Positions 1-44,773 of a DNA stretch of 44,773 bases are shown here, piece by piece. The notes under the pieces are model-generated. The model worked only from the letters and a program-made list of their open reading frames with translations, was not told the DNA's origin and did not search any database. The DNA comes from Escherichia phage vB_EcoS_UTEC10, in the sequence record PP291582.1. One strand, given 5' to 3'. How positions within the stretch are numbered: position 1 is the first letter of the stretch; the number at the start of each line of letters is the position of its first letter. Made by a program: the position numbers and the translations under genes.

Positions 1-5
1 TGTGG

Positions 6-155
6 CTATTTTCGGCTTACCACCCATTGCAGTAATTGATTTATGCAATCTGCTTTCGAAAACCCGTTAAAGGACTTTGAGTAAACACCGTACATCACAG
101 TCAAAAACACCGTTCCGCGGTATTCCTCAAATAAAACATCATCAAACTCAATCAT
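6..155 (-). CDS. hypothetical small protein (49 aa)
   Basis: Manually translated ORF below the track cutoff (MIEFDDVLFEEYRG...); ATG overlaps the stop of the upstream gene in an ATGA motif at 152-155; GAGGAGAG RBS upstream. Confidence 0.35.
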   Translation of the reverse strand: MIEFDDVLFEEYRGTVFLTVMYGVYSKSFNGFSKADCINQLLQWVVSRK

Positions 156-388
156 TCCCCACTCTCCTCTTTAGCAATACGTTGCTCAGTTTTAGTGATG
201 CCCCTGCGCGTGAATAACACCGGGCTTGTCTTAACGTGCGTCATAAGACGGTTGTTATAAATTACGTGGCGCTCGCAGTCAACGTCTTTGCTGTACTTCG
301 CAATCGTCATTTCGTTGATGCCGGTTTGTCGGCATGTCTCCGCCATCGTGCCGTATTCTTTTATCAGGTTCGGAATGCTGGTAATCAT
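152..388 (-). CDS. small helix-turn-helix DNA-binding protein
   Basis: 78 aa track ORF; segment EYGTMAETCRQTGINEMTIAKYSKD resembles an HTH; tightly coupled to flanking small genes. Confidence 0.5.
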   Translation of the reverse strand: MITSIPNLIKEYGTMAETCRQTGINEMTIAKYSKDVDCERHVIYNNRLMTHVKTSPVLFTRRGITKTEQRIAKEESGE

Positions 389-582
389 TCTGCAGCAATC
401 TCCACTATGGATATAATTGCAACCTTCGAGTTGGGTGGCATACGCGAGGCCACATCTGATTCAATCGATCGAATATCCTTTACTGTAAGTTTTTCACCTT
501 TTTCTGGTGACGCCGTACAGTTGCCGAAGCCAGTTCCTGCGACGCTTGTCCAGGCATAACTGATAAAGAAACGTTTCATCAT
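385..582 (-). CDS. hypothetical small protein with N-terminal hydrophobic signal-like segment
   Basis: Track ORF 385..603 has a GTG at 603; internal ATG at 582 (MMKRFFISYAWTSVAGTGFGNC...) overlaps the stop of the upstream ORF (ATGA at 579-582). Confidence 0.4.
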   Translation of the reverse strand: MMKRFFISYAWTSVAGTGFGNCTASPEKGEKLTVKDIRSIESDVASRMPPNSKVAIISIVEIAAE

Positions 583-746
583 AAGAAATTCCTCGTTGTC
601 CACATCGCATTCGGATATTTGTTATCGCGGTCCTGCACTACGGCAATCATGTTACCCCGTTGCACCAGGCAGAAGTGCCGTTGCTGCTCGCCGTTGTAGC
701 GACGCCAGATTGCTTCTTCGATTGCTGCGTTGATGTCGCTGAACAT
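579..746 (-). CDS. hypothetical small protein (55 aa)
   Basis: Manually translated (MFSDINAAIEEAIWRRYNGEQQRHF...); stop overlaps the next start (ATGA); not in track because under 60 aa. Confidence 0.35.
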   Translation of the reverse strand: MFSDINAAIEEAIWRRYNGEQQRHFCLVQRGNMIAVVQDRDNKYPNAMWTTRNFL

Positions 747-833
747 TAGTATCTACCCCACAGAAAACCGACCAATAGCCCAATGAAGTAACTAAGACCA
801 ACCAGACTTATAACAACCTCAAGACTCATGCTC

Positions 834-1022
834 TCACCCCACTATCTCATCGCCAAGCCACGCCGTTTCTCGTATATCGTCTACTACACACGCAGCGTGC
901 TCACGGCTAATTGCAAAAATGTAGAAGCTGAACTTCTTCCCGTCGGCGTCGATATGGTTAACCGAGTAGGGTTTCCACAAGACGCCATCTATAACTACTG
1001 GCTCAGGCGCTTTCATACCCAT
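834..1022 (-). CDS. hypothetical protein
   Basis: Track ORF 834..1025; first ATG at 1022 (MGMKAPEPVV...); overlaps the end of the upstream gene. Confidence 0.45.
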   Translation of the reverse strand: MGMKAPEPVVIDGVLWKPYSVNHIDADGKKFSFYIFAISREHAACVVDDIRETAWLGDEIVG

Positions 1023-1200
1023 CACCGGAGGCTTTGTTAAGGTTGAAGCGGTTAATCAGTTCACGACGTGTCTCGTAAAGCGACTCTACCATTTGTTCAG
1101 CTACAGCGATTTTAGTATTCAGGACGTGCATCACGTGGCTGATGTCTACGCCGCCGTTAACAGCCTCTACCATCATCTTTTCGTATTCGCGGTCAGTCAT
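1003..1200 (-). CDS. hypothetical protein
   Basis: Track ORF 1003..1215; internal ATG at 1200 (MTDREYEKMMVE...) overlaps the stop of the upstream small ORF in GGAGAGAAGAAATGA. Confidence 0.45.
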   Translation of the reverse strand: MTDREYEKMMVEAVNGGVDISHVMHVLNTKIAVAEQMVESLYETRRELINRFNLNKASGDGYESA

Positions 1201-1352
1201 TTCTTCTCTCCCCACATGCGATTGAGATACTTGTTCTTGTCCGGCCCAGGGAAACTGTTACGTTTCATCAGTTCCTCGCGTGTAGGGAACGGGGTGTGAC
1301 TAACTTTGCGGCCTACTCGTAATGGTTGGCTTACTTGACCTTGTTCGCTCAT
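1197..1352 (-). CDS. hypothetical small protein (51 aa)
   Basis: Manually translated (MSEQGQVSQPLRVGRK...MWGEKK); start and stop both sit in copies of the 15-mer GGAGAGAAGAAATGA. Confidence 0.4.
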   Translation of the reverse strand: MSEQGQVSQPLRVGRKVSHTPFPTREELMKRNSFPGPDKNKYLNRMWGEKK

Positions 1353-1498
1353 TTCTTCTCTCCTGCGTAAGCTGCTTTCAGTGTTTGCATCGCAGCGAAC
1401 CAGAACGCGTCAGCGGGGATACTGCTACTAAGGTTACTAACGGCGATACGTGCCATCAGTTGTGCGTCTTTGAAGGCTTCGATATCTGTGATTTTCAT
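1349..1498 (-). CDS. hypothetical small protein (49 aa)
   Basis: Manually translated (MKITDIEAFKDAQLMARIAV...AAYAGEKK); first gene after the minus-strand promoter at 1532-1560; GGAG RBS upstream. Confidence 0.4.
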   Translation of the reverse strand: MKITDIEAFKDAQLMARIAVSNLSSSIPADAFWFAAMQTLKAAYAGEKK

Positions 1499-1531
1499 CT
1501 TCTCTACTCCGTTCTCGTTGTCGATGGAGTA

Positions 1532-1560
1532 AATATAATAGGGTCGTAGGTAATAGTCAA
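1532..1560 (-). promoter_or_regulatory. sigma70-like promoter (TTGACT-N17-TATATT) for the leftward small-gene operon
   Basis: Minus-strand reading gives TTGACT, a 17-nt spacer and TATATT; shares the TATAATAGGG core of the repeated promoter element. Confidence 0.4.
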
Positions 1561-1591
1561 CTAGTCATTGCAGAAAATAGATAAAAAAAAA

Positions 1592-1614
1592 TCCCGGCTG
1601 GGTCAGGGCCGGGA
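1592..1614 (-). terminator. Rho-independent terminator (minus strand)
   Basis: GC-rich hairpin CCCGGC/GCCGGG at 1593-1613 followed on the minus strand by a 9-nt T run (A run 1583-1591 on plus strand). Confidence 0.55.
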
Positions 1615-1697
1615 TAAAACTGGAGAGTAGAGGGATGGAACAGGAGGTGATTTAAGTATCGTCGGATTAGTCTCAGGTGTCAATTGGTAAAATAAAA

Positions 1698-1716
1698 CCC
1701 GGATTCGCGGTCCGGG
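1698..1716 (-). terminator. hairpin terminator downstream of endolysin
   Basis: CCCGGA-N7-TCCGGG hairpin flanked by a T-rich run on the minus strand. Confidence 0.4.
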
Positions 1717-1846
1717 TTTCGGTCATAAGCCCCTGAACCCTACGCAGTCTCCACCGCTTGGGCTGCTGCTTCAGGTTTACCAGGGCTTAGTGTGCAAGCA
1801 CAAACAGCGTGGAAGTAAGTTTACTAAACGCCTTCGTATTCGTCCA

Positions 1847-2347
1847 TCATTTAACAGCCCTCCCAATAGCCTCAGCCTCTTGCCACGGTTTACCGTCGAA
1901 CAGTGCAAGCCGTCCGGCGGTACGGCGGCGCAGGCCGAGTAACGGTTTACCGTTCTGGTTGATGAACAGCGCCAGCTTAGCCTGCAGCGTCGCAATATCT
2001 CCCCGCCGTAGCGCCTTACCTGTGCCTGTAGTAGCGGCAATCACACCTGCTCCGGCGTTATACACCAGGTCACACACCGCGTCAAACTGAGCCTGTGTCA
2101 GTGAATGGTGTGCTGCTGCGTCAACCGCAGCTACGGCCTTAGCCATATCGCGATTCAGTAACAGGAGGCCTTGTCCGGGGGTGATGGTCTTACCAGGTGT
2201 TACGTCAGGCCCGTAGTGACCATAGCCAATAGTAAGGTACTTCTCGTTCGGCGTAGCACGATACGCAGTTCCGCGGAATCCCTCGAACGCGGCAGTGAAA
2301 TGCAACCCATTATCTGAAATATTTCGAGACACGCTTATGTCCTCCAT
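1847..2347 (-). CDS. endolysin, T4-type lysozyme fold (GH24-like)
   Basis: FEGFRGTAYRATPNEKYLTIGYGH matches the catalytic Glu-Asp-Thr region of T4-type lysozymes; start uncertain (ATG 2347 or TTG 2383). Confidence 0.8.
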   Translation of the reverse strand: MEDISVSRNISDNGLHFTAAFEGFRGTAYRATPNEKYLTIGYGHYGPDVTPGKTITPGQGLLLLNRDMAKAVAAVDAAAHHSLTQAQFDAVCDLVYNAGAGVIAATTGTGKALRRGDIATLQAKLALFINQNGKPLLGLRRRTAGRLALFDGKPWQEAEAIGRAVK

Positions 2348-2582
2348 ACGACAGCCACGCCTGACGAATCTGACGCAGCGCAACTAATGTGATTAATGTC
2401 TCCGGCAACGTCGGGGACATGCTGCCCTGTAACAGGTGGATGCATCCGGCGACGCAGACGATAGCGGTCAGGATATAGAGCACCCGACCAAACAGCCCGT
2501 CGTCCACGCTGGGGTGGTACACATTAAACAGCGATGTGCCCCCGATTGCCAGCATACCGCCGAACCAGAATAGTTCATTCAT
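2310..2582 (-). CDS. two-TM membrane protein, holin/antiholin-like
   Basis: Internal ATG at 2582 with GAGGAGG RBS; 90 aa with two hydrophobic helices; sits between holin and endolysin. Confidence 0.45.
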   Translation of the reverse strand: MNELFWFGGMLAIGGTSLFNVYHPSVDDGLFGRVLYILTAIVCVAGCIHLLQGSMSPTLPETLITLVALRQIRQAWLSYGGHKRVSKYFR

Positions 2583-2883
2583 CTGTGCCTCCTCGACGTG
2601 CGATGTATTCTCCGGCGACGATACCAGAGAGACGGGAATAGATAGGCATCCAGAGAATGGCGATAATGAAGCCCAACCCGGCGATTTCACGGTCGCCCGT
2701 GATTCCAAACCATTGAGCTGCGAGAGGCGCGCCAAATACTGCGCAAGTGAAGCCGGTTGCAATAAAGCAGAAGCCGTCGATAGGGCCGGAAATAGCGGAC
2801 TTATGTTGTCGTAGTCCTATTACCCCTCCGGCTAGCGCGGCAGCGAGAAGCCACCCCGTCACTGTTTCAGTAAATTTATCCAA
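2575..2883 (-). CDS. holin (three predicted TM helices)
   Basis: 102 aa, three hydrophobic segments, charged C-terminus; TTG start with GGAGGA RBS; immediately upstream of the lysis genes. Confidence 0.55.
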   Translation of the reverse strand: MDKFTETVTGWLLAAALAGGVIGLRQHKSAISGPIDGFCFIATGFTCAVFGAPLAAQWFGITGDREIAGLGFIIAILWMPIYSRLSGIVAGEYIARRGGTDE

Positions 2884-2942
2884 GATGAATCCTCCAGGTG
2901 CGTATTAAGTATGCAGTAACTGGAGGATACCACGGGTAGGAA

Positions 2943-3383
2943 TTATCCTAATAGTTGTTTGGTAATAATCTTGCCGCCGGTGTTAACGTCGAACTTCGAT
3001 GCAACGGCTACGCCGCCATGCGCCGAATACCCACATTCCATAGCCGCTAATGCATATGGCGAGCCGGACCCAACGGCGGCAAAGCTGTCCGCAACCGTAA
3101 TAACCGAACTTAGTGCACAATCCCATGATTTATAGAACGCGACTTTGTACACCTTTTCTGTGTCTTTCACGAACACCAGGGCTTCGAAATCGAAGTCATA
3201 ATGTCTTGCCTGAAGGATATAAGGGTTGTCTATAAGCATAGTGCCAACTCCGGCATCACCCGCCACACCGATAATATAAGTATCATTCTCGTATATCTTT
3301 GTGTCAGTGTTGTAGCAGTTACTTCCGCACACAACGCGGGTATCACAGGCCATGGTCTTTCCATCGAATGCAATAGTAGTCAT
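2943..3383 (-). CDS. HslV/proteasome beta-subunit-like Ntn-hydrolase peptidase
   Basis: N-terminal MTTIAF (Thr nucleophile after Met), YIIGVAGDAGVGT and GSGSPYA motifs parallel HslV TTIVSV / VIAGFAGGTADA / GSGGPYA. Confidence 0.55.
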   Translation of the reverse strand: MTTIAFDGKTMACDTRVVCGSNCYNTDTKIYENDTYIIGVAGDAGVGTMLIDNPYILQARHYDFDFEALVFVKDTEKVYKVAFYKSWDCALSSVITVADSFAAVGSGSPYALAAMECGYSAHGGVAVASKFDVNTGGKIITKQLLG

Positions 3384-3673
3384 TTATGTCTCCAGATGTA
3401 TTGTCGTCTCTGCGGTTTCGTTGGAATATCATCGTACCCCCGCGATTTCCAGTAATTAAATAGCCGATTAGCGATAGCGGCGCGTTCCTGTGTTTTAAAC
3501 TCACCGAGATTCACGGCCTTCCCGTTCTGGAATCCGCAGGCGCGGACAGCTTTGCGTCTGGCCTGAATCTCTGGGTACAGCGCGTTACGGCGGCGCTTGT
3601 ATATCTGTATTTTAGCTCTCGGCGACAGCGGCGCGAGGCCGCTTCGTTTCAGGATGTCAGTTGCAAGAGACAT
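3380..3673 (-). CDS. hypothetical basic protein
   Basis: 97 aa track ORF, ATG start, ATGA overlap with the downstream gene. Confidence 0.5.
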   Translation of the reverse strand: MSLATDILKRSGLAPLSPRAKIQIYKRRRNALYPEIQARRKAVRACGFQNGKAVNLGEFKTQERAAIANRLFNYWKSRGYDDIPTKPQRRQYIWRHK

Positions 3674-3901
3674 TTATTGCCTCTCTATTTTAAAATGATA
3701 CATAATTCCGGATAACGCACCGATAGCCGTGTTGACATTGAAGTCTTTAATGTCGCAGAGGTTTCTAAGATACCGAACAGCATCAGCGAGTTCCGCGAAG
3801 TCTTCGTAACGTACCCAATCACCTTCGTCACTCTTAACCAGGTCGTTATACGGGTCGTATGGGTATTCACTAACATCTTTAAGCTCGTATCTCTGTACCA
3901 T
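3674..3901 (-). CDS. hypothetical protein, paralog A of a tandem pair
   Basis: Internal ATG at 3901 (MVQRYELKD...); shares VQRYE...LVKSDEGDW.YED with the upstream gene. Confidence 0.45.
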   Translation of the reverse strand: MVQRYELKDVSEYPYDPYNDLVKSDEGDWVRYEDFAELADAVRYLRNLCDIKDFNVNTAIGALSGIMYHFKIERQ

Positions 3902-4188
3902 CACTCCACCCCTTCCACATGTGTAACAGACCCGCAGTTCGCGCACTCGACGTAATCCGGGAACTGGTCTTTGTATTTCTGTAACTCGGCGTTTACTTCT
4001 GCCAGTCTTGACACAAGCCCCTCTATTTCCATATCCGTAGTGGTTATGTAGTCCTGGAAACTGTCGTCCAGTTCCTTGTAATCTTCGTAACTTATCCAGT
4101 CGCCTTCGTCACTCTTAACCAGCTCATGATACGGGTGGCACGAGTTAACACACACAGCTCTAAACTCATATCTCTGTACCACAATCAC
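3901..4188 (-). CDS. hypothetical protein, paralog B of a tandem pair
   Basis: 95 aa; N-terminal 40 aa paralogous to 3674..3901; C-terminus has a CxxC pair; GTG start overlapping the upstream stop. Confidence 0.45.
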   Translation of the reverse strand: MIVVQRYEFRAVCVNSCHPYHELVKSDEGDWISYEDYKELDDSFQDYITTTDMEIEGLVSRLAEVNAELQKYKDQFPDYVECANCGSVTHVEGVE

Positions 4189-4388
4189 TTCTCCTGTTTA
4201 CCAAGTCGCTTAGGTGAGCAGATAGCGCGTACCTCTGAATCGTTGGGCTTGTCGCCCTGAAACAGGAAGTGCGCGTTCTCTGCGGCGCGTGCCGCTGACT
4301 GGCACGCCTCCATCGAATAAAACGTTTCTGCTGCCGCTAGTTGCATCTGGCCTGCGGACAGTACCCAGATAAATAAGATGCTGGTCAT
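4185..4388 (-). CDS. small secreted protein (signal peptide predicted)
   Basis: Internal ATG at 4388 gives MTSILFIWVLSAGQMQLAAAETF..., a typical signal peptide with AxA site; ATGA overlap with the upstream gene. Confidence 0.45.
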   Translation of the reverse strand: MTSILFIWVLSAGQMQLAAAETFYSMEACQSAARAAENAHFLFQGDKPNDSEVRAICSPKRLGKQEK

Positions 4389-4882
4389 TTCTTTAACCCG
4401 CATTTAAGGCACATACAAGGAAACCCGACTCCGTAAAATTGCCATTCGTGCTCGCATTCCTGAGTATAGTTTTTCGGTTTATATTCCTCGTCATCCCACT
4501 CACGTTTACCACATTTAGAACAAAGCTCGCTACCAGGAACGTTGTTCGGATTGCCTTCACTGAGAAACAACCCAGGCATAATAATCCAAGAGTGCTCACA
4601 TTCCTGAGTATCTTCCTTACGGCAACCTGATTGCTCGGGTCCGTGTTCACCTACTACGTAGCTCACCCCTTTCGGCAGCGGGCCGCCGCGTTTTGTGACG
4701 CGGTTGAAATCCTCGTTCATCAGCTTTATTGTTTCCTGTAGCTCATCCACCAGCGCCGACGCGTCACGTAACTGATTCTTAAGTGACTGCACCTCATGCG
4801 CCAGGTCTTCGCACTGGTTGCTGTTTACCTGCTGCCGTAGTTGGTCAATCAGGTACTCGAATACTTCGTTTTTACTGTTCAT
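4385..4882 (-). CDS. coiled-coil / zinc-ribbon protein
   Basis: 165 aa; N-terminal heptad-like region, C-terminal Cys-rich region with repeated QECEH.W and CxxC motifs. Confidence 0.5.
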   Translation of the reverse strand: MNSKNEVFEYLIDQLRQQVNSNQCEDLAHEVQSLKNQLRDASALVDELQETIKLMNEDFNRVTKRGGPLPKGVSYVVGEHGPEQSGCRKEDTQECEHSWIIMPGLFLSEGNPNNVPGSELCSKCGKREWDDEEYKPKNYTQECEHEWQFYGVGFPCMCLKCGLKK

Positions 4883-5039
4883 TTTTCTGTTGCTCCCGGT
4901 CTCTTTTTAACATTTCATTGGCTTCCGCCAGTGCCTCTTTCCAGGTATCGAACTGGCGCCCATTGCACACCCACGGAGCACCTTTATAATTTCCTCTACG
5001 TCTTAAGTACCCGTATGATACCGCTTCTTTAAACGTCAT
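4872..5039 (-). CDS. hypothetical small protein
   Basis: Track ORF 4872..5054 (GTG); ATG at 5039 with GGAGAGA RBS; first gene downstream of the promoter at 5071-5099. Confidence 0.4.
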   Translation of the reverse strand: MTFKEAVSYGYLRRRGNYKGAPWVCNGRQFDTWKEALAEANEMLKRDREQQKNEQ

Positions 5040-5070
5040 CTTCCATCTCTCCACTCGTCGGTGTAAATGA

Positions 5071-5099
5071 ATAGTAGCCTATTCTATCTTAGTGTGCAA
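5071..5099 (-). promoter_or_regulatory. promoter TTGCAC-N17-TACTAT with embedded AATAG-N4-CTATT inverted repeat
   Basis: Minus-strand reading of 5071-5099; inverted repeat at 5070-5083 lies in the spacer. Confidence 0.5.
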
Positions 5100-5106
5100 G
5101 TAAATT

Positions 5107-5280
5107 TTATTGGTGTGTTATAGAGTCGATGAACGCCAGTAACTCGCGCTCCGCTTCTGCTTCTCTTTCTTCAAGCAACCAGGTAGCGGATTCCTCTGTT
5201 GCCGTTGCTATATCGGTTTTCACATCAATCATCGTGTCTATTAACGCGATTAATCGTTCGGCCTGTTCTTTAGTAATCAT
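5107..5280 (-). CDS. hypothetical small acidic protein (57 aa)
   Basis: Manually translated (MITKEQAERLIALIDTMIDVKTD...); AGGAGA RBS 7 nt upstream; opposite-strand track ORF 5129..5341 is low-complexity. Confidence 0.4.
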   Translation of the reverse strand: MITKEQAERLIALIDTMIDVKTDIATATEESATWLLEEREAEAERELLAFIDSITHQ

Positions 5281-5415
5281 TGTTGCATCTCCTGCAATAA
5301 TCGCTTCTATTGTTGCGTTCGGTGAAAGTGTCGCTTTTTGACGACACTAATCTAAAGTTGTACGCTGCTGTGTAGCAGCGTAAGTCACTCAGTCAAATAG
5401 TAACCTATTGACCTG

Positions 5416-5616
5416 TTACACCAGTTTCGGCGGTTTAGGCAATTTCCTCCAGTGCGTTATATCCTCGTTGTCTATGACAGAGTTGAATTCATCCCAACTA
5501 TCCCACTCATCCGAATCATCATCGAACCATTTAATCTCAACCTCTCCCCCATCAGTCACAAGTACATGAGAGAAAGGAGCGGGCATCTGCTCACTGCACT
5601 TAATCCACTTACCCAT
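5416..5616 (-). CDS. DUF551-like phage protein
   Basis: MGKWIKCSEQMP...THWRKLPKPP pattern typical of small DUF551 phage proteins. Confidence 0.45.
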   Translation of the reverse strand: MGKWIKCSEQMPAPFSHVLVTDGGEVEIKWFDDDSDEWDSWDEFNSVIDNEDITHWRKLPKPPKLV

Positions 5617-5766
5617 ATCTCACCTCGTATTCATCACAGCTTGCACACCAGCTTTCCACGCCCGCCACGCTAGACGCGTCTTAATGTTCAGGTACTCTTT
5701 CTTTGAACCTTTGTTAACCGGCAGACCCTCGACGACAGCCCACCGTTCGAATGCTTCTCTCACAAC

Positions 5767-6033
5767 TCACCCCATCTTCTCTTTAACGTGCACCCAAAAC
5801 TCACCACAGTACCAGCACCACATAAGATTAGGCGTCTCGCGCACCCAACCGTAATCCTTGCGGGCACGAATCGGGATAATACCCTTAGTGAAATAATAAC
5901 CTGTTCGCAGAAACTCAGGGTCGCGAGTCGCAGTGCGCCACATGTTATAAAACTGCTCCAGCCCGGAACCCCGGCGCATGACCCGTATTTTATGGTTATA
6001 TTCCGCTACTGTTTTCAGTTCAGTGTTATTCAT
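5767..6033 (-). CDS. hypothetical protein
   Basis: 88 aa track ORF; ATG start; ATGA overlap with the upstream gene stop. Confidence 0.5.
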   Translation of the reverse strand: MNNTELKTVAEYNHKIRVMRRGSGLEQFYNMWRTATRDPEFLRTGYYFTKGIIPIRARKDYGWVRETPNLMWCWYCGEFWVHVKEKMG

Positions 6034-6284
6034 TTACGGCAACCTCCCTCAGAGTCGTCGGCACGGGCATCATGATTCGATGCCGTTGTGAATGATGCGG
6101 AAGCAACATCGAAGAAACTAACGGTTAAAGTCTCGCCCACAGCGTCCTCTAAATCCCATTCATCACCGTCTTCATCTAAAACGTATCGACGGCCGTCGTA
6201 ATATACTCCCGACGAATACTTGTTACCTTTTACAAACCAATGCTGCACATCTGGACCAGATTCAATACAAATTAATTCTCCCAT
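6030..6284 (-). CDS. hypothetical protein
   Basis: Track ORF 6030..6287 (GTG); ATG at 6284. Confidence 0.45.
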   Translation of the reverse strand: MGELICIESGPDVQHWFVKGNKYSSGVYYDGRRYVLDEDGDEWDLEDAVGETLTVSFFDVASASFTTASNHDARADDSEGGCRK

Positions 6285-6469
6285 CACTTCGCCCCTTTGA
6301 ATTTAAAATTGTTGCCGATGAGTGTTAAATCACATTTACGGAGCAGTCCCTTACCAAACCCAGCTACGCTATTAACCTCAACAAAACCGAACCACATTAG
6401 CTTCGACTCTATTACAGTGAATAAATCGCCGCTAAATTTATCCCTAACCAACTGACCTTTCTTAAACAT
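6284..6469 (-). CDS. hypothetical protein
   Basis: Track ORF 6284..6478 (GTG); ATG at 6469 with AAGGGGTGAGG RBS. Confidence 0.45.
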   Translation of the reverse strand: MFKKGQLVRDKFSGDLFTVIESKLMWFGFVEVNSVAGFGKGLLRKCDLTLIGNNFKFKGAK

Positions 6470-6487
6470 AACCCTCACCCCTTTGTC

Positions 6488-6706
6488 TTATTTAAAGTAG
6501 ATAGCGAATTTCTTGTAACCAGCAGGCTCGTTACGAAGCCCTTTACCGTTGGCGAAACGTTGTACGTTGTTAAAATCATTTTCATCCATTCCGTCGGTGT
6601 CGAACGTAAAGAAGCTGCGTTTGTTCCCGATAATTACGCGCTCTGAAATATCGATGCCGTAAACTTCTTTGATTGCGGAAACCACGCTTGCGGTCGCTTT
6701 GTTCAT
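6488..6706 (-). CDS. hypothetical protein, first gene of a leftward early operon
   Basis: 72 aa track ORF; ATG with AAGGAAT RBS; directly downstream of the promoter at 6741-6769. Confidence 0.5.
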   Translation of the reverse strand: MNKATASVVSAIKEVYGIDISERVIIGNKRSFFTFDTDGMDENDFNNVQRFANGKGLRNEPAGYKKFAIYFK

Positions 6707-6740
6707 TTCTGAATTCCTTATGTCTCGTTTCGATAAGTGA

Positions 6741-6769
6741 ATAGTATCCTATTATGTTGGGGTGTGCAA
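6741..6769 (-). promoter_or_regulatory. promoter TTGCAC-N17-TACTAT with embedded AATAG-N4-CTATT inverted repeat
   Basis: Same architecture as the 5071-5099 promoter; inverted repeat at 6740-6753. Confidence 0.5.
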
Positions 6770-7142
6770 GAGAATAGTTACGTTGCCGTTGTGATTCTTC
6801 AGGTAGGGTTGTGCCTTTATTCTTATTACTTGGTAACTAAAGGGCAGGCCCTAAGCCTGCCCAATAATCGTTACATTTTTACGGTTGCGAATCTACGGCA
6901 CTTTAAGAAAATCAGATACTTAAGATATATTCCGCCGATGGGAATAGAGCTTGCCCAGGGCAACCGGAGATACTTAGGAAGGAAAGTTACGATAATTCGA
7001 ATGTTCAGTAAACTGCCGCCTAACACTTCGCGTTGGGCGCTCGTTTTCGGCGGGTTTTACAAGGTGAACAGGAATCAAAGTAACTAAGATATAGAAGCAC
7101 CTTAAACGAAGATTTTCTTAATGTCAATAGGTGCGATTATGT

Positions 7143-7171
7143 TTGATTTCCCATTATTCGCAATGTATACT
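7143..7171 (+). promoter_or_regulatory. sigma70-like promoter TTGATT-N17-TATACT for the rightward operon
   Basis: Near-consensus hexamers with 17-nt spacer in the 460-bp divergent intergenic region; lacks the AATAG/CTATT repeat. Confidence 0.5.
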
Positions 7172-7203
7172 TGGTTTCGTTAACTGATAATGGGGGTTTG
7201 AGA

Positions 7204-7374
7204 ATGACACAGAATGAAGTAGCCGAGCGTATTGGGGTTACCCGTCGCACGCTGAATAACTGGTTAAAGAGTGGGAAGTTCCCGGATTGTTGTATCCGTA
7301 TTATGGGCCGCCGGCAGCCGGGTACTTTCGACCCGGAGAAAGTGGAAGCGTGGATTAAGGAGAATGTAAAATGA
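7204..7374 (+). CDS. AlpA/Xis-like HTH transcriptional regulator
   Basis: Internal ATG of track ORF 7171..7374; MTQNEVAERIGVTRRTLNNWLKSGKFP resembles AlpA-family HTH proteins. Confidence 0.5.
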   Translation: MTQNEVAERIGVTRRTLNNWLKSGKFPDCCIRIMGRRQPGTFDPEKVEAWIKENVK

Positions 7375-7604
7375 CCGAGTTCCAGTCCCGCGTATTTACG
7401 GCAGTCGTTTCATTAACCTGTAAAAAAGGGTCGTGCAGCGTTATGGACTTGCGCCGTAGTTATTTTAGGTACTATAGTTCCGCCATTATTGAAGGGTCGT
7501 TGAAGGTACTGGTTAAATCTGGTGTCGTGAAAAATGTTGGCGGGAAATATAGTGCTGTTGCCGAAGTTCGCGGAATGACCGCTACTTTAGAAGACCTGGA
7601 ATAA
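7371..7604 (+). CDS. hypothetical protein with C-terminal LEDLE tail
   Basis: 77 aa; ATGA overlap with the upstream gene; C-terminus ...ATLEDLE. Confidence 0.45.
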   Translation: MTEFQSRVFTAVVSLTCKKGSCSVMDLRRSYFRYYSSAIIEGSLKVLVKSGVVKNVGGKYSAVAEVRGMTATLEDLE

Positions 7605-7662
7605 AAGAAAGCCCCGACGCGGTGAACGCCGAGGCTAAATTACTTGCTGAAGGAAATATAAC

Positions 7663-9903
7663 ATGTCCGATGTAATTTTATCCTACTCGTGGTCTCGTCG
7701 CAACGCGCGGGCGGAGAAAAAGGATATAAACGTCAGAACCACACACACGGCAACGCTGGGCGACCTGAAAGATTTAATCCAGCCGCTTGATGCTGTCCGT
7801 GACGGAATTAACCCGAAGACCGCACCCGGTTATATCACCGCCGCGTGCGACTCCACACACAGCACCGTAAAAGACCCGGAAACAGGCGACTTTAAGCAGG
7901 CGCGTAAAGGCTTCTTCTATCGCTGTGATGCGTCTGTAAGCAAATCGTCGCTGGCGTATCTTGACTTCGACAGTGCAACGCCGGAAGAGTATCAGGAAGC
8001 GGTGCGCCTGGTTAAGCGCAGCCGCCAGGCGATGTGTCTCTACACCACGGCATCACATACCGACGAGTCGCCGCGCTTTCGCGTCGTCATGCCGCTGGCC
8101 CGCCCGGTTGAAGGTGGCGACATCATCCGTGTTCGCCATGGATTACTGGAGCACTTCTTCAAAGGCATGGGCGCGGACCGCAGCGGGTTCACTCTGTCGC
8201 AGCCGATGTACCTGCCGCCAGTTGGCGCTACTGTTATCTGGTCGCGCCGCAACGACCTGATTGACCCTGATGAGTTACTGGAAGGCGTCCCAGCCGTTGA
8301 CATCAGCAGCGCATCTGACTACCAGATACCGGAAGAACTGCGCACTGCGTTTACTGATGCGTTTGAGGCACTGGCGTTCGAGTACGGTGGCATCATGACG
8401 CCGCGCGGACTAAAAATGCCAGCTACACCGGAACACGCAGAGAACTACAGCGACCCGACGCCGCGCTCGGACGACTTCCTGCTGTGCTTCCCACGCGAGG
8501 GGTATGAAGCGCCGAACGTAACCATGATTCACGACACCGACATCACGGCAACCGAAGGCATGTCACCGAAAGAGGTGTGGAAATATGCGTGCGATGCGAC
8601 CGGGCTGCCGTTCAGTGAGGTCGCTGAGGCCATCGGTTGGGGTGCGCGTGAATCAGTTTCATGCAGTCTCGACGACCTGGAAGACGATGAGGACTCAGAG
8701 GAGGACGAGTTACCGGAGCCGGTAAAGGCTGATTTCGTCGTAGAAGGGTACATGCCGTCGGATTGCATATGGGATATTGTTGGGGAATCCGGTACGTATA
8801 AATCATTCTATACGCTGGGGATGATGTACCTCAGCGCCGCCGGATACCGGTTTGCAGGGGCGGATACCCAGCGTTGCCACCATTTCTATATTGACGGTGA
8901 GGGCGGCGCGGCCACACGCACACGTATCGATGCGCTCGCGGCTAAATACGGCGAGGAAGGTAAAGATTATGTACATGTTATCGACATGGGTGAAGTCGGA
9001 AAACTTAAAAGCCTGATTAAGTTAATGCGCGAAACTGCTGGCGACGAGCCAATCGGTATGGTCGCGTTCGACACCCTTAACCAGACGCTGGCCCTGACGA
9101 TTGATAAGTTCGACGAGAACAGTTCATCAACGGCAATCGGCATGGGTAAAGTTATCGCTATCCTGAAAGAAGTGCGTGATGCGACTAAAGCCGCAGTGGG
9201 CGTTGTGCACCATACGCCGAAGGGCGGAAAGAAAGCCCGTGGTAGTGGAGCATTGTATGCGGGTGTCGACGTGGAGCTGACAATCGAACGCGCGACCGAC
9301 CGTCAGATAAATGTATACCACTCTAAATTTAAGCACGGGCCCCAACAGAAGACGGTTGGTATGGTGCTGGAGTCTGTACAGTTCCGTGAAGCTCCGCCGC
9401 CGAAAGAGTACCGTGCGGTTGAGTTTCTTGGTAGTACAGAGGAATACGGCACAATCGTTAACCTGGACCTGCCTGAGCCTCACAAGGCGCTTGTGCTGAT
9501 GCCGTGGGGCTTCGAGCCGTTCAAAACTGACGAGGAGAAAGAGCGGGAAGAAGGGCTGACAAAGGAAGGTAAAGAAAACGTAAAGAATGCTGTAAAACGC
9601 GGGAAGGATGAAGGGCGTAAGGAGTCAATACTCGCCGCGCTGGAAGACCTGCAACAGTCCGACGACACCGGACGGGGTTTCACCCAACGGCAGATAGTAG
9701 CGAACTCCGGCGACCACGCCATCACAAACCACCATCTCGAGAAGATGTTGAAAGACGGTGAGTTGATGCTAGGGTGTGATGCCAACGGTGAAGTTATACC
9801 AGGAACATACCGGATACCTGAAAAGATGGGCGACAGATTAAGACCGAAGACAATATACGAACCGAATGAAATGCTTACAGTGACCGAGGAAGATTTGGAA
9901 TAG
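7663..9903 (+). CDS. bifunctional DNA primase / RecA-fold (DnaB/T7 gp4-like) helicase
   Basis: 746 aa; N-terminal primase-like region (RFRVVMPLARP), central acidic linker, C-terminal Walker-A-like GESGTYKS and HHTPKGG...RGSGAL motifs as in gp4-type helicases; ends EEDLE. Confidence 0.75.
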   Translation: MSDVILSYSWSRRNARAEKKDINVRTTHTATLGDLKDLIQPLDAVRDGINPKTAPGYITAACDSTHSTVKDPETGDFKQARKGFFYRCDASVSKSSLAYLDFDSATPEEYQEAVRLVKRSRQAMCLYTTASHTDESPRFRVVMPLARPVEGGDIIRVRHGLLEHFFKGMGADRSGFTLSQPMYLPPVGATVIWSRRNDLIDPDELLEGVPAVDISSASDYQIPEELRTAFTDAFEALAFEYGGIMTPRGLKMPATPEHAENYSDPTPRSDDFLLCFPREGYEAPNVTMIHDTDITATEGMSPKEVWKYACDATGLPFSEVAEAIGWGARESVSCSLDDLEDDEDSEEDELPEPVKADFVVEGYMPSDCIWDIVGESGTYKSFYTLGMMYLSAAGYRFAGADTQRCHHFYIDGEGGAATRTRIDALAAKYGEEGKDYVHVIDMGEVGKLKSLIKLMRETAGDEPIGMVAFDTLNQTLALTIDKFDENSSSTAIGMGKVIAILKEVRDATKAAVGVVHHTPKGGKKARGSGALYAGVDVELTIERATDRQINVYHSKFKHGPQQKTVGMVLESVQFREAPPPKEYRAVEFLGSTEEYGTIVNLDLPEPHKALVLMPWGFEPFKTDEEKEREEGLTKEGKENVKNAVKRGKDEGRKESILAALEDLQQSDDTGRGFTQRQIVANSGDHAITNHHLEKMLKDGELMLGCDANGEVIPGTYRIPEKMGDRLRPKTIYEPNEMLTVTEEDLE

Positions 9904-9912
9904 GTAAAAAGA

Positions 9913-9931
9913 AAGGGGCGTTAAGCCCCTT
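9913..9931. terminator. hairpin overlapping the stop codon of the XRE gene
   Basis: AAGGGGC-GTTAA-GCCCCTT stem-loop; T-rich flank on the minus strand. Confidence 0.4.
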
Positions 9932-10136
9932 CACCGAACGCCAGCCACTTAGCGTCTACTTCCAGCACTTCCGCCAGTTTAAACAGCGTCGACGGGCGGA
10001 CGTCCTGAGTCACCCCGAGTGCCAGCTGGTTAATTGCGCCCTGGGAAACGCCAGCCAGAACAGCCAGACGGCGCTGGGAGATACCTAATTCTTTACGGCG
10101 TTGCTCTACACGGATGCCTAGTTCAGATGGTTGCAT
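9921..10136 (-). CDS. XRE-family (Cro/CI-type) HTH transcriptional regulator
   Basis: 71 aa; LGISQRRLAVLAGVSQGAINQLALG is a canonical HTH_3 motif; lone minus-strand gene in the plus-strand replication block; AAGGAG RBS. Confidence 0.8.
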   Translation of the reverse strand: MQPSELGIRVEQRRKELGISQRRLAVLAGVSQGAINQLALGVTQDVRPSTLFKLAEVLEVDAKWLAFGEGA

Positions 10137-10166
10137 ATCAATTACTCCTTAGTCAGTTGATATGTG

Positions 10167-10180
10167 AATAGTACCATATT
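10167..10180 (-). promoter_or_regulatory. operator-like half-palindrome overlapping an extended -10 (TGG-TACTAT) for the XRE gene
   Basis: GAATAG-TACC-ATATT imperfect copy of the AATAG-N4-CTATT repeat; TGGTACTAT on the minus strand about 25 nt upstream of the XRE start. Confidence 0.4.
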
Positions 10181-10200
10181 AATTATTTTAGAAAAGCCCA

Positions 10201-10230
10201 TTGACATAATGAATAGTTCGCTATTATAGT
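10201..10230 (+). promoter_or_regulatory. strong sigma70-like promoter TTGACA-N18-TATAGT with embedded AATAG-N4-CTATT repeat
   Basis: Consensus -35; inverted repeat at 10212-10225 in the spacer; drives the acidic-protein gene. Confidence 0.6.
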
Positions 10231-10261
10231 TAACCCATACCAAACGAGAGGAGAGAAACAA

Positions 10262-10762
10262 ATGTTAGACCAATTTTTAAAATTACTGGAACGTTTCGTA
10301 GTCGCGCATGAACTGATTGCCGCAAACAGTGTGAAACGACCGGTGCCGCCGACTGAGCGTGTGGGCGAAATGCTTGTAGACGTGTCAGTTACGGGAGAGG
10401 TACTTGAAGTCGACCCGGGCACCGGCGTCGGGAAAGAAATCCCGGTCGAAGGCGAAGACGTCGTCGACACTAAACCGGCAGAAGAAGAGAAGCCGAAACG
10501 CAAGCCGCGTAAAGCTAAAGTAGATGAACCGACGCCAGAGCCGGAAGAAGAAGTCGATTACCAGTCTCTTCGTGACCAGATTCAGGCTATCGACGATGCG
10601 ATTAACGAAGGTCCTAGCGATGCTGCGTGCGATGATTCCGATGAACTGCTGGAAGAGTTCACCGGTAAGAAAATGAAGATTGCCGCGATTAAAGACGAAG
10701 ACCTGGCGGAATACCTGGAGCGCCTGACAGCAATCAAGAACAAGTATTTCGAAGAAGAATAA
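10262..10762 (+). CDS. highly acidic protein
   Basis: 166 aa rich in Asp/Glu with a short basic patch (KPKRKPRKAK); strong RBS GAGAGGAGAG; flanked by promoter and terminator. Confidence 0.55.
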   Translation: MLDQFLKLLERFVVAHELIAANSVKRPVPPTERVGEMLVDVSVTGEVLEVDPGTGVGKEIPVEGEDVVDTKPAEEEKPKRKPRKAKVDEPTPEPEEEVDYQSLRDQIQAIDDAINEGPSDAACDDSDELLEEFTGKKMKIAAIKDEDLAEYLERLTAIKNKYFEEE

Positions 10763-10769
10763 ATATACC

Positions 10770-10788
10770 GCGGCCTTCGGGCCGCTTT
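10770..10788 (+). terminator. Rho-independent terminator/attenuator
   Basis: GCGGCC-TTCG-GGCCGC hairpin followed by TTT. Confidence 0.5.
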
Positions 10789-10805
10789 AACTGAGGGTCG
10801 GAAAT

Positions 10806-11078
10806 ATGATTTACCAACTCTACCGCGCCGTTGACAGACGGGACAACACGGAGGCGCTATGGTTATTGCGTGCACCGTCCGGCGCGCACCAGATGGAAGA
10901 GATGGCGTACTTAGGAAAAGTACCGCGACCTAAAGATATAGGCCGCCACGTGTCGCAGATTAAGCGCACGACTTTCGCCAAACCTGACTTTTATGTCTTC
11001 GAGTCAATGTATGGGTGGGCTATGCATTGTCATCACCAAACGCGACATTTAATTGACCAGTGGGAGAACAGGGTATGA
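10806..11078 (+). CDS. hypothetical protein
   Basis: 90 aa; GAGGGT RBS; stop overlaps the start of the exonuclease gene (ATGA at 11075). Confidence 0.5.
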   Translation: MIYQLYRAVDRRDNTEALWLLRAPSGAHQMEEMAYLGKVPRPKDIGRHVSQIKRTTFAKPDFYVFESMYGWAMHCHHQTRHLIDQWENRV

Positions 11079-12316
11079 TTTTAAAGGAACGCGGCGGCAA
11101 CAACGATGTGCACGCCTTACTATCACCGTCGGGTGCTAAGAAGTGGCTAACCTGCGCGGCGTCACTGGCCTGTGAAAAAGATATTCCTAACACGTCAGGT
11201 AAGGCCGCAGTGTTAGGCACAGCTATGCACACTATAGCTGAGGTCCATCTAAACCAGTACATCAAAGGCACTGCGTTACCGTTAGAGCGCGAAGTTGGCG
11301 CTTACGTGCTGGATGAGGGTAAAGGACAGATTAAGGCGTTAATCAGCCCGATGAAAGGCGCGGTACTGATTACGGCTGACATGATTGAACAGGTTCGCAA
11401 GTACACCGACTACTGCAAAGCGATTATCGATGTAGCGACTTACGCCAAGCTGGAAATGCGCGTCAATCTTACTGAGGTGTTGCACCCAGGCTACGAAGGC
11501 GTCGAGACGTTCGGAACGGCCGACCTTGTTGCCGTGCAGGAACTGGCCAACACCGACGAGCACATGCTTATTATCGGCGACCTGAAAACTGGACGACATC
11601 GTGTCGAAGCGAAAGAAAACAAGCAGCTTATGCTTTACGCTCTCGGTGTTTATCGCCGACTCAAGAGACGTTATAACATCACCGTTGTTCGTCTGGTCAT
11701 CTTTCAGCCGTATGCTGGAGGTGCGTCGGAGTGGGACATCTCGGTTGAAGGCCTTGAACTGTTCGCTAAGTTTGCGCAGAAACGCGCACTGTTGGCTCTC
11801 GATGCGTATTCCCGTGGCAAGAAGAATCTGAAAGCGTCGGACTTCAGGCCGTCGGTAGACGGTTGTCAGTGGTGCCGGTTCTCTGAACAGTGCGCCGCGC
11901 GTACAAAAACCGTTAACGCGGTACTGGCGGAAGAACTGGAAGACGACTTTGCGCTGGAACTGACACCAGAGCAACTCGTAACTGAGTATGAGAAATTGCC
12001 GCTGTTGCGCCAGCATATCGACAAGGTTGAAAAAGCTATGGCTGCTGCGTTGCATTCCGGTAAAAAAGTTCCTGGGTACAAACTGGTAGAAGGTCGCCCG
12101 GGTAATCGTGCGTGGAAAGACGCAGAGAAAGTAGCAGAACTCTACGGCGACAAGCTGACTAAAGAAGTGCTCATGACGCCAACCGAAGCTGTTAAAGTCA
12201 TACCGGAAGAAGAGCTGAAAAACTTCATTACCCGTAAGCCCGGTGCACCATGTGTCGCAACGGCAGACGACAAACGCCCTGAGTGGAATCAGGTTAGTGA
12301 AGAAGATTTGGAATAA
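11075..12316 (+). CDS. PD-(D/E)XK exonuclease, Cas4/RecB-like (DUF2800-type)
   Basis: Internal ATG of track ORF 11060..12316; LLSPSGAKKWLTC N-terminus, IIGDLKTG...EAKENKQLMLYAL nuclease motifs, C-terminal CQWCRFSEQC cysteine cluster; ends EEDLE. Confidence 0.7.
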   Translation: MILKERGGNNDVHALLSPSGAKKWLTCAASLACEKDIPNTSGKAAVLGTAMHTIAEVHLNQYIKGTALPLEREVGAYVLDEGKGQIKALISPMKGAVLITADMIEQVRKYTDYCKAIIDVATYAKLEMRVNLTEVLHPGYEGVETFGTADLVAVQELANTDEHMLIIGDLKTGRHRVEAKENKQLMLYALGVYRRLKRRYNITVVRLVIFQPYAGGASEWDISVEGLELFAKFAQKRALLALDAYSRGKKNLKASDFRPSVDGCQWCRFSEQCAARTKTVNAVLAEELEDDFALELTPEQLVTEYEKLPLLRQHIDKVEKAMAAALHSGKKVPGYKLVEGRPGNRAWKDAEKVAELYGDKLTKEVLMTPTEAVKVIPEEELKNFITRKPGAPCVATADDKRPEWNQVSEEDLE

Positions 12317-12320
12317 AGTG

Positions 12321-12349
12321 TTGACACCTGAATAGTTAGCTATTATAGT
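12321..12349 (+). promoter_or_regulatory. sigma70-like promoter TTGACA-N17-TATAGT with embedded AATAG-N4-CTATT repeat
   Basis: Consensus -35; inverted repeat at 12331-12344. Confidence 0.6.
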
Positions 12350-12402
12350 TCTAATCACTGGCCGGGCAGCTCCCGGAGTAAACTGAAAAGCGAGAAATCA
12401 CG

Positions 12403-13029
12403 ATGGGTATTAAACTGAATCTGCGTAAAGTAAACACTGCTTGGGTTAACGTATTCGAACGCGAAAAAGACCGTGAAAACGATGATGGCTCCATCACTAA
12501 AGGCCAGTACAGCGCGACTATCATCTTGCCGTCTGACCATGCTCAAATTGATGCGCTCTACGACACAGTTTACGCTGTAGTTGAAGAAGCGTTAGGTGCA
12601 GCCGCTGCCGAGAAGTGGATGAAGTCCAACTACGGCGAAGGTAAGCACATGGATAAATGCGCGATTAAAGACATTGCCGAGCGCGACAATCCGTTTGAAG
12701 ACTTCCCGGAAGGCTTCTACTTCAAGGCGAAGGCACAGAAACAGCCACTGATTGTAACCTCTAAAAAAGGTGAGACTCAGGTAGAGCAGGACTTCAACGT
12801 AGATGGTGAACAGATTGAAGGCGAACAGGTTTACAGCGGATGCGTCGCTAACGTAAGCGTCGAAATCTGGTTCAGCCAGAAATACAAAGTTCTCGGTGTT
12901 AACCTGCTGGCAATTAAATACGTCGGCGAAGGTAAAGCGTTCGGTGGTTCTAAAGTCGCAGCAAGTGTCAATGACCTGGAAGACGACGAAGAAGATGAAG
13001 CACCTCGCCGCGAACGTCGTCGCCGCTAA
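12403..13029 (+). CDS. ssDNA-binding-like protein (DUF2815-type) with acidic/basic C-terminal tail
   Basis: 208 aa; follows the DUF2800 nuclease as in the conserved nuclease / SSB-like / polymerase phage module; C-terminus DLEDDEEDEAPRRERRRR. Confidence 0.55.
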   Translation: MGIKLNLRKVNTAWVNVFEREKDRENDDGSITKGQYSATIILPSDHAQIDALYDTVYAVVEEALGAAAAEKWMKSNYGEGKHMDKCAIKDIAERDNPFEDFPEGFYFKAKAQKQPLIVTSKKGETQVEQDFNVDGEQIEGEQVYSGCVANVSVEIWFSQKYKVLGVNLLAIKYVGEGKAFGGSKVAASVNDLEDDEEDEAPRRERRRR

Positions 13030-13048
13030 CATCTGAATCAATTTAACT

Positions 13049-13072
13049 AAGGCCCTTCATTGGGCCTTTTTA
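13049..13072 (+). terminator. Rho-independent terminator
   Basis: AAGGCCC-TTCATT-GGGCCTT hairpin followed by TTTT. Confidence 0.55.
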
Positions 13073-13085
13073 CTAAGGGTCGAAA

Positions 13086-13244
13086 ATGATGTTTTTCTGT
13101 AAACACGTTTATCGCTATATGAAACCGCTTCCTTGGTACGCGGATGAGTACCGGGCCGGGTACAGGCATGTGTGTATTTGCCGTGATTGTATGAAAATAA
13201 GACTCAGCGAAACGAAGGCACTGGATTTAAGGAAAAAGAAATGA
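13086..13244 (+). CDS. small Cys-rich protein (52 aa) coupled to the DNA polymerase gene
   Basis: Manually translated (MMFFCKHVYRYMKPLPWYADEYRAGYRHVCICRDCMK...); AAGGGT RBS; stop overlaps the polymerase ATG (ATGA at 13241). Confidence 0.35.
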   Translation: MMFFCKHVYRYMKPLPWYADEYRAGYRHVCICRDCMKIRLSETKALDLRKKK

Positions 13245-15412
13245 GCTACTTATACCTGGACTTTGAAACCTACAGCGACATCGATTTGAAGAAAGTCGGT
13301 TCCTACGCTTACGCCGAACACCCGTCAACCGAAGTGCTTATCTGCACATATGCTTTTGACGATGAGCCTGTAAGGGTATGGGATTGCACCGACGGCAGCG
13401 ACATGCCGGGCGATTTGCACCGCGCCTTGCGCCGCCTGGTGAAACCGAACAGTCGCATTAAGATGGTGTGGCACAACGGCTCAATGTTCGACCGTCTCAT
13501 CATGAAGCACTGCTGGGACTTTGATATTCCGGTAAGCAACACCATTGATACGATGATTTGGGCGTTTCGTCACGCGCTGCCGGGGTCACTCGATGCGTTG
13601 TGTGAAGTGCTTGGCGTATCTGCGGACAACGCAAAAGACAAACGCGGCAAGGCGCTCATACAACGTTTCTCTAAACCGACGCCGAAGAACTACAAAATCC
13701 GCCGCTACACCGCTGAAACGCACCCTGATGAGTGGGCGCTGTTCATCAAGTACGCCGTGAGTGACATCACTGCGATGCGTGAAGTCTTCCATAAGCTGCC
13801 GCGGTGGGGTAACTCCGAGTTCGAAGACCGTGTACTGGAGCTGGACCAGCTAATTAATGACCGCGGGTTTAAGGTTGACGTAGCGCTGGCGGAAGCTGCG
13901 ATTGAGGCTGTGGAGAAACACAAAGCGCAGTTACAGGAAGAAGCCCAACGTAAATACGGCGGCTCGCTGACTGGTAAGGATTTTCTGCCGATTCTGCGTG
14001 AACTGGCACCCGCGCACCGCATCCACAATGCGCAGAAGTCGACGCTGAATGACCTGCTGGCAGACGATGACTTACCTGACGACGCACGTACGATTATTGA
14101 AATGCGCCTTGGTGCGGCGTCCACTGCGTCAACGAAATATAACCCGCTGCTGTTGGGCCGCTCGTCGGACGACCGCCGTCGTGGTTGCATCCAGTATGGC
14201 GGGGCAAAGCGTACGCTACGGTTCGCCGGTAAAGGCTTTCAGCCGCAGAACCTGGCGCGCGGGTACTATCACGATGATGAACTGGATAAAGGCATTTCAG
14301 CGTTACTTAAGGGTCGTGCGCACCGCCGATTTGACGTAGCCAAGCTAACGGCATCAACGGTGCGTAGCTGCATTATCCCGGAAGCCGGGCATAAGTTTGT
14401 TGTCGCTGATTACTCGAACGTTGAAGGTCGCGGTCTTGCGTGGCTGGCGGGTGAAGACGATTTAATCGAAGTATTTGTAAACGGGGTTGATGTGTACAAG
14501 AAACTAGCATCAACGGTGTTCAACGTCGCGTATGAGGCCGTAACAAAGGACCAAAGACAAATCGCTAAAGCAATGGTTCTGGGCCTCGGCTACGCGGGGG
14601 GCGTAGGTGCTTTTGTCACGTTTGCTAAAAACTTAGGTCTTGATTTGAACGATATGACCAGCACTTTAGACGGGTCATTCCCTGACCACATCTGGGCCGC
14701 TACCGCACGCGGATATGAGTGGGCACGCATTCAGGAGGCCAAGAGACCGCCGCGGCCTGGTGAAAAGGATGACAGACCGTCGTATATTCTTGATAAGAAA
14801 GTGTGGCGTACCTGCGACGCTTTAAAGCGCATGTACCGAGAAGCTAATCCCGCAATAGTCCAATTCTGGCGGGATATTGAAGACGCGGCTATGGCAGCTA
14901 TCCGCAATCCGGGTAAAGAGTTCACCGCGGGGCCGCGAGGCGTTAAGTTTTCGCGTAACGTAGAGACAGATAACAACGGCAACAAAGTCGCCGGTTGGTG
15001 GTTGCGCATGACGTTGCCGTCGGGTCGTGTTATGTCCTACCCTGGCGTCGGATTAAGTGTGTCGAAAGAGACAGATGAAGACGGAAAGGTGTCTACTAAC
15101 GTGCGCATCAAGTATCAGGGTGAAAATCAGTTAACCCGTCAGTGGGGATTCCAGTACACATATTCCGGTAAACTCGTGGAAAACTGCACTCAGGCGCTGT
15201 GCCGTGATTTGCTGGCTAATGCACTGCTGAACGTAGAGGCAAACGGCTACCCGATTGTGCTTCATGTCCACGATGAGATTATCTGCGAGACACCAGATTT
15301 ACCAGAATACAATGTCGCAGAACTGGAACGATTGATGTGCGAATTACCGGAATGGGCCGAGGGGTTCCCTCTTGTAGCAGAAGGTGCGGAGATGAAGCGT
15401 TATGCTAAGTAA
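13241..15412 (+). CDS. family A DNA polymerase with N-terminal 3'-5' exonuclease domain
   Basis: Internal ATG of track ORF 13187..15412; LYLDFETYSD is an Exo I motif; C-terminal region has PolA-like motifs including HVHDEII. Confidence 0.85.
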   Translation: MSYLYLDFETYSDIDLKKVGSYAYAEHPSTEVLICTYAFDDEPVRVWDCTDGSDMPGDLHRALRRLVKPNSRIKMVWHNGSMFDRLIMKHCWDFDIPVSNTIDTMIWAFRHALPGSLDALCEVLGVSADNAKDKRGKALIQRFSKPTPKNYKIRRYTAETHPDEWALFIKYAVSDITAMREVFHKLPRWGNSEFEDRVLELDQLINDRGFKVDVALAEAAIEAVEKHKAQLQEEAQRKYGGSLTGKDFLPILRELAPAHRIHNAQKSTLNDLLADDDLPDDARTIIEMRLGAASTASTKYNPLLLGRSSDDRRRGCIQYGGAKRTLRFAGKGFQPQNLARGYYHDDELDKGISALLKGRAHRRFDVAKLTASTVRSCIIPEAGHKFVVADYSNVEGRGLAWLAGEDDLIEVFVNGVDVYKKLASTVFNVAYEAVTKDQRQIAKAMVLGLGYAGGVGAFVTFAKNLGLDLNDMTSTLDGSFPDHIWAATARGYEWARIQEAKRPPRPGEKDDRPSYILDKKVWRTCDALKRMYREANPAIVQFWRDIEDAAMAAIRNPGKEFTAGPRGVKFSRNVETDNNGNKVAGWWLRMTLPSGRVMSYPGVGLSVSKETDEDGKVSTNVRIKYQGENQLTRQWGFQYTYSGKLVENCTQALCRDLLANALLNVEANGYPIVLHVHDEIICETPDLPEYNVAELERLMCELPEWAEGFPLVAEGAEMKRYAK

Positions 15413-15533
15413 ACTGATTATCGCAGTACTGGCGGGATTTGCTGTCGGTGTCTACTGTCACGAGGGCCAATACGGCATGATGGTTGCCATATTGGGCATG
15501 TTCATCGCAATTTATATGTGGGTGCTGGAATGA
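15402..15533 (+). CDS. small two-TM membrane protein (43 aa)
   Basis: Manually translated (MLSKLIIAVLAGFAVGVYCHEGQYGMMVAILGMFIAIYMWVLE); overlaps the polymerase 3' end in another frame. Confidence 0.3.
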   Translation: MLSKLIIAVLAGFAVGVYCHEGQYGMMVAILGMFIAIYMWVLE

Positions 15534-15619
15534 AAATTTACTGGTTCTATGAAGAAGACTGCCGAATCTGTCCGCGCTGCGGAGTTGAGCATACGAAACG
15601 TGAGGGGTGCGTATTATGA
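15530..15619 (+). CDS. micro-protein with CxxC...CxxC-like zinc-ribbon pattern (29 aa)
   Basis: Manually translated (MKIYWFYEEDCRICPRCGVEHTKREGCVL); ATGA overlaps at both ends. Confidence 0.25.
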   Translation: MKIYWFYEEDCRICPRCGVEHTKREGCVL

Positions 15620-15810
15620 GTAACAAACCATTTAGTAAGAAACTAGCGGCGTTGGTGGATATGCCAGAATGGGAATTTATCATGGTAATGGGTTATGGGT
15701 TCTTCAGTGACGTTTGCGCCGGGTGTACGCACAAAGGCGTTTACTATTCGGAACACGACATCTATCAAGCGTACTTCCTGCGTAATCCAGATGCGGAGCC
15801 TTTGCTGTGA
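15616..15810 (+). CDS. hypothetical protein
   Basis: Internal ATG of track ORF 15607..15810 (MSNKPFSKK...). Confidence 0.45.
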   Translation: MSNKPFSKKLAALVDMPEWEFIMVMGYGFFSDVCAGCTHKGVYYSEHDIYQAYFLRNPDAEPLL

Positions 15811-16109
15811 CACCGGAAGGAAAAATACAGAAATACGCAAAAGAGCAATTCGAGGCCATTGGTGGCCTCGTTCGTAAACTTTCCTATGAGGGGCGCTCCG
15901 GCGCTCCCGACCTTCTGGTAATTCTCCCCGGCGGCATCGTCTGGTTCGTCGAGGTGAAGAAAGATGAAAACACGAAGCCAGACCCACACCAGCTACGGGA
16001 ACATGAGCGTATGCGTAAACGTGGTGCAAATGTTTTTGTCGTTGGTTCGTTTAAACAGGTTGACGACCTAATAGCGAACTATTATAGTAGTCATACACCA
16101 ACAATATAA
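15807..16109 (+). CDS. VRR-NUC domain nuclease
   Basis: GAPDLLVILPGGIVWFVEVKKD matches the VRR-NUC PD-(D/E)XK motif; GTG start overlapping the upstream stop. Confidence 0.65.
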   Translation: MTPEGKIQKYAKEQFEAIGGLVRKLSYEGRSGAPDLLVILPGGIVWFVEVKKDENTKPDPHQLREHERMRKRGANVFVVGSFKQVDDLIANYYSSHTPTI

Positions 16110-16120
16110 GGAATTGAGAA

Positions 16121-16312
16121 ATGAAACACGAATACGACCGCAAACCAGCACGCGACATCGTACCCGGCGACATGATTTTCAACGTTAAAACACGTCGTCC
16201 TGTTGCCGTAGATACGGTGTTCGTCGAGTCGAACGGTAAACTGGTTATCGAAGATGTAACTGGTAACGTCACGGCGTTCGGGCGTAAAGAGTTAGTTCTG
16301 GTGGCGAAATGA
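16121..16312 (+). CDS. hypothetical protein
   Basis: 63 aa track ORF with AAGGAATTGAG RBS. Confidence 0.5.
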   Translation: MKHEYDRKPARDIVPGDMIFNVKTRRPVAVDTVFVESNGKLVIEDVTGNVTAFGRKELVLVAK

Positions 16313-16992
16313 TTATCTGGTCATTGTTCGACGGTTCGGGCCTCATGGCCCAACCGTGGGCGGAAGCGGGCCATACTTGCTATTGTTTCAACTACGACGG
16401 CGCGGACCACGGAAACTATGCGCGATTGGGCGCAAAAGTTGAACACGAGAACATCCACTATATAAACGCGTGGATTGATAATAAGTTTGACTTCGAGGTT
16501 GCGCCAGATATTATTTTTGCGTTCCCTCCGTGTACAGATTTAGCCGTTAGCGGCGCGGCTCATTTCGAAACGAAGCGGAAGAAGAACCCAACTTTTCAGG
16601 TAGAGGCCGTGGTTACATGCAAAGTGGCTGCGCGTCTGGCTAAAAAGTACAACGTACCTTATATGATTGAGAACCCTGTTAGCGTTCTTTCGTCTTTATG
16701 GCGTAAGCCTGACTACTCGTTCAATCCATACGAATACGGCGGCTATTTACCCGAAGACGACACGCACCCAATGTTCCCTGAATACATAAAACCGCGGGAC
16801 GCGTACCCTAAGAAGACATGTATTTGGGCGGGTAACGGTTTTGTGATGCCCGTTAAATCATGTGTCGCCGTGGTTGGCGGTTACTCTGACCAACACAATA
16901 AATTAGGCGGTAAATCGGTGAGGACAAAAACAATCCGCAGCCTTACCCCGCGGGGTTTCGCAAAAGCAGTTTATGAGGCCAATCATGTCTAA
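16309..16992 (+). CDS. minimal DNA cytosine-C5 methyltransferase-like protein
   Basis: LFDGSG (motif I-like), FPPCTDLAVSG (PC catalytic motif IV-like), MIENP (motif VI-like); only 227 aa, so any target-recognition domain would be minimal. Confidence 0.45.
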   Translation: MIIWSLFDGSGLMAQPWAEAGHTCYCFNYDGADHGNYARLGAKVEHENIHYINAWIDNKFDFEVAPDIIFAFPPCTDLAVSGAAHFETKRKKNPTFQVEAVVTCKVAARLAKKYNVPYMIENPVSVLSSLWRKPDYSFNPYEYGGYLPEDDTHPMFPEYIKPRDAYPKKTCIWAGNGFVMPVKSCVAVVGGYSDQHNKLGGKSVRTKTIRSLTPRGFAKAVYEANHV

Positions 16993-18409
16993 GTTTAAAA
17001 GGCGCGAGTACCAGAAACTCATGACTTCGTTCATGCTACAACACCCACGTTGCAATATCTGGTGCGGTATGGGCGGCGGCAAGACCTCGTCGACAATGTG
17101 GGTTCTTAACCGACTGTTCCGCAACGGCCAACTTAACGATGACGACCGTGTGTTAATCCTTGCGCCGTTGCGTGTTGCGTCCGGCACATGGCCGGCAGAA
17201 CAAACTAAGTGGGGGTTCCCGTGTCTGCGCGTCGTAGATGCGACCGGTTCGGAGAAGCGCCGCATCGCGGCGCTGGAGTCCGATGCTAACGTGGTGTGCA
17301 CCAACTACGAAGTAATCGAGTGGCTTATTGACTACTACGGCAAAGACGACTGGCCTTTTACGGTTATCGTTGCCGATGAGAGCACGAAGTTGAAATCATT
17401 CCGCAGCCGTTCCGGTGGCAGCAAGAGAGCGAAGGCGCTTAGTAAAGTGGCGTTCGGTAAGGTTAAGCGTTTTATCAACCTTACGGGCACACCATCACCA
17501 AACGGACTCAAAGATTTGTGGGGCCAGAACTGGTTTATCGACGCTGGCGAGCGCCTGGGGTCTTCATACACGGCATTCACCGACCGCTGGTTTAACTCGG
17601 TACAGAAAGGCAAATCGGCTATGGCGCGCGAGTATCACGCCCGCCCGGGCGCGGACAATGAAATTCACCAGAAGATGAAGGACATTAGTCTCACGATTGA
17701 CGCCGCAGAGTGGTTCGGATGCGAAGCGCCGATTATTGTACCGGTTGAAATTGACCTGCCGAAGAAAGCGCGTCAGGCGTACATAGATATGGAGGAGAAG
17801 TTATTCGCGGAACTGGAGAGCGGAGAAGTTGAAGCGGCTAACGCGGCGGCGAAGACGTCTAAGTGTTTGCAGATTGCATCCGGTGCCGTATATGTGTCAG
17901 GCCCAGACGGCGAAGCAACCAAAGACTGGGAGAAAGTGCACGACACGAAACTTGATGCGCTGGAGTCCATTGTGGAGGAGTTGCAAGGCGCGCCGTTGCT
18001 TGTGGCCTATCAGTTCAAGCACGAACTGGAGCGCATCATTAAGCGGTTCCCGCAGGCGCAGGCGTTTGCAAAAGGCGCTAAGGGTAATAAGCAGATGGAA
18101 GCATGGAACCGTGGCGAAATCGAAATCTTATGCGTCCACCCCGCTTCAGCCGGGCATGGTTTGAATTTACAGGACGGCGGGCATCATCTGGCGTTTATTT
18201 CGCAAGGCTGGAACCTTGAGCACTATTTGCAGGTTGTCGAGCGCATAGGCCCAGTACGCCAGAAGCAGGCAGGCCACGAACGCCCGGTGTTCCTGTATCA
18301 CATAGTTGCTAAAGACACTCTTGATGAAGTTGTTGCCGCGCGTACAGACGAGAAAAGGTCTGTACAGGACGAACTGCTTAATTATATGAAGAGAAGGAGT
18401 AAGAAATGA
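16985..18409 (+). CDS. SNF2-family DNA helicase
   Basis: Internal ATG of track ORF 16973..18409; motif I GMGGGKT, motif II VIVADESTKLK, motif III NLTGTPSPNGLKDLW. Confidence 0.75.
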   Translation: MSKFKRREYQKLMTSFMLQHPRCNIWCGMGGGKTSSTMWVLNRLFRNGQLNDDDRVLILAPLRVASGTWPAEQTKWGFPCLRVVDATGSEKRRIAALESDANVVCTNYEVIEWLIDYYGKDDWPFTVIVADESTKLKSFRSRSGGSKRAKALSKVAFGKVKRFINLTGTPSPNGLKDLWGQNWFIDAGERLGSSYTAFTDRWFNSVQKGKSAMAREYHARPGADNEIHQKMKDISLTIDAAEWFGCEAPIIVPVEIDLPKKARQAYIDMEEKLFAELESGEVEAANAAAKTSKCLQIASGAVYVSGPDGEATKDWEKVHDTKLDALESIVEELQGAPLLVAYQFKHELERIIKRFPQAQAFAKGAKGNKQMEAWNRGEIEILCVHPASAGHGLNLQDGGHHLAFISQGWNLEHYLQVVERIGPVRQKQAGHERPVFLYHIVAKDTLDEVVAARTDEKRSVQDELLNYMKRRSKK

Positions 18410-18921
18410 TGGATTGCGAGGAGTTACTACTTAAGGCGCATCTGCTGGCGCGTGGGTTTGACGCCGACCGTCTCCGGGTAGTCTTAGCCCATGGCGTTGC
18501 CACATTCTACTTGTGGGGTTTTGACGGTAGGCTACGCGGATACCAGCATTACAAGCCACATGCTGAAAAGAACTGCAAGAATCCAAAGGATGCGCGGTAT
18601 TTTACCAGAACAACAAGACCGTGTTTATGGGGGCTTGAGTACTTGCCGCGTAGCGGGACCGTATTTGTTACCGAAAGCATATTTAAAGCTGTTGCTTTGA
18701 TGAATTGCGGGTTTAATGCAGTTAGCGCATTGGGGTCGAACATACCAGCTGACTTACGGCAGCAAATGTCACTTTTGCCGTATGAATGGGTGTGCGCCGG
18801 TGACAATGATAGAGCGGGCTTAAAGTTCAGCAAAACATTCACCAGAGGATTTGTATCTAACGACCTCGATGAACTTTGTGAAGAAGAAATAACGTATCTT
18901 GCGAGGAAATTTACCAGATGA
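18406..18921 (+). CDS. Toprim-domain protein
   Basis: VFVTESIFKA ... VCAGDNDRAG gives the conserved Glu and DxD of a Toprim fold; ATGA overlap with the helicase gene. Confidence 0.5.
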   Translation: MMDCEELLLKAHLLARGFDADRLRVVLAHGVATFYLWGFDGRLRGYQHYKPHAEKNCKNPKDARYFTRTTRPCLWGLEYLPRSGTVFVTESIFKAVALMNCGFNAVSALGSNIPADLRQQMSLLPYEWVCAGDNDRAGLKFSKTFTRGFVSNDLDELCEEEITYLARKFTR

Positions 18922-19055
18922 ACATCATAGCCCCGATTCCCGCATTGCAAAAACGTATCAAGGAACTCGAAGAAGAGGTTCTACGACTACGGCAGCAAAG
19001 AGACGCCGCTAATGCGCAACTGGCGTTTGTACTGGAGAAGTTATCAGAAGAGTAG
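18918..19055 (+). CDS. small coiled-coil protein (45 aa)
   Basis: Manually translated (MNIIAPIPALQKRIKELEEEVLRLRQQRDAANAQLAFVLEKLSEE); ATGA overlap with the Toprim gene. Confidence 0.3.
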   Translation: MNIIAPIPALQKRIKELEEEVLRLRQQRDAANAQLAFVLEKLSEE

Positions 19056-19059
19056 AGAA

Positions 19060-19086
19060 AAGGCCCCGTTTGGGGCCTTAGTTTTA
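19060..19086. terminator. bidirectional Rho-independent terminator (AAGGCCCC-GTTT-GGGGCCTT)
   Basis: 8-bp GC stem with T-rich flanks on both strands between the convergent replication and tail operons; overlaps the tailspike stop codon. Confidence 0.65.
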
Positions 19087-20919
19087 AGCTTTTAATCCAT
19101 ATATAATAACTTCAACAGATATAGACGACCATGAAGTGTTGCCTTTTGCAGACGATGCACACAAAGAAAAACTAGCTGCTGTTTTATCCGTAACACTGAA
19201 AACCGGGCAGATGGTTTGCAACTGACTGAATGTGCCTTCGAGCGTAGCTGCAACAGTGTAATTGGTGTTCATATTAAAAGGGAGTGTTACAACTGCCGCA
19301 CCAGCGTCTCCCGAAGTCCTAGATACGGATATAGACCTTCTAATTACAAACTGCCCATTTCGCAACCCAGATAAAGTGAGATCTGTCCATCCGTCAACGA
19401 TATCAGATTCCGTAAATCCAATACCAACTTGGTCGTTGCTAGTAATAAATCGCGTGCCATCATACGTCCTTTTTAAAACTCTTGAATTACTCCCTAAGTA
19501 AAACTCTTTAGACATGGCGCTACGACATGTGACGTTTGTTAAATCAAAATAATTATGGTCAGCAGCATCCAAAATTAATGTATCTACATTTACTGTTCTA
19601 ATATTTTTCAGCACAACTTGTGAATATGATGTATTCGAAGCCATGCTAAGTAATGCAGCTGGCGCGGCGGATAAAGAAGGATCGTTGAACGCGTTATGGT
19701 CTTCTATGCTTAGCGAAACCAAGCCGTCCACGTAGAATACTGAATCTGCACCTGATTGCTCTGAGCCGCACCCTTTCATACTGAACGTAGCTAAATCGGT
19801 TCCTGCAGGGCCGCCTTTAAAGTAATAACCCCAGCGCGTGGTCTTATCACATGCGCAATTTACTATCGACGAATACCCACCGCCTAAATAATACCCTCGC
19901 TCCATCTGGTCCGCATAGCATTCACTGATATTAGTACTCGTCCCAGTCTTCTTGAAAAAACCAGTATCTACAATACTGCGCGCGACACATCGCTCTATCC
20001 GGCATATCCATGATCCAATGTCGTACCATCCAAATGTGAACCCAGTAAAAAAGCAGTCATGGATATAGCTATTCTCGGTTTGCCCAACATAAATAGCATA
20101 TTCAGCACCAACTGGTGATTCGAAACGCAATCCACTAATGCGGCAATACTTACTCTGGTTAGTGTCATTCAGAACTACCATCGCTGCGTTAACGTTAAAA
20201 TCATCGCCAAAGGCATCAGGCGCAGTAATTCCAGTTTTTTCCAGAGAATCCATAATGATTACAGCAGCACCTCCGTGCCCTTCAATCTCATAGTTATAAA
20301 AACCTTGATTGCGATATAGCAATGGCTTGGTGATTCGATAGCGCCGGGATGGAATGACTAGCTTTCTATTGTTAATCTGGCAATAATCCATTGCGGCCTG
20401 TATTGCAACTGAGTCATCTGCAACGCCGTCACCAACAGCGCCAAACATAGCGGGCGTTACCACATCTACCCCTTGCGACACAGTACCACCTTGCGGAAGT
20501 CCGATCATATCGGCACCTTGTGCAGACCCTAACTCCGTACGCAAATCCGGGTCTGTCTGCGGTTTCCAGTTAGCGTTCCCTACCGGGTTAAACGATGCAG
20601 GGACAACAACCGGAAGCGTACCCGCGTATGAGTACCAAGTACGGCTAACCGGGTCGTACACCACTTTGTCGCGGTCGTTAGCCGTGAGAGTGCCGCCGGT
20701 TGAAAAATCCCACGACACGGGAGAAAAGCCAGCGTCACGCAACACGGCCGGGAGGGTCTTCTGTGCCTGACCCGTAACAGCATTGGTCGCGTAATCAATA
20801 TCCGCGCCCCCAGCAACCCCGCCGGATTTACCTGTGATAACCTCGGCTTCGAAAATCTGGTGTTTTTTGGCGATCTGTAAATCCGCCAGGCTTAAAACGT
20901 CACCGCATCCGCTTGACAT
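19084..20919 (-). CDS. tailspike / receptor-binding protein with pectate-lyase-like beta-helix domain
   Basis: 611 aa; VVTPAMFGAVGDGVADDSVAIQAAMDYC is the signature start of pectate-lyase-3-type beta-helix depolymerase domains; last gene of the tail module; AAGAGGA RBS. Confidence 0.7.
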   Translation of the reverse strand: MSSGCGDVLSLADLQIAKKHQIFEAEVITGKSGGVAGGADIDYATNAVTGQAQKTLPAVLRDAGFSPVSWDFSTGGTLTANDRDKVVYDPVSRTWYSYAGTLPVVVPASFNPVGNANWKPQTDPDLRTELGSAQGADMIGLPQGGTVSQGVDVVTPAMFGAVGDGVADDSVAIQAAMDYCQINNRKLVIPSRRYRITKPLLYRNQGFYNYEIEGHGGAAVIIMDSLEKTGITAPDAFGDDFNVNAAMVVLNDTNQSKYCRISGLRFESPVGAEYAIYVGQTENSYIHDCFFTGFTFGWYDIGSWICRIERCVARSIVDTGFFKKTGTSTNISECYADQMERGYYLGGGYSSIVNCACDKTTRWGYYFKGGPAGTDLATFSMKGCGSEQSGADSVFYVDGLVSLSIEDHNAFNDPSLSAAPAALLSMASNTSYSQVVLKNIRTVNVDTLILDAADHNYFDLTNVTCRSAMSKEFYLGSNSRVLKRTYDGTRFITSNDQVGIGFTESDIVDGWTDLTLSGLRNGQFVIRRSISVSRTSGDAGAAVVTLPFNMNTNYTVAATLEGTFSQLQTICPVFSVTDKTAASFSLCASSAKGNTSWSSISVEVIIYGLKA

Positions 20920-20931
20920 ATAGAGTCCTCT

Positions 20932-23490
20932 TTAATTAAAACCATTGCTGAATCCGTCGGAGAAACCGCTGCCGTATGGCGCGACGCCGTCGTATTTATA
21001 GAATCCGTCGTCATAGTTGTAGCCCGTAATCTTGACCGTGCGGTCGTCGCCCGGGTCGATTGAAGAAACAACTATCTTCTGAGCATTATGCCTTGCTTCG
21101 TTGCCGAATGAAAACTCAGTTTTTAGTGCGCTATTCCCCGTGTAGATCGCCTCCTCCGGCGCGGAGAGCATAATCACTTCGCGGTCGTGGCTTCCTTTGA
21201 TAACAGAAATACTCTGCACGGAGCCATCGCGCTTCTTGAGGATGATGGAGTGGTCGTCACCGGGAGTAAACGTAATAGGCTGAGACAGCGTCAACGTAAG
21301 CCCATTAACGGCAACAACATAGCCGTCCTGTGGCGCGATACGTGAACCTTTAACCACGCTGATTACACCGCCGGGTGTGGCGAGCGCGCCTTCTTCAGTG
21401 GCTTCGAACTCTACGACAACTTTACTTAACGCGTTGCGCTGGTATCGACGCCACGCCAGCCAATATGCCTGTTGGTAGTTGCGTACACCCTTCGATTCGT
21501 ATTCCTCGGTGTTTGCGCCGAGTTCTTCCGGGATATAAATCGTTTCCTGTACGTTTGTATCCGGGTCAATGTACGAGAACGAAAGGCTATCGTATGTCGT
21601 GGAATCATTGAACGTGCGCGTCCATTTCTCCGTACCGGTCGTTTTACTGCGGTGGGTGAACACCATTTCAGGCCCCGCAACCGGACGGTCGAATCGCAGC
21701 ATAATATCCGCGCCTTTACGGTACGCGGTGCAGAACACGGCTTCCGCTATGGTCTGGACGATGTCCTGCATCGTGGTGTCGTAGTCGTCGAATGTGTAGC
21801 AGAATTGCCCGGCCAATTCGCTACCAAAATAGGACTCAATTTCTTCCTGCACAGCAAGTAACTTGTCCATGTTTGCCGTCGTCAGTTCCAGATTGCCCAC
21901 TGCAGGGTCGCGCGCCAGTCGAATTAGTGACTGCACAGCCTGGGTATTTGGCGACATTACTGTATCGAACACCCCATTGCCTAAGTATTTGTAGCACATC
22001 TCGGTCGCAATCATGCGCAGTTCCGGGTTGTCTATGCTGGCGGCACGTGGCGTCTGTTTACGGGCGCAATGTACGGTAGTTCTGTTGCCGTAGTGTGGGG
22101 TGGTGTCGAGTGATTGCCCATAAAGGTTGATGAAGGTTATCTCGTCGCTTACCGTTCCGTCGTAGTCCTTATCAAAATTCGTTATACGGCGCATACGGGC
22201 GCGGAAACGCGATGCGGTAGGCAACTGCCCATAAATGGTCGTACCGACGTAATCCGTGCTATTACCGGTAATCGTAGCCTGTACCGTGTAGATATCGCTC
22301 AACGGGTTGCGTTGAGAATCAATCATCTGGTACTGGAGTTCTACGGTTACGCTGGTGCGGTTATAGCCGCCGTCGTATTTGTAGAGACCGTTTTGCCCTG
22401 CAACGTTAACGAGCACCCGGTCAACTTCTCCCCGCACCATGTAGTACCAGTCTGAAAGCGAGGGTTCATAAGTGTCTTTAGGCCCGATAAACGTGATTGA
22501 TTGCTCGGTCAGGTTGTAGGTGGTGCTTCCGAGGTTAGGCCATTGGTTAGTACCGCCTGTAGCTATTCTCACCTCAAAATCGTCCACGTAAAGAACTTCA
22601 AACTCCCCGTCTAAAACGGCAACGTCCTTAACCCAAAATTCAGTTAAGACCGCGATGTCTCCGACGTTAAGAAACTCGGTGAAGGCGGAATCCCCAGAGC
22701 TATCATATATGTAGCCTATTTTAGTTGACGAGTCATAACGAACTTTCCCGTCGGCGCTCGGGTTAGCCCCAATGTCGTTTGGAGCTTTCAGTACAATACC
22801 GTCAACGTCGTCGTTGGAGTATGTCACATAGAGTTTCTGGTCAATGACGTCGCCGATTTGTAGTTGCGGAGATGTGGTGTTGTTCGGCGACGTATACGGC
22901 GCATACACGGCAACAGAGGAACCTGTGATGTCGCTTATCAGGGTGTCACCTTCCGTGACGCCATCAGCCTCAATATACAGATGCCCGCGCCCTGCGTCGT
23001 AGTATGAATACTCCAGCAAAGCACCGGTGGAGTTGAACGCCTTATACGTCTGCATCAGGTCGTTAGGGATTGTCTGTACAGTCCCGCAGATGTCATAAGA
23101 GCGCTCGTAAGGGCGTGGTTTGTTGGAGCGGTCTGTGAGGCTGTTATTTGGTGATGTTGTCTGGTTGTTAGTCGCCGTGTAGTTGGCGTTGGTGGCTGTG
23201 TTAAGGCCGAACAACTTGGCAATTGGCTTAAGGATAAAACCAAATACCTTACTAACGGCACCAAGCGCCCCGCTACCCGCTCCCTCAATAATGTGGTACA
23301 CGGCGTCCTCGTCTTTAAGCGCATCGAAGTCGTCCGTTACGTCTGTATCATCACCAATTTCGCCGAGGTAGACGCGCACAGGCACGCCGTCAGGAATACG
23401 GTTAACGACAAACTCCATCGGCGTCCCGACGTGTTTTGTACGGTCGAAAGCGCCATCAGCGTTTCGCGTGTAGTGCAGGATTATCGCCAA
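20932..23490 (-). CDS. central tail fibre / tail tip protein (lambda J-like, short form)
   Basis: 852 aa; SRFRARMRRITNFDKD resembles the conserved NIRMRRMT region of J-type tail tip proteins; follows the K-like gene. Confidence 0.65.
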   Translation of the reverse strand: MAIILHYTRNADGAFDRTKHVGTPMEFVVNRIPDGVPVRVYLGEIGDDTDVTDDFDALKDEDAVYHIIEGAGSGALGAVSKVFGFILKPIAKLFGLNTATNANYTATNNQTTSPNNSLTDRSNKPRPYERSYDICGTVQTIPNDLMQTYKAFNSTGALLEYSYYDAGRGHLYIEADGVTEGDTLISDITGSSVAVYAPYTSPNNTTSPQLQIGDVIDQKLYVTYSNDDVDGIVLKAPNDIGANPSADGKVRYDSSTKIGYIYDSSGDSAFTEFLNVGDIAVLTEFWVKDVAVLDGEFEVLYVDDFEVRIATGGTNQWPNLGSTTYNLTEQSITFIGPKDTYEPSLSDWYYMVRGEVDRVLVNVAGQNGLYKYDGGYNRTSVTVELQYQMIDSQRNPLSDIYTVQATITGNSTDYVGTTIYGQLPTASRFRARMRRITNFDKDYDGTVSDEITFINLYGQSLDTTPHYGNRTTVHCARKQTPRAASIDNPELRMIATEMCYKYLGNGVFDTVMSPNTQAVQSLIRLARDPAVGNLELTTANMDKLLAVQEEIESYFGSELAGQFCYTFDDYDTTMQDIVQTIAEAVFCTAYRKGADIMLRFDRPVAGPEMVFTHRSKTTGTEKWTRTFNDSTTYDSLSFSYIDPDTNVQETIYIPEELGANTEEYESKGVRNYQQAYWLAWRRYQRNALSKVVVEFEATEEGALATPGGVISVVKGSRIAPQDGYVVAVNGLTLTLSQPITFTPGDDHSIILKKRDGSVQSISVIKGSHDREVIMLSAPEEAIYTGNSALKTEFSFGNEARHNAQKIVVSSIDPGDDRTVKITGYNYDDGFYKYDGVAPYGSGFSDGFSNGFN

Positions 23491-23846
23491 AATTCAATCT
23501 CCGTGTACGTGTCTCTGAGGTCCGCCAGCCTGTCAAGCCGCACCTGACGTGAAGCAAGCTCGCAATGACTCACCATCCCGTCGAAGTAAACCCCCGCATG
23601 CCACACGATACGACCGCCGCGTCGATACCCCATAAGCACCGCGCAGAAGTTTTCAGGCTTATCAATCTTCGTAAGCCCCTTCGTGTCACGGTGGCCTTCG
23701 TCAAACGCTTCGTTAATTGCCGTTGGGCTTGTAACGTCGAACGCCGGTGTTTCTAACCCGGCATCCGCGCGGACAATGCGCACGTGATGCCAGCAATTGC
23801 GTTTGCGAAAGTCGTAAGGTATGCCCGTGTAGTCGTTAATATTCAT
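23481..23846 (-). CDS. tail assembly protein (lambda K-like, NlpC/P60-type Cys-His motif)
   Basis: 121 aa; NCWHHV ... HAGVY pattern; position between the minor tail gene and the J-like gene. Confidence 0.45.
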   Translation of the reverse strand: MNINDYTGIPYDFRKRNCWHHVRIVRADAGLETPAFDVTSPTAINEAFDEGHRDTKGLTKIDKPENFCAVLMGYRRGGRIVWHAGVYFDGMVSHCELASRQVRLDRLADLRDTYTEIEFWR

Positions 23847-24358
23847 GTGGTCAACAGGCCGCGTAATAACGGTATCTCTTTAGGTGTCATCAGTATACCA
23901 GTGCTTCGTTGGTTCAGCATAGGTGTACCGACATCCGCAGAGAACTCACCCTTCTCTTGGTTTATAGCCTGCAACTCATACACGACAGGGCCGTCAGCTG
24001 GATAAGACAGGTCTGTGCTGACGTAACGGCGAAAAATAAACTTCGGCAACTCGGTGTTACTCATCGGGATTTTATCCATCTCATCATCCAGTTGATTGAG
24101 AATATCCGGTAAAGTAAACGTCGTCGTCTGGTCCATATCACTGTTGTTAGCGGCCCCCGACGCTTCCATCGGTGTTGGCTCGAACGTGATAGTTTCGCCG
24201 GTCTCCAGTGTTGCCGTGAGTTCCTGCAGCCCGCGCACAAGATAATACGTCTTCGACAGCAACGGGTGGCTTATTTGCAACGTGACGTAGTCCATCTCGC
24301 CGTCGGGGTTTGAGGCCAGCTTACGGCGATAGGCTGCTTCTACTGATTCCTGACTCAT
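23843..24358 (-). CDS. minor tail protein
   Basis: 171 aa; assigned by synteny in the tape-measure to J block. Confidence 0.45.
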   Translation of the reverse strand: MSQESVEAAYRRKLASNPDGEMDYVTLQISHPLLSKTYYLVRGLQELTATLETGETITFEPTPMEASGAANNSDMDQTTTFTLPDILNQLDDEMDKIPMSNTELPKFIFRRYVSTDLSYPADGPVVYELQAINQEKGEFSADVGTPMLNQRSTGILMTPKEIPLLRGLLTT

Positions 24359-24361
24359 AAG

Positions 24362-25750
24362 TTAACCGTCCACATTAAAATCAATACGGGTGATATATTT
24401 ACTACCCCACGCAGAATCAGCCTGCGGGATGATGGCGTAATCGTCAACAGCCGTAACGTTTACCACAGAGCCGTCGGAATAGGTAATGTCGATGCTTGTC
24501 GCGCCGTTCATTACTACTTTTGCTGATGCCGTTGTTCTATCTCCTGCAATAGCTGATGTCTGTATGTAACTGGTAGTATTTGCCGATTTCTCTAACTGCG
24601 CGCCCCATACATAAATGCCATTTCCCCCCGTACCCGCGAATATTGAGGATGTGCCGGATGCGAGCTGCACCCGGATAACAGAGTTTCTAGTTGCGCCCGC
24701 CTGGAAGACCATTGTTACCCGATATGTGTCCTCGGAAACCATAACGGCATTTTTTGATACAAAATTAACTCCTGAGTTCGCGACAAATGCGCCAGTAGCA
24801 GGGTTGAATGTTGCGGTCGCTATGGTGCCCGTTGCCACCCTCAGATAAAGGTTTAGTGGGTTGCTAGTGGCTTTTACAAATATTGAATATGAATACAGCT
24901 CATCTTGCTGCACTCCTATCGTCCTGTCGTTGGCGTAATGCTCAGAATTTGAAGTTGTCGCAGTGATTTCTGCCATAGTTATATCACCACGGGGCGATAC
25001 TTCAGCATTATTCCGCACAAATGTTTGGGGTCCAGTTCCCCATGTTTCCGAATTTATGTACAAATTGCGCGAGGCATCTTCTGGCGGCACCCGCCCAACA
25101 GCTTTACCATCAATAAACGTAAGGGGCCATTCATTGGTGGCGGACGGCACAAGATTGCCGTTGCGGTTGATGTAGTAAACCTGTGGCCCGTCATACACAA
25201 TGCGGCTATCCAGGGCGGACGCCAGAAGGTTAATCGGCGGGTATCCTGCAGGCCCTTCATTGCTCCAGATGCGCGGGAACGTCGTCTCATAGTTAGCGTA
25301 TATTTTCAGGAAACTACCCAGGCAGTCACCATAGCAGCCGTACAAATCTGGCAGATTGTTAATCAGGCACTGGTTCTCAAGGTCCTGGAACGGTGATTTC
25401 TCGGCGGTTGCCGTGAAAGTAATCGTCCAGTTAATGCCGTCTTCGGTGGATTCCGCGATGGTTGACGTGATGGTTACCTGATAATCCTCAATACCCATGC
25501 CGAAGTCGTGCGCCATCCAGAAACTTGACGCACCGCCGTCTACTTTTTCGAGGAACGACAGAAACGCCTGCCGCCCCAGCGCCGATGTAATCAGGGTTAC
25601 GCTTATCGGGAACACGTCGTAATATGTGTCGCGCCCCTGACGCACCCCGCCGCCCGCTAAATCGACACTCCAGACGTTGTTACGTCGGGTCATTGAGTAG
25701 CCTTTCGATACCACCGGCTTAAGGCTACGTGGGAAATATAAGTCGCTCAT
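24362..25750 (-). CDS. distal tail / minor tail protein with C-terminal beta-sandwich-like domain
   Basis: 462 aa immediately downstream of the tape measure gene; C-terminal GIYVWGAQLE-type motif. Confidence 0.5.
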   Translation of the reverse strand: MSDLYFPRSLKPVVSKGYSMTRRNNVWSVDLAGGGVRQGRDTYYDVFPISVTLITSALGRQAFLSFLEKVDGGASSFWMAHDFGMGIEDYQVTITSTIAESTEDGINWTITFTATAEKSPFQDLENQCLINNLPDLYGCYGDCLGSFLKIYANYETTFPRIWSNEGPAGYPPINLLASALDSRIVYDGPQVYYINRNGNLVPSATNEWPLTFIDGKAVGRVPPEDASRNLYINSETWGTGPQTFVRNNAEVSPRGDITMAEITATTSNSEHYANDRTIGVQQDELYSYSIFVKATSNPLNLYLRVATGTIATATFNPATGAFVANSGVNFVSKNAVMVSEDTYRVTMVFQAGATRNSVIRVQLASGTSSIFAGTGGNGIYVWGAQLEKSANTTSYIQTSAIAGDRTTASAKVVMNGATSIDITYSDGSVVNVTAVDDYAIIPQADSAWGSKYITRIDFNVDG

Positions 25751-28092
25751 TATTTAAACCCCGGCGCGTTTCTTGTGGCCTTGCGGGCCTTGCTAATCTT
25801 ACTGTTGCTGTTCTGCAAAGATGCAGCAACTTGCTCTTCTATGATGATACGCAGACGGCCTTCATCATCCTGCTCGGTGGATACGTTGCCAATCTGACTC
25901 GATGTATTATTTACAATGGTAACATTAGATGGGCCGGAAGAAGACCCGTTTTGCCCCATAATTTCTTTCATCTGCTGCGCGGTGCGCACACGCGATGCGC
26001 CAGCGGGCATGATAACTTCGGGTTTACCGCGTTCAGCGATGGTGGAAGCCTGCCCTGCGGATAACTGTCCGCCCTGTTCACGCGCGGACCGGATAGCGGA
26101 AACCTGCGCCATACCCGCCCCAACGGCAGCGGCAGCGGCTACGGGGGCCAGGAACGGGCCAACTACAGGGATAGCGGCCGTTGACTTATAAGCCTCAATA
26201 GCTGCTGTGTACGTGGCTATGGTGGCCTGTACGATAGCGAATGCCTTATACGCACCAGAGGCCTCGCCCAACGCAGACCCGATGTTTGACGCCATGTTAC
26301 CGAAGGCGGTTGCCGTTGCGTCGGCACGCTTGGTGGCGTATTGCTCGTTGATGGCGTTAAGCGCGGCCTGATACTGCTTCTCACTAATAAGCCCTTGCTC
26401 ACGGTACTTATCTGCGACCGCCAGTTTCTGCTGCTCCTGGATGTCGAGAAGATCAAGCTCAGTAGCGTTCTGGCCAATAATCTGAGCCATGAAGTCGTCG
26501 CCTTTCTGCTTTTTCTCCTGCCGTTCTTTCTCGCGCTTATCCAATTCTTGCTGCCGTGCGGTATCCGCCTCCAGCATAATCTGAGTTTTGGCGTTCTCGT
26601 ATTGTTGGTCGCTAAGAAGCCTATTGCCATAGAACTCCTGTAGCTTGGTTAGCTGCTGTTCCTGGTTGGCTTCTATTTTCTGGAATACGTCATCATTGAG
26701 ATGAATCGACTGGTAGTAGAAATCCTCAGCAGCTTTCTTCTGGCGCTCGAACGCATCCGCGGCTTTCTTAGCGGCTTTTGCACCAGCGCTATCATCTTCG
26801 GATCCGCCACCAGTACCCGTTACCTTAAATTTACTAAGCCCTTCTTCCTTAGCAGCCTCTTTGTCGATGTCATACGCCGCGCGTTTAAGCGCGACGATAT
26901 TTTGCTGAGCCTCCACCTGTTCACGGAAACTTTTACGGGTCAGGTCAGCAACATCGCGCTGAGTATCCAGTGCCATCCCCAGCTGGAAGTTGATATTTTT
27001 TGCTACGTCTACAGATTCACCTGGTGTGAAGGCCGCTTTCACTAGTCGCCCAGCGTCCTGTGCCCCTTTAACCATATCCTCAAAGAAGCGCTCCATAGCG
27101 GTGAATTCTTCTGCGATGAAATCGAGAGCATCGGCGGCGGATTCCGCTATGGTTGTCGCCGTTTGTTCGCCGCTGTCAGTGATACTTTTACTGCTAAAAT
27201 CCCAAAGTTCATTCAGTCCGTTTATCGCATCGCCTACGAAGCCGAACGCGGCGTCAAACGACGTCTCTATGGCGCTGCCTACTTCTGACGCGATGTCGCC
27301 CCACATACGCATCTCAGCAGCAAGCTCCCCAGATGCAACCTGTGCATTAAGCTCCTGGATTAAGTCATCTATGTATCTGATAGGTTCGGCTAGGGCGCCA
27401 ACATCAAGACTGGTGGCCAGTGTCATTTTTAACTGCGACCATGAGTCGCTGGCACTGGCTATAGCGCCGTTGAGTGTGTTGGCCTGGTCCGCCATAGCAC
27501 CCGCAAAGTTTACGTTACCAATGTTAAGAAGGTACTGCTCGATATCAGCAGCGCTCTTCTTAACTACCGTAGTGGTGCCCTGGAATGTAAATTCAACATC
27601 GTTTTTGTTCTGCTTGGCCTTGATGCCGAACTCTTTAAGGCGCTCAAATTCAAATGTACTGGCGTCCGCAACGGCCTCAATCATCTGATTCAGGTCTTTA
27701 CCCATAGCGGCGGCGGTGTTGCCGTAGGAGCGCAACGCTTCTTCTGATGGGGTGAGGCCGAGCGCCACAAGTTTACGGAAACCCTCTACTGCCTGCTCGA
27801 GCCCGTAAGGAGTGTCGCGCGCGAAGTCTTGCAGGATGCTTAATGCCTGTCTTGCGCCCTGTGTGCTCCCGGTTAACGTTTTCAGGCTGGCGGACATCTT
27901 GTCCAGTTGCCGTTGGGAGTCCACCAGTTCCTGCGCGGCCTTGTAAGCGGTAGCGGCGACAATTGAAGCAAGGCCCGCTACGGCGGTCCCCGCTACTTTT
28001 GCCGACTTGGAGAGATTATCAAGACGGTCCGATGTAGCTTTCGCGCCTTGCTCTGATACTTTTACAACTAAACTAGCTACATCAGCCATCAT
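25750..28092 (-). CDS. tail tape measure protein
   Basis: 780 aa, long helical/coiled-coil protein rich in Ala/Gln/Glu; location downstream of the chaperone pair. Confidence 0.8.
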   Translation of the reverse strand: MMADVASLVVKVSEQGAKATSDRLDNLSKSAKVAGTAVAGLASIVAATAYKAAQELVDSQRQLDKMSASLKTLTGSTQGARQALSILQDFARDTPYGLEQAVEGFRKLVALGLTPSEEALRSYGNTAAAMGKDLNQMIEAVADASTFEFERLKEFGIKAKQNKNDVEFTFQGTTTVVKKSAADIEQYLLNIGNVNFAGAMADQANTLNGAIASASDSWSQLKMTLATSLDVGALAEPIRYIDDLIQELNAQVASGELAAEMRMWGDIASEVGSAIETSFDAAFGFVGDAINGLNELWDFSSKSITDSGEQTATTIAESAADALDFIAEEFTAMERFFEDMVKGAQDAGRLVKAAFTPGESVDVAKNINFQLGMALDTQRDVADLTRKSFREQVEAQQNIVALKRAAYDIDKEAAKEEGLSKFKVTGTGGGSEDDSAGAKAAKKAADAFERQKKAAEDFYYQSIHLNDDVFQKIEANQEQQLTKLQEFYGNRLLSDQQYENAKTQIMLEADTARQQELDKREKERQEKKQKGDDFMAQIIGQNATELDLLDIQEQQKLAVADKYREQGLISEKQYQAALNAINEQYATKRADATATAFGNMASNIGSALGEASGAYKAFAIVQATIATYTAAIEAYKSTAAIPVVGPFLAPVAAAAAVGAGMAQVSAIRSAREQGGQLSAGQASTIAERGKPEVIMPAGASRVRTAQQMKEIMGQNGSSSGPSNVTIVNNTSSQIGNVSTEQDDEGRLRIIIEEQVAASLQNSNSKISKARKATRNAPGFK

Positions 28093-28441
28093 TTCTACCC
28101 TCGAAAATAGCGTCTAAGCTCATGATGATGCCAGATTCAAACATGCCTATATTCTGGCCTGAAACGGTGCTGTACGCCACTAAATCCGACCATCTTAACT
28201 GTTCACGCGGGTACATCTTGATGCCATCATCGTCCACTCGGCGGGTGAATTTGATTTCCCGGTACTTCTCGAAGGTGGTTAGTAGCTCAGGGGGGCATTC
28301 TGGCCCGGTGTCCTGCGTTGCTTCCGGCGCGTCTTGCATAACCCCCATAGCAATTAGCGCGGCTTTATGCCCGTCGGAGATACTGTCAAACTCCCGCCGT
28401 TTGTGGCGAGTTATGAAGTTCCAACGGGCAAACTGGAGCAA
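28082..28441 (-). CDS. tail assembly chaperone, T-like frame (probable -1 frameshift extension of the G-like gene)
   Basis: ORF lies in the -1 frame relative to 28447..28863 and is open from 28474; GGAAAAG sits just before the G stop codon. Confidence 0.45.
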   Translation of the reverse strand: MLQFARWNFITRHKRREFDSISDGHKAALIAMGVMQDAPEATQDTGPECPPELLTTFEKYREIKFTRRVDDDGIKMYPREQLRWSDLVAYSTVSGQNIGMFESGIIMSLDAIFEGRNDG

Positions 28442-28446
28442 CGCGT

Positions 28447-28863
28447 CTACTTTTCCTGCAATTGGTGTAGCTGTTCATTGTGGAAAACAACAACGTGTTC
28501 AGCGAGGCGTTTATATTGTGAGAAAAGGGTATTCAGGTTCTCTTTATTAAATTCATCGTCGAGACTCCAACCGTTAACTAGTTCAAGTGCTAACTGGCGG
28601 TTAAGGTCCGTCGCGGCGTCTTCCATCTTAATATTGTATTCCGAGAAATCTTTCAGTTCCTCGCATTTATCACGAAGCGGTTTCAATTTACCTAATGCCG
28701 CGCGGTACGCAAGTGTAAACGCCCTCATAGCTTTAACAGCAACGTCTGCCTCCGGTGAAACAACGTTAAGCCACTCCCCTGAATCGGTGCCGTCTTTCAG
28801 TGGGATCGGCATACGGGCGCCTTTTTCCGCCTCAGCTTCGTAATAAAAATCGGAAAGTTTCAT
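28447..28863 (-). CDS. tail assembly chaperone (lambda G-like)
   Basis: 138 aa acidic protein immediately upstream of the T-frame ORF and tape measure gene. Confidence 0.5.
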   Translation of the reverse strand: MKLSDFYYEAEAEKGARMPIPLKDGTDSGEWLNVVSPEADVAVKAMRAFTLAYRAALGKLKPLRDKCEELKDFSEYNIKMEDAATDLNRQLALELVNGWSLDDEFNKENLNTLFSQYKRLAEHVVVFHNEQLHQLQEK

Positions 28864-28970
28864 TCTTTAATCCTTTGGTTAAGAGGTTACTGGTTAAGGT
28901 GAATGCGCCAGGCGGGAACCACCCGCTTTTCGTGTGCGACACTAGGCGCAAACTTATTCTAGCACACTAC

Positions 28971-28999
28971 TTGCAGGCCCCAATATAATAGGGTACTAT
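28971..28999 (+). promoter_or_regulatory. cassette promoter TTGCAG-N17-TACTAT with embedded TATAAT and AATAG-GGTA-CTATT repeat
   Basis: CCAATATAATAGGGTACTATTCA is repeated near-identically at 38644-38668 and 40816-40840. Confidence 0.55.
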
Positions 29000-29029
29000 T
29001 CACTTACACCAACAATGGAGGAATTTAAA

Positions 29030-29221
29030 ATGTCAAGTTTACCAGTTTCATTAATTCTGTTTGCACTTCTCGCCTATTTCGCGCCTTTCCTGGTTGCATA
29101 CTTCCGTAATCATAAAGCGAAGTTGGCAATATTCATGGCCAATCTGTTTCTTGGTTGGATTCTGTTGCCGTGGGTATTCATTTTAATCTGGGCTTGCAAC
29201 TCGAACGTGAAAGAGAAGTAA
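29030..29221 (+). CDS. small two-TM membrane protein, superinfection-immunity (Imm)-like
   Basis: Internal ATG with GGAGGAA RBS; 63 aa; NLFLGWILLPWVFILIWA resembles the conserved motif of small superinfection-immunity proteins. Confidence 0.5.
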   Translation: MSSLPVSLILFALLAYFAPFLVAYFRNHKAKLAIFMANLFLGWILLPWVFILIWACNSNVKEK

Positions 29222-29258
29222 GCTACTATAAGACAAATCCTAAGCACGAGGAATAAGC

Positions 29259-30389
29259 ATGGCCCGGAAGAAAATAACCGACGAACAGTTGCAGGAAGAA
29301 TTGAACGCCGGGATGAAGAATATCGATATAGCTCGTAAATACGGCATCTCCGACCGCGTTATTCGTATCCGTAAAGCGAAGCTGGCAAAGAAAGGCGTAG
29401 GCCACGGGCGCGACGTTAGTCACCTTGTACCAGACGGCTACAAGATTAAAGGAACGTCGTCGCTTGTGGACGAGTTCGGCAACACTAAGCTGCAATGGGT
29501 TAAGACCGACACCGATGCCGAACGTCAGGTCGAGTTAATGAAGGCCGTAATCGAGGGCATGAAGTCGGAGATTACCCCCGTTGCTCCTGTTAAAGCCGTT
29601 CGCACCAAACGAGACGACAAGCTACTCAACCTTTACACTGTGTCTGATTTCCATCTCGGTATGCTGGCATGGGCCGACGAGAGCGGCGATGACTGGGATA
29701 TGAAGATTGCAGAAGACCTGTTCTCTCGGTGGTTTGATGCTGCGTTTCAGAAAGCGCCAGATGCGGGAACAGGGGTTATTAACCTTCTTGGTGACTTCGC
29801 GCACTTTGATAGTCTGGATGCCGTTACGCCAGCGAGTGGTCATGTTCTTGACGCGGATACGCGCTATCAGAAACTGGTCCGCTACATGATTCGTATGGTC
29901 CGCCGTGTTGTCGATATGGCTCTGGTTAAACATAAAAATGTTCGCCTGCTTATCGTGCAAGGGAACCATGACGAATCAGGTATGATTTGGTTGGCTGAGA
30001 TGTTCAGTACGCTATACGACAACGAGCCTCGTGTGTTCGTCGATACGTCGCCGGATGTTTACAAGATGGTGCAACACGGCAAAACGACGCTGTTCTTCCA
30101 CCACGGGCATAAAGCACGCTTCGATGCTATCGAACCGGTTATGATTGCCAAGTTCCGCAAAGCGTTCGGTGAGAGCGTTTATAGCTACGCCCACGTGGGC
30201 CACCTGCACCATCAGAAGATTGTAGAAAGCCGTAACATGATTGTTGAGCAACACCGCACCTTAGCGGCTAAAGATGCTTACGCCTCTCGCGGCGGGTGGA
30301 TGTCGGGCCGTAGTGCAAACGTAATTACTTATAGCGCCGAATACGGCGAGGTCGCACGTTTAACTATTTCACCGGAGATGCTGGGATGA
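29259..30389 (+). CDS. HTH domain fused to calcineurin-like metallophosphoesterase
   Basis: N-terminus NIDIARKYGISDRVIRIRKAKL (HTH); C-terminal motifs DFHLG, GDFAHFD, GNHDE, HHGH, GHLHH match the DxH / GD / GNH[DE] / H / GHxH set. Confidence 0.7.
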   Translation: MARKKITDEQLQEELNAGMKNIDIARKYGISDRVIRIRKAKLAKKGVGHGRDVSHLVPDGYKIKGTSSLVDEFGNTKLQWVKTDTDAERQVELMKAVIEGMKSEITPVAPVKAVRTKRDDKLLNLYTVSDFHLGMLAWADESGDDWDMKIAEDLFSRWFDAAFQKAPDAGTGVINLLGDFAHFDSLDAVTPASGHVLDADTRYQKLVRYMIRMVRRVVDMALVKHKNVRLLIVQGNHDESGMIWLAEMFSTLYDNEPRVFVDTSPDVYKMVQHGKTTLFFHHGHKARFDAIEPVMIAKFRKAFGESVYSYAHVGHLHHQKIVESRNMIVEQHRTLAAKDAYASRGGWMSGRSANVITYSAEYGEVARLTISPEMLG

Positions 30390-30871
30390 AAAGTATTGTG
30401 ATTTTCGATTTAGATGGGACATTGGCTGATGGTACGCATCGTTTGCACCTGCTGCCGAAAGATAACTACAACGAAACGTGGGCGTGGAAGCCCTTTAACA
30501 TGGCGTGCAAAGATGATGAACCAATTAGAGATAACATCGAACTGTGTAACGCCCTCAATCGTCGCTACGCCGTTATTATTTTAACGGGCCGTAGTGATGA
30601 TGCAGAAAAAGAAACCAGAATGTGGTTGCAGCGCCACCGCGTCGAATTTTATCAGCTAATCATGCGCGGCAAACACGACAACAGAAAAGACATCGCAATT
30701 AAAGAAGAGGTGTTGCGTGCTATCGGGCTGGAGAGAATCTTGTGTGCATTCGATGATTCTCCGGCGGTAATTAAGCATTTCCGAGGCCTCGGCATAACCA
30801 CACACGCTGTCACTGAATACGACTGTAACGGTAACTCTACACACTTAAAATCACACGGGAGTGATAAATAA
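30386..30871 (+). CDS. HAD-family phosphatase (T4 Pnk phosphatase-domain-like)
   Basis: VIFDLDGTLADG is HAD motif I (DxDGT); later TGR and D-containing motifs; ATGA overlap with the upstream gene. Confidence 0.7.
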   Translation: MKSIVIFDLDGTLADGTHRLHLLPKDNYNETWAWKPFNMACKDDEPIRDNIELCNALNRRYAVIILTGRSDDAEKETRMWLQRHRVEFYQLIMRGKHDNRKDIAIKEEVLRAIGLERILCAFDDSPAVIKHFRGLGITTHAVTEYDCNGNSTHLKSHGSDK

Positions 30872-31425
30872 TGGCTAAGGTAATTATTCTTAATGGCCCT
30901 GCGGGTTGCGGGAAAGACACGCTTGCTAGGGAGCTGGTAGAAATGGGCTTTGCAAAAGGAACTACCAGTTTCAAGAATCCGATGTTCAATATTGCGCTGG
31001 CGGCGTTAGGCCCCGATACTTACCACGAGTTTCTCGACGGCTACGACGACCGGGCGCGGAAAGAAAAGCCGGAAGGCTTCCTTAACGGGTTGTCTCGGCG
31101 TCAGTTCATGATTGCCATTTCTGAGCAATTCATTAAACCGGTATTCGGTGACGATTATTTCGGTAAATATCTCGCTGAAAACTTGCCTGACGGCGACGAA
31201 GTTTTTGTAGTGTCCGACGGTGGATTCGCCAGTGAAGTGGTCCCTATCGTCGCCGCAGGGCATGACGTAAGAATTGTTCGCTTACACAGAGACGGCTATA
31301 CGTTCATCGGCGATAGCCGGGAGTATCTGTATGATGTTAGTGGCGTAAAAGATTACGACATCTACATCATACCGGGTGACGTTAAATCCAACGTCATAGA
31401 CATTGCTCTAAAATTAGGTTTGTAA
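30871..31425 (+). CDS. P-loop kinase (T4 gp1 dNMP-kinase-like, or polynucleotide-kinase-like)
   Basis: Walker A GPAGCGKDT near the N-terminus; overall layout resembles T4 gp1 (SGKDT Walker A, RLHRDG region). Confidence 0.65.
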   Translation: MAKVIILNGPAGCGKDTLARELVEMGFAKGTTSFKNPMFNIALAALGPDTYHEFLDGYDDRARKEKPEGFLNGLSRRQFMIAISEQFIKPVFGDDYFGKYLAENLPDGDEVFVVSDGGFASEVVPIVAAGHDVRIVRLHRDGYTFIGDSREYLYDVSGVKDYDIYIIPGDVKSNVIDIALKLGL

Positions 31426-31429
31426 GAAA

Positions 31430-31455
31430 AAGGCCCCGAAAGGGGCCTTAGTTTT
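31430..31455. terminator. bidirectional Rho-independent terminator (AAGGCCCC-GAAA-GGGGCCTT)
   Basis: Same stem and AGTTTTA flank as the 19060-19086 terminator; overlaps the major tail gene stop. Confidence 0.65.
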
Positions 31456-32620
31456 ATGCGTAGGTGATACGCTGGATAACAATAGACGACTGGTACTGGT
31501 TGCCAGTAGCCTGGCCCTCAATGGACTGAGTGATTGACTCAGGCCCGCCAATCTCTGGCGTAACCGCCGTAAGTTCCGCACGTTTCAGGCTGAAAGACAT
31601 AGCCCCGTTTACCCCCGCCAGAATAGAGTTAATCTCTACCTGCTGTTCGTTGATAAACTTCTGAATCATCGCCATGTCGTACAGCTTACCGGAGATGGAG
31701 AAGGTGTTAGCCGCGCGGCTACGCTCCACAAACGCTACGTTAGTGTTGCCGAGTTCGAACTGCGCCGACGCGCTGTTATCGTTGGTGATGGTCAGGCTAT
31801 CACAACGCAACGGCGTAGAACCGTCGAACACAGAAACGTCAACCGAGGAGAACGGCTCATCACCAAAAGTAACAGATGAGAAGTTGGAACCGGTCGGCGG
31901 CGTAGTGAGAATCTCCTGACTGCGACCGATGAATGGGAAGCTGCCAGTTACCATCGCGTTAACAGCCTGTTCGATGGTAAAACCAGAAACTTCCACGCCT
32001 TTGGTTAACGTGTACGCGTCAGTACCGCCGCACTGGCCTTTGTACCAGGTAAGGATAGAGAACGTCTTACACGTGTTACCGGTTTCCAGCGTGTCGCCGG
32101 TTTTAGCCTTACTAGTTTTTGTCTCGGTGGTCAGGGTGTGTTGGATGCCCGCACCAGTAACAACCGTAGCCGTTACTGCAGTAACAATAAATGGTTTTGC
32201 GTTATCGCCTGTTAAATCGGTAAATGCAATCAGGTCGCCTACCCCAACTCCGTCAGTGATAAAACTGCCGGTAGCGCGTGTGAACGTCTTGCCCGCCGGT
32301 GCGACCGTAATCGACAGACTGGACAGGGAAACACCGGATTGCCACGTAGAGCCTAAAGCACCAGCCAGCCAGTCATCCTGGCTTTTCGAGCTAAGCTCGA
32401 TCGCGTATTCGCCGCTAACCTGTTTGTTACCGGTGCGGATGGATGTAGTTTCACGGCTGCCGTCCAGTTCGTTGGAGGTCAGCGTGTCGCGGGTAATAGC
32501 AGGAACACCGCCTGTGTTGCGCAACGGCGACCATACCGGGTTAGCTGGTGTTACGCCCGGGGTGACTTCCGCCACATAGAATTGCGCGGTATTCGCGCCC
32601 TTAAAAGGAGTTGTAGCCAT
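31454..32620 (-). CDS. major tail (tube) protein
   Basis: About 388 aa Thr/Ser/Gly-rich protein downstream of the tail terminator gene; ATG at 32620 with AAGAGG RBS. Confidence 0.65.
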   Translation of the reverse strand: MATTPFKGANTAQFYVAEVTPGVTPANPVWSPLRNTGGVPAITRDTLTSNELDGSRETTSIRTGNKQVSGEYAIELSSKSQDDWLAGALGSTWQSGVSLSSLSITVAPAGKTFTRATGSFITDGVGVGDLIAFTDLTGDNAKPFIVTAVTATVVTGAGIQHTLTTETKTSKAKTGDTLETGNTCKTFSILTWYKGQCGGTDAYTLTKGVEVSGFTIEQAVNAMVTGSFPFIGRSQEILTTPPTGSNFSSVTFGDEPFSSVDVSVFDGSTPLRCDSLTITNDNSASAQFELGNTNVAFVERSRAANTFSISGKLYDMAMIQKFINEQQVEINSILAGVNGAMSFSLKRAELTAVTPEIGGPESITQSIEGQATGNQYQSSIVIQRITYA

Positions 32621-32622
32621 AT

Positions 32623-33036
32623 TCACAGCCTCTTGGTGAATGCAATAAAGTTAATTGACAATGGTCGTTTGGCCCATCCGTTTTCTACAATCAGCGGCCC
32701 CAGGCTAACCGATTGAACCTCGGCGCAGATGTCGTTACGTGAAAATGACTTACCTGCTTTAAACGCCGTGTTAAGTAAGTCTGCCATTTTATTGATTGGC
32801 GCGCTACCTTTCACCGATGCGTAGTTAATGTCTACCTGATAAACACCGGCGCGTTGTTCCGTGAAGAACAAATCAGCCTGCTCGGTATCCGCAAGTAGCA
32901 TGTAACTTGCCAGATACGGCGTATCGGTTGACGTCGGCGCGTCAATATTTTCAAGCGCAACCTTGATGCCGTTGGTGGTTCCGAAGGCTACCAGCGGCAC
33001 ATCGAACGCTTTGGTTAAGTCTTCAAAGTAGCCCAT
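32623..33036 (-). CDS. tail terminator / tail completion protein
   Basis: 137 aa; synteny immediately upstream of the major tail gene. Confidence 0.45.
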   Translation of the reverse strand: MGYFEDLTKAFDVPLVAFGTTNGIKVALENIDAPTSTDTPYLASYMLLADTEQADLFFTEQRAGVYQVDINYASVKGSAPINKMADLLNTAFKAGKSFSRNDICAEVQSVSLGPLIVENGWAKRPLSINFIAFTKRL

Positions 33037-33431
33037 TATTTCACCTTGTTGGCTTCTTCGTTAATGAGTTGCTGGAAGCGAGACACATTAGTCCTGACAA
33101 CCCCGGCTGGCGCCTGTTGCGACCAACCGTACTCCAGCCGTTGCGCATACGGCAGGTTATTAGTAAGTGTGAACTCGCGCCAGTCGGCGGCTTTCAGTAC
33201 GAAACTTGTAGCGTTTCCGGTTGCAGTGTTTCCTGATTTATCCGTAGCATCTGTAATCCCGGAAGCAGGAGTACCACCAGACGCCATCCAGTTCATACGA
33301 AAGCGGCCAGTGTCTACCGGACTCGCCTTTATGATAGCGGAAAACAGCTTGATAGACACCTGACGCATCACCTTCTCAGGGTTCTTCTTCGCCTTTTCCA
33401 CGAACTTAGAGACGTCAAGCGCGAAACTCAT
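33036..33431 (-). CDS. head-tail joining / neck protein
   Basis: 131 aa; PYAQRLEYGW motif; synteny. Confidence 0.45.
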   Translation of the reverse strand: MSFALDVSKFVEKAKKNPEKVMRQVSIKLFSAIIKASPVDTGRFRMNWMASGGTPASGITDATDKSGNTATGNATSFVLKAADWREFTLTNNLPYAQRLEYGWSQQAPAGVVRTNVSRFQQLINEEANKVK

Positions 33432-33787
33432 TTTCTCACCTGAATAAAGTAGGCCACGACATCATCGTTAACCATCTTCTTCTCAATAGCTACGACAGAC
33501 CATTGCTCGCCGCCGAATTGCACCTTGTCTTCCATCTTCGGGACGACACCGCAATCCGCTTTAACAATCATGTCGCCAGCCTGAATCGTCGTACCGTTTA
33601 CCAGTCCAGCGTTTACCGGAACCGGAACAGCTTTCAACAGCAACACTTCATCGTCAGACCAGACGTACTCACCGAGAACTTCATCCCATACTTTCGAGCC
33701 AGCGCGAATCAGAGATACCGTGCTGCCGAATTTGGTTAGCAGGCGTGTACCCACGCCCTGCATACGTTTGCTGAAAGCGGTGCTCAT
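33428..33787 (-). CDS. head-tail connector protein
   Basis: Internal ATG at 33787 with GGGGAG RBS (MSTAFSKRMQG...). Confidence 0.4.
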   Translation of the reverse strand: MSTAFSKRMQGVGTRLLTKFGSTVSLIRAGSKVWDEVLGEYVWSDDEVLLLKAVPVPVNAGLVNGTTIQAGDMIVKADCGVVPKMEDKVQFGGEQWSVVAIEKKMVNDDVVAYFIQVRK

Positions 33788-33915
33788 GTTGACTCCCCGC
33801 AAACCGCTAAAAATATAATTAGAGCTGTTGTTGATACCAGCGCAAACACTGATACCAAAAATTCGTACTTCCACAAAAAATCAGAGTTAATCCACATATT
33901 AATTATTTTACGCAT
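33784..33915 (-). CDS. small single-TM membrane protein (43 aa)
   Basis: MRKIINMWINSDFLWKYEFLVSVFALVSTTALIIFLAVCGEST; ATG overlaps the upstream stop and its stop overlaps the downstream ATG. Confidence 0.25.
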   Translation of the reverse strand: MRKIINMWINSDFLWKYEFLVSVFALVSTTALIIFLAVCGEST

Positions 33916-34529
33916 TACGCAGCCTCCAGTCTCGAAATAACCAGTAGCGCAGATGGTGCTGTGCCCCATGCAGTTACCGTAGCCGCTTGCGGGTATACGC
34001 CGCCGAAGTTACTCCCGGCGCTATCCCGCATAATCTGAACGGCAAACGTCTGGCCTGCGGTCGGGTTAATAACGACGCGAGACTCAATCGGGATTGTGGT
34101 ATCGGCGCTAACTAGTTTTGTAGCGGCGGGTGAGCCGTACTGAGCACCGTTCAGAAGAATGCGCGATAGCAAGATAGATGTACCGCTGGCCCCAGTGCGC
34201 CCAGCCTGTAACTTGATGCGAACGGCGTAGTTACCTGCGGTGTTGAACGTAACCAGCCCCGCGGCATTAATCATTACAGGGTCGGATGCGCTACCCTGTG
34301 CAGCTCCAAAAGTTAACTGCAACGCCGTGTTCGTTGCGGTGGGCACTTGTATCACGGTCGACGCTGCGCGGAGAACTTCAACCTCTTTAACACCGGGAGT
34401 GGCGTAAATAGGTGAGTCCGCCATCTGCGTCATTACCTCGCGTAGCTTCGCGGGTGTGATGGCACCGTTGGTGTTATCGGGGAGATTCGCGCCGATGAGG
34501 GTGAACATCTCTGATTTAGTCTTCGCCAT
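33915..34529 (-). CDS. virion structural protein
   Basis: 204 aa Ala/Thr/Gly-rich protein in the connector region. Confidence 0.45.
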   Translation of the reverse strand: MAKTKSEMFTLIGANLPDNTNGAITPAKLREVMTQMADSPIYATPGVKEVEVLRAASTVIQVPTATNTALQLTFGAAQGSASDPVMINAAGLVTFNTAGNYAVRIKLQAGRTGASGTSILLSRILLNGAQYGSPAATKLVSADTTIPIESRVVINPTAGQTFAVQIMRDSAGSNFGGVYPQAATVTAWGTAPSALLVISRLEAA

Positions 34530-34531
34530 TT

Positions 34532-35044
34532 TTAACCCCGGTACACATTAAATGAGAAGCCATTGTTAAGACCACCACACAGTAACGGGCGTAAGGCGTC
34601 GTCCGCAGCGGTAATCGCGGTTGTAGCGCCGCTGCTGCCGTTGTTGAAGTATGTCACTGTTACTGCGCCCTCAACACGCTCAGTCTGCACGGAACGCCCG
34701 TCAGAGTTGGCCCGCACTTCCGTGCCCGCGCCATATGTGGCGGAGGCGATTACCTGCGCAAGAATTACCTGTTTCGGGATAACATTATCCGCTACCGGGA
34801 ATCCGTTTAACATAACACCGGTACGAGGGTATGCCAGAGACTGTTCAGCGGATACACGACGACCGCACATCTGCGGTTCTGCAAGCCCGACATAAGTAGC
34901 GCCGTTGCGCAGGGCAACTTCAGCTGCGGTATCGTCTTCCGGTAGCTCAAGGCCATAATTAGCCGCTAACGCTCGGGCGTCAGCCAGACTAATGTAACTG
35001 TCAGCATTAGGGACGATTTCACCCGTTTCCACGATTAGCGGCAT
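34532..35044 (-). CDS. head-tail adaptor / head completion protein
   Basis: 170 aa; synteny downstream of capsid-associated genes. Confidence 0.45.
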   Translation of the reverse strand: MPLIVETGEIVPNADSYISLADARALAANYGLELPEDDTAAEVALRNGATYVGLAEPQMCGRRVSAEQSLAYPRTGVMLNGFPVADNVIPKQVILAQVIASATYGAGTEVRANSDGRSVQTERVEGAVTVTYFNNGSSGATTAITAADDALRPLLCGGLNNGFSFNVYRG

Positions 35045-35047
35045 AAA

Positions 35048-35227
35048 TTATTCCTCTGATTTACGGCGACGACGCTTAGCACCACCGCCGTTGTTGTGCG
35101 CTTCTTCGTTGTCCGGTTGAGACGCAACCAGTTCATCCGCTTCTACAACACCGCGAACTGGCATCACCTGGCCGTTAACAACGTCAACGTGTGTGTACTT
35201 TTCGCGGATTACGTAATTATCTGCCAT
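35048..35227 (-). CDS. small protein with basic C-terminal tail (59 aa)
   Basis: Manually translated (MADNYVIREKYTHVDVVNGQVMPVRG...GGGAKRRRRKSEE); AAGGAAAGG RBS. Confidence 0.4.
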   Translation of the reverse strand: MADNYVIREKYTHVDVVNGQVMPVRGVVEADELVASQPDNEEAHNNGGGAKRRRRKSEE

Positions 35228-35263
35228 GACCTTTCCTTATTACGGCCCCGAAGGGCCGTTGTA

Positions 35264-35614
35264 TTAAGACACAGTTGCTACGGTGCTGCTGGAGATAATA
35301 TTACCATATGCATCGTGAACAACCACTTTATACGTACCAGAATCGGCGGTAGTGGTTGACGCTTTAGCATAGGAAGCAGCGTTTGCCCCGGCGATAGCGT
35401 TGTTGTTCTTGTACCACTGGTAGGAATATGGCTCCAGGCCACCAGTTACTGCGACGGTCAGGGTCATAGTCTGCCCTGCCGTAACTGCGGTGGTAGCCGC
35501 GGGCGCGGTAGAAAAAGATGCTGGTGAGATATTTGCCATGTCGATTTCTACTTGACCATCGGCCGGGGAGTCGTCTGAGACACCAGTAATGCGGCGTTTA
35601 ATTACATCAACCAT
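35264..35614 (-). CDS. Ig-like domain protein (probable capsid decoration)
   Basis: YSYQWYKNNNAIAGANAASY...DSGTYKVVVHD is a classic Ig-like pattern. Confidence 0.5.
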   Translation of the reverse strand: MVDVIKRRITGVSDDSPADGQVEIDMANISPASFSTAPAATTAVTAGQTMTLTVAVTGGLEPYSYQWYKNNNAIAGANAASYAKASTTTADSGTYKVVVHDAYGNIISSSTVATVS

Positions 35615-35626
35615 TTTTAAGCTCCT

Positions 35627-35926
35627 TTAGCTTACAGTTCCTGCGTTTTTAAGCGCAGTCAACAGATTTGCTACGGTAGTACGCAGCGCGGTAACATCGG
35701 TTCGCAGTTTGTTGTACTCGGCTACAAGCGCGTCGAACTCGGCTTTAGTCGGTTCGGCAGCGGACTGCGCCCCGGCTGCGGCGGTAATGGCCGCGGGTGC
35801 AGCTACGGTAGCTGACTTTTTAACCCCACCAACTACGCTGGTAGTAGCAGGCGTGACTGGGATATCAAAGTCGCCGAAATCGACATTCTGAAGGCTGCGC
35901 GGCAAGCCTTTTCCGGTCTTGGCCAT
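35627..35926 (-). CDS. Ala-rich structural protein (possible head decoration)
   Basis: 99 aa directly downstream of the major capsid gene. Confidence 0.45.
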   Translation of the reverse strand: MAKTGKGLPRSLQNVDFGDFDIPVTPATTSVVGGVKKSATVAAPAAITAAAGAQSAAEPTKAEFDALVAEYNKLRTDVTALRTTVANLLTALKNAGTVS

Positions 35927-35985
35927 AATTTACCTCTTAGTAAATGAAAAGAGGGACCGAAGTCCCTCTCGATTATATCTTAACC

Positions 35986-37035
35986 TTAAGCCCCTACACC
36001 AGTTACCAGGAAGGCAATCGGTACGTGCTTACGCTCAACCACACGATTCCAGTTGGAGGCGTTAGCCAGGTCCTGCCAGGAAGCGGAGCGTGCAACAGTC
36101 TCGGTGCCATTCCCAGTGATTACTGCGCTGGTGAAGCTGTAGCCAAACGGATGCAGCAGCCAGGTCTTACGGGTCCACAGGGTTTCAACGCCGCCACCGT
36201 TACCGCGGGACGCTTCGCGCTCGTATTCCAGCGGGTTAGACGGATTGCCTTCACCGTAACCGATAGCGCCGTTGCCGAAGATGATGGAGATGAACTTGCG
36301 GCTCGGGCCAGTTCCGACCACGGTCATGCTGTCATCAACAATCACACGGTAGCCCTGGTAGGTGGCGAACAAGGTGTCGTTGTCGGCGTCTCTGATGAAG
36401 TCGATAAGTTGCTGCTTACGCGCCTGCGCATAAACGAAGCTGTGCATCGCGATAGCGCCCAGCACTTCACCGCCGTTGCCCATCAGCGCATCGCCCATAG
36501 TCTGGGTAGCGTCGATGAATGCGCCAGCGTCGAAGCCCAGAGAAGCAGACACGTCGATAACCATATCGTTCTGCGTATGGTATTCATCGGTAGCGGCTAC
36601 GTTGTCGTTGTACAGACCGAGCGCGGTAGCAATCAGACGGCGTTGCGCCTGGCGCTGCCAGAAGTTATCCAGGCGAGAAGCTACGGATTGCAGCGGGTTC
36701 TGGCTGGTAAGTTCTACAGTCAGGTCCGCCTGACCGAAACCCTCGTTCAGGTACGCCACGCGCGCCATCATCTCGCCGGTCTGCACGTTACGCGGGGTGG
36801 CGATGTCCTGGTATACGTCGTTCGAGTAGTTAGGCTCGATAGAAGTATCAATCGCTTTCCAGAAAGGAATATTAGCGACGTTGGACGGGCCGCGGGCAAT
36901 CTCGGCAGCGTATGGGGTCGGGGTCAGAATACCAGACTGGAAGAATGCGGTTTTTTCTACCGGGTCCTCGGTCATATAAGACGCCAGGACCGGGATGTTG
37001 CCAGTTACGATATCGCCGATAGTGGTAATTGCCAT
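35986..37035 (-). CDS. major capsid protein
   Basis: 349 aa immediately downstream of the scaffold gene. Confidence 0.75.
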   Translation of the reverse strand: MAITTIGDIVTGNIPVLASYMTEDPVEKTAFFQSGILTPTPYAAEIARGPSNVANIPFWKAIDTSIEPNYSNDVYQDIATPRNVQTGEMMARVAYLNEGFGQADLTVELTSQNPLQSVASRLDNFWQRQAQRRLIATALGLYNDNVAATDEYHTQNDMVIDVSASLGFDAGAFIDATQTMGDALMGNGGEVLGAIAMHSFVYAQARKQQLIDFIRDADNDTLFATYQGYRVIVDDSMTVVGTGPSRKFISIIFGNGAIGYGEGNPSNPLEYEREASRGNGGGVETLWTRKTWLLHPFGYSFTSAVITGNGTETVARSASWQDLANASNWNRVVERKHVPIAFLVTGVGA

Positions 37036-37037
37036 TA

Positions 37038-37739
37038 TTATTTCCTCAGGGCTTTAAGTTGCCGTTCAAATTCGGCAGGGTTCGATTTATACAGGGCTAA
37101 ACGCTCTGCTTCACTCATGTCTTTAAACGCTGGTGCGGCCCCGCCGCCTTTGCTACCGGAAGCCCCGCCGCCGGAAGCTGCATTTGCTTTAATCAAATGC
37201 GAAAACGCTTTGTGTTCACGCAGGTATTTGCGGAACTGTTCCGGGTCAGTCGTGATTACATTGCCGTCTGCACCAACAAACTTAGTAACCACATCATCGC
37301 CTTCGAACTCAGTCTTAACGAACGGTGCAAGAATGTCTACCGCTTCCGGGGTGATGAAATCACCTGCGAAAGAGCCTAACACCGCTTTACGTTCGCTGCC
37401 GAGGATGCGCTCTGCCATTTTGGAGATGCGACCATCTTTCTCGGCTAACACCGGGTCATACTGGCTACGAATCGTCTTTTCAAACTCGTCCATCTTACCG
37501 GCGGCCTTTAACGCCTCCTGGTGTGCGCGCTGCCGTTCTTCTTCAGCCTCTTTTGCTTTGCGAGCGGCTTCTTTCTTCTCCGCCAGCAATGCTTCCTGAT
37601 TGGCCTTAAGCCCGGCAACTTCTTTCTCAATCAGCGCCTGAACTTCTTCGGCTGTGAACATTTTCGGCGCGTCACCGCCACCGGCTTTATCTTCTGCTCC
37701 AGCTTCTTCCTGGAACGGATAACGTAAAAAACGATTCAT
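37038..37739 (-). CDS. scaffolding protein
   Basis: Internal ATG (MNRFLRYPFQEE...); highly charged helical protein rich in Ala/Glu/Lys immediately upstream of the capsid gene; track start 37793 is TTG. Confidence 0.65.
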   Translation of the reverse strand: MNRFLRYPFQEEAGAEDKAGGGDAPKMFTAEEVQALIEKEVAGLKANQEALLAEKKEAARKAKEAEEERQRAHQEALKAAGKMDEFEKTIRSQYDPVLAEKDGRISKMAERILGSERKAVLGSFAGDFITPEAVDILAPFVKTEFEGDDVVTKFVGADGNVITTDPEQFRKYLREHKAFSHLIKANAASGGGASGSKGGGAAPAFKDMSEAERLALYKSNPAEFERQLKALRK

Positions 37740-37821
37740 AGTCAGTATGTCCCCTGGACGTTGGAATCCGGGCCCCCCGGATTTACATGTCAAGAATAAA
37801 TTATTCCAACATGCAAGGCAA

Positions 37822-38085
37822 CTATTCCAGAATATTCCTCACGTAGTCCTGCAACATGAACACTTTCAGACGCAGTTGCCGCACGCATTCGGCGTTCTGA
37901 ACGTCAATAGCTAAGTCCTGGTCAGCATCGCTACTTGGCGTGGCCAGTTTGCACGGTGGCTGCATCATCGTCGTATCCGGAGATGGAATTGGCGTTGGCG
38001 ACGGCGCGGGACTTGAGCAGGACGCGAGCATCGTCAAAAGTGCACACGCTGCGACCAGGCGTTTTAATGTACTTAACGACTTCAC
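37822..38085 (-). CDS. o-spanin (Rz1-like outer-membrane lipoprotein)
   Basis: LLTMLASC lipobox followed by a Pro-rich sequence; starts inside the i-spanin gene in another frame and extends past it. Confidence 0.55.
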   Translation of the reverse strand: MKSLSTLKRLVAACALLTMLASCSSPAPSPTPIPSPDTTMMQPPCKLATPSSDADQDLAIDVQNAECVRQLRLKVFMLQDYVRNILE

Positions 38086-38317
38086 GGGTAATTACCTCTG
38101 ATTTCGTCTTGCCTTCGTTGTCAGCGGCGGCTGCCTTTGATTCATCCTGCTGCTGCCGTTGTGTTTTCTTCGCTAACTCAGCCTGTGCTTTCTGCTGTTG
38201 CTGCGAAACGAGATTAGCGCGGCCTTCGTCCCAACCAGCGCGGTACTGGTAGATGCCGTGTGCGTATAACAGGATGATGAAACATGCTCCCGCTACGACA
38301 GTTGCTTTAAGATTCAT
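37931..38317 (-). CDS. i-spanin (Rz-like)
   Basis: N-terminal TM helix (ATVVAGACFIILLYAHGIY) followed by a Gln/Ala/Lys-rich coiled-coil region. Confidence 0.55.
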   Translation of the reverse strand: MNLKATVVAGACFIILLYAHGIYQYRAGWDEGRANLVSQQQQKAQAELAKKTQRQQQDESKAAAADNEGKTKSEVITREVVKYIKTPGRSVCTFDDARVLLKSRAVANANSISGYDDDAATVQTGHAK

Positions 38318-38636
38318 GTTTCTCCTTTCTCGATAAGTAAAGCCCCGCCATAAAGCGGGGCGCTAGTCCTTATCATTTAAACATAGAAACGGCGTAATCT
38401 CAGTAAACCCGGTACTTTTTACACAAGCAATAGAGTATGGCCCTTCCGAACGCGTCAGCGTAACTACACTCGGACTTAACGTCCGGCTCCGTTACCTGCC
38501 CGCGCCGCGGTCGCTTGTTCATACTTCACAAGCTCAGGTGGAGCTTATCATATTTTCAGTGAAAAGTCAACTATTCGAATAGTTTATTCCAACATTTACA
38601 ATTGAGCGGAATAACTGGAATACGTAAACAAATAGT

Positions 38637-38665
38637 TTGCGGACACCAATATAATAGGGTACTAT
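38637..38665 (+). promoter_or_regulatory. cassette promoter TTGCGG-N17-TACTAT with embedded AATAG-GGTA-CTATT repeat
   Basis: Near-identical to the promoters at 28971 and 40809. Confidence 0.55.
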
Positions 38666-38691
38666 TCATTACAACGAAACGAGGAGGGTGT

Positions 38692-39231
38692 ATGCTCACT
38701 AAACGTTCAGAAGCCATAGCCGCTGGTGATGATTATTACTTCACGGGAAAACCGTGTAAACGTGGGCATGTTGCGAAAAGGCATGTCCGCACCGGGTGCT
38801 ATGAGTGCGCTAAAGAGATACAAAAATCGTACCGAGAACGCAACGTTGTTTCTTGGGCGGCGAAAAACGCAAAATGGAGGCAAGAAAATAGAGACCGAAT
38901 AGCCGAAATTGACGCAGAGTACCGTAAGAAAAACAAAACCGCCAGGAAAGCCCAAAGGCTAAAGTATAAAACGGCAAAAAGAGCCAGGAGTATAAACATC
39001 AGGAATGATGAATTTGACCTATTAGTATTCGAAGAAGCGCAGGAGCTATGTCAACTACGAGCGGGCGAAACAGGTTTCGTATGGCATATCGACCACATGC
39101 TGCCGCTGCGTGCTAAAACTGTCTCGGGGCTGCATGTCGCAGAAAACATACAAGTTATCCCCGCGGTTCTGAATCTCTTAAAAGGTAATAAATTAATTTT
39201 CACCGAGAGAGGCTCTTGGTTGTCTTCCTGA
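38692..39231 (+). CDS. HNH endonuclease (free-standing)
   Basis: Internal ATG with GAGGAGGG RBS; GDDYYFTGKPCKRGH zinc-binding N-terminus and HIDHMLPLRAK...N HNH motif. Confidence 0.75.
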   Translation: MLTKRSEAIAAGDDYYFTGKPCKRGHVAKRHVRTGCYECAKEIQKSYRERNVVSWAAKNAKWRQENRDRIAEIDAEYRKKNKTARKAQRLKYKTAKRARSINIRNDEFDLLVFEEAQELCQLRAGETGFVWHIDHMLPLRAKTVSGLHVAENIQVIPAVLNLLKGNKLIFTERGSWLSS

Positions 39232-39236
39232 AATTG

Positions 39237-39259
39237 AGGCCCCTTAATGGGGCCTTTTA
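39237..39259 (+). terminator. Rho-independent terminator (AGGCCCC-TTAAT-GGGGCCT)
   Basis: GC stem followed by TTTTAT. Confidence 0.55.
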
Positions 39260-39721
39260 TCATTCTGGCTTAGTAACCTTCGCCGCTTTACTCACAGCCT
39301 CTACTCCATCAGCATCGGTAACTTTAACGAAGTATTCACCGACAGCATTAACTGTCAGAGACAAAGCCTCTTCCGGGGCGTTTACCACTTCCTTACCGTC
39401 TTTGTACCAGGTCAGCGCATACGGCGCTTTGCCCGCCTTAACTTCAACAGTAAGAGTCGCGCTGCCGTCTACCAATTCGGTGTCTTTCGGTTGTACAGAG
39501 AAATACACATCACCAGCGTCCGCCAGATACGGAATCTCGTAAAGCATACCAGCCGCCGGAAGCGCAATACCGGTTTTATCTGCAAACGGCATATCGTCTA
39601 CAGGTGTACCCAGTACACTTTCGTCCTCAATAAATACCACGTTCTCGCCAGAGCCAGACACGCGGGTGTACTGGACAACACGACGCGACGGTACATCAGT
39701 TACTTTGAAAAAGCCCATCAT
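39260..39721 (-). CDS. Ig-like (BIG2-type) domain virion protein
   Basis: C-terminal YALTWYKDGKEV...GEYFVKVTDADG Ig-like pattern; downstream of head morphogenesis gene. Confidence 0.5.
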   Translation of the reverse strand: MMGFFKVTDVPSRRVVQYTRVSGSGENVVFIEDESVLGTPVDDMPFADKTGIALPAAGMLYEIPYLADAGDVYFSVQPKDTELVDGSATLTVEVKAGKAPYALTWYKDGKEVVNAPEEALSLTVNAVGEYFVKVTDADGVEAVSKAAKVTKPE

Positions 39722-40764
39722 TATTCCCCTTTCAGATAATCAGCAACACGTTTATCGAGTTCCGCCATCTGCTTAAGCGTGAGCGGATTCCCGAAACCAT
39801 CTACAGATATTACGCGAAACTCCTCTGGTGAGATACCGCTGTTACGGAAAATCTTGCCTCGCACCGGCCCGAGCGCCTGGTCCTGGAACCATGCCGGTTG
39901 CTGTTTCAGGAACTCATAATAGGTGGTGTCAGCGCTTACCTGAGTACCGCCGTTCGCACCCTTAGCCGCGCGTTTTGCACCTTTATCCAGGAAGTCGAAT
40001 TCTGAACTGATTACCGGGGCCGTGCACGACCGACAATTCGGATGGGCAGGGGGCATCGGCCCCTTACCTATTTCCCACGTCATTCCGTCCCTGGCTCTGC
40101 AAATCGTGCTGGTACGGCTGTCCAGCGTCGACACCCACTCGTACTTCTCAATGATGTCGTCGTTCTGGCGGTATGTCTCGTTGCGGGCTTCGTTGGACAC
40201 GTGAGCCAGCGCGGTACGGATTACTGTAGCCGCGTTGCGTTCAGAGATGTCAGCCAGTCCCCCAGCGCCTACGACATTCTTAACAATCTGCCGTGTTGTT
40301 TGGCCCTGAACAAAGCCCATCTTAACGCCGGTTACCAGGCGCGACACTTCTGTTTCACCCCAGCCGTCCATCAGCTTAGTGAAGTCAACAGGCTTGTCGT
40401 TCAACGCCAGAGGTTGAAACTCGGCAGCAGCCCACACTTGCTCGGCAGTAGGCGTAACAAATTCCGCATTAACGTTGGCGGTCAGAGTCTTTACGTTCCA
40501 TTCGGCCTCATACGCCGCCAGCTCCTTAAGGTCTTCTGTCAGCTTTGTTTGCCAGTCGCCTGTAAACCCCGTTAGCGCTTCTTCGAGGTCGCGTAACAAT
40601 TTATTCAGACGGGCAGTGCTTCGCCCGTCGTCACCGAACAACAGCACCTGCCGTTTGATTTCGTCCCGCATTTCCTGAAGAAACGGTGCAAGGTCTTTCA
40701 CTTCGCCGGATGCAGTGCGTTGCAGCCATATCTGGTGGCTGATTAAGGATGTAAGTAAGCTCAT
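39721..40764 (-). CDS. head morphogenesis protein (SPP1 gp7 / Mu F-like)
   Basis: Internal ATG with AGGAGGG RBS; ICRARDG...PPAHPNCRSC motif characteristic of gp7/F-family minor head proteins. Confidence 0.75.
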   Translation of the reverse strand: MSLLTSLISHQIWLQRTASGEVKDLAPFLQEMRDEIKRQVLLFGDDGRSTARLNKLLRDLEEALTGFTGDWQTKLTEDLKELAAYEAEWNVKTLTANVNAEFVTPTAEQVWAAAEFQPLALNDKPVDFTKLMDGWGETEVSRLVTGVKMGFVQGQTTRQIVKNVVGAGGLADISERNAATVIRTALAHVSNEARNETYRQNDDIIEKYEWVSTLDSRTSTICRARDGMTWEIGKGPMPPAHPNCRSCTAPVISSEFDFLDKGAKRAAKGANGGTQVSADTTYYEFLKQQPAWFQDQALGPVRGKIFRNSGISPEEFRVISVDGFGNPLTLKQMAELDKRVADYLKGE

Positions 40765-40808
40765 AATCCCTCCTGTAGTACCGACAGTGTAACGCATAAA
40801 AATAATAT

Positions 40809-40837
40809 TTGCAGACACCAATATAATAGGGTACTAT
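40809..40837 (+). promoter_or_regulatory. cassette promoter TTGCAG-N17-TACTAT with embedded AATAG-GGTA-CTATT repeat
   Basis: Third copy of CACCAATATAATAGGGTACTATTCA. Confidence 0.55.
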
Positions 40838-40864
40838 TCAGTTAACTTAAGCAGGAGATGAAAA

Positions 40865-41026
40865 ATGGTTACTTTGATTACCTGGGAACACGAAAATAGT
40901 CAACCTGAAACGCGTGAATTCGAAACTGTGGCGGCTTGCTACCGCCTGGCGTCAGCCGGATTCTATAAATCACAGATTGTAAATGAGTTTGGAGTGGTGG
41001 ATTATGAGTTTACGAAACAATCTTAA
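40865..41026 (+). CDS. hypothetical small protein (53 aa)
   Basis: Manually translated (MVTLITWEHENSQPETREFETVAACYRLASAGFYK...); AGGAGA RBS 8 nt upstream. Confidence 0.4.
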   Translation: MVTLITWEHENSQPETREFETVAACYRLASAGFYKSQIVNEFGVVDYEFTKQS

Positions 41027-41348
41027 GAATCACTTGAAGGTCTACGGACCCAAGGGGTTGCATTCATGGAACGGCGGGTATGACGTAAACGATGACCTGC
41101 CAATACGTAAAATAGCGCGCGCGGCGAGACGCAATGTAGAGCCTGGCGACGTGCTAGTTATACGAGATAATAATGTCATTGTTGAAGTTGAGAAAGTTCT
41201 TGGTGTGTTTCTCATAGTAATACCTGTTGATGTTGTTTTGCGTGACGCAAGGCCTTACCGAGAAGCTGGGAGCGGTAAAACTGGTAAATACACATACGGC
41301 AGGATTAAGATACATAAAACACATCTTGATAAATTTAAGGCCCCGTGA
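41004..41348 (+). CDS. hypothetical protein
   Basis: Internal ATG of track ORF 40983..41348 (MSLRNNLKNHL...); stop codon lies in the terminator loop. Confidence 0.45.
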   Translation: MSLRNNLKNHLKVYGPKGLHSWNGGYDVNDDLPIRKIARAARRNVEPGDVLVIRDNNVIVEVEKVLGVFLIVIPVDVVLRDARPYREAGSGKTGKYTYGRIKIHKTHLDKFKAP

Positions 41349-41356
41349 GGGGCCTT
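41337..41356 (+). terminator. Rho-independent terminator (AAGGCCCC-GTGA-GGGGCCTT)
   Basis: Same stem as the terminators at 19060 and 31430. Confidence 0.6.
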
Positions 41357-41358
41357 TC

Positions 41359-42846
41359 TTATTGCTGCGGATTCTGTTGGTCTTGCGGGTTAGCCGACTG
41401 CGGAATCTCCCCCGCCACCTGAGTAACCGCGCCCATCGGCAACGGTGCATCCTCGATAGCGTTCTGAATATCCTCATCCGTCCAGTCAGTTACCCCAGCT
41501 TTACGCAATGCCGCGTAGTAAGCGGTAGCTGGTAGCAGGCCTGCGTTAATATCCGCCATCCACTGAGCACGGTCCTGAGCGGTCATCGGTTGCAGGAAGA
41601 ACTCCATGTTCAGTTTGAACTCAACCTCTGTGTCCTCACGCAACCCTAGCATCGCAGCCACCCAGCGCAACGCATCGGTGTACGCCATGCTTACGTTACG
41701 TGCGATTGTCGCCATAACGGATGTATCCGCTCCACGTTGCAGGCGGGCCGATTCCGCGGTGATTTGCTGCGTCGGGGTGATAAGCTGCGCGCCAATCTGG
41801 ATTGCCTGATTCTCTTTATCCAGCATGTTCTGTTTGGCGAGGTTGTTCTCTCCCGCCTGAACCAGAAACGCATTGCCGCCGTAGCCAATGTTATGGCCTG
41901 AGCGCGACCCCATGCGCACGCCGTGAGGGTTGGCTTCTTTCCATTGCTCCATGCTCATGTTTTCACCAGGGGCGATGAACAGAGTTGGCTGGCCTACAAC
42001 AAAGCTGGACTCCTCATTGTCCGCGCTGTTGCGGAAATGCCCGATATTAAGTTCAGCCAACGGCAACAAAGGGGCATCGTCGATGGTTGCGTCGTTGTTG
42101 CTCGCTCCAATGAACGTGAAGGGGATTTTGCCGCGTAACTGTTCGCCAAGTTCCGGGAAGATTTCGATTACTTCACCCTGTGCACCACCTTCTGCATCGA
42201 AGCGATAGATTCGCTGGCGGTAGTGACCGTCAATAAGGTCAAGGACGCGGTATTGCTCACCGAACTTTGTCTCAAATTCCGCGCCGGGTTCTGAGTATTC
42301 CCATACTTCTCGCAACACAACCATTGTCACACGGTTAACTGAACCTACGCGAGTCAGTCGCCAGTTGATGATGTTCTCTGCGGTATAGAATGCGATGACC
42401 GGGTTTAATAAGCCCGCATTCTGTTCTGCCGCCGTCGCCGCGGCTGTCTCCGGGGCGTCCACCAGCAACCCGCCACGGCCTACTGAGTCAATCTCCATCA
42501 GCGTATCCTGCGCGTGCTGCCACAGCCCGACACCAGAACCGTCGGCGTTACGTAATAGGTACTCAAGCTCAGGCGGGATAATCTGCTCGGGGTCTTTGCG
42601 CATCACGGACCCGACCATCCCCGCCAGCGTTCTCTTGGTGAAGTTGTAGCAGATAGCGCCGTTCTCGTATTCTTCCTGGCGCTGTGCTGCATATTTAGGG
42701 TCCGGCTCGTTCTTCCCGACGTTGCGCAGATAGCGAATAAGGTCGCCTTCCAGCGCGTGGCGTACCTTCTGCCATTTATCGAAGTGATGCAGCCATTCCC
42801 GGTGTTTTGTCTTAACACCCTGATTCTGACCGTTCATAGTTAACAT
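41359..42846 (-). CDS. portal protein
   Basis: 495 aa immediately downstream of TerL; AAGAGGA RBS. Confidence 0.7.
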   Translation of the reverse strand: MLTMNGQNQGVKTKHREWLHHFDKWQKVRHALEGDLIRYLRNVGKNEPDPKYAAQRQEEYENGAICYNFTKRTLAGMVGSVMRKDPEQIIPPELEYLLRNADGSGVGLWQHAQDTLMEIDSVGRGGLLVDAPETAAATAAEQNAGLLNPVIAFYTAENIINWRLTRVGSVNRVTMVVLREVWEYSEPGAEFETKFGEQYRVLDLIDGHYRQRIYRFDAEGGAQGEVIEIFPELGEQLRGKIPFTFIGASNNDATIDDAPLLPLAELNIGHFRNSADNEESSFVVGQPTLFIAPGENMSMEQWKEANPHGVRMGSRSGHNIGYGGNAFLVQAGENNLAKQNMLDKENQAIQIGAQLITPTQQITAESARLQRGADTSVMATIARNVSMAYTDALRWVAAMLGLREDTEVEFKLNMEFFLQPMTAQDRAQWMADINAGLLPATAYYAALRKAGVTDWTDEDIQNAIEDAPLPMGAVTQVAGEIPQSANPQDQQNPQQ

Positions 42847-42858
42847 TGAATAATCCTC

Positions 42859-44109
42859 TTAAAGTGCGAAAGTCACCGGGATGTTGATTACGGGTTTAAC
42901 CACCGGCATCTCGTAAACTACAGGATAGCCGAGAGCATCTGCCATATGGTCAATGATGCCGTCTTTAGCGGGCTCTCCGTTATCGTCGTATGCCTGCTGC
43001 TCCAGCGTCTTCGCTATCTCAGGGCATAAGTGGTCGTTAACCCACAGCTTACCTTTTTCCAGCGCGGTATTCACCGCTAAAACACGGTCTTTAACCGGGG
43101 GGTTGGCTGATTTAGCGCGAACATCAAAACCGGCCTGCTGGAGTAACGCGATATCTGAGATTGATGCTGAGTTGGTCTTGCGGTTCTTACCGCTGGCGTC
43201 GGGGTAAACGACAATGCGGTGGCCTTGCGACTTCCACTTCTCGGTAATTACGCGCACAGTATCTGGCGTATCGAACAAGCCTTTCAGTTCAGCCACCGCG
43301 TGCCATCCGTCTTTACGCTGCACATACACTGCGCTTGCGTTCTTCGTAACGTTGAAGTCCTGCCCGATGTACAGTGTGTCGCCGGGTTGAATTGTCTCTT
43401 TGCTGCGGTGCTTATGGCGGTCGTATGCGTAATACACGCTGCCGGACGTCAGGTTTACGAACTCACCATTCAGATACGCGTTAATCAGTTGCGCCGGGTA
43501 AGTCTCTGTCAGCGAGCTAATGTAATCCGGGGGAAGGAATCGCGCATTCTCGTGAGTTGATGCCTGCACCATTGAGTAACTCGGTGTGGGGTTCTCTTTG
43601 AACTTGGCGTAGACGAACTTGAACCCTTCCGGCGTCGTGGTGACGGAGATGTGGTTGGTTACACCAGGAATAACAAGTCGCATACGGGCTACGATTTTAT
43701 TCCACGCCAGCTCCGCTTTTTCCCGGCTCAATACGTCCAACTCATCCACGACCGCAGCGGCGATCTTGAAACCGACTATCGAGCCGGGGTTATCCATTGA
43801 ACGGCAGATAACGGTCCCGAGCACAGTCTTACCGCGAGTTACAACGACTTCTTTGTCGCCGGATTTAACCAGCACATCAAGGCCAAGCAGGTTAGCCGCT
43901 TCCTCGAATGTCGGGTAGAAGATGTCACGTATGGCCGGGTATGTCGGGCCGAAGTAGCCCAGGCGCGTACCGGGGTGCTTGAGCATAAACGTAAGCAGGT
44001 CGAGACATCCGACGAATGTCTTGCCGCTACCGAAGCCGCCGACATAGGCTTTGTACTTGTTATCGCAATTCAGGAACAGTGCCTGTGGCGCGGATAGCTG
44101 AATACTCAT
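42859..44109 (-). CDS. terL: terminase large subunit
   Basis: Walker A GGFGSGKT and Walker B-like AAAVVDELD; C-terminal nuclease-like region; ATGA overlap with the TerS gene. Confidence 0.85.
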   Translation of the reverse strand: MSIQLSAPQALFLNCDNKYKAYVGGFGSGKTFVGCLDLLTFMLKHPGTRLGYFGPTYPAIRDIFYPTFEEAANLLGLDVLVKSGDKEVVVTRGKTVLGTVICRSMDNPGSIVGFKIAAAVVDELDVLSREKAELAWNKIVARMRLVIPGVTNHISVTTTPEGFKFVYAKFKENPTPSYSMVQASTHENARFLPPDYISSLTETYPAQLINAYLNGEFVNLTSGSVYYAYDRHKHRSKETIQPGDTLYIGQDFNVTKNASAVYVQRKDGWHAVAELKGLFDTPDTVRVITEKWKSQGHRIVVYPDASGKNRKTNSASISDIALLQQAGFDVRAKSANPPVKDRVLAVNTALEKGKLWVNDHLCPEIAKTLEQQAYDDNGEPAKDGIIDHMADALGYPVVYEMPVVKPVINIPVTFAL

Positions 44110-44651
44110 TCCTCTACCTCGCCCATATTCGTTGTTACGATTTTACCTACAGGCTCCGCGACACTGAAAATAATCTCAGTCGGTGCTGTTTCTTCGGTGG
44201 ATTCAACCGGTTTCTCTTTGCCGAGACCCAGTTTAGCGGCGGCAAACGTAGCAGAAATACCGGCGGCCCCTGTCTCGGTGAAGTATGCCTCTTCCAACGC
44301 CTGCGCGGTTTCATATGCTTCTGCAAATGCGGGAATCTCGCGCAACCACAGCTTAATAATCGGGATAGTGACGCCGATGTGCAAGGCAAAACGGGCCAAT
44401 GACGGTGGTTTATCCTGAATCAGCGGGCGTTCGTCACCCTTTGACGTAGGCACTAGTTCCCACGACGTGCGGTCGAAGAAACGAATCAATTCGTCGCAAT
44501 AGTCCGGGTCCCACAACGCGGCGGAATTACGGGATGATTGATAAAGGCTCTGTTTACCGCGCGGTCGTTTACGACGACGGTTTGCGCTAACAGCTTCTTC
44601 ATGTGCCGCTTGCACCACCTCTGGCGATGGCTGCTTAAGTTTCAGCTTCAT
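44106..44651 (-). CDS. terS: terminase small subunit
   Basis: Position upstream of TerL; internal ATG 44651 with AAGGGGA RBS (track ORF extends to 44690). Confidence 0.55.
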   Translation of the reverse strand: MKLKLKQPSPEVVQAAHEEAVSANRRRKRPRGKQSLYQSSRNSAALWDPDYCDELIRFFDRTSWELVPTSKGDERPLIQDKPPSLARFALHIGVTIPIIKLWLREIPAFAEAYETAQALEEAYFTETGAAGISATFAAAKLGLGKEKPVESTEETAPTEIIFSVAEPVGKIVTTNMGEVEE

Positions 44652-44749
44652 AGAATCCCCTTGCATATGCGTCTGACCATCAGAGCGCACCAGACGCGCC
44701 CTACGCGTCTAAAGGGATTATATAAGGGGATTGGGCGGGATGTACAGAA

Positions 44750-44769
44750 AAGCCCTCCGTAGAGGGCTT
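44750..44769 (-). terminator. hairpin terminator at the right end of the window
   Basis: AAGCCCTC-CGTA-GAGGGCTT followed by TTTTCT on the minus strand; would end the leftward early operon if the genome is circular/permuted. Confidence 0.4.
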
Positions 44770-44773
44770 GTGG

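What the first reader, a model, noticed from the sequence alone, without database searches (positions are those of the whole stretch)
7580..13029. Shared acidic C-terminal (E)EDLE tail on consecutive replication proteins
The 77-aa protein (ATLEDLE), the primase-helicase (TVTEEDLE) and the Cas4-like exonuclease (VSEEDLE) all end with the same motif, encoded by near-identical GAAGATTTGGAATA(A/G) at 9888-9903 and 12301-12316, and the SSB-like protein ends DLEDDEEDE. In T7 the helicase and SSB use acidic C-termini to dock on the polymerase, so this may be a common docking peptide for a replisome hub.
Basis: partly seen in the sequence, partly recalled or inferred. Interest (0 to 1): 0.55.

Follow-up and report, generated by a model that had tools for sequence, protein, structure and literature searches.

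The report
Shared acidic docking tail on replication proteins
Four neighbouring DNA-replication and recombination proteins of this E. coli phage carry the same short acidic peptide (small residue, Ser/Thr, two variable and mostly acidic positions, then Asp-Leu), which is kept across distant relatives and is most likely a common plug that tethers them to one partner, as known on a smaller scale in phage T7.

Summary
Only three reading frames in the window end in EDLE: a 77-aa protein, the helicase-primase and the DUF2800 exonuclease (P about 3e-10).

The window is a Kagunavirus (Guernseyvirinae). Across about 30 related genomes, down to 28-45% protein identity, an invariant Asp-Leu sits in the consensus [A/V/C]-[T/S]-x-x-D-L-x at five sites:
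- the C-termini of the helicase-primase, the exonuclease and the small protein;
- the helicase-primase interdomain linker;
- the tail of the gp2.5/Enc34-type SSB.

Leu, Asp and Glu codons vary freely, so selection acts on the peptide. The 14-nt DNA identity is codon coincidence.

Other phages with the exonuclease–SSB–PolA module carry lineage-specific matching tails: DDF..DDLV, ..AESLI, and ..DEV on six Chi proteins. The polymerase never carries one. T7 (gp4 and gp2.5) is the known precedent.

Best reading: a portable docking motif for one shared receptor. The receptor is unidentified. The candidates are the tail-binding groove of the SSB (crystal contacts in Enc34) and a site on the polymerase (T7 analogy). 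No interaction was tested.

I rate this a new variant of a known kind. I found no description of it in the searched literature.

The parts
7371..7604 (+). 77-aa protein (PHROG 5169, function unknown): a winged-helix domain followed by a disordered tail
   Evidence: PHROG match. The AF2 model has pLDDT above 90 for residues 1-62, with three helices and a beta-hairpin wing; residues 63-77 mostly score below 50. Foldseek finds only generic winged-helix domains. The family occurs only in Kagunavirus and Jerseyvirus, and nearly all members end in EDLE; three of the about 40 sequences read end in EELE or EDLA.
7581..7601 (+). Tail copy 1: ATLEDLE at the C-terminus of the 77-aa protein
   Evidence: It is conserved as ATLEDLE or ATPEDLE.
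7663..9903 (+). Replicative helicase-primase (PHROG 3228; AAA_25 ATPase domain at residues 352-522)
   Evidence: alignment A1.
8668..8709 (+). Tail-like copy 2: LDDLEDDEDSEEDE in the linker between the primase and helicase parts. C334, D338, L339 and P351 are invariant.
   Evidence: C-x-x-x-D-L is invariant in 32 unique relatives.
9877..9900 (+). Tail copy 3: TVTEEDLE at the C-terminus of the helicase-primase
   Evidence: D744 and L745 are invariant. The tail is kept in all 31 full-length relatives among L001-L033 and is absent from the distant helicase-primase homologues L034-L038.
11075..12316 (+). DUF2800 PD-(D/E)XK (Cas4-like) exonuclease
   Evidence: Pfam PF10926 at 7.7e-68 and PF12705; PHROG 69.
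11927..11959 (+). Weaker internal acidic copy AEELEDDFALE, in the variable linker after the Cys cluster
   Evidence: Alignment A3: L288 and D290 are invariant in 5 sequences, but this copy is only partly kept in 30 relatives. Distant DUF2800 proteins have F-x-D-L at this place.
12293..12313 (+). Tail copy 4: VSEEDLE at the C-terminus of the exonuclease
   Evidence: D411 and L412 are invariant. All 18 full-length cluster representatives at 37-60% identity end in ..x-D-L-x(0-3).
12403..13029 (+). gp2.5/Enc34-type ssDNA-binding and annealing protein (DUF2815). It carries the motif and is also a candidate receptor.
   Evidence: Pfam PF10991; PHROG 112. The AF2 model matches 4KLK, 5ODJ, 4JG2 and T7 gp2.5 (1JE5).
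12967..12999 (+). Copy 5: VNDLEDDEEDE, starting about 10 residues after the OB core (FGG)
   Evidence: D191 and L192 are invariant. x-D-L-x-D-D is invariant in 29 unique relatives. It aligns within one residue with Enc34 ..SDAYDED.
13000..13026 (+). Arg-rich end of the SSB, APRRERRRR. It is specific to this clade; distant DUF2815 proteins end in an acidic ..DDLV.
13238..15412 (+). Family A DNA polymerase with a 3'-5' exonuclease domain. It is the core enzyme that never carries the tail and is a candidate hub.
   Evidence: Pfam PF00476 and PF01612. Its C-terminus ..GFPLVAEG..RYAK is conserved and not acidic in all lineages examined.

Best explanation
The EDLE ends are copies of one short linear motif. 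Its consensus is [A/V/C]-[T/S]-x-x-D-L-(E or a small residue), where x-x is mostly acidic. It is displayed on flexible acidic segments of the helicase-primase (C-terminus and interdomain linker), the DUF2800 exonuclease (C-terminus), a small winged-helix protein (C-terminus) and the gp2.5-type SSB (start of its tail).

It most likely works as a portable docking peptide. Asp-Leu and the Ser/Thr fit one receptor pocket, and the surrounding acidic residues supply electrostatic attraction to a basic surface. Several DNA-handling enzymes are thereby tethered to the same partner, and compete for it, at the fork and at resected ends.

Shown here: the motif exists, it is under purifying selection at the protein level, it is portable, and it co-varies between proteins of one genome across lineages.

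Inferred: that it binds anything, and what it binds. My ranking of the receptor is:
- About 0.4: the tail-binding groove of the SSB's OB domain. The ssDNA-producing enzymes would then plug into SSB or SSB-ssDNA chains in place of a neighbouring SSB tail.
- About 0.35: a basic patch on the family A polymerase, as in T7.
- About 0.25: another phage protein or a host protein.
For: - Chance is excluded.
- D-L is invariant at five sites in alignments spanning 28-66% identity (helicase-primase), 38-78% (SSB) and 52-90% (exonuclease). It holds in 29-32 unique sequences per protein from 33 further loci.
- The flanks at positions -5 and -4 are the same at all five sites.
- Six Leu codons, both Asp codons and both Glu codons are used. 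The two large genes of one genome often differ.
- The segments are disordered or rich in insertions and deletions. The 77-aa tail mostly scores pLDDT below 50, and the SSB tail is of low confidence.
- An unrelated 62-aa ORF in another lineage ends ..AMTATDEDLE.
- In the wider DUF2800 family, all 18 full-length representatives at 37-60% identity end in ..D-L-x(0-3).
- In more distant phages, exonuclease and SSB share DDF-x-D-[LVI] plus a terminal ..D-L-[VA]. Identical last two residues occur in 22 of 66 unique pairs against 12.2 expected (P = 5e-5).
- YeP6 has ..AESLI on both proteins. Chi and PibeRecoleta have ..DEV on primase, exonuclease, SSB, small terminase and a small protein, and ..WDDEE on the SNF2 helicase.
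- The polymerase never carries a tail.
- Precedent: the acidic tails of T7 gp4 and gp2.5 dock on basic patches of gp5 (PMC12593628, PMC12339929; tails read).
- For the SSB groove: in crystals of Enc34 ORF6, two other DUF2815 proteins and T7 gp2.5, the tail lies in the neighbour's concave sheet. In Enc34 the last visible residues (up to about 190, including Tyr189 of ..SDAYD) insert there (PMC5686142). That Tyr aligns within one residue of L192 here.
Against:
- The motif ends in Leu-Glu, not in an aromatic residue with a free carboxylate as in T7, so the T7 mode of recognition may not transfer.
- The crystal contacts in Enc34 may be packing artefacts.
- The covariation test does not correct for shared ancestry of the loci.
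- The internal exonuclease copy is only partly conserved.
- One relative has EEDSE at the exonuclease end (L010). A few 77-aa family members end EELE or EDLA.
- The small terminase carries the tail in Chi-like phages, which fits a pure replisome hub poorly.
- The polymerase is too distant from T7 gp5 to map basic patches by sequence.
Confidence: 0.7

Rival explanations
1. Each acidic tail is a DNA mimic that folds back on the DNA-binding surface of its own protein and tunes its DNA affinity or specificity. This is known for the tails of T7 gp2.5, T4 gp32 and E. coli SSB. On this reading no common partner is involved.
For: All carriers bind or process DNA: an OB fold, a helicase, a nuclease and a winged-helix domain. 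Removing the Enc34 tail changes ssDNA/dsDNA discrimination, and the T7 tail competes with ssDNA (PMC5686142). AF2 docks the gp2.5 tail in its own groove (PMC12339929).
Against: Four unrelated folds would each have to recognise the same 7-residue consensus, including Ser/Thr at -4 and the invariant Asp-Leu. Lineage-specific terminal residues are matched between different proteins of one genome. A generic polyanion would not need that.
Confidence: 0.15
2. The tails recruit or mimic a host factor rather than a phage protein. One possibility is that they imitate the host SSB C-terminal tip to capture SSB-interacting host enzymes.
For: In distant phages the motif D-[DE]-F-D-D-[ILV] resembles the bacterial SSB end MDFDDDIPF (my own knowledge of that sequence; the phage tails are).
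Against: In this clade the motif is A-[ST]-x-x-D-L-E, which does not resemble DDDIPF and lacks the terminal Pro-Phe. It also does not match the clamp-binding consensus QL[SD]LF. Tails differ between phages of the same host genera: Kagunavirus ..DLE, Chi ..DEV and T7 ..DF all infect E. coli or Salmonella. This argues for phage-private partners.
Confidence: 0.1
3. The similarity is a DNA-level feature: a repeated 14-15-nt element at gene ends (a regulatory or recombination site, or gene conversion between gene ends). The peptide would be a by-product.
For: GAAGATTTGGAATA is identical at 9889-9902 and 12302-12315. Each is followed by a regulatory-looking element, a hairpin terminator and a promoter respectively.
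Against: The third copy in the window uses GAAGACCTGGAA. Relatives use TTG, TTA, CTG, CTC, CTT and CTA for Leu, and the two large genes of one genome often differ (L007, L011, L012, L016). The amino acids stay fixed throughout. The linker and SSB copies are not at gene ends.
Confidence: 0.02

Closest known systems
Phage T7 replisome: acidic C-terminal tails of gp4 helicase-primase and gp2.5 SSB docking on basic patches of gp5 DNA polymerase
   Same: Both systems have a gp2.5-family SSB, a family A polymerase and a helicase-primase. In both, an acidic flexible tail with one critical hydrophobic residue is shared by more than one replication protein (T7..DTDF and ..DGDF). In both, the polymerase lacks the tail.
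   Different: Here the key residue is Leu, followed by Glu or a small residue, not a terminal Phe. The motif has a defined upstream part ([A/V/C]-[T/S]). It is also on a PD-(D/E)XK exonuclease and on a small winged-helix protein, whereas the T7 gp6 exonuclease has none. It also occurs inside chains: in the helicase-primase linker and inside the SSB tail. The SSB ends in an Arg-rich block. The receptor is unknown.
Tail-in-groove contacts of DUF2815/T7-type SSBs (Enc34 ORF6 5ODJ, 4JG2, 4KLK, T7 gp2.5 1JE5)
   Same: The protein family and fold are the same. An acidic tail with a hydrophobic residue lies about 10-12 residues after the conserved F/L-G-G motif. In crystals that part lies in the neighbour's concave sheet (PMC5686142).
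   Different: That work concerns SSB-SSB contacts only. It does not note that the exonuclease, the primase and other proteins of the same phage carry the same peptide.
Hub-and-client linear motifs in replication (clamp-binding QL[SD]LF and PIP boxes; bacterial SSB tip DDDIPF)
   Same: The logic is the same: a short peptide in a disordered region, found on many clients or binding many partners, and found at termini and in internal linkers.
   Different: The consensus is different. This phage has no sliding clamp gene in the window. The bacterial SSB tip is one tail for many receptors, whereas here many proteins carry one tail.
Exonuclease-annealase pairs of phage recombination (lambda Exo-Red beta, RecE-RecT) and the duf2800-gp2.5-polA module (PMC8093625)
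   Same: The gene order exonuclease, then SSB/annealase, then PolA is found here and in 61 of 80 distant loci. In the known pairs a cognate contact between exonuclease and annealase is expected.
   Different: In the lambda pair the contact is made by a folded domain of the annealase. Here the candidate contact is a C-terminal peptide of the exonuclease that the annealase also carries.

Membership tests
T7-type acidic-tail replisome coupling | gp2.5-family OB-fold SSB with an acidic C-terminal segment | tested here: met
   PF10991 at 7.3e-16. The AF2 model matches 5ODJ and 4KLK (E about 1e-9) and T7 gp2.5 1JE5 (1.3e-4). There is an acidic block at residues 191-199.
T7-type acidic-tail replisome coupling | Helicase-primase and SSB carry the same kind of acidic tail; family A polymerase is present | tested here: met
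   Tails. Polymerase: PF00476.
T7-type acidic-tail replisome coupling | The last residue is an aromatic (Phe) whose side chain and carboxylate are recognised | tested here: not met
   The ends are ..D-L-E..D-L-A or ..D-L-x(1-3). T7 has ..DF.
T7-type acidic-tail replisome coupling | The tails bind basic patches of the polymerase | not testable with these tools
   No complex prediction or binding assay was available. The polymerase is too distant from T7 gp5 for sequence mapping.
Short linear motif (docking peptide) | Lies in a disordered or flexible segment | tested here: met
   In the 77-aa protein, residues 63-77 mostly score pLDDT below 50. The SSB tail scores below 50 to about 66. The linkers before the helicase-primase and exonuclease tails vary in length. 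This was not modelled for the two large proteins.
Short linear motif (docking peptide) | A few fixed residues in an otherwise variable context, selected at the protein level | tested here: met
   D-L is invariant and positions -5 and -4 are constrained. Synonymous codons vary.
Short linear motif (docking peptide) | The same motif occurs on unrelated proteins (portable) | tested here: met
   It is on a winged-helix protein, a helicase, a PD-(D/E)XK nuclease, an OB-fold SSB and an unrelated 62-aa ORF. The 77-aa protein versus the helicase-primase C-terminal domain is not significant by hhalign (probability 5.5%).
Short linear motif (docking peptide) | A demonstrated binding partner | not testable with these tools
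   None available.
duf2800-gp2.5-polA module | Adjacent genes for a DUF2800 nuclease, a DUF2815 SSB and a family A polymerase, in that order | tested here: met
   Genes at 11075-12316, 12403-13029 and 13238-15412. The same order holds in relatives and in distant loci.
Bacterial SSB C-terminal tip (DDDIPF) | Terminal D-D-D-I-P-F | tested here: not met
   No copy matches.
Sliding-clamp-binding motif | QL[SD]LF or a QxxLxxF-type consensus | tested here: not met
   No Gln and no second hydrophobic position is present in any copy.

The most novel reading that the evidence does not exclude
Phages carrying the exonuclease-gp2.5-PolA module use a lineage-specific 'address peptide'. Examples are ..A-T/S-x-x-D-L-E in Guernseyvirinae, ..W/F-D-D-E-D-E-V in Chi-like phages, ..DDF-x-D-V..DDLV in many environmental phages and ..AESLI in YeP6. 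The peptide is appended to up to six DNA-handling proteins, including the exonuclease and even the small terminase. All of them would plug into one private receptor, most simply the SSB groove on SSB-coated ssDNA. The receptor and the peptides would co-evolve, which would keep the machinery of co-infecting phages and of the host apart. On this reading, acquiring a tail is how a protein is recruited into the system.
Probability: 0.3. Interest if true: 0.75.

Novelty: new variant of a known kind. Interest (0 to 1): 0.62.

Why it matters
T7 is the textbook case of replisome proteins held together by acidic tails, but there it involves two proteins and one phage group. Here the same logic appears with a different, well-defined peptide on four proteins, and on six in Chi-like phages. 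It includes a recombination exonuclease, and the tail sequences are matched within each genome across many lineages.

If the tails do bind one receptor, three consequences follow:
- It explains how the very common exonuclease-SSB-polymerase module is physically coupled.
- It gives a simple sequence test for finding new members of a phage's replication and recombination machinery: look for the genome's own tail.
- It offers peptides and point mutations for testing replisome assembly, cognate exonuclease-annealase pairing (relevant for recombineering tools) and incompatibility between co-infecting phages.

Tried and rejected
- **DNA-level repeat.** Rejected by the codon table.
- **Common descent of the 77-aa protein and the helicase-primase C-terminal domain** (both look like a winged helix plus tail). 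BLASTP finds nothing beyond the tail. hhalign gives probability 5.5%. Not shown.
- **Structure prediction with an alignment built from fetched loci.** The SSB was modelled with distant database homologues instead. Only summary confidence is returned, so I could not see whether the tail docks in its own groove.
- **Mapping the T7 gp5 basic patches onto this polymerase.** The polymerase matches only the Pol I palm/fingers core, and T7 gp5 is not among the 60 hits shown, of 71 matched.
- **Using gene co-occurrence to choose between SSB and polymerase as receptor.** Exonuclease, SSB and polymerase almost always travel together, so this is uninformative.
- **First protein search with the exonuclease.** It returned only sequences at least 96% identical. 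Diversity came from the representative search and from locus scans.
- **Pfam scans** of the fused 758-aa DUF2800 protein P0134 and of the 62-aa tail-bearing ORF added nothing.
- **Literature searches.** I found no description of shared tails in these phages.
Full report
**What the window is.** The region 7300-13100 is about 92% identical in DNA to Escherichia phages BUCT823, SZH-1 and other Kagunavirus members (Guernseyvirinae). The gene map matches annotated relatives. The genes are:
- an HTH protein (7171-7374);
- a 77-aa protein (7371-7604, PHROG 5169, function unknown);
- a replicative helicase-primase (7663-9903; PHROG 3228; AAA_25 domain);
- a divergent Cro/CI-type repressor (9921-10136, minus strand);
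- a 166-aa acidic protein (10262-10762, PHROG 3127);
- a 90-aa protein;
- a DUF2800 PD-(D/E)XK exonuclease (11075-12316);
- an Enc34/gp2.5-type SSB (12403-13029, PF10991);
- a family A polymerase (13238-15412).

**Check of the observation.** These are the only three EDLE-stop occurrences in all six frames (3798 stops). With the window's amino-acid composition, 0.0012 such ends are expected among 74 proteins, and P(at least 3) is 2.8e-10. No 4-mer was shared by three C-termini in 20000 shuffles. The 77-aa gene uses GAAGACCTGGAA. The SSB does not end in the acidic run: VNDLEDDEEDE (residues 189-199) is followed by APRRERRRR.

**Conservation in relatives.** I aligned the window proteins with those of a Jerseyvirus (L002), Serratia phage Tsm2 (L003), Salmonella phage SE1 (L004) and the more distant E. 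coli phage Bas85 (L005).
- In the helicase-primase (28-66% identity), D744-L745 at the C-terminus are invariant. So is a second D338-L339 in the linker between the primase and helicase parts, within C-x-x-x-D-L..P.
- In the exonuclease (52-90% identity), D411-L412 are invariant. A weaker acidic Leu-containing stretch follows the Cys cluster.
- In the SSB (38-78% identity), D191-L192 are invariant, about 10 residues after the conserved FGG.

A scan of IMG/VR with the helicase-primase profile gave 33 more loci.
- Every full-length helicase-primase of the Guernsey-like and Bas85-like lineages ends ..x-D-L-x(0-2).
- Every complete exonuclease ends ..D-L-x(0-3), with one exception (L010, EEDSE). 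The L009 copy is truncated and has no tail.
- Every SSB has x-D-L-x-D-D.
- The 77-aa protein occurs only in Kagunavirus and Jerseyvirus, and in these loci it always ends in EDLE. Three of about 30 further database clusters of this family end EELE or EDLA.
- The five most distant helicase-primase homologues (L034-L038) have no such tail.

The flanks agree at all five sites: small or hydrophobic A/V/C at -5, T/S at -4, mostly acidic residues at -3 and -2, then D-L, then E or a small residue. This is a defined 7-residue motif, not merely an acidic stretch.

**Level of selection.** Across these genomes Leu is encoded by TTG, TTA, CTG, CTC, CTT and CTA, Asp by GAT and GAC, and Glu by GAA and GAG. 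The helicase-primase and exonuclease of one genome often use different codons. The peptide is under selection. The window's 14-nt identity is a coincidence of codon choice.

**Structural context.**
- AF2 models the 77-aa protein as a confident winged-helix domain (residues 1-62, pLDDT above 90) followed by a tail that mostly scores below 50. Foldseek finds only generic winged-helix domains: MotA, the LexA N-domain, IclR and the RPA32 C-domain.
- The SSB model has the Enc34/DUF2815/T7 gp2.5 fold with a low-confidence tail.
- The tails of the two large proteins follow linkers that vary in length and sequence.
- The helicase-primase C-terminal region looks like a winged helix by its sequence pattern. 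Similarity to the 77-aa protein is not significant.

**Portability.** In another Guernsey-like lineage (L024, L026), a 62-aa ORF between the SSB and polymerase genes is unrelated in sequence to the 77-aa protein. It ends ..AMTATDEDLE, against ..GMTATLEDLE here.

**The wider family.** A search of 1.8 billion cluster representatives with the exonuclease shows that all 18 full-length representatives at 37-60% identity end ..x-D-L-x(0-3). More distant DUF2800 proteins have D-D-F-x-D-[LVI] after the conserved S-D-K-R-P, often with a terminal ..D-L-[VAIL]. The same F-x-D-L appears at the internal position.

In 80 distant loci the order exonuclease, SSB, PolA holds: the SSB was found in 75 and the polymerase in 61. 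The SSB tail carries the same two-part motif as the exonuclease of the same genome. Pairs include DLV/DLV, DLA/DLA, DMI/DMI and DIL/xVL. Among 66 unique pairs the last two residues are identical in 22, against 12.2 in shuffles (P = 5e-5). Shared ancestry is not corrected for. There the helicase-primase homologues have no acidic tail. The tail on the helicase-primase is therefore an acquisition of the Guernsey/Bas85 clade. The same clade changed the hydrophobic residue from Phe to Leu in both exonuclease and SSB.

| Phage | Proteins and their ends |
|---|---|
| Yersinia phage YeP6 | exonuclease ..AESLI; SSB ..AESLI |
| Staphylococcus phage SMSAP5 | exonuclease ..EDDFDKL; SSB ..EDDFDEL.. |
| Salmonella phage Chi | primase ..PFDDEDEV; small protein ..EEDDV; exonuclease ..AWDDEDDDDEV; SSB ..AWDEDEDWEDEV; small terminase ..DEVDDDEV; SNF2 helicase ..VWDDEE |
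| Providencia phage PibeRecoleta | the same six proteins, with matching ..DEV-type ends and ..WDDEE on the SNF2 helicase |
| T7 | only gp2.5 (..DGDF) and gp4 (..DTDF); the gp6 exonuclease has none |

In none of these genomes does the polymerase carry the tail.

**How it most likely works.** The pattern is what a docking peptide with one co-evolving receptor would produce. It is a fixed short motif, on flexible segments, on unrelated proteins, matched within a genome and different between lineages.

For T7 it is established that the acidic tails of gp4 and gp2.5 bind basic patches of the polymerase. Loss of the gp4 tail lowers processivity from 17 kb to about 5 kb. The gp2.5 tail anchors the SSB to the front basic patch (PMC12593628; PMC12339929). 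By analogy the polymerase is a candidate hub here.

A second candidate has family-specific structural support. In crystals of Enc34 ORF6, two other DUF2815 proteins and T7 gp2.5, the tail of one molecule lies in the concave sheet of the next. In Enc34 the last visible residues insert into that groove, contacting the N-terminal strands in a way the authors model as compatible with ssDNA binding (PMC5686142). Eleven residues of the 201-residue chain are invisible, so the visible end is about residue 190. That places Tyr189 of ..TSDAYDEDEDE in the docked part. This Tyr aligns within one residue of L192 here.

On that reading, the two enzymes that produce ssDNA (helicase-primase and exonuclease) and the winged-helix protein would plug into SSB or SSB-ssDNA chains with the same peptide that links SSB molecules to each other. 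I cannot decide between the two receptors with these tools. I rank the SSB groove slightly ahead of the polymerase, and a host or other phage partner behind both.

**Rivals.**
- A purely cis, DNA-mimic role for each tail does not explain the shared specific consensus on four folds, nor the within-genome matching.
- A host partner is not excluded. However, phages of the same hosts use different tails, and the motif resembles neither the SSB tip nor the clamp-binding consensus.
- A DNA-level element is refuted.

**Novelty.** The duf2800-gp2.5-polA module is described (PMC8093625), as are the acidic tail of the Enc34 SSB and its crystal contacts. I found no paper noting that the exonuclease, helicase-primase and other proteins carry the same peptide as the SSB. 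The searchable library is incomplete. The principle is known from T7. The motif, the set of carriers and the cross-lineage matching are new as far as I can tell.

Noticed in passing
window 10201-10231 and 12321-12350: Two sigma-70-like promoters (TTGACA, then 17-18 nt, then TATAGT) share the 21-bp element GAATAGTT(C/A)GCTATTATAGTT. It contains the inverted repeat AATAG-N4-CTATT. One lies upstream of the 166-aa gene, next to the divergent Cro/CI-type repressor gene (9921-10136, minus strand). The other lies just after the exonuclease stop, upstream of the SSB gene. They are probably operators of that repressor.
   Followed up: partly
window 9905-9935: A G+C-rich hairpin (AAGGGGC-GTTA-GCCCCTT) lies between the convergent helicase-primase and repressor genes. 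It looks like a bidirectional terminator.
   Followed up: no
window 13000-13026; L003-L005 and L020-L032 SSB genes: In this clade the SSB tail is a blocky polyampholyte. After the D-L motif come one to three repeats of an acidic block followed by x-P-R-K/R-rich basic blocks, mostly ending in an Arg/Lys-rich run (for example ..RRRR). Distant DUF2815 SSBs are purely acidic and end ..DDLV. The meaning is unknown; it could be DNA contact, pairing with the acidic tails, or self-association.
   Followed up: partly
window 10262-10762: The 166-aa very acidic protein (PHROG 3127, annotated elsewhere as '13.88 kDa late protein') ends K-Y-F-E-E-E. This end is conserved as K-Y-[FY]-[ED]-x-[ED] in relatives. 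A small gene in the same position, upstream of the exonuclease and with a similar ..EEH[FY]..IV.. stretch, occurs in Chi, PibeRecoleta and SMSAP5, and more weakly in Bacteroides phage BO1. In Chi-like phages it carries the lineage tail (..EEDDV). It may be a further member of the module.
   Followed up: partly
L119 (Chi) 14869-15438; L123 (PibeRecoleta) 10467-11075: In Chi-like phages the small terminase subunit ends in the same ..DDDEV tail as the primase, exonuclease and SSB. This hints at a link between packaging and the replication/recombination machinery.
   Followed up: partly
L024 4136-4324 (-); L026 4070-4258 (-): A 62-aa ORF between the SSB and polymerase genes is unrelated to the 77-aa protein and ends ..AMTATDEDLE. 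It has no Pfam match.
   Followed up: partly
L002 14041-17139 and 17774-20203; L006, L015, L016, L023, L029: Several relatives have polymerase genes of about 1030-1060 aa and helicase genes interrupted by inteins (annotated as such in L002). L001 has HNH endonuclease genes flanking the polymerase gene. The window's polymerase (724-741 aa) is uninterrupted.
   Followed up: no
window 13187-15412, protein residues 295 and 425: The polymerase has two internal acidic D-L stretches (LLADDDLPDD and AGEDDLIEV). I did not examine their conservation or whether they are exposed.
   Followed up: no
window 6030-6287 (-): An 85-aa ORF of the leftward early region contains DEDGDEWDLEDAVGE, an acidic D-L stretch. 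It has no Pfam match, and I did not check whether it is a real gene.
   Followed up: no
L010 10763-12028: One IMG/VR relative has EEDSE instead of EEDLE at the exonuclease end. This is either a natural variant or a sequencing error.
   Followed up: no

What the first reader, a model, noticed from the sequence alone, without database searches (positions are those of the whole stretch)
9904..10261. Divergent regulatory region around a lone XRE-type regulator in a virulent-looking genome
A Cro/CI-type HTH gene is the only minus-strand gene in the replication block. Its upstream region contains two operator-like sites (10167-10180 and 10212-10225) and back-to-back promoters, resembling a genetic switch, yet no integrase or excisionase partner is present. 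It may be an early-to-middle transcription switch rather than a lysogeny repressor.
Basis: partly seen in the sequence, partly recalled or inferred. Interest (0 to 1): 0.5.

Follow-up and report, generated by a model that had tools for sequence, protein, structure and literature searches.

The report
Cro-like repressor with genome-wide promoter operators
A strictly lytic E. coli phage carries a small Cro-like DNA-binding protein, and its two predicted binding sites belong to a set of about ten matching palindromes built into the phage's promoters, which points to a genome-wide transcription brake rather than a lysogeny switch.

Summary
The window is a full-length Kagunavirus genome (Guernseyvirinae). 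Gene 9921-10136(-) encodes a 71-aa protein with the phage 434 Cro fold. Site 2 lies in the spacer of a near-consensus rightward promoter. Site 1 covers an extended -10 element for the regulator's own gene.

The new point is that these sites are not a local pair. The palindrome AATAG-N4-CTATT occurs 10 times against 0.6 expected. Every copy overlaps a core promoter element, 13-114 nt upstream of a start codon, in three different registers. Half-sites are invariant in 39 Kagunaviruses while the centre varies. Jerseyviruses keep the motif at orthologous promoters. Cornellviruses carry a different motif (ATTAG-N4-GTATTA) throughout the genome.

I found no integrase, and no prophage copy in 5,426 E. 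coli genomes.

Best reading: an autoregulated, Cro-type global repressor of the non-structural promoters. Binding is not shown, and the recognition-helix residues do not track the motif change cleanly. The lysogeny reading is rejected.

The parts
9921..10136 (-). Regulator gene: 71-aa Cro/CI-type (XRE, HTH_3) protein, monocistronic
   Evidence: ORF. Pfam HTH_3 E=1.5e-12. Best solved relative is phage 434 Cro, E=5.6e-7 over residues 6-68. The AF2 model has five helices at pLDDT 84, and the top Foldseek hit is 2cro (40% identity, TM 0.78/0.85).
9911..9932 (-). Intrinsic-terminator-like hairpin overlapping the regulator's stop codon; the T-run is on the minus strand only
   Evidence: It lies between the primase-helicase stop (9903) and the regulator's stop (9921).
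10145..10150 (-). Shine-Dalgarno sequence AAGGAG of the regulator gene
   Evidence: Sequence; SD flagged.
10166..10181 (.). Site 1 (GAATAGTACCATATTA): operator-like palindrome with one half-site mismatch (AATAT instead of AATAG)
   Evidence: Nearly invariant in 39 Kagunaviruses.
10168..10176 (-). Proposed promoter of the regulator: extended -10 TGgTACTAT lying inside site 1, with no recognisable -35
   Evidence: Read from the sequence. It was not detected by the consensus scan. It has the same -10 (TACTAT) as the class II promoters.
10201..10230 (+). Rightward promoter P(+): TTGACA-18-TATAGT (class I)
   Evidence: 11 of 12 matches. The -35 and -10 are invariant in 39 genomes; the spacer is 17 or 18 nt.
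10211..10226 (.). Site 2 (GAATAGTTCGCTATTA): perfect AATAG-N4-CTATT palindrome in the spacer of P(+)
   Evidence: Half-sites are invariant; central positions 10219-10220 and flank 10207-10209 vary.
10262..10762 (+). First gene of the P(+) unit: 166-aa acidic protein of unknown function (PHROG 3127)
   Evidence: This slot is mosaic among Kagunaviruses.
12321..12349 (+). Class I promoter TTGACA-17-TATAGT with palindrome 12330-12345 in its spacer; drives the SSB and DNA polymerase genes
   Evidence: Orthologous in Ent2, St162 and PhiSTP1.
16060..16088 (+). Class I promoter TTGACG-17-TATAGT with palindrome 16069-16084 in its spacer; drives the small 63-aa gene at 16121, the methyltransferase and the SNF2 helicase
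6739..6754 (-). Class II leftward promoter (TTGCAC-17-TACTAT) with the palindrome over its -10; drives the leftward early genes from 6706
5069..5084 (-). Class II leftward promoter with the palindrome over its -10; gene starts at 5039
5395..5410 (-). Further AATAG-N4-CTATT palindrome, 114 nt upstream of the gene at 5280; promoter assignment uncertain
28986..29001 (+). Class II rightward promoter with the palindrome over its -10; drives the + strand phosphoesterase / HAD phosphatase / AAA cluster embedded in the minus-strand structural block
38652..38667 (+). Class II rightward promoter with the palindrome over its -10; drives an endonuclease VII-like gene, 38692-39231
40824..40839 (+). Class II rightward promoter with the palindrome over its -10; drives a 53-aa gene at 40865
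1551..1566 (-). Degenerate palindrome (ACTAG-TTGA-CTATT) overlapping the -35 of TTGACT-17-TATATT (class III); possibly a weak operator at the promoter that leads towards the packaging and structural genes
   Evidence: The equivalent site in Ent2 is at 40728.

Best explanation
The 71-aa protein is a Cro-type repressor working in a strictly lytic phage, with no CI partner.

Inferred mechanism:
- Dimers bind a 14-bp palindrome, AATAG-N4-CTATT, which has the same 14-bp span as 434 operators.
- The palindrome is built into the core of about ten host-RNA-polymerase promoters: between -35 and -10 (class I), over the -10 (class II), or over the -35 (class III, degenerate).
- Binding in any of these positions should exclude RNA polymerase.
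- At its own locus, the perfect site 2 would shut the strong rightward promoter of the replication genes. The imperfect site 1 would cover the regulator's own extended -10 promoter, giving weaker negative autoregulation.

The overall result would be one small protein setting a genome-wide negative feedback on the non-structural transcription units: the leftward early genes, three rightward replication units and three antisense inserts in the structural block.

What is shown: the fold, the sites, their enrichment, their placement in promoters, their conservation, and the absence of a lysogeny apparatus.
What is inferred: that this protein binds them, that binding represses, and when during infection it acts.
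For: Fold.
- HTH_3 domain. 434 Cro is the best sequence match and the best structural match.

Site enrichment and placement.
- 10 sites against 0.60 expected, and 17 against 2.89 with mismatches.
- Every site lies 13-114 nt upstream of a start codon in the promoter's direction, almost all with an SD.
- The two best sigma-70 matches in bases 1-20000 (11 of 12) and one of the four 10-of-12 matches carry the palindrome in their spacer.
- The palindrome occupies three different registers and both orientations relative to transcription. This fits a repressor site rather than an RNAP-recognition element or a geometry-dependent activator.

Conservation.
- Across 39 Kagunaviruses the half-sites are invariant while the centre and flank vary.
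- Jerseyvirus Ent2 keeps the half-sites at orthologous promoters with different central bases.

Genus-specific motif.
- Cornellviruses carry ATTAG-N4-GTATTA: 7 sites against 0.60 expected in St162, none in the window. The Kagunavirus motif has 0 sites in PhiSTP1.
- The hosts are closely related enterobacteria, so this argues for a phage-encoded factor.

Co-occurrence.
- The regulator's own upstream region carries the clade-specific motif in all three genera.
- It is the only recognisable sequence-specific DNA-binding protein present in all five genomes examined. The HTH_17 protein is absent from ST20, St162 and PhiSTP1. No other HTH was found in the St162 early region.

Literature.
- In Kagunavirus K1B4, a helix-turn-helix gene is one of only four early genes in RNA-seq (PMC12645636). 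I equate it with this regulator from gene order only.
Against: - There are no binding data of any kind.
- By analogy with 434 (my knowledge of the 434 complexes, not a test), the base-contacting positions are residues 32, 33 and 37. They read Q,G,Q in Kagunavirus and Q,S,H in both Jerseyvirus and Cornellvirus. Yet the motif groups Kagunavirus with Jerseyvirus against Cornellvirus, so protein and motif do not covary simply.
- The Cornellvirus motif is consistently asymmetric (half-sites ATTAG and AATAC), which is unusual for a homodimer.
- The whole replication module is diverged in Cornellviruses, so the motif change cannot be pinned on this one protein.
- Class II promoters were assigned by eye. 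TTGCAN-17-TACTAT matches only about 7 of 12 positions and fails the scan's thresholds.
- Class II copies share about 45 nt, so they are partly paralogous rather than independent samples.
- The promoter-like site upstream of the primase-helicase operon (7143-7171) has no palindrome, so the regulon is not universal.
Confidence: 0.55

Rival explanations
1. The palindrome is bound by a different phage-encoded factor, either an unrecognised small early protein or a factor that modifies RNA polymerase. In this case the XRE protein has other or only local targets.
For: The canonical recognition-helix positions do not track the motif change. The early regions hold many small proteins with no family match. 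The whole early and replication module differs between the clades that differ in motif.
Against: The XRE protein is the only recognisable DNA-binding protein common to all five genomes. A 14-bp palindrome is what a 434 Cro-like dimer binds. Two copies flank its own promoter in every clade. The one named alternative, the HTH_17 protein, is absent from ST20 and from the Cornellviruses although the motif system is present there.
Confidence: 0.17
2. The palindromes are not protein operators. They are shared ancestry or a sequence preference of a family of duplicated phage promoters (AT-rich spacer and -10-like elements), and the XRE protein regulates something else.
For: Class II copies share about 45 nt beyond the palindrome. 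The right half-site overlaps or abuts the -10 hexamer in classes I and II.
Against: The same palindrome appears in three registers and two orientations relative to -35 and -10. Half-sites are conserved while central bases drift, both within and between genera. The motif changes genome-wide in Cornellviruses, whose hosts use essentially the same RNA polymerase.
Confidence: 0.1
3. The protein is a dual regulator. It represses the class I promoters but activates, or is required for, the weak class II promoters, as R-M controller C-proteins or phi29 p4 do.
For: Class II promoters match the sigma-70 consensus poorly (about 7 of 12) yet head real genes. C-proteins are among the structural neighbours.
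Against: In class II the palindrome covers the -10 hexamer itself. The start codon is only 13-32 nt downstream at most of these promoters, so no alternative -10 fits. A protein sitting there should block open-complex formation.
Confidence: 0.06
4. It is a lysogeny (CI-like) repressor of a temperate phage whose integrase lies elsewhere or has recently been lost.
For: Many GenBank records call it a 'repressor' or 'DicA'. The divergent arrangement resembles an immunity region. The 434 repressor N-terminal domain is also a hit.
Against: The protein is 71 aa with no C-terminal domain. No integrase or recombinase was found in 28 ORFs. The window is collinear with a complete 44.5-kb genome. There is no match in 5,426 complete E. 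coli genomes and none above 49% identity in 185,579 species genomes. The group is described as strictly lytic.
Confidence: 0.02

Closest known systems
Phage 434 Cro (and the lytic role of lambdoid Cro proteins)
   Same: Same length (71 aa). Best sequence match (E=5.6e-7) and best fold match (TM about 0.8, 40% identity). Single-domain HTH. The candidate operator spans 14 bp with conserved outer bases and a free centre, like ACAA-N6-TTGT (434 operator recalled from knowledge). It sits beside a strong divergent early promoter, and an operator over its own promoter implies autoregulation. Cro's known job is to turn down early promoters during lytic growth.
   Different: There is no CI partner, no OR1-3 tandem array, no integrase and no lysogeny. 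The operators number about ten and are dispersed, not six at OL and OR. The two local sites are 45 bp apart. The recognition helix is different (SQGAINQ against KQQSIQL), and so is the operator sequence.
Dispersed-operator phage repressors: P1 C1 and mycobacteriophage L5 gp71 'stoperators' (from my knowledge, not tested here)
   Same: One phage repressor with many copies of a short site scattered across the genome, controlling many transcription units.
   Different: Both are temperate-phage immunity repressors with asymmetric sites. L5 sites mostly lie within transcription units and block elongation. Here the sites are palindromic, sit inside core promoters, and the phage is virulent.
Restriction-modification controller (C) proteins such as C.AhdI, C.BclI and C.Esp1396I
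   Same: Small XRE dimers of about 70-80 aa among the structural neighbours. They bind palindromes at their own promoter and act as timing devices.
   Different: C-boxes are two adjacent operators upstream of a C/R operon. Here there is no adjacent R-M pair, the sites are 45 bp apart, and they are repeated genome-wide.
DicA / P22 C2-type prophage repressors (the GenBank label on this gene)
   Same: HTH_3 domain. P22 C2 N-terminal domain is a weaker hit (E about 5e-3).
   Different: Those are two-domain immunity repressors of (defective) prophages. This protein lacks the C-terminal domain and any prophage context.

Membership tests
Cro/CI-type (XRE, Pfam HTH_3) DNA-binding domain | Sequence match to HTH_3 above the curated threshold | tested here: met
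   47.8 bits against a cut-off of 23, E=1.5e-12, residues 11-65.
Cro/CI-type (XRE, Pfam HTH_3) DNA-binding domain | Five-helix 434 Cro / repressor fold | tested here: met
   The AF2 model has helices at 5-17, 21-28, 32-39, 48-57 and 62-67, pLDDT 84. Top Foldseek hits are 2cro, 1pra and 3cro. The model is single-sequence, so confidence is moderate.
Lambdoid Cro (lytic repressor of an immunity region) | Single-domain protein of about 60-75 aa | tested here: met
   71 aa, with one domain covering the whole length.
Lambdoid Cro (lytic repressor of an immunity region) | Divergently transcribed CI repressor partner sharing a tripartite operator | tested here: not met
   The divergent gene is a 166-aa acidic protein with no HTH. 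There are only two local sites, 45 bp apart. The only other HTH found by scanning the xre neighbours, the early-region proteins tested and the larger ORFs is the HTH_17 protein at 7171-7374; the many small leftward early ORFs were not scanned.
Lambdoid Cro (lytic repressor of an immunity region) | Binds pseudo-palindromic operators overlapping early promoters as a dimer | not testable with these tools
   Candidate operators with the right size, symmetry and position exist. Binding itself needs EMSA or footprinting.
CI-type lysogeny repressor / temperate lifestyle | C-terminal oligomerisation or S24 autocleavage domain | tested here: not met
   The protein ends 3 residues after helix 5. No Peptidase_S24 hit.
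CI-type lysogeny repressor / temperate lifestyle | Integrase or recombinase in the genome | tested here: not met
   No such Pfam domain in 28 larger ORFs. None is annotated in ST20, Ent2, St162 or PhiSTP1. The window is full length.
CI-type lysogeny repressor / temperate lifestyle | Prophage copies in host genomes | tested here: not met
   No megablast match for window 7600-12400 in 5,426 complete E. coli genomes. The best XRE relative in 185,579 species genomes is 49% identical and comes from unrelated taxa.
Global dispersed-operator phage repressor (P1 C1 / L5 gp71 type; functional class, not a homology family) | Many copies of one operator distributed over the genome at separate transcription units | tested here: met
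   10 perfect-core sites plus degenerate ones, at 10-12 separate loci, each upstream of a gene.
Global dispersed-operator phage repressor (P1 C1 / L5 gp71 type; functional class, not a homology family) | The repressor maintains prophage immunity | tested here: not met
   No lysogeny apparatus and no prophages.
R-M controller C-protein | Gene immediately upstream of, or overlapping, a restriction endonuclease gene, with paired adjacent C-boxes | tested here: not met
   The gene is monocistronic on the minus strand, bounded by a terminator. The only methyltransferase-like gene is 6 kb away at 16309-16992.

The most novel reading that the evidence does not exclude
In a whole subfamily of strictly virulent phages (Guernseyvirinae), a single 71-aa Cro-like protein governs most of the host-polymerase promoters through operators built into them. 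The operator and regulator pair has diverged between genera into distinct specificity groups, which would be 'immunity types' without lysogeny. If so, the protein supplied in trans should block infection by phages of its own group but not of the other. Operator strength (perfect, one-off, degenerate) would encode the temporal order of transcription.
Probability: 0.3. Interest if true: 0.6.

Novelty: new variant of a known kind. Interest (0 to 1): 0.45.

Why it matters
Relevance to phage use. Kagunaviruses and Jerseyviruses are widely isolated for phage therapy and food biocontrol, and Kagunaviruses have been proposed as small synthetic-biology chassis. Their genomes are routinely annotated with a 'repressor' or 'DicA' gene. 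That label can be misread as a lysogeny marker, and some papers state that no repressor is present. Showing that it is a partnerless Cro-type protein in a genome with no lysogeny apparatus removes that ambiguity.

Biology. A compact regulon of one 71-aa protein, one 14-bp palindrome and about ten promoters in three architectures would explain how a small virulent siphovirus without its own RNA polymerase organises transcription. It also yields predicted promoters, operators and a repressor as candidate parts for testing.

Testability. The genus-specific motif switch offers a natural specificity-swap experiment.

I found no functional study of this regulator or these sites in the paper library I could search. 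That library lacks most subscription journals, so prior description cannot be excluded.

Tried and rejected
- HTH_17 (Xis/AlpA-like) protein at 7171-7374 as the factor binding the palindrome. Its distribution at first seemed to fit: present in Kagunavirus and Jerseyvirus, absent in Cornellvirus. It was rejected because ST20, a Kagunavirus with 97% identical XRE and 8 motif sites, lacks it.
- A host factor or RNAP itself as the reader of the motif. Rejected because the motif switches genome-wide between phage genera that infect closely related enterobacteria.
- Searches for an integrase or a prophage. All negative.
- Covariation of recognition-helix residues with the motif. Inconclusive, and if anything unfavourable.
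- Another HTH protein in the Cornellvirus early region. None found.
A single-sequence model was used instead.
- The supplement of the K1B4 RNA-seq paper holds no phage gene table. The identity of 'gene 008' with this regulator therefore rests on gene order only.
- The Rfam scan found nothing at the locus.
- The consensus promoter scan found no minus-strand promoter for the regulator.
- Literature searches for a described operator or regulon in Guernseyvirinae found none.

Full report
WHAT THE WINDOW IS. The 2.2 kb around the finding matches 443 phage records at 80-95% identity. Nearly all are Escherichia Kagunavirus or Salmonella Jerseyvirus phages of the subfamily Guernseyvirinae, and the best match is phage ST20. 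The window (44,773 bp) is collinear from end to end with the complete 44,517-bp ST20 genome. The gaps are mosaic segments only. It is therefore a full-length genome, and a 'fuller assembly' has no room to hide a lysogeny module.

THE OBSERVATION. ORF 9921-10136(-) encodes 71 aa. It matches Pfam HTH_3 at E=1.5e-12. Its best relative among solved structures is phage 434 Cro, also 71 aa, at E=5.6e-7 and aligned over residues 6-68. The 434 repressor N-terminal domain follows. A single-sequence AlphaFold model (pLDDT 84, five helices) finds 434 Cro (2cro) as the top structural match, with 40% identity and TM 0.78/0.85.

It is the only minus-strand gene in the rightward replication block. A hairpin at 9911-9932, with a T-run on the minus strand only, ends it.

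They are 10167-10180 AATAGTACCATATT and 10212-10225 AATAGTTCGCTATT, the cores of a 17-nt repeat 45 bp apart. Site 2 fills the spacer of TTGACA-18-TATAGT (10201-10230, 11 of 12 matches).

The scan found no minus-strand promoter. By eye, site 1 contains TGgTACTAT on the minus strand (+10176..10168). This is an extended -10 with no -35, about 25 nt upstream of a good Shine-Dalgarno and the ATG. 'Back-to-back promoters' is therefore firm for the rightward one and plausible for the leftward one.

THE MAIN NEW FACT: THE SITES ARE TWO OF ABOUT TEN.
- AATA-N6-TATT occurs 10 times in the window against 0.60 expected (0 of 100 shuffles).
- Nine of the ten are perfect AATAG-N4-CTATT.
- GAATAGTNNNNTATTA with up to 2 mismatches gives 17 matches against 2.89 expected.
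- Every site lies in non-coding DNA, 13-57 nt (one at 114 nt) upstream of a start codon in the direction of an overlapping promoter-like element. Almost all have a Shine-Dalgarno.

Three promoter architectures appear.
- Class I is TTGACA-N3/4-[G/T]AATAG-N4-CTAT-TATAGT. The palindrome sits in the spacer, centred near -19. The copies are at 10211, 12330 (SSB and DNA polymerase) and 16069 (small gene, methyltransferase, helicase). They include the two best sigma-70 matches in bases 1-20000 and one of the four 10-of-12 matches.
- Class II is TTGCAN-N9-TAATAGGnTACTATTCA. The palindrome covers the -10 (TACTAT). Copies at 5069 and 6739 point leftward to the early genes. Copies at 28986, 38652 and 40824 point rightward to + strand inserts inside the minus-strand structural block. 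Site 1, for the regulator itself, is a variant without the -35. The site at 5395, 114 nt upstream of the gene at 5280, resembles class II, but its promoter assignment is uncertain.
- Class III is degenerate. The palindrome overlaps a -35 TTGACT at 1551 and 38561, both on the minus strand.

The asymmetric flanks of the motif (tGAATAGT...CTATTAt) are flipped relative to transcription between classes I and II. The palindrome thus behaves as an independent module placed in different registers over core promoter elements. This is what a repressor site looks like. It is not what an RNAP-recognition element or a geometry-dependent activator or antiterminator site looks like.

CONSERVATION. I aligned the intergenic region from 39 Kagunavirus sequences (36 IMG/VR loci with 94-99% identical XRE, L038 at 80%, ST20 and the window).
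- The -35, the -10 and the half-sites are invariant or nearly so.
- The variable positions are 10207-10209 (between the -35 and site 2, where length also varies), 10219-10220 (the centre of site 2) and 10233-10236.
- The gene downstream of P(+) is mosaic, with at least seven different N-termini, while the promoter, operator and leader are kept.

In Jerseyvirus Ent2 the XRE is 49-51% identical. TAATAG-N4-CTATTA appears at the orthologous promoters (SSB, resolvase, imm/phosphatase, leftward early) with different central bases. One- or two-mismatch versions flank the XRE gene. The count is 14 strand-matches against 0.82 expected.

A GENUS-SPECIFIC SWITCH. In Cornellvirus-type phages St162 and PhiSTP1 the XRE is 41-43% identical. 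The orthologous promoters there carry ATTAG-N4-GTATTA instead.
- St162 has 7 sites against 0.60 expected, and the window has none.
- The Kagunavirus motif has no match within one mismatch in PhiSTP1.
- The SSB promoter shows this cleanly. Its flanks are almost identical between the window and PhiSTP1, yet the half-sites differ at exactly two positions.
- The XRE's own upstream region carries the clade's own motif in each genus.

These phages infect closely related enterobacteria, whose RNA polymerase is (from general knowledge) nearly identical. A concerted genome-wide change therefore points to a phage-encoded reader.

WHICH PROTEIN READS THE MOTIF? The XRE protein is the only recognisable sequence-specific DNA-binding protein present in all five genomes I examined. 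The other candidate was a small HTH_17 (Xis/AlpA-like, PHROG 66) protein at 7171-7374. It is 81% conserved in Ent2 but absent from St162 and PhiSTP1. Decisively, it is also absent from ST20, which has the same motif regulon. No other HTH was found among St162 early proteins.

Against a simple pairing, consider the three positions that contact bases in the 434 complexes. They correspond to residues 32, 33 and 37 here, an analogy drawn from my knowledge of 434 and not a test. They read Q,G,Q in Kagunavirus and Q,S,H in both Jerseyvirus and Cornellvirus, whereas the motif groups the first two against the third. The Cornellvirus motif is also consistently asymmetric. The proteins are only 43% identical overall, so other residues could carry the difference, but the covariation test is not clean. 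I therefore put the claim 'this protein binds these sites and represses' at about 0.55.

NOT LYSOGENY.
- No integrase, recombinase or S24 domain appears in 28 of the larger ORFs.
- None is annotated in four related complete genomes.
- The 4.8-kb region has no match in 5,426 complete E. coli genomes.
- No close homologue exists in 185,579 species genomes.
- Published work treats the group as strictly lytic.

HOW IT MOST LIKELY WORKS. The protein is probably made early. In Kagunavirus K1B4, a helix-turn-helix gene is one of only four early genes (PMC12645636), and I equate it with this regulator from gene order only. Dimers would occupy the palindromes and exclude RNA polymerase from the non-structural promoters. 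The imperfect site 1 would give weaker autorepression.

Whether this is a Cro-like late turn-down, or an early brake later released (for example by titration on replicating genomes, or by convergent read-through from the primase-helicase operon into the xre gene), cannot be decided from sequence. The promoter-like element at 7143-7171 ahead of the primase-helicase operon has no palindrome. The promoters leading into the structural genes carry only degenerate copies. This is compatible with graded operator strength ordering transcription, but that remains speculation.

COMPARISON AND VERDICT. In fold, size and operator geometry this is a 434 Cro-like protein. It is not a member of a lambdoid immunity switch: it has no CI partner, no tripartite operator and no integrase. 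In how its sites are deployed it resembles the dispersed-operator repressors of P1 and L5, but in a virulent phage and with palindromes inside core promoters.

I found no description of this regulon in the searchable library, which lacks most subscription journals. I rate it a new variant of a known kind, of moderate interest. It is ordinary in its parts, tidy and directly testable as a system, and useful for correcting a misleading 'repressor' annotation in therapy-candidate phages.

Noticed in passing
window 28888-28952 (-): Borderline Rfam hit to the int-alpA RNA motif (RF02996): 36.4 bits against a gathering score of 35.8, E=5e-4. It lies upstream of the minus-strand gene 28863..28447 (tail-assembly-chaperone / tape-measure operon) and next to the class II promoter at 28986.
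   Followed up: no
window 7171-7374 (+): Small HTH_17 / Xis-AlpA-like protein (PHROG 66 'excisionase and transcriptional regulator'), the first gene of the primase-helicase operon. The likely true start is the internal ATG (MTQNEV...). It is 81% conserved in Jerseyvirus Ent2 but absent from ST20, St162 and PhiSTP1.
   Followed up: yes
window ~12362-12376 (+), 5' leader of the SSB gene: Hairpin CCGGG-cagct-CCCGG in the leader downstream of the SSB promoter. It is conserved in three genera, with a compensatory change in PhiSTP1 (CCTGG...CCAGG). Its folding energy is not better than shuffles (z=0.64). It could be a translational operator or attenuator.
   Followed up: partly
window 10262 onward; loci L002-L038: The first gene downstream of the conserved P(+), operator and leader is mosaic among Kagunaviruses. 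At least seven unrelated N-termini are seen (MLEKFL.., MTNNRKAK.., MNIITGAI.., MAKRKDY.., VDVKDW.., MKFRVDM.., MHTDS..).
   Followed up: no
window 29259-31425 (+): A plus-strand cluster inside the minus-strand structural block: calcineurin-like phosphoesterase, HAD_PNKP phosphatase and an AAA_18 P-loop protein. It looks like a split polynucleotide kinase/phosphatase-type set, driven by the class II promoter at 28986.
   Followed up: no
window 38692-39231 (+): Endonuclease VII-like gene (PHROG 1035) with its own class II promoter, antisense to the structural genes. This segment has no counterpart in ST20 (gap 38623-39261).
   Followed up: no
L041 (St162) 9779-12685; L056 (PhiSTP1) 14353-17001: In Cornellvirus-type genomes the primase-helicase gene lies downstream of the XRE gene on the same strand. 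This is an inversion relative to the window. The XRE / divergent-promoter junction with the exonuclease-SSB-polymerase genes is kept.
   Followed up: partly
window 1551-1566 (-) and 38561-38576 (-): Degenerate copies of the palindrome whose centre is TTGA, so that the -35 hexamer TTGACT overlaps the right half-site. The 1551 promoter follows a terminator and points towards the small genes and then the terminase. Ent2 has the equivalent site at 40728.
   Followed up: partly
window 9904-9932: The hairpin between the convergent primase-helicase and XRE genes has a T-run only on the minus strand. Rightward transcription may therefore read through antisense to xre.
   Followed up: no
window 24362-25750 (-): A 462-aa ORF in the tail region (PHROGs 11600, 384 and 5939: virion or tail protein). 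It falls largely in a segment with no DNA match to ST20 (gap 24359-25303).
   Followed up: no

What the first reader, a model, noticed from the sequence alone, without database searches (positions are those of the whole stretch)
16309..16992. Minimal C5-cytosine methyltransferase-like protein inside the replication operon
Motifs LFDGSG, FPPC and ENP sit in the order expected for C5-MTase motifs I, IV and VI, but the protein is only 227 aa and the Cys is followed by Thr rather than Gln. It could be an orphan anti-restriction methylase with a tiny specificity domain, or a different nucleotide-modifying enzyme using the same fold.
Basis: partly seen in the sequence, partly recalled or inferred. 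Interest (0 to 1): 0.5.

Follow-up and report, generated by a model that had tools for sequence, protein, structure and literature searches.

The report
Short phage DNA cytosine-C5 methyltransferase
This gene encodes an unusually short (227 aa) DNA cytosine-5 methyltransferase from a family already annotated in more than 1,500 phage genomes, one member of which has been shown to make 5-methylcytosine, so the finding is real but largely known.

Summary
The ORF at 16309..16992 (+) is real and carries the reported motifs: LFDGSG 6-11, FPPC-T 72-76, ENP 121-123. The window is a Kagunavirus-like phage. The protein is 100% identical to Raoultella phage RP180 QBZ71288.1, annotated "DNA cytosine methyltransferase". 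It belongs to PHROG 757 (E 2e-86), a phage-borne family of about 210-260 aa proteins found in 1,521 phage records and about 2,000 clusters at 50% identity.

So it is most likely an orphan SAM-dependent DNA C5-methyltransferase. It is not a canonical family member:
- It falls below the Pfam threshold.
- It has no QxRxR motif VIII and no GN motif X.
- Only about 34 residues sit where the target-recognition domain should be.

Inside that stretch, an 18-residue cassette (181-198) exists in two swapped forms. The window carries the form that has not been tested, so its target sequence is unknown. Novelty is low, with a modest open question about specificity.

The parts
16309..16992 (+). CDS for the 227-aa short C5-cytosine DNA methyltransferase (PHROG 757). 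It is 100% identical in protein to RP180 QBZ71288.1.
16324..16341 (+). Motif I (LFDGSG, residues 6-11). This is the FxGxG SAM-binding loop that follows strand beta-1.
   Evidence: hhalign to canonical motif I
16522..16536 (+). Motif IV (FPPC-T, residues 72-76). C75 is the predicted catalytic nucleophile and corresponds to C82 of the K42/KarlJaspers Dcm.
16669..16677 (+). Motif VI (ENP, residues 121-123). E121 corresponds to E128 of the K42 Dcm.
16723..16821 (+). Family-specific conserved stretch (residues 139-171) ending in PKKTC, between strands beta-6 and beta-7. It occupies the place of motif VIII (QxRxR). K168 and K169 correspond to K175 and K176 of the K42 Dcm.
   Evidence: The equivalence to motif VIII is inferred from strand order, not from a structural superposition.
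16849..16902 (+). Variable 18-residue cassette (residues 181-198, here PVKSCVAVVGGYSDQHNK). It lies where canonical enzymes carry the target-recognition domain and exists in two swapped forms across the family. It is a candidate mini-TRD.
16921..16965 (+). Motif IX-like segment (RTKTIRSLTPRGFAK, residues 205-219). It aligns to E. coli Dcm QQHRPRRLTPRECAR.
   Evidence: hhalign E 0.004-0.016, weak; conservation
16121..16312 (+). Upstream 63-aa ORF (PHROG 4879, unknown function). Its stop codon overlaps the MTase start (ATGA). It is 96-100% conserved in related Guernseyvirinae loci.
15807..16109 (+). VRR-NUC-like small nuclease. RP180 labels it 'restriction endonuclease', but it looks like a resolvase-type nuclease, not a cognate restriction enzyme.
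16973..18409 (+). SNF2-family helicase. It overlaps the MTase 3' end by 20 nt and is adjacent to the MTase in 24 of 80 related viral loci.
13187..15412 (+). Family A DNA polymerase with a 3'-5' exonuclease domain. It anchors the replication module upstream.
18406..18921 (+). Toprim/primase-like protein. It is the last large gene of the + strand replication block; a 45-aa ORF follows at 18918-19055.

Best explanation
The gene encodes an orphan, SAM-dependent DNA cytosine-C5 methyltransferase of a compact, phage-specific type. Catalysis is inferred to follow the standard C5-MTase route. The FxGxG loop binds SAM, Cys75 of the PPC motif attacks C6 of a flipped-out cytosine, Glu121 of ENP protonates N3, and the methyl group is transferred to C5. 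The enzyme is co-expressed with the polymerase and helicases and is expected to methylate replicating phage DNA, and incidentally host DNA. The most likely purpose is to blunt host restriction. A known cost is that such methylation can trip retron Ec86/Eco1. DNA recognition must rely on about 34 residues (176-209) between strand beta-7 and a motif IX-like helix, plus the catalytic loop and a conserved 139-171 stretch. The swapped 18-residue cassette within 176-209 is the likeliest specificity determinant. What is shown: the ORF, the motifs, their conservation, the fold class and the close homology to an enzyme with published 5mC activity. What is inferred: activity of this exact protein, its target sequence and its biological role.
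For: - Family: PHROG 757 'DNA methyltransferase', E 2.2e-86.
- Identity: 100% identical to the RP180 'DNA cytosine methyltransferase'.
- Homologue: 56% identity, E 8e-96 to the KarlJaspers Dcm-like protein, with C82/E128/K175/K176 matching C75/E121/K168/K169.
- Published activity: the K42 Dcm is the escape locus for retron Ec86. Expressing it raises 5mC on msDNA by LC-MS, and the C82A/E128A/K175A/K176A mutant does not. The peer-reviewed version is Cell Rep 2024;43:114857.
- Model: AlphaFold pLDDT 90.3 with a seven-strand class I MTase topology.
- Sequence link: hhalign joins motifs I-IV to canonical enzymes, and 14 of 51 family members hit PF00145.
- Fusions: natural fusions to a Dam-like DNA MTase and to an HNH nuclease point to DNA as the substrate.
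- Orphan status: no cognate restriction enzyme is encoded nearby.
Against: - No experiment has been done on this protein.
- Pfam PF00145 scores only 16.7 bits against a cut-off of 22, and covers residues 3-98 only.
- NCBIfam, PADLOC and PDB sequence searches give no hit.
- Canonical motif VIII (QxRxR) and motif X (GN) are not recognisable, and there is no TRD domain.
- The tested homologue carries the other cassette form (DNPGWAK), and its CCWGG specificity was assumed from E. coli Dcm and supported only by mutating the msDNA site.
- The BASEL study found no simple link between phage MTase genes and restriction resistance.
- CCWGG is mildly depleted in the window (84 sites against about 117 expected), which does not suggest full protection at that site.
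Confidence: 0.82

Rival explanations
1. The fold is the same but the chemistry differs. The enzyme transfers a group other than methyl, for example carboxymethyl from carboxy-SAM made by host CmoA, as phage CmoX does, giving a modified cytosine that could be elaborated further.
Against: The 56%-identical K42 enzyme raises 5mC, and its catalytic mutant does not. The CmoX signature SPPC is FPPC here. The closest annotated relative, RP180, lists no CmoA or amide ligase. R215 aligns best with the Arg of motif IX (RRLTPRE), not with motif X.
Confidence: 0.03
2. The real substrate is not duplex phage DNA. It could be RNA, as for the tRNA enzyme Dnmt2, or single-stranded or hairpin DNA such as replication intermediates or msDNA. 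That would fit the lack of a duplex-reading TRD.
Against: DNA MTases score higher than Dnmt2. Fusions are to a DNA adenine MTase and to an HNH nuclease. The msDNA site lies in the base-paired stem.
Confidence: 0.05
3. The enzyme is an active DNA C5-MTase, but its role is not classical anti-restriction. Examples are marking newly made phage DNA for the phage's own nucleases or packaging, altering host gene expression, or countering another defence.
For: BASEL found no pattern linking these genes to restriction sensitivity. The gene is embedded between nuclease and helicase genes in a replication module conserved in two phage groups. The genome still avoids many restriction-type palindromes: GATC 12 against 154 expected, GGTACC 0 against 13, and CCWGG mildly depleted.
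Against: Orphan phage MTases are generally protective (established knowledge). In 56 of 80 related loci the gene sits in other contexts, so it is not tied to the replication machinery. No direct data support any alternative role.
Confidence: 0.2
4. The protein is a catalytically dead remnant that only binds DNA or SAM.
For: It has a truncated architecture, a sub-threshold Pfam score and no motifs VIII or X.
Against: All core catalytic residues are invariant or >=90% conserved across the 51 close homologues and the 77 cluster representatives aligned. A homologue with the same architecture is active.
Confidence: 0.02

Closest known systems
Phage K42 / KarlJaspers (Bas06) 'Dcm-like C5 cytosine methyltransferase', the trigger of retron Ec86/Eco1 (bioRxiv 10.1101/2023.08.16.553469; Cell Rep 2024;43:114857)
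   Same: It belongs to the same family and has the same short architecture (236 against 227 aa). Identity is 56%, E 8e-96. The catalytic Cys, the ENP Glu and the KK pair are at matching positions.
   Different: It comes from a different phage family (Drexlerviridae, against Guernseyvirinae here) and a different gene neighbourhood. It carries the alternative DNPGWAK cassette where the window has GYSDQHNK. Target sequence and retron triggering therefore cannot simply be transferred.
Raoultella phage RP180 ORF33 (QBZ71288.1), 'DNA cytosine methyltransferase'
   Same: The protein is identical (227/227) and the DNA is 682/684 identical. Gene order is the same.
   Different: It is annotation only, with no experiment. 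The surrounding genome is only 83-94% identical, so the gene looks recently exchanged.
Canonical bacterial C5-MTases (M.HhaI, M.HaeIII, E. coli Dcm; Pfam PF00145)
   Different: It is about 100-245 residues shorter. It has PCT instead of PCQ, ENP instead of ENV, and PKKTC where QxRxR should be. There is no GN motif X and no TRD domain. It scores below the Pfam cut-off, and tblastn with E. coli Dcm finds no similarity even at E <= 10.
DNMT3A/DNMT3B catalytic domains
   Different: Identity is only 12-16%. DNMT3 enzymes keep motifs VIII and X and read DNA as dimers or tetramers (established knowledge). The oligomeric state of the phage enzyme is unknown.
CmoX, the phage DNA cytosine C5-carboxymethyltransferase (PDB 8yf3; PMC12783734)
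   Different: CmoX has 333 residues in the solved chain, carries SPPC and a cofactor-selecting Arg in motif X, and is typically encoded alongside CmoA. The SPPC motif is absent here, RP180 lists no CmoA, and the Arg position could not be mapped.

Membership tests
C5-cytosine DNA methyltransferases (Pfam PF00145 / ten-motif family) | Score above the curated Pfam gathering threshold | tested here: not met
   16.7 bits against a cut-off of 22, E 0.0052, residues 3-98 only. 14 of 51 family members reach E <= 0.01.
C5-cytosine DNA methyltransferases (Pfam PF00145 / ten-motif family) | Motif I FxGxG (SAM binding) | tested here: met
   F7-D8-G9-S10-G11. F7, S10 and G11 are invariant in 51 homologues. 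It aligns to canonical motif I by hhalign.
C5-cytosine DNA methyltransferases (Pfam PF00145 / ten-motif family) | Motif IV Pro-Cys with the catalytic cysteine (usually PCQ) | tested here: met
   P74-C75 is invariant and aligns to GFPCQ. The next residue is Thr, not Gln, in 202 of the 215 retrieved family sequences that contain PPC.
C5-cytosine DNA methyltransferases (Pfam PF00145 / ten-motif family) | Motif VI ENV | tested here: met
   E121-N122-P123 at the end of strand beta-5. Val is replaced by Pro.
C5-cytosine DNA methyltransferases (Pfam PF00145 / ten-motif family) | Motif VIII QxRxR | tested here: not met
   PKKTC (167-171) sits at the start of strand beta-7. No QxRxR is present, and hhalign does not align this region.
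C5-cytosine DNA methyltransferases (Pfam PF00145 / ten-motif family) | Target-recognition domain (about 80 residues or more) between motifs VIII and IX | tested here: not met
   Only about 34 residues (176-209) separate beta-7 from the motif IX-like segment.
C5-cytosine DNA methyltransferases (Pfam PF00145 / ten-motif family) | Motif IX (RxLTxRE...) | tested here: inconclusive
   RSLTPRGFAK aligns to Dcm RRLTPRECAR, but only at hhalign E 0.004-0.016 and probability 3-9%.
C5-cytosine DNA methyltransferases (Pfam PF00145 / ten-motif family) | Motif X (GNS/AV) closing the SAM pocket | tested here: not met
   The protein ends 8 residues after the aligned motif IX-like segment (residue 219 of 227). 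No GN motif is present. N225 is >=90% conserved, but its equivalence is unknown.
C5-cytosine DNA methyltransferases (Pfam PF00145 / ten-motif family) | C5-MTase catalytic-domain fold | tested here: met
C5-cytosine DNA methyltransferases (Pfam PF00145 / ten-motif family) | SAM-dependent formation of 5-methylcytosine in DNA | not testable with these tools
   It is shown only for a 56%-identical homologue in the literature.
Short phage 'Dcm-like' methyltransferases (PHROG 757; K42/KarlJaspers Dcm type) | Full-length match to the family profile and to the characterised member | tested here: met
   PHROG 757 E 2.2e-86, residues 1-226. 56% identity and E 8e-96 over 225 of 227 residues to the KarlJaspers Dcm.
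Short phage 'Dcm-like' methyltransferases (PHROG 757; K42/KarlJaspers Dcm type) | Conservation of the residues mutated in the inactive K42 variant (C82, E128, K175, K176) | tested here: met
   They correspond to C75, E121, K168 and K169 and are conserved across the family.
Short phage 'Dcm-like' methyltransferases (PHROG 757; K42/KarlJaspers Dcm type) | Same variable cassette, and so presumably the same target site, as the characterised member | tested here: not met
   The window has GYSDQHNK and K42/KarlJaspers has DNPGWAK.
E. coli Dcm / EcoRII-type CCWGG methyltransferases | Detectable sequence similarity to Dcm, including its TRD | tested here: not met
   tblastn of E. coli Dcm against the window gives no hit at the gene even at E <= 10. 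A Dcm search of the phage collection at E <= 1e-20 lists no Kagunavirus- or Jerseyvirus-type phage among the rows shown.
CmoX DNA cytosine C5-carboxymethyltransferases | SPPC motif | tested here: not met
   The motif here is FPPC; the criterion comes.
CmoX DNA cytosine C5-carboxymethyltransferases | Arg replacing the motif X Asn (R350 in SpCmoX) | tested here: inconclusive
   The position could not be mapped because no motif X is recognisable; the criterion comes.
CmoX DNA cytosine C5-carboxymethyltransferases | Phage-encoded CmoA (Cx-SAM synthase), typically found alongside CmoX | tested here: not met
   The closest annotated relative, RP180, lists no CmoA. The window's own genes were not all scanned.
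Type II restriction-modification methyltransferase | Adjacent cognate restriction endonuclease | tested here: not met
   The neighbours are a 100-aa VRR-NUC-like nuclease and an SNF2 helicase. The MTase matches no PADLOC model.

The most novel reading that the evidence does not exclude
The 18-residue cassette (residues 181-198), which occupies the place of the TRD and occurs in two forms that have been swapped between otherwise 88-92% identical proteins, may be the whole sequence-reading element of this family. If so, these would be the smallest sequence-specific C5-MTases known. They might read DNA as dimers, as DNMT3A does. The two cassette forms would encode two target specificities, and the form in this window has not been characterised. 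It could also decide whether a phage trips retron Eco1.
Probability: 0.3. Interest if true: 0.55.

Novelty: already known. Interest (0 to 1): 0.3.

Why it matters
As a gene call this is routine. The identical protein is already annotated, and a homologue is a published retron trigger. What remains of value is mechanistic. The family shows that a C5-MTase can work with about 227 residues, without a recognisable TRD or motifs VIII and X. Yet its target sequence has never been measured directly. The swapped 18-residue cassette gives a simple experiment, allele exchange followed by methylome sequencing, to find out how such a minimal enzyme reads DNA. The result would also help predict which Kagunavirus, Jerseyvirus and T1-like therapeutic phages escape restriction and which activate retron Eco1.

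Tried and rejected
- Sequence searches against PDB chains, with the single protein and with the family profile, found nothing even at E <= 10.
- NCBIfam and PADLOC gave no hit for the MTase.
- Profile-profile alignment to seven canonical C5-MTases joined only motifs I-IV (probability 41%). Sub-alignments of the C-terminal half gave only the weak motif IX match.
- The afdb50 fold library was not available.
- The peer-reviewed retron paper (Cell Rep 2024) is not held, so only the preprint was read.
- Literature searches for a measured methylation motif in Kagunavirus, Jerseyvirus or Drexlerviridae phages found only annotation-level mentions.
- The promoter and terminator scan did not differ from shuffled sequence.
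- The genome-collection scan found only 2 loci, one of them a 4.3-kb contig in a metagenome-assembled genome. It relied on two exact peptide patterns, so it only weakly supports a phage-only distribution.
- Counts of CCWGG and other palindromes do not reveal the target site.
- I considered that the neighbouring 'restriction endonuclease' of RP180 made this an R-M pair and rejected it, because that gene is a 100-aa VRR-NUC/resolvase-type protein.

Full report
**Observation**

The ORF at 16309..16992 on the + strand starts with ATG and encodes 227 residues. Its translation carries three motifs in the order of C5-methyltransferase motifs I, IV and VI:
- LFDGSG at residues 6-11
- FPPC followed by Thr at residues 72-76
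- ENP at residues 121-123

These residues are not chance matches. In 51 homologues of 59-95% identity, F7, S10, G11, P73, P74, C75, T76, E121, N122 and P123 are invariant. Across 77 representatives of 50%-identity clusters, PPCT and ENP are still at least 90% conserved.

**Setting**

The window is a Kagunavirus-like phage genome (Guernseyvirinae). The region is 93% identical in DNA to Raoultella phage RP180, and 455 phage records match it. The gene lies in a + strand replication block:
- a 746-aa ORF corresponding to RP180's primase/helicase
- a 418-aa ORF corresponding to RP180's Cas4-like nuclease
- family A DNA polymerase with a 3'-5' exonuclease
- small ORFs
- a 100-aa VRR-NUC-like nuclease
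- a 63-aa ORF of unknown function
- the methyltransferase
- an SNF2-family helicase
- a Toprim/primase-like protein

The upstream stop codon overlaps the MTase start (ATGA), and the helicase ORF overlaps the MTase 3' end by 20 nt. "Inside the replication operon" is therefore a fair description. No cognate restriction enzyme is present. The gene that RP180 labels "restriction endonuclease" is the VRR-NUC/resolvase-type protein.

**Family**

Pfam's C5-methylase model matches only weakly: 16.7 bits against a cut-off of 22, residues 3-98. NCBIfam, PADLOC and PDB sequence searches find nothing.

The phage-specific library is unambiguous: PHROG 757 "DNA methyltransferase", E 2.2e-86 over the full length. 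Further searches show the size of the family:
- tblastn finds relatives in 1,521 phage records, including Escherichia, Klebsiella, Salmonella, Campylobacter, Vibrio and Arthrobacter phages. Many are annotated as cytosine methylase or Dcm.
- The large protein database holds 7,190 homologues.
- An exhaustive profile search finds 1,984 clusters at 50% identity, mostly 210-260 aa long.
- The RP180 protein QBZ71288.1, annotated "DNA cytosine methyltransferase", is 100% identical.
- A pattern-based scan of 185,579 species-representative bacterial and archaeal genomes found only two loci, one a 4.3-kb contig in a metagenome-assembled genome. This weakly supports a phage-borne distribution.

**Fold**

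An AlphaFold2 model built on the 51-sequence alignment is confident (mean pLDDT 90.3, pTM 0.89). It has the seven-strand class I methyltransferase layout. The lowest confidence is in the catalytic loop, residues 71-90.

**Link to an experiment**

A retron study reports that phage K42, a close relative of BASEL phage KarlJaspers, escapes retron Ec86 by losing a 711-bp dcm gene. Expressing that Dcm is toxic only when the retron is present. It also raises 5mC on msDNA by LC-MS, whereas the C82A/E128A/K175A/K176A mutant does not. The peer-reviewed version is Cell Rep 2024;43:114857, which I could not read.

I fetched KarlJaspers (MZ501090). Its 236-aa "Dcm-like C5 cytosine methyltransferase" is 56% identical to the window protein (E 8e-96). 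C82, E128, K175 and K176 fall exactly on C75, E121, K168 and K169. The window protein therefore belongs to a family with published 5mC-forming activity.

**How it departs from canonical enzymes**

I aligned seven canonical C5-MTases: E. coli Dcm and six phage enzymes of 302-360 aa. Profile-profile comparison with the window family links only motifs I-IV.

The C-terminal half gives one weak local match. RTKTIRSLTPRGFAK (residues 205-219) aligns to Dcm motif IX, QQHRPRRLTPRECAR, at E 0.004-0.016. Other departures are:
- There is no QxRxR. PKKTC sits at the start of strand beta-7.
- There is no GN motif X. The protein ends 8 residues after the aligned motif IX-like segment.
- Only about 34 residues (176-209) lie where canonical enzymes have a TRD of 80 residues or more.
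- A conserved stretch (residues 139-171) specific to the family lies between beta-6 and beta-7.
- E. coli Dcm does not detect the gene by tblastn even at E 10, so the label "Dcm" is a loose one.

On my membership test the protein has the C5-MTase fold and core catalytic motifs. It fails the Pfam threshold and the tests for motif VIII, motif X and the TRD.

**A swapped cassette at the TRD position**

Within residues 181-198 the family has two alternative forms:
- G-Y-S-x-Q-H-x-K, found in the window, RP180 and most members
- D-N-P-G-W-A-K

The window's nearest Salmonella and Escherichia phage relatives are 88-92% identical outside this segment but only 22-33% identical inside it. Among 80 related viral loci, 58 carry the first form and 18 the second, and both occur within the closely related Guernseyvirinae group. 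KarlJaspers, and by inference K42, carries the second form.

The CCWGG specificity claimed for K42 was assumed by analogy with host Dcm and supported only by mutating the msDNA site. The target sequence of the window enzyme is therefore unknown. The cassette's position is my reason for proposing it as a minimal specificity element. That is an inference.

**Mobility and context**

The MTase gene is 682/684 nt identical to RP180. A patch of 100% identity runs from about 16,415 to 17,060 and is flanked by DNA of 83-94% identity, which indicates recent exchange.

The polymerase / VRR-NUC / MTase / SNF2 arrangement is kept in 24 of 80 loci (Guernseyvirinae and Dhillonvirus-like). The other 56 loci place the gene elsewhere, so the enzyme is not tied to the helicase.

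Some relatives are fused to other domains: a Dam-like N6-adenine DNA MTase, an HNH nuclease and, in one predicted viral structure, a helicase. These fusions support DNA as the substrate.

**Mechanism and role**

The most likely mechanism is SAM-dependent C5 methylation of cytosine in DNA, using Cys75 as nucleophile and Glu121 as the acid (confidence about 0.8). The enzyme acts as an orphan, made alongside the replication proteins.

The anti-restriction role is plausible but unproven. BASEL found no simple relation between such genes and restriction sensitivity. The genome also still avoids many palindromes, including a mild depletion of CCWGG. The published consequence for a homologue is a cost: activation of retron Eco1.

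**Rivals**

- A carboxy-SAM-using enzyme like CmoX is unlikely. The homologue makes 5mC, the SPPC signature is absent, and RP180 encodes no CmoA or ligase. The cofactor pocket cannot be read from sequence because motif X is missing.
- An RNA or single-strand substrate, or a dead enzyme, is also unlikely.

**Verdict**

The gene is an already annotated member of a known phage family with a characterised homologue, so novelty is low.

The open points are the target sequence, how so small an enzyme reads DNA, and whether the two cassette forms differ in specificity. These are directly testable and give the finding modest residual interest (0.3).

Noticed in passing
window, whole sequence: GATC is extremely depleted: 12 sites against about 154 expected from a Markov model (z about -16). 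No Dam-like gene was found by tblastn. GGTACC occurs 0 times against about 13 expected, and CTAG, GGCGCC and AAGCTT are also low. CCWGG is only mildly low (84 against about 117).
   Followed up: partly
window 16415-17060: A patch of 100% nucleotide identity to Raoultella phage RP180 covers most of the MTase gene and the start of the helicase gene. Flanking DNA is 83-94% identical. This suggests recent recombination that carried the MTase allele.
   Followed up: yes
window 16849-16902 (MTase residues 181-198) and loci L012-L091: The segment exists in two forms (GYSxQHxK and DNPGWAK) that are swapped between otherwise near-identical proteins. L014 looks like a hybrid (AVGAG + YSDQHKK), which implies recombination breakpoints inside the gene.
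   Followed up: yes
window 16121-16312: A 63-aa ORF (PHROG 4879, unknown function) is translationally coupled to the MTase start. It is 96-100% identical across Guernseyvirinae loci where the MTase itself is only 85-88% identical. It is not detected in Dhillonvirus-like loci.
   Followed up: partly
proteins P0253 and P0255; BFVD entry A0A6J5SE15: Longer relatives fuse the short C5-MTase domain to a D12-class (Dam-like) adenine MTase (563 aa) or to an HNH endonuclease (348 aa). One predicted viral protein of 1,397 aa, named Helicase/UvrB N-terminal, also matches the model.
   Followed up: partly
window 16973-18409: The SNF2 helicase next to the MTase matches helicase components of defence systems in PADLOC (DpdE, ZorD, DrmD; E 1e-8 to 1e-13). 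This probably reflects the shared SNF2 fold rather than a defence role.
   Followed up: no
window 10201-10230 and 12321-12349: Two near-consensus sigma-70-like promoters (TTGACA / TATAGT, 11 of 12 matches) lie on the + strand upstream of the replication genes. The overall count of promoter-like sites is no higher than in shuffled sequence.
   Followed up: no
literature: The K42 Dcm experiments were done in dcm+ MG1655, where control msDNA carried little 5mC and the retron was not toxic without the phage Dcm. This suggests that the phage enzyme differs from host Dcm in specificity, substrate form or level. The preprint assumes CCWGG for both.
   Followed up: no

What the first reader, a model, noticed from the sequence alone, without database searches (positions are those of the whole stretch)
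19056..19086. Repeated GGCCCC-stem terminator family, two copies nearly identical over about 31 bp
19056-19086 (GAGAAAAGGCCCCGTTTGGGGCCTTAGTTTTA) and 31426-31456 (AGAAAAAGGCCCCGAAAGGGGCCTTAGTTTTA) share stem and flanks and both overlap the TAA stop of a minus-strand gene (tailspike, major tail). Related stems occur at 39237-39259 and 41337-41356. Such repeats mark the boundaries of convergent transcription units and are plausible recombination sites.
Basis: seen in the sequence. Interest (0 to 1): 0.45.

Follow-up and report, generated by a model that had tools for sequence, protein, structure and literature searches.

The report
Repeated two-way phage transcription terminators
The repeated GGCCCC hairpins are ordinary two-way transcription stop signals between genes that face each other in a Kagunavirus-type coliphage; relatives already have them annotated, and they also mark where gene modules, including the host-recognition tailspike, have been swapped between phages.

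Summary
The window is a complete-looking Kagunavirus-like (Guernseyvirinae) phage genome. It carries AAGGCCCC-N4-GGGGCCTT at 19060-19079, 31430-31449 and 41337-41356, against 0 expected in shuffles.

Sites 1 and 2 match at 28 of 32 positions. Three of the four differences are in the loop.

Four of the five sites fill the 25-28 nt between the stop codons of converging genes. All fold stably on both strands and carry T-runs on both strands.

Orthologous positions in about 80 related genomes keep a hairpin through compensatory stem changes. Homologous sites are already annotated as rho-independent terminators in SETP3, fBC-Eco01 and Sciku. The best reading is therefore bidirectional intrinsic terminators, which is a known kind of element.

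The recombination idea is also supported, by comparison only. Sequence identity among relatives switches between near-random and 80-100% within about 10 nt of the hairpins. At least 17 unrelated tailspike ends abut the same TAAAACTAAGGCCCC. One relative is a hybrid joined inside the hairpin. The same unit follows tailspike genes in unrelated phage families, which fits the proposal of Pas et al. 2023.

No 3' end or recombination data exist for this lineage. Interest is low.

The parts
19053..19086 (.). Site 1. A 34-nt stop-to-stop unit. It starts with the TAG stop of the plus-strand 45-aa ORF (19053-19055). The stem is 19060-19067 paired with 19072-19079 (AAGGCCCC/GGGGCCTT), and the loop is GTTT (19068-19071). 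It ends with the TAA stop of the minus-strand tailspike gene (19084-19086). It separates the end of the replication module from the end of the tail module.
   Evidence: The orthologous unit is conserved next to at least 17 unrelated tailspike C-termini.
31423..31456 (.). Site 2. A 34-nt stop-to-stop unit. It starts with the TAA stop of the plus-strand dNMP-kinase-like gene (31423-31425). The stem is 31430-31437 paired with 31442-31449, and the loop is GAAA. It ends with the TAA stop of the minus-strand major tail (tube) gene (31454-31456). It is the terminator end of island A.
   Evidence: Orthologues are annotated as terminators in SETP3 and fBC-Eco01.
39229..39262 (.). Site 3. It starts with the TGA stop of the plus-strand HNH/endonuclease VII-like gene (39229-39231). 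The stem is 39236-39243 paired with 39249-39256 (GAGGCCCC/GGGGCCTT, with a G-T outer pair), and the loop is TTAAT. It ends with the TGA stop of the minus-strand Hoc-like gene (39260-39262). It is the terminator end of island B.
41337..41361. Site 4. The stem is 41337-41344 paired with 41349-41356, and the loop is GTGA. The loop contains the TGA stop (41346-41348) of the plus-strand 121-aa ORF, which therefore ends ...KFKAP. The TAA stop of the minus-strand portal gene is at 41359-41361. It is the terminator end of island C.
13045..13075 (+). Site 5. It reads AACTAAGGCCC-TTCATT-GGGCCTTTTTAC. It is the same family with the flanks in inverted orientation and a 7-bp stem. It lies after the plus-strand Gp2.5-like SSB gene and before the DNA polymerase gene. 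It is co-directional, with the strong T-run on the plus strand.
   Evidence: 2 mismatches; pairs I5, I8.
28971..28999 (+). Promoter-like site of island A (TTGCAG-N17-TACTAT). It lies 16 nt upstream of the ATG at 29015 of the superinfection-immunity gene. Island A spans 29015-31425.
   Evidence: (family D2). The homologous site is annotated as a promoter in fBC-Eco01 and SETP3.
38637..38665 (+). Promoter-like site of island B (TTGCGG-N17-TACTAT). It lies upstream of the ATG at 38693. Island B spans 38693-39231.
   Evidence: (family D2). The whole island (38623-39261) is absent from several relatives.
40809..40837 (+). Promoter-like site of island C (TTGCAG-N17-TACTAT). It lies upstream of the ATG at 40865. 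Island C spans 40865-41348.
   Evidence: (family D2).

Best explanation
The GGCCC(C) hairpins are intrinsic (Rho-independent) terminators read by the host RNA polymerase. Sites 1-4 work in both directions.

Mechanism. Each site is a 6-bp G-C core extended by two A-T pairs, with a 4-5 nt loop. It fills almost the whole 25-28 nt between the stop codons of two genes that converge on it. Transcribed from either strand, the RNA folds into the same hairpin followed by a U-rich tail, because the A-rich 5' flank on one strand is the U-rich 3' flank on the other. This releases the transcript and stops each unit from running antisense into its neighbour.

Polarity, inferred from tail quality.
- At sites 1 and 2 the better tail faces the late, minus-strand genes. 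These sites end or attenuate late transcription after the tailspike and after the major tail gene.
- At sites 3 and 4 the better tail faces the plus-strand islands. The islands are closed off, while late transcription after the portal and Hoc-like genes can leak through.

Architecture. Three of the hairpins are the 3' ends of small plus-strand accessory units (islands A, B and C). Each island starts with the same conserved promoter-like site and lies antisense within the late operon.

Second, evolutionary role (inferred, not shown). The hairpin and its 5-10 nt flanks are the only sequence conserved between otherwise unrelated neighbouring genes. They may serve as short homology at which accessory cassettes and tailspike receptor-binding modules are exchanged between co-infecting phages.
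For: Structure. All five sites fold on both strands, -12.9 to -21.6 kcal/mol in 51-nt windows (z -2.0 to -4.5). The GC core alone gives -9.4 to -13.3 kcal/mol.

Tails. T-tail scores for the plus and minus strands are: site 1, 2.67 and 3.77; site 2, 2.74 and 4.29; site 3, 3.72 and 1.37; site 4, 3.61 and 2.21; site 5, 3.89 and 2.32.

Position. The stops of converging genes lie 2-7 nt from the stems. In 305 distinct hairpin contexts from relatives, 235 have an ORF of at least 60 codons whose stop lies within 12 nt of the GC core.

Conservation of structure. 88-89% of distinct 45-mers after the major-tail and Hoc-like stops fold at -12 kcal/mol or better. The figure is 16-17% for control windows from the same loci. 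Stems differ by compensatory changes, for example GGCCCC/GGGGCC, GGGGCC/GGCCCC, GGGCC/GGCCC, GCCCCC/GGGGGC and GCCCCA/TGGGGC. 97.6% of cells are paired, 6 of 8 pairs show double changes, and 0 of 500 shuffles reach the observed value.

Prior annotation. Homologous sites are annotated as rho-independent terminators in SETP3, after the major tail gene and after the tailspike. In fBC-Eco01 they are annotated on both strands, and Sciku also carries annotations.

Islands. The order hairpin, antisense genes, promoter recurs in most Kagunavirus-like loci.

Exchange.
- At the tailspike junction, identity is 0.27 up to position -10 and 0.74-1.0 from TAAAACTAA onward.
- At the major-tail and Hoc junctions, identity is 0.8-0.9 on the gene side and falls to about 0.35 within 10 nt past the stem.
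- The ORFs that converge on the three junctions fall into 56 sequence clusters, some probably spurious, and two clusters occur at two different junctions.
- Locus L012 is a Kagunavirus backbone carrying a Jerseyvirus-type Ant cassette, and homology to the window ends at the stem.
- The unit follows tailspike or tail-fibre genes in a P22-like prophage, a Gamaleyavirus, an Agtrevirus and phage Bas77, whose loci are otherwise unrelated to the window.
- The phage encodes an exonuclease and a Gp2.5-like annealing protein (SETP3 homologue annotation).
Against: - No transcript 3' ends have been mapped. The one RNA-seq study of a Guernseyvirinae phage does not mention terminators.
- Site 1 fails the simple scan's T-run criterion.
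- The plus-strand tails of sites 1 and 2 are interrupted (UUAGUUUU). The minus-strand tails of sites 3 and 4 are poor. Termination in the weaker direction may therefore be inefficient, or may depend on polymerase collisions.
- Stops lie so close to the stems that a terminating ribosome could interfere with folding.
- For the exchange role: the hairpin is essentially the only intergenic DNA, so any gene replacement must break near it, whether or not it promotes recombination.
- Presence or absence of island B is bounded by the Hoc-like gene's stop codon and by a point beyond the promoter, not by a shared hairpin.
- The exchange of the receptor-binding domain with Kuttervirus ECML-4 ends inside the gene, not in the terminator.
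- The covariation alignment was anchored on loops predicted by RNAfold, which favours pairing.
Confidence: 0.85

Rival explanations
1. Terminators only. The similarity of the copies and their position at mosaic boundaries are by-products. On this reading the family looks alike because of common descent and strong selection for one optimal design: a stop codon, an A-run, a GGCCCC stem and a T-run. Breakpoints fall there only because the hairpin is the only non-coding DNA between tightly packed genes.
For: The intergenic spacers are only 25-28 nt and are almost entirely hairpin. 77% of hairpin contexts have a stop within 12 nt. The island B indel and the ECML-4 exchange have joints outside the hairpin. 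Both sites 1 and 2 are conserved in nearly all Kagunavirus-like genomes, so their likeness is old and not a recent conversion.
Against: Unpaired flank bases with no obvious role in termination are conserved at paralogous sites and in unrelated phage families, for example the CT in AAAACTAAGG. L012 combines two half-units that otherwise occur in different genera. A 50-nt block consisting of the stop, the hairpin and 22 nt of the neighbouring Kagunavirus ORF follows an unrelated tailspike gene in an E. coli prophage. The exact unit is essentially absent from 5,426 E. coli genomes, so it is not a generic host-optimal terminator.
Confidence: 0.35
2. A DNA-level protein-binding palindrome. On this reading the inverted repeat is recognised as duplex DNA by a phage regulator, or is the target of a homing (HNH) endonuclease whose gene sits next to it, rather than acting as an RNA hairpin.
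For: The sites are perfect 8-bp inverted repeats. Island B, next to site 3, encodes an HNH/endonuclease VII-like protein. Accessory genes next to the hairpins come and go.
Against: Orthologous sites keep pairing while the sequence changes, for example GGCCCC to GGGGCC, GGGCC or GCCCCC. That fits a structure and not a fixed recognition sequence. Loop length and sequence vary freely. T-runs and stop codons are always attached. Most neighbouring genes are not nucleases.
Confidence: 0.05
3. A mobile or host-type repeated palindromic element (REP- or MITE-like) that has spread within the genome.
For: There are five copies in 45 kb with shared flanks. Related genomes carry two or three copies of the strict motif.
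Against: Only 1 of 5,426 complete E. coli genomes has it, inside a prophage. Copies are fixed at the same orthologous gene ends across the subfamily. There are no target-site duplications or terminal repeats. The elements are 20 nt long and always lie at gene 3' ends.
Confidence: 0.03
4. 3' stabilisers or processing sites rather than terminators. On this reading polymerase reads through, and the hairpins only protect processed 3' ends from exonucleases.
For: The U-tracts are weak or interrupted in one direction at each site. The late operon must somehow continue past sites 3 and 4.
Against: In the other direction each site has a canonical hairpin followed by 4-5 consecutive U. The sites are predicted as terminators by ARNold in relatives. 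The two roles are not exclusive.
Confidence: 0.07

Closest known systems
Bidirectional intrinsic terminators between convergent genes in E. coli. Established by SEnd-seq work, cited here from my own knowledge. The collision model is in Wang, Watters, Ju and Liu, bioRxiv 10.1101/2022.10.23.513370.
   Same: One symmetric GC-rich stem-loop lies between two converging genes. An A-run on one side and a T-run on the other give both transcripts a hairpin plus a U-tail. The intergenic distance is very short.
   Different: Nothing has been measured here. One direction at each site has a clearly weaker tail. The phage copies share flanks and embedded stop codons to a degree that is not required for that class.
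Annotated rho-independent terminators of Guernseyvirinae phages. Examples are SETP3 NC_009232.2 at 12706-12729 and 24448-24484, fBC-Eco01 OM272052.1 and Sciku MK931439.1.
   Same: The orthologous positions are the same (after the major tail gene and after the tailspike gene). The GGCCCC stem is the same, and the flanks are the same or mirrored.
   Different: In SETP3 the flanks are in the opposite orientation relative to the genes: TAAAACTAAGG belongs to the Ant gene, not to the tail gene. Loops are often the reverse complement.
'Motif three' of Pas et al. 2023 (PMC10408124). This is a 20-nt conserved, terminator-like motif 0-19 nt downstream of tailspike genes, proposed as a recombination hotspot for swapping receptor-binding domains.
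   Same: Site 1 lies directly after the tailspike stop. The same unit follows tailspike genes of a Gamaleyavirus and an Agtrevirus. It bounds the variable receptor-binding region exactly.
   Different: The paper did not report motif three for Kagunavirus or for the prophages it examined. Its sequence is only in figure images, so identity with this hairpin could not be checked. Here the same family also bounds non-tailspike cassettes.
PeSLs (promoter-early stem-loops) of T4-type phages. See Arbiol et al. 2010 (PMC2839356) and Comeau et al. 2014 (PMC4122927).
   Same: Conserved promoter and terminator motifs are repeated in one genome. They flank variable non-essential genes, and indels and replacements between relatives are bounded by them.
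   Different: A PeSL is one small composite unit, with the stem-loop next to the promoter. Here the promoter and the hairpin sit at opposite ends of each island. The islands lie antisense inside a structural operon of a siphovirus. No mini-circles or functional tests exist.
Morons of lambdoid phages: autonomous promoter-gene-terminator units inserted between conserved genes. Cited from my own knowledge (Juhala et al. 2000).
   Same: Islands A-C are self-contained units, each with its own promoter-like site and terminator. They are inserted between conserved late genes and carry accessory functions, for example a superinfection immunity protein.
   Different: The islands are antisense to the surrounding operon. 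They share one promoter type and one terminator type within and across genomes.

Membership tests
Intrinsic (Rho-independent) terminator | GC-rich stem-loop with a stem of about 5-14 bp and a loop of 3-8 nt | tested here: met
   Stems are 7-8 bp with 5-6 G-C pairs, and loops are 4-6 nt. Core energies are -9.4 to -13.3 kcal/mol. Context folds have z-scores of -2.0 to -4.5.
Intrinsic (Rho-independent) terminator | U-rich tract immediately 3' of the stem | tested here: met
   Each site has a run of 3-5 consecutive T directly after the GC core on at least one strand. Counted from the core, 4-7 of the first 8 bases are T. Site 1 fails the stricter tool criterion, which counts the A-T pairs as stem.
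Intrinsic (Rho-independent) terminator | Located at the 3' end of a gene or transcription unit | tested here: met
   Stops lie 2-7 nt from the stems of sites 1-4, or in the loop for the plus-strand ORF at site 4, and 19 nt before the stem of site 5. The stop lies within 12 nt of the core in 235 of 305 contexts in relatives.
Intrinsic (Rho-independent) terminator | Structure conserved through compensatory changes at orthologous sites | tested here: met
   97.6% of cells are paired and 6 of 8 pairs show double changes. The caveat is that the alignment was anchored on predicted loops.
Intrinsic (Rho-independent) terminator | Transcript 3' ends or termination activity demonstrated | not testable with these tools
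   No Term-seq-type data were found for this phage group.
Bidirectional terminator of convergent genes | Sits between two converging genes | tested here: met
   Sites 1-4 meet this: primase-region ORF against tailspike, dNMP-kinase-like gene against major tail, HNH-like gene against Hoc-like gene, and the 121-aa ORF against portal. Site 5 does not, as it lies between co-directional genes.
Bidirectional terminator of convergent genes | Hairpin followed by a U-tract on both strands (an A-run mirrored by a T-run) | tested here: inconclusive
   Both strands have T-rich tails at sites 1 and 2 (scores 2.7 and 3.8-4.3). The weaker strand is interrupted (TTAGTTTT). The minus-strand tails of sites 3 and 4 are poor, at 1.4 and 2.2.
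Bidirectional terminator of convergent genes | Overlapping or abutting 3' ends of both transcripts in vivo | not testable with these tools
   This needs strand-specific 3' end mapping.
PeSL-type mobile regulatory cassette (T4-type phages) | Composite unit with the terminator stem-loop directly next to a strong promoter | tested here: not met
   The promoter-like sites (28971-28999, 38637-38665, 40809-40837) lie 0.5-2.4 kb from their hairpins, at the other end of each island.
PeSL-type mobile regulatory cassette (T4-type phages) | Repeated copies flank variable genes, and indels or replacements between relatives are bounded by them | tested here: met
   The hairpin-to-promoter intervals hold different genes and range from about 220 to 2,800 nt in different genomes. 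Identity drops within 10 nt of the stem. The L012 replacement is bounded by the hairpin. The island B indel is not.
PeSL-type mobile regulatory cassette (T4-type phages) | Recombination between copies shown physically (mini-circles) | not testable with these tools
   This needs PCR or sequencing of infected-cell DNA.
Conserved tailspike-downstream motif ('motif three', Pas et al. 2023) | Starts 0-19 nt after the stop of the receptor-binding protein gene and is predicted to be a terminator | tested here: met
   The site 1 unit begins at the tailspike stop. The same holds in 21 distinct Kagunavirus-like junctions.
Conserved tailspike-downstream motif ('motif three', Pas et al. 2023) | The same 20-nt sequence is shared across phage genera | tested here: inconclusive
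   The unit occurs after tailspike or tail-fibre genes in Gamaleyavirus nithesis, Agtrevirus SKML-39, phage Bas77 and a P22-like prophage. The published motif sequence exists only as an image and could not be compared.
REP/MITE-like repeated palindromic element | Many dispersed copies in host or phage genomes at non-orthologous sites | tested here: not met
   Only 1 of 5,426 E. coli genomes carries it. The phage copies are at fixed orthologous gene ends.

The most novel reading that the evidence does not exclude
The GGCCCC hairpin unit, with its embedded stop codons, works together with the conserved island promoter as a portable linker system, functionally like the PeSLs of T4-type phages. 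It would supply about 20-35 nt of homology. Guernseyvirinae siphoviruses would use that homology to swap accessory cassettes among themselves. For the copy after the tailspike gene, they would use it to swap receptor-binding modules with unrelated phage families: Schitoviridae, Ackermannviridae and P22-like prophages. This would extend the 'motif three' idea of Pas et al. to Kagunavirus and to non-tailspike cassettes.
Probability: 0.4. Interest if true: 0.4.

Novelty: already known. Interest (0 to 1): 0.2.

Why it matters
As terminators, these sites matter only for routine annotation. They define the transcription units of a phage type that is used in therapy and biocontrol. They also show that three accessory islands are insulated, antisense units inside the late operon.

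The modest added value is evolutionary and practical. The hairpins mark, to within about 10 nt, where tailspike receptor-binding modules and accessory genes have been replaced in nature, and the same unit recurs after tailspike genes of unrelated phages. If the hairpin does act as the downstream homology for such swaps, it is a ready-made junction for engineering the host range of Kagunavirus-type phages. It would also be a useful marker for predicting module boundaries.

Tried and rejected
- Rfam at gathering thresholds, and at E-value thresholds around two regions, found no family for the hairpins. It gave only an unrelated int-alpA hit and a chance match to a terminator-like stem.
- No tRNAs were found.
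- The simple terminator scan missed site 1. Overall it did not find more terminator-like sites than in shuffles, so it cannot serve as evidence on its own.
- Fetching loci with the primase-like protein returned only 9. The tail protein next to the tailspike was used instead.
- My first script to read tailspike ends printed nothing, because its coverage cut-off was too strict. The corrected script still mis-picked short ORFs in many loci, so only loci with a full-length tailspike ORF were used.
- Kuttervirus ECML-4 shares the receptor-binding domain of the window's tailspike but has a different hairpin in a different position. That exchange therefore did not use the terminator.
- The supplements of Pas et al. 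hold motif three only as images.
- A recent duplication or conversion within this genome was rejected as the cause of the site 1 and site 2 likeness. Both copies are conserved at their own positions, each with a characteristic loop, across Kagunavirus-like genomes.
- A host-derived terminator was rejected.
- The published RNA-seq study of a related phage contains no 3' end information.
Full report
**What the window is.** A 3-kb query around the finding is 97% identical to Escherichia phage M01. It is 90-96% identical, over the parts that match, to many Kagunavirus genomes of the subfamily Guernseyvirinae. The window (44,773 nt) has the size and gene content of a complete genome of that type. 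It holds no tRNA genes, and Rfam finds only one family at gathering score, elsewhere in the window.

**Check of the observation.** The sequences are present as described.
- AAGGCCCC-N4-GGGGCCTT occurs exactly at 19060-19079, 31430-31449 and 41337-41356. With two mismatches it also occurs at 13049-13068. None is expected in 100 dinucleotide-preserving shuffles.
- A variant with a 5-nt loop lies at 39236-39256.
- The self-comparison groups 19058-19089, 31428-31459 (28 of 32 identical) and 41335-41366 as one direct-repeat family. It pairs 13045-13075 with sites 1 and 2 as inverted copies.
- In register, sites 1 and 2 differ only in three loop bases between 19058 and 19086 (26 of 29). The whole unit, from the plus-strand stop codon to the minus-strand stop codon, is 34 nt at both sites, with 28 positions identical.
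- There are two small corrections. The minus-strand TAA lies 5-7 nt beyond the stem, in the shared flank, and not in the stem.

**Anatomy and context.** Gene assignments come from ORF lists and PHROG and Pfam scans.

| Site | Stem coordinates | Plus-strand gene | Minus-strand gene |
|---|---|---|---|
| 1 | 19060-19079 | last ORF of the replication module (45 aa, after a primase-like gene) | tailspike |
| 2 | 31430-31449 | dNMP-kinase-like gene | major tail (tube) gene |
| 3 | 39236-39256 | HNH/endonuclease VII-like gene | Hoc-like head gene |
| 4 | 41337-41356 | 121-aa ORF | portal gene |
| 5 | 13049-13068 | Gp2.5-like SSB gene upstream, DNA polymerase gene downstream | none (co-directional) |

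Sites 1-4 are therefore at convergent junctions with only 25-28 nt between the stops. At site 4 the stop of the plus-strand ORF lies in the loop.

The plus-strand genes at sites 2-4 form three short islands lying antisense inside the late, minus-strand structural operon.
- Island A spans 29015-31425. It encodes a superinfection immunity protein, a metallophosphatase-like protein, a HAD phosphatase and a kinase-like protein.
- Island B spans 38693-39231.
- Island C spans 40865-41348.
- Each island begins with the same promoter-like site, TTGCRG-N17-TACTAT (28971-28999, 38637-38665 and 40809-40837). This site belongs to a 53-nt repeat family (family D2).
- The homologous promoter and terminators are annotated in fBC-Eco01 and SETP3.

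**Do they look like terminators?**
- All five sites fold into the expected hairpin on both strands. Energies are -12.9 to -21.6 kcal/mol in 51-nt windows, with z-scores of -2.0 to -4.5 against shuffles.
- I scored the T-rich tails after the GC core with a d'Aubenton-Carafa-type weighting, using the formula from memory, so only the relative values matter. Plus and minus scores are 2.67 and 3.77 at site 1, 2.74 and 4.29 at site 2, 3.72 and 1.37 at site 3, 3.61 and 2.21 at site 4, and 3.89 and 2.32 at site 5.
- Sites 1 and 2 therefore point their better tail at the late genes (tailspike and major tail). Sites 3 and 4 point it at the islands. This would let late transcription continue past the portal and Hoc-like genes while closing off the islands.
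- That polarity is an inference from sequence. The simple scan called sites 2-4 but not site 1.

**Comparative evidence for a selected structure.** I fetched 80 loci from IMG/VR with the major tail protein (65-99% amino-acid identity).
- The sequence directly after the stop is a GC-rich hairpin in nearly all of them. The same holds after the Hoc-like gene, and less consistently after the portal gene.
- 88%, 89% and 71% of distinct 45-mers after the major-tail, Hoc-like and portal stops fold at -12 kcal/mol or better. For random 45-mers from the same loci the figures are 16%, 17% and 14%.
- Stems differ by compensatory changes: GGCCCC/GGGGCC, GGGGCC/GGCCCC, GGGCC/GGCCC, GGGGC/GCCCC, GCCCCC/GGGGGC and GCCCCA/TGGGGC.
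- On 31 distinct 4-nt-loop hairpins, 97.6% of cells pair and 6 of 8 pairs show changes on both sides. No shuffle out of 500 reaches the observed pairing or covariation. The caveat is that these sequences were anchored on predicted loops.
- In 305 distinct hairpin contexts, 235 have an ORF of at least 60 codons whose stop lies within 12 nt of the GC core.

**Prior knowledge.**
- The orthologous sites are annotated as rho-independent terminators in the SETP3 RefSeq record, after the major tail gene and after the tailspike gene.
- In fBC-Eco01 they are annotated on both strands, and Sciku also carries annotations.
- The genome papers for Golestan and fBC-Eco01 list 13 and 23 predicted rho-independent terminators.
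- Bidirectional termination at a stem-loop between convergent genes is an established mechanism in E. coli.
- As a kind of element, and even as these particular sites, this is already known.

**Why the copies are so alike, and the recombination idea.** The strict motif AAAACTAAGGCCCC-N4-GGGGCCTT is found in IMG/VR in 80 listed stretches on 55 contigs. Of these contigs, 44 are 38-46 kb long and 23 carry two or three copies. Only 1 of 5,426 complete E. coli genomes has it, inside a prophage. It is therefore a phage-lineage motif and not a host terminator. Several observations tie it to module exchange.

1. Tailspike junction. Twenty-one distinct Kagunavirus-like sequences have at least 17 unrelated tailspike C-termini, from proteins of 585-984 aa. 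Mean pairwise identity is 0.27 up to 10 nt before the GC core. It then jumps to 0.74-1.0 from TAAAACTAA onward and stays at 0.83-1.0 for 100 nt.
2. Major-tail and Hoc junctions. The picture is mirrored: identity is 0.8-0.9 on the gene side and falls to about 0.35 within 10 nt past the stem. The ORFs that converge on the three junctions fall into 56 sequence clusters, some probably spurious. Two clusters occur at two different junctions.
3. Half-units travel with genes. In Kagunaviruses the tail gene ends TAAAACTAAGG and the island gene ends TAAGAAAAAGG. In Jerseyviruses it is the other way round. Locus L012 has a Kagunavirus backbone carrying a Jerseyvirus-type Ant cassette. Its homology to the window stops at the stem, and the resulting unit is the symmetric TAAAACTAAGGCCCCGAAAGGGGCCTTAGTTTTA.
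4. Loop flips. Loops at orthologous sites are often exact reverse complements: 17 TTTC against 8 GAAA, and 15 AAAC against 4 GTTT. This suggests DNA-level events within the inverted repeat.
5. Other phage families. The unit follows tailspike or tail-fibre genes in loci that are otherwise unrelated to the window. These include a P22-like E. coli prophage, where 50 nt including 22 nt of the neighbouring Kagunavirus ORF are 88-92% identical. They also include Gamaleyavirus nithesis and Agtrevirus SKML-39, phage Bas77 and a 73-kb IMG/VR contig.

This matches the proposal of Pas et al. 2023 that a conserved terminator-like motif downstream of tailspike genes acts as a recombination hotspot. Their motif was not reported for Kagunavirus, and its sequence could not be compared.

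**Limits of that inference.**
- The hairpin is nearly the only intergenic DNA, so replacements must break near it whatever the mechanism.
- The presence or absence of island B (window 38623-39261, replaced by 39 nt with a different hairpin in several relatives) is not bounded by a shared hairpin.
- The exchange of the receptor-binding domain with Kuttervirus ECML-4 ends inside the gene.
- I therefore rate the terminator function as very likely. The active role in recombination is plausible but unproven.

**Comparison with known systems.**
- The sites work like bidirectional intrinsic terminators. They meet every sequence-level criterion for intrinsic terminators that could be tested. In vivo 3' ends could not be tested.
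- The island architecture resembles morons.
- Functionally it also resembles the PeSL cassettes of T4-type phages. It fails the defining PeSL feature of a composite promoter and stem-loop unit, so it should not be filed as a PeSL.

**Verdict.** The element is an ordinary, already annotated class of phage terminator. Its one mildly interesting aspect is its role as a marker, and possibly a mediator, of module exchange. Interest is 0.2.

Noticed in passing
window 5062-5084, 6729-6770, 10159-10181, 10201-10230, 12320-12349, 16059-16088, 28950-29006, 38616-38668, 40788-40840: A promoter-like repeat family containing the palindrome AATAG-N4-CTATT. One register reads TTGACA-N17-TATAGT and lies in front of replication genes. 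Another reads TTGCRG-N17-TACTAT and lies in front of the three antisense islands. A copy on the opposite strand at 6734-6770 faces the leftward early genes. It matches the 'phage promoter' consensus tgAATAGTa-ccTATTat-T reported for fBC-Eco01. The palindrome suggests an operator for a phage regulator.
   Followed up: partly
window 28888-28952 (minus strand): A match to Rfam int-alpA RNA (RF02996): 36.4 bits against a gathering score of 35.8, covering the full model. It lies in the 5' untranslated region of the tail assembly chaperone gene (28447-28863, minus strand), just after island A on the late strand. It could be a structured leader for restarting or regulating late tail-gene expression.
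   Followed up: partly
window 38342-38625: A non-coding stretch of about 260 nt lies between the island B promoter and the next late gene (37931-38317, minus strand). It contains a perfect 16-bp palindrome, AACTATTCGAATAGTT, at 38569-38584. It also contains a strong minus-strand hairpin with a T-run (38342-38361) directly in front of that gene's ribosome-binding site. This looks like a leader plus terminator ahead of late genes, which could mean antitermination control. The region is conserved in relatives that lack island B.
   Followed up: no
window 40983-41348; also loci L020, L066, L135 and others: Unrelated ORFs read into the 5' arm of the hairpin and end with the same residues...K(K/T)KAP, with the stop codon in the loop. 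There are 10 such cases among 305 distinct hairpin contexts. This suggests that different genes have been joined to one constant hairpin.
   Followed up: partly
orthologues of window 19068-19071 and 31438-31441 in L004-L119: Loops of orthologous hairpins in close relatives are frequently exact reverse complements (GAAA/TTTC, AAAC/GTTT), that is, small loop inversions. Two relatives (L004, L014) carry the site-1-type loop GTTT at the major-tail site, which may reflect conversion between the paralogous copies.
   Followed up: partly
window 19097-20445: The receptor-binding part of the tailspike gene is 81% identical in DNA to a tail fibre gene of the 157-kb Kuttervirus ECML-4. This is a cross-family transfer of the domain. 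Most Kagunavirus relatives match only the N-terminal anchor part of the gene.
   Followed up: partly
window 3789-3900 and 4070-4181: A 112-nt direct repeat (79% identity, 281 nt apart) within the block of small leftward early ORFs, which probably reflects a duplicated small gene (family D1).
   Followed up: no
L122 7484-7509 (IMG/VR contig 3300000553_000395, 21 kb): An AT-rich contig with no detectable similarity to the window carries the exact TAAAACTAAGGCCCCGAAAGGGGCCTT directly after a 340-aa ORF with a DGQHR-like motif. The explanation is either transfer of the terminator unit or striking convergence.
   Followed up: no

What the first reader, a model, noticed from the sequence alone, without database searches (positions are those of the whole stretch)
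19084..23490. Receptor-binding apparatus: short J-like tail tip followed by a separate beta-helix tailspike
The J-like protein (852 aa) appears to lack a long C-terminal receptor-binding extension, and a separate 611-aa protein with a pectate-lyase-like signature follows. Adsorption specificity probably resides in an exchangeable depolymerase-type tailspike, so host range may be set by a surface polysaccharide.
Basis: partly seen in the sequence, partly recalled or inferred. Interest (0 to 1): 0.4.

Follow-up and report, generated by a model that had tools for sequence, protein, structure and literature searches.

The report
Kagunavirus tail tip with exchangeable tailspike
This is the ordinary, already described host-recognition gear of a Kagunavirus-type E. 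coli phage: a tail-tip hub protein with no receptor-binding end, followed by a swappable sugar-cutting tailspike that most likely sets host range.

Summary

- **Origin.** The window is a Kagunavirus (Guernseyvirinae), 98-99% identical here to Escherichia phages M01 and CR01.
- **J-like protein.** It is a TipJ-family hub. It matches solved Sf11 gp14 and lambda gpJ, aligns only to lambda J residues 176-532, and ends about 90 residues later. The lambda-type C-terminal fibre and receptor domain are absent.
- **Exchangeability.** DNA homology to other Kagunaviruses stops at codon 65 and resumes at the stop codon. The same receptor domain (from residue 136) sits on P22-like, Kuttervirus and Gamaleyavirus anchors.

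The target glycan is unknown (literature subtype "X2").

Seen outside the finding: the distal tail protein (24362..25750), the tailspike dock in Sf11, carries a hypervariable domain related to the GTA head-spike fibre. This domain differs even between phages with near-identical tailspikes.

The parts
19054..19079 (-). Intrinsic terminator ending the tail operon (AAGGCCCC-AAAC-GGGGCCTT followed by a T-rich tail), 5 nt after the tailspike stop codon
   Evidence: Read directly from the sequence. RNA fold gives -15.5 kcal/mol, z -4.5 against shuffles. The flank 18918-19086 is 93% identical to Bas71, and homology ends exactly at the stop codon.
19084..20919 (-). Tailspike gene, 611 aa, intact ORF
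   Evidence: PHROG 14879 'tail fiber protein' E 4.6e-131. Eight 92-99% identical 611-aa proteins occur on 26-45 kb metagenome contigs.
20725..20919 (-). Tailspike residues 1-65: virion anchor conserved across the subfamily
   Evidence: The first 50 residues are 92% identical to Bas71 and 90% to Jersey, while the rest of the protein is 12-60%. DNA homology to other Kagunaviruses ends at 20726. tblastn finds 507 phage records covering at least 80% of residues 1-150; those listed are Guernseyvirinae-type siphoviruses. By position it corresponds to Sf11 gp13 residues 4-59, which bind the distal tail protein (PMC12724387). This correspondence is an inference.
20515..20724 (-). Tailspike residues 66-135: connector or neck domain of the TSP1/gp66 'Tail_spike_N' type
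   Evidence: Pfam PF18668, E 0.0015, below cutoff. Homologues carry precomputed PF18668. BLASTP to Sf11 gp13 residues 51-136, E 0.006. Several homologue classes join the window protein at residues 53 or 72.
19480..20514 (-). Tailspike residues 136-480: right-handed parallel beta-helix, the presumed glycan-binding and catalytic body
19087..19479 (-). Tailspike residues 481-611: C-terminal beta-sandwich domain
   Evidence: All-beta secondary structure, pLDDT 82-94 after residue 520. It travels together with the beta-helix in all receptor-domain homologues.
20932..23490 (-). J-like tail-tip hub (baseplate hub 2 protein, TipJ family), 852 aa, with no lambda-type C-terminal fibre or receptor-binding domain
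   Evidence: Collinear to its last residues with solved Sf11 gp14 (query 833 aligns to 823 of 828).
22393..22820 (-). Variable stretch inside the J-like protein (about residues 224-366)
   Evidence: No DNA homology to Bas71 here, while the flanks are 86-87% identical. Protein identity is 32-40% over residues 251-350 (32-74% across 151-450), against 88-100% after residue 450. It probably corresponds to the Ig-like insertion HDII-ins3 proposed as a possible antireceptor in Jersey (PMC13243795). This correspondence is an inference.
23481..23846 (-). 121-aa minor tail protein, gpK-like by position
   Evidence: PHROG 329 'minor tail protein' E 5.6e-12. Annotated as an endopeptidase in relatives. 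The similarity to lambda gpK is not significant.
23843..24358 (-). 171-aa gpL-like hub protein (DUF1833; baseplate hub 1 position)
   Evidence: Pfam PF08875 E 6.8e-16 and PHROG 396 E 1.6e-51. Same position as Sf11 gp16, although BLASTP finds no similarity to it.
24362..25750 (-). Distal tail protein, 462 aa: likely docking ring for the tailspikes, with a C-terminal appendage
   Evidence: phmmer to Sf11 gp17 (PDB 9occ_C) E 3.8e-62; 37% identity over residues 50-460. In Sf11, six tailspike trimers bind a helix of this protein (PMC12724387). Residues 1-162 are conserved at 78-94% in Guernseyvirinae.
24533..25078 (-). Hypervariable core of the distal tail protein appendage (about residues 225-406), related to the GTA head-spike fibre
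   Evidence: NCBIfam NF048003, 86 bits against a cutoff of 36, residues 224-406. No DNA homology even to M01. Identity is 19-42% between any two of 8 relatives (one pair 66%), while the flanks are 73-98%. Best hit among 50,697 phage records is 36.6%. Best among 1.84 billion representative proteins is 49%.
25750..28092 (-). Tape measure protein, 780 aa, upstream end of the tail-tip module
   Evidence: PHROG 1538 E 4.6e-207. Same length as Sf11 gp18.

Best explanation
The window is a Kagunavirus-type siphophage. Its tail-tip operon on the minus strand runs in this order: tape measure, distal tail protein, gpL-like, gpK-like, J-like hub, tailspike, terminator.

The J-like protein (852 aa) forms the trimeric closed hub of the tail tip. 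It has no lambda- or T5-type C-terminal fibre or receptor-binding domain.

Host recognition is delegated to the 611-aa tailspike, which has four parts:
- a subfamily-conserved N-terminal anchor (about residues 1-65);
- a connector domain (about residues 66-135);
- a right-handed beta-helix (136-480);
- a C-terminal beta-sandwich (481-611).

Trimers of this protein most likely dock on the hexameric distal tail protein ring, as in Shigella phage Sf11. They would bind and cleave a strain-specific surface polysaccharide, most probably an O-antigen, bringing the hub to the outer membrane.

The segment from residue 66 or 136 to the stop codon is a recombination cassette. It moves between siphoviruses, P22-like prophages, Kutterviruses and Gamaleyaviruses, so host range follows the cassette.

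Shown here: gene order, folds, homologies, mosaic boundaries. Inferred: trimer state, docking site, enzymatic cleavage, glycan class.
For: **Identity of the phage.** 98-99% nucleotide identity to phages M01 and CR01, and 88-91% over the J gene to ST20, K1G and K1H.

**Hub.**
- NF040662 TipJ, 383 bits.
- Foldseek: Sf11 gp14 E 1e-45, lambda gpJ about 1e-28, T1, T5 pb3.
- hhalign to lambda J residues 176-532 only.
- Collinear to the C-terminus with Sf11 gp14, which is solved as a hub.

**Tailspike.**
- AlphaFold2 mean pLDDT 80.8 with a beta-helix.

**Exchangeability.**
- Only 3 of 476 matching phage records share the C-terminal 1.46 kb.
- The flanks are conserved in about 470 records.
- Breakpoints lie at 20726 and at the stop codon.
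- Homologues at 42-86% identity carry PF09008 (P22 head-binding) or PF18668 N-termini, or sit on 70-kb and 155-kb contigs.
- Annotated examples: ECML-4 RBP3 83%, PGN829.1 RBP2 55%, U1G 57%.

**Docking.** The distal tail protein is homologous to Sf11 gp17. The most conserved tailspike segment (residues 1-50) and distal tail protein residues 1-200 are co-conserved.

**Biology of relatives.**
- CR and M phages lyse only strain U1007 and not MG1655.
- Kagunaviruses depend on O-antigen or the K1 capsule, with the tailspike encoded directly downstream of J (PMC11990801).
Against: - No enzymatic or adsorption data exist for this phage or for any member of this receptor-domain subtype. PMC10408124 lists it as 'X2' with no serogroup.
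- Catalytic residues cannot be assigned at 10-18% identity to solved tailspikes.
- The tailspike's first 50 residues show no detectable sequence similarity to the Sf11 gp13 anchor, so docking on the distal tail protein rests on position and partner homology only.
- The BASEL authors read their micrographs as three appendages presented on the J-like protein.
- The J-like protein has a variable insertion, and the distal tail protein has a hypervariable fibre-like domain. Either could contribute to specificity.
Confidence: 0.8

Rival explanations
1. The tailspike is only the first step. A second, essential receptor interaction is made by the hub itself (the variable Ig-like insertion of the J-like protein) or by the hypervariable appendage of the distal tail protein. 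Host range would then be set by two or three modules, not by the tailspike alone.
For: - J residues about 224-366 lack DNA homology to Bas71, while the flanks are 86-87% identical.
- PMC13243795 proposes the Ig-like insertion of Jersey gpJ-like gp32 as a possible antireceptor.
- The distal tail protein core belongs to the GTA head-spike fibre family. That fibre binds capsular polysaccharide (PMC10218006).
- The core differs (22-36% identity) between phages whose tailspikes are 98-99% identical.
- Related domains sit in a tail fibre gene of Tequintavirus IME178.
Against: - Jerseyvirus jersey has a 166-aa distal tail protein with no appendage at all, so the appendage is dispensable for the basic mechanism.
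- The J variant is not coupled to tailspike type: ST20 has the same J but a different receptor domain.
- BASEL phenotyping found Kagunaviruses fully dependent on the O-antigen. Its authors argue that this is the only and terminal receptor.
Confidence: 0.3
2. The tailspike targets a capsule (K antigen), colanic acid or another exopolysaccharide rather than an O-antigen.
For: - Kagunaviruses K1G and K1H use K1-capsule endosialidase spikes at this locus.
- Residues 129-221 match the phi92 gp150 entry 6e0v (E 5.3e-12) and PHROG 6117 'colanic acid degradation' (E 8.6e-11). Paula and ECGD1, which match only the first 65 residues of the receptor domain, are annotated 'colanidase tailspike'.
- Several top structural hits are capsule depolymerases.
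Against: - The colanidase-type matches cover only the N-terminal cap of the beta-helix, not the body.
- Full-length receptor-domain homologues sit in P22-like prophages of E. coli and Citrobacter, in the RBP3 slot of Kuttervirus ECML-4 and in the RBP2 slot of a Gamaleyavirus. O-antigen spikes are the characterised cases at such positions (HK620 O18, CBA120 O157 and O77, G7C O22), although K1-capsule spikes sit in the corresponding slot of Kaguna- and Kayfunaviruses.
- CR and M have a one-strain host range, which does not fit the widely conserved colanic acid.
Confidence: 0.2
3. The beta-helix protein binds but does not depolymerise its glycan, or it modifies the glycan in another way.
Against: Eight acidic residues in the helix body are invariant across 63 homologues down to 42% identity. 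The closest full-length structural matches are enzymatically active tailspikes. BASEL describes the Kagunavirus tailspikes it characterised as enzymatic pectin-lyase-like spikes.
Confidence: 0.12
4. The J-like protein recognises an outer-membrane protein (FhuA, OmpC, LamB, OmpF or TonB). This was predicted by machine learning for the near-identical proteins of CR01 and M01.
For: Random-forest predictions in PMC10754912.
Against: - The predictions were not validated and differ between feature sets.
- The protein lacks any counterpart of the lambda J residues beyond 532, which hold the LamB-binding end.
- CR and M do not plate on MG1655. By general knowledge of K-12, that strain makes all of these proteins.
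- In those GenBank records the real tailspike gene is split into fragments. Only the 828/852-aa J-like 'phage protein' of CR and M was fed to the classifier.
Confidence: 0.04

Closest known systems
Kagunavirus phages of the BASEL collection (Bas70-76) and K1G/K1H/K1ind (Guernseyvirinae)
   Same: Same genus-level genome and the same tail-tip gene order, with the tailspike directly downstream of the J-like hub gene. The anchor is conserved and the receptor domain is variable.
   Different: The receptor domain is unrelated in sequence: 12-28% identity to Bas71 beyond residue 200. K1G and K1H carry endosialidase domains. The specificity of the window's domain is unknown (subtype X2).
Escherichia phages M01 (OR061069), CR01 (OR061068) and vB_Eco_AMO_3701M (PQ474795)
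   Same: 92-99% nucleotide identity across both genes, with the same tailspike receptor domain.
   Different: In the M01 and CR01 records the tailspike is split or truncated, and in M01 several other genes are fragmented too; the window has them intact. The core of the distal tail protein has no DNA homology to M01.
Shigella phage Sf11 tail tip (PDB 9OCC; Cedarrivervirus)
   Same: Same module order and nearly the same sizes: tape measure 780/780, distal tail protein 457/462, hub 828/852, tailspike 585/611. The hub and distal tail protein are homologous. It provides the structural model: six spike trimers on the distal tail protein ring.
   Different: Hub identity is only 27% and the gpL-position proteins are not detectably similar. 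No gpK-like gene is annotated at the corresponding position in Sf11. The tailspike anchors are not detectably similar in their first 50 residues.
Salmonella phage Jersey hub (gp30/gp32) and P22-like tailspike gp33
   Same: Same subfamily. The J-like protein is 60% identical and, as published, lacks a lambda- or T5-type antireceptor. The tailspike anchor is 90% identical over its first 50 residues.
   Different: Jersey's distal tail protein is a minimal 166 aa without the appendage. The alignment shows 12-30% identity to Jersey's tailspike beyond residue 100.
Lambda gpJ central tail fibre
   Same: Homologous hub core, with a Foldseek E of about 1e-28 and hhalign probability 95%. The gene sits at the end of the M-L-K-I-J type module.
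   Different: Lambda J has 600 further residues beyond the matched region, whereas the window protein ends 92 residues after it. The window protein also has about 250 extra N-terminal residues.
Kuttervirus ECML-4 RBP3 (YP_009101512) and Gamaleyavirus PGN829.1 RBP2 / U1G tailspike
   Same: The receptor domain is homologous: 83%, 55% and 57% identity over residues 136-611. ECML-4 RBP3 and PGN829.1 RBP2 are grouped together as subtype X2 in PMC10408124.
   Different: The N-terminal anchors and the virion types are entirely different (myovirus and N4-like podovirus).

Membership tests
Phage tailspike of the pectin-lyase-like right-handed beta-helix class | Right-handed parallel beta-helix body | tested here: met
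Phage tailspike of the pectin-lyase-like right-handed beta-helix class | Curated sequence-family match | tested here: met
   Pfam PF12708, 28.2 bits against a gathering cutoff of 27, covering residues 159-219 only. The match is marginal. PHROG 14879 E 4.6e-131.
Phage tailspike of the pectin-lyase-like right-handed beta-helix class | Modular build: conserved N-terminal virion anchor plus exchangeable receptor domain | tested here: met
   Breakpoints at codon 65 and at the stop codon. Receptor-domain homologues carry four other anchor types. Conservation jumps from about 0.25 to about 0.8 at residue 150-175.
Phage tailspike of the pectin-lyase-like right-handed beta-helix class | Homotrimer | not testable with these tools
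   Only monomer prediction is available. The low pLDDT of residues 1-60 and 123-151 would fit regions that fold only in an assembled trimer.
Phage tailspike of the pectin-lyase-like right-handed beta-helix class | Polysaccharide-cleaving active site (acidic residues in the groove) | tested here: inconclusive
   D235, D252, E282, D288, D300, D358, D375 and E387 are invariant in 63 homologues. They cannot be mapped to known catalytic sites at 10-18% identity.
TipJ / lambda gpJ tail-tip hub family | Curated family model above cutoff | tested here: met
   NCBIfam NF040662, 383 bits against a cutoff of 140, residues 355-832 matching model positions 4-477 of 477.
TipJ / lambda gpJ tail-tip hub family | Hub fold shared with solved gpJ-type proteins | tested here: met
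   Foldseek: 9occ_E E 1e-45 (TM 0.59/0.68), lambda 8k35/8xcg/8iyk E 1e-28 to 1e-26, T1 9l9p, T5 7zhj. The model is of moderate quality (pLDDT 65).
TipJ / lambda gpJ tail-tip hub family | Lambda-type C-terminal central fibre with receptor-binding domain | tested here: not met
   The hhalign match ends at lambda residue 532 of 1132, and only 92 residues follow in the window protein. The protein ends in register with Sf11 gp14. It is therefore a hub-only member, not a lambda-like central fibre.
Sf11-type apparatus (tailspikes docked on the distal tail protein ring) | Homologue of the distal tail protein gp17, including the region that carries the adaptor helix | tested here: met
   phmmer E 3.8e-62. 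BLASTP gives 37% identity over residues 50-460, spanning Sf11 residues 110-157.
Sf11-type apparatus (tailspikes docked on the distal tail protein ring) | Tailspike N-terminal helices homologous to gp13 residues 4-59 | tested here: inconclusive
   phmmer found no gp13 hit at E up to 1. BLASTP aligns only residues 53-141 with gp13 51-136, E 0.006. The first 50 residues are not detectably similar.
Sf11-type apparatus (tailspikes docked on the distal tail protein ring) | Physical contact between tailspike and distal tail protein; six trimers per virion | not testable with these tools
   Requires multimer prediction or cryo-EM. The literature disagrees: six in Sf11 and in Ackermann's drawing of Jersey, three suggested for Kagunavirus.
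Genus Kagunavirus, subfamily Guernseyvirinae | Genome-level nucleotide similarity and synteny with classified members | tested here: met
   The 4.4-kb region is 88-91% identical over the J gene to K1G, K1H, ST20 and XY1, and 98-99% to M01 and CR01. The tail module is syntenic with Bas71 and Jersey.

The most novel reading that the evidence does not exclude
The tailspike may not be the only, or the fastest-changing, specificity element of this apparatus. The distal tail protein carries a cassette of about 180 residues (window 24533..25078) of the GTA head-spike-fibre family. Its linkers are conserved even across genera.

The cassette differs (19-42% identity) between almost every pair of relatives examined, including phages whose tailspike and hub are 95-99% identical. 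The window's variant has no relative above 49% identity among 1.84 billion representative proteins.

If this domain is a second, independently exchanged glycan-binding receptor module, then O-antigen-dependent small siphoviruses have a two-key recognition system. Current descriptions instead state 'a single receptor-binding protein'.
Probability: 0.3. Interest if true: 0.45.

Novelty: already known. Interest (0 to 1): 0.18.

Why it matters
For the finding as stated, it matters little. It re-derives from raw sequence what is already published for Kagunavirus and Guernseyvirinae, and near-identical genomes are already in GenBank.

There are three practical points.

1. The only paper on the closest phages (CR01, M01) fed the J-like hub protein to a machine-learning classifier, which returned porin-type receptors. 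Their real tailspike gene is broken in the deposited records. The intact gene here argues for a glycan receptor instead.
2. The receptor domain belongs to a subtype (X2) shared by four phage morphotype lineages, and its target serogroup is still unassigned. A strain that supports three such phages (U1007) offers a direct way to assign it.
3. The cassette boundaries (20726 or 20514, and the stop codon) are ready-made junctions for engineering host range.

Tried and rejected
- **Lambda gpI-like N-terminus.** I suspected that the N-terminus of the J-like protein is a fused lambda gpI, because of a beta-grasp followed by a Gly-rich hydrophobic stretch and the absence of a separate I gene. hhalign gave probability 1% and E 0.05, and Pfam gave nothing at E up to 10. 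This is left as an unproven resemblance. NCBI does name some homologues 'MoaD/ThiS family'.
- **Target serogroup.** I could not assign it. Megablast of the receptor domain against 5,426 complete E. coli genomes found only two horse isolates at 80% identity over 56% of the query. The tailspike-modularity paper lists the subtype as X2 with no prediction. The Ackermannviridae subtype paper gives no host for ECML-4's TSP3 in the passages retrieved. The host of PGN829.1 is 'serotype O8', but at 55% identity this is only a lead, and that paper assigns O8 to another RBP, a Lederbergvirus prophage spike.
- **Colanidase reading.** Rejected, because the matches to phi92 gp150 and to the colanic-acid PHROG cover only the helix cap.
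- **gpK identity of the 121-aa ORF.** BLASTP to lambda K was not significant.
- **gpL-position protein against Sf11 gp16.** No similarity.
- **Terminator scan.** The consensus scan missed the obvious hairpin after the tailspike gene. I read it directly and folded it instead.
- **Exact-sequence look-up of the distal tail protein.** Nothing on record.

Full report
**Observation.** The J-like gene is transcribed first. The tailspike gene follows after 12 nt, behind an AGAGGA ribosome-binding site. It is followed 5 nt after its stop by a strong hairpin terminator, -15.5 kcal/mol, z -4.5.

The TTG start is plausible. A GGAG lies 8 nt upstream and the start overlaps the stop of the preceding gene. 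The first 24 residues are conserved as protein in distant relatives. Many gene callers instead start at Met25, giving 828 aa.

**What the window is.** The 4.4-kb region is 99.0% and 98.1% identical to Escherichia phages M01 and CR01. Its J gene is 88-91% identical to those of ST20, K1G, K1H and other Kagunaviruses of the subfamily Guernseyvirinae. The surrounding minus-strand operon runs: tail assembly chaperones, tape measure (780 aa), a 462-aa protein, a DUF1833 gpL-like protein (171 aa), a 121-aa minor tail protein, the J-like protein, and the tailspike.

**The J-like protein.** It passes the curated NCBIfam model for TipJ-family proteins: NF040662, 383 bits against a cutoff of 140, residues 355-832. 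By sequence it matches the solved baseplate hub 2 protein gp14 of Shigella siphophage Sf11 (PDB 9occ_E, E 2.6e-26). The match is collinear from residue 33 to residue 833, which aligns with 823 of 828.

An AlphaFold2 model of moderate quality (mean pLDDT 65) finds the following by Foldseek:
- Sf11 gp14, E 1e-45;
- lambda gpJ in four tail-tip entries (three of lambda, one of Ur-lambda), E 1e-28 to 5e-25;
- the T1 tail tip;
- T5 pb3.

A profile comparison places residues 428-760 on lambda J residues 176-532 (probability 95%).

[quoted passage not shown] That paper also describes an N-terminal globular domain on a tether and an Ig-like insertion that may touch the cell surface. In the window I see the counterparts: a predicted beta-grasp at residues 1-70 and a variable stretch at about residues 224-366 that lacks DNA homology to Kagunavirus Bas71.

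**The tailspike.** The AlphaFold2 model (mean pLDDT 80.8) has four regions:
- a low-confidence N-terminus (residues 1-60);
- a small beta domain (about residues 65-122);
- a long beta-helix (about residues 160-480, pLDDT mostly 85-98);
- a C-terminal beta-sandwich.

At sequence level the Pfam pectate-lyase-like match is marginal: PF12708, 28.2 bits against a cutoff of 27, residues 159-219. Eight acidic residues in the helix body are invariant in 63 homologues down to 42% identity. This fits an active site but does not prove one.

**Exchangeability.** This is the best-supported part of the interpretation.
- Of 476 phage records that match the region, only three share the C-terminal 1.46 kb of the tailspike gene. 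Both flanks are conserved in about 470 records.
- Against Bas71, DNA homology runs up to the tailspike stop codon (18918-19086, 93%), is absent from 19087 to 20725, and resumes at 20726, which is codon 65.
- A search of 5.8 billion proteins with residues 115-611 found homologues at 42-86% identity fused to other N-termini. These include the P22 head-binding domain PF09008 in 591-aa E. coli and Citrobacter prophage proteins, joining at residue 136. They also include PF18668-type N-termini on 155-kb contigs, and 628-aa proteins on 70-kb contigs.
- In annotated phages the domain is RBP3 of Kuttervirus ECML-4 (83%), RBP2 of Gamaleyavirus PGN829.1 (55%), and a tailspike of phage U1G (57%).
- This is the pattern of horizontal transfer described in PMC10408124. 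Its supplement groups ECML-4 RBP3 and PGN829.1 RBP2 as subtype 'X2' with no assigned serogroup.

**Evidence for a glycan receptor.** It is indirect but consistent. CR01, M01 and U1G were all isolated on one clinical strain, E. coli U1007. CR and M lyse essentially only that strain and not MG1655 (PMC10754912), which is known to be rough. All three carry related receptor domains. BASEL phenotyping shows that Kagunaviruses depend completely on O-antigen, or on the K1 capsule for K1G. That paper states that the tailspike is encoded directly downstream of the J-like protein (PMC11990801).

I rate O-antigen as more likely than capsule. The characterised spikes at the other three anchor positions (P22-like prophages, Kuttervirus RBP3, Gamaleyavirus RBP2) are mostly O-antigen spikes. 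The target itself remains unknown.

**How the spike is mounted.** The Sf11 cryo-EM study (PMC12724387) shows six tailspike trimers. Each is held by a four-helix bundle formed by tailspike residues 4-59 and an adaptor helix of the hexameric distal tail protein gp17. The hub gp14 carries no fibre.

The window's 462-aa protein (24362..25750) is a clear gp17 homologue: E 3.8e-62, 37% identity over residues 50-460. The module is the same in order and almost the same in sizes. Within the subfamily, the most conserved tailspike segment is its first 50 residues (90-92%). The distal tail protein N-terminal 200 residues are 96-100% identical within the genus.

I therefore infer that the spikes dock on the distal tail protein rather than on J, with moderate confidence. 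The first 50 residues of the two tailspikes are not detectably similar, and the BASEL authors suggested three spikes presented on J.

**Seen outside the finding.** The distal tail protein is itself mosaic.
- Residues 1-200 are 96-98% identical among six of the seven Kagunavirus-type sequences compared, and 73-76% to fBC-Eco01.
- Residues 411-462 are 73-94% identical among all eight, Sf11 included. A stalk at about residues 163-224 is also nearly identical to Sf11.
- The core, residues 221-405, is only 19-42% identical between almost any two of the eight sequences.

The core matches the NCBIfam GTA head-spike-fibre domain: NF048003, 86 bits against a cutoff of 36. The RcGTA head-spike fibre binds capsular polysaccharide (PMC10218006).

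Two metagenome contigs have tailspikes 98-99% identical to the window's and hubs 95% identical overall. The hub difference lies almost entirely in the shorter start called for those genes. Their distal tail protein cores are nevertheless only 22-36% identical to the window's. Even M01 lacks DNA homology there.

The window's variant has no relative above 36.6% identity in 50,697 phage records. The best hits include a tail fibre gene of Tequintavirus IME178. Among 1.84 billion representative proteins none exceeds 49%, although the domain family is very large, with 6,479 hits, and is often tandemly repeated. Jersey has a minimal 166-aa distal tail protein with no appendage. The Sf11 authors call the equivalent appendage 'of currently unknown function'. 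This is a lead for a second specificity module, not a demonstrated one.

**Verdict.** However, the architecture is already described for this genus and subfamily, and near-identical sequences are already deposited. Novelty: already known. Interest is low (0.18). The only elements of some freshness are:
- the correction of the receptor assignment for the CR01/M01 clade;
- the unassigned X2 receptor-domain subtype;
- the hypervariable core of the distal tail protein.

Noticed in passing
window 24362..25750 (-), core 24533..25078: The distal tail protein carries a hypervariable domain of about 180 residues from the GTA head-spike-fibre family (NF048003), between linkers conserved even across genera. 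Phages with 98-99% identical tailspikes have cores only 22-36% identical. The window's variant has no relative above 49% identity in 1.84 billion representative proteins. It may be a second receptor-binding cassette.
   Followed up: partly
window 22393..22820 (-), J-like residues about 224-366: A variable stretch inside the J-like hub protein: no DNA homology to Bas71, while the flanks are 86-87% identical. It is not coupled to tailspike type. It probably equals the Ig-like insertion proposed as a possible antireceptor in phage Jersey (PMC13243795).
   Followed up: partly
window 23281..23490 (-), J-like residues 1-70, and the linker to about residue 135: A predicted beta-grasp domain, followed by a Gly-rich hydrophobic helix (78-94) and a disordered linker. 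NCBI names some homologues 'MoaD/ThiS family'. It resembles lambda gpI by eye and no separate gpI gene exists, but hhalign is not significant (probability 1%). The first 80 residues are not modelled in the Sf11 structure.
   Followed up: partly
window 23481..23846 (-): The 121-aa ORF between the gpL-like and J-like genes has an N-terminal 'NCWHH' motif. It aligns with the cysteine region of lambda gpK (annotated as a C40 family peptidase), and the ORF is annotated as an endopeptidase in some relatives. The similarity is not significant. No homologue is annotated at this position in Sf11.
   Followed up: partly
window 28447..28863 and 28082..28441 (-): Two adjacent tail assembly chaperone ORFs match the two halves of one 259-aa PHROG family (phrog_15027). 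This suggests a programmed translational frameshift of the lambda G/GT type.
   Followed up: no
L001 (phage M01, OR061069), whole locus: In the GenBank record of the closest relative, the tailspike, distal tail protein, DNA polymerase and helicase genes are each split into several small CDS. These are probably sequencing frameshifts; the window has all of them intact. The published receptor prediction for CR and M (PMC10754912) fed only their J-like hub protein to the classifier.
   Followed up: partly
window 25750..28092 (-): The tape measure protein is 51% identical to that of Kagunavirus Bas71 but 80% identical to that of Jerseyvirus jersey. The tail module is therefore mosaic beyond the receptor-binding parts.
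   Followed up: no
phage U1G (MZ394712) 61922..63318; CR01; M01: Three phages of two unrelated types (a 73-kb N4-like podovirus and 45-kb siphoviruses), isolated from different waters on the same E. coli strain U1007, carry homologous tailspike receptor domains (57% identity). This is a natural experiment for assigning the receptor of subtype X2.
   Followed up: partly
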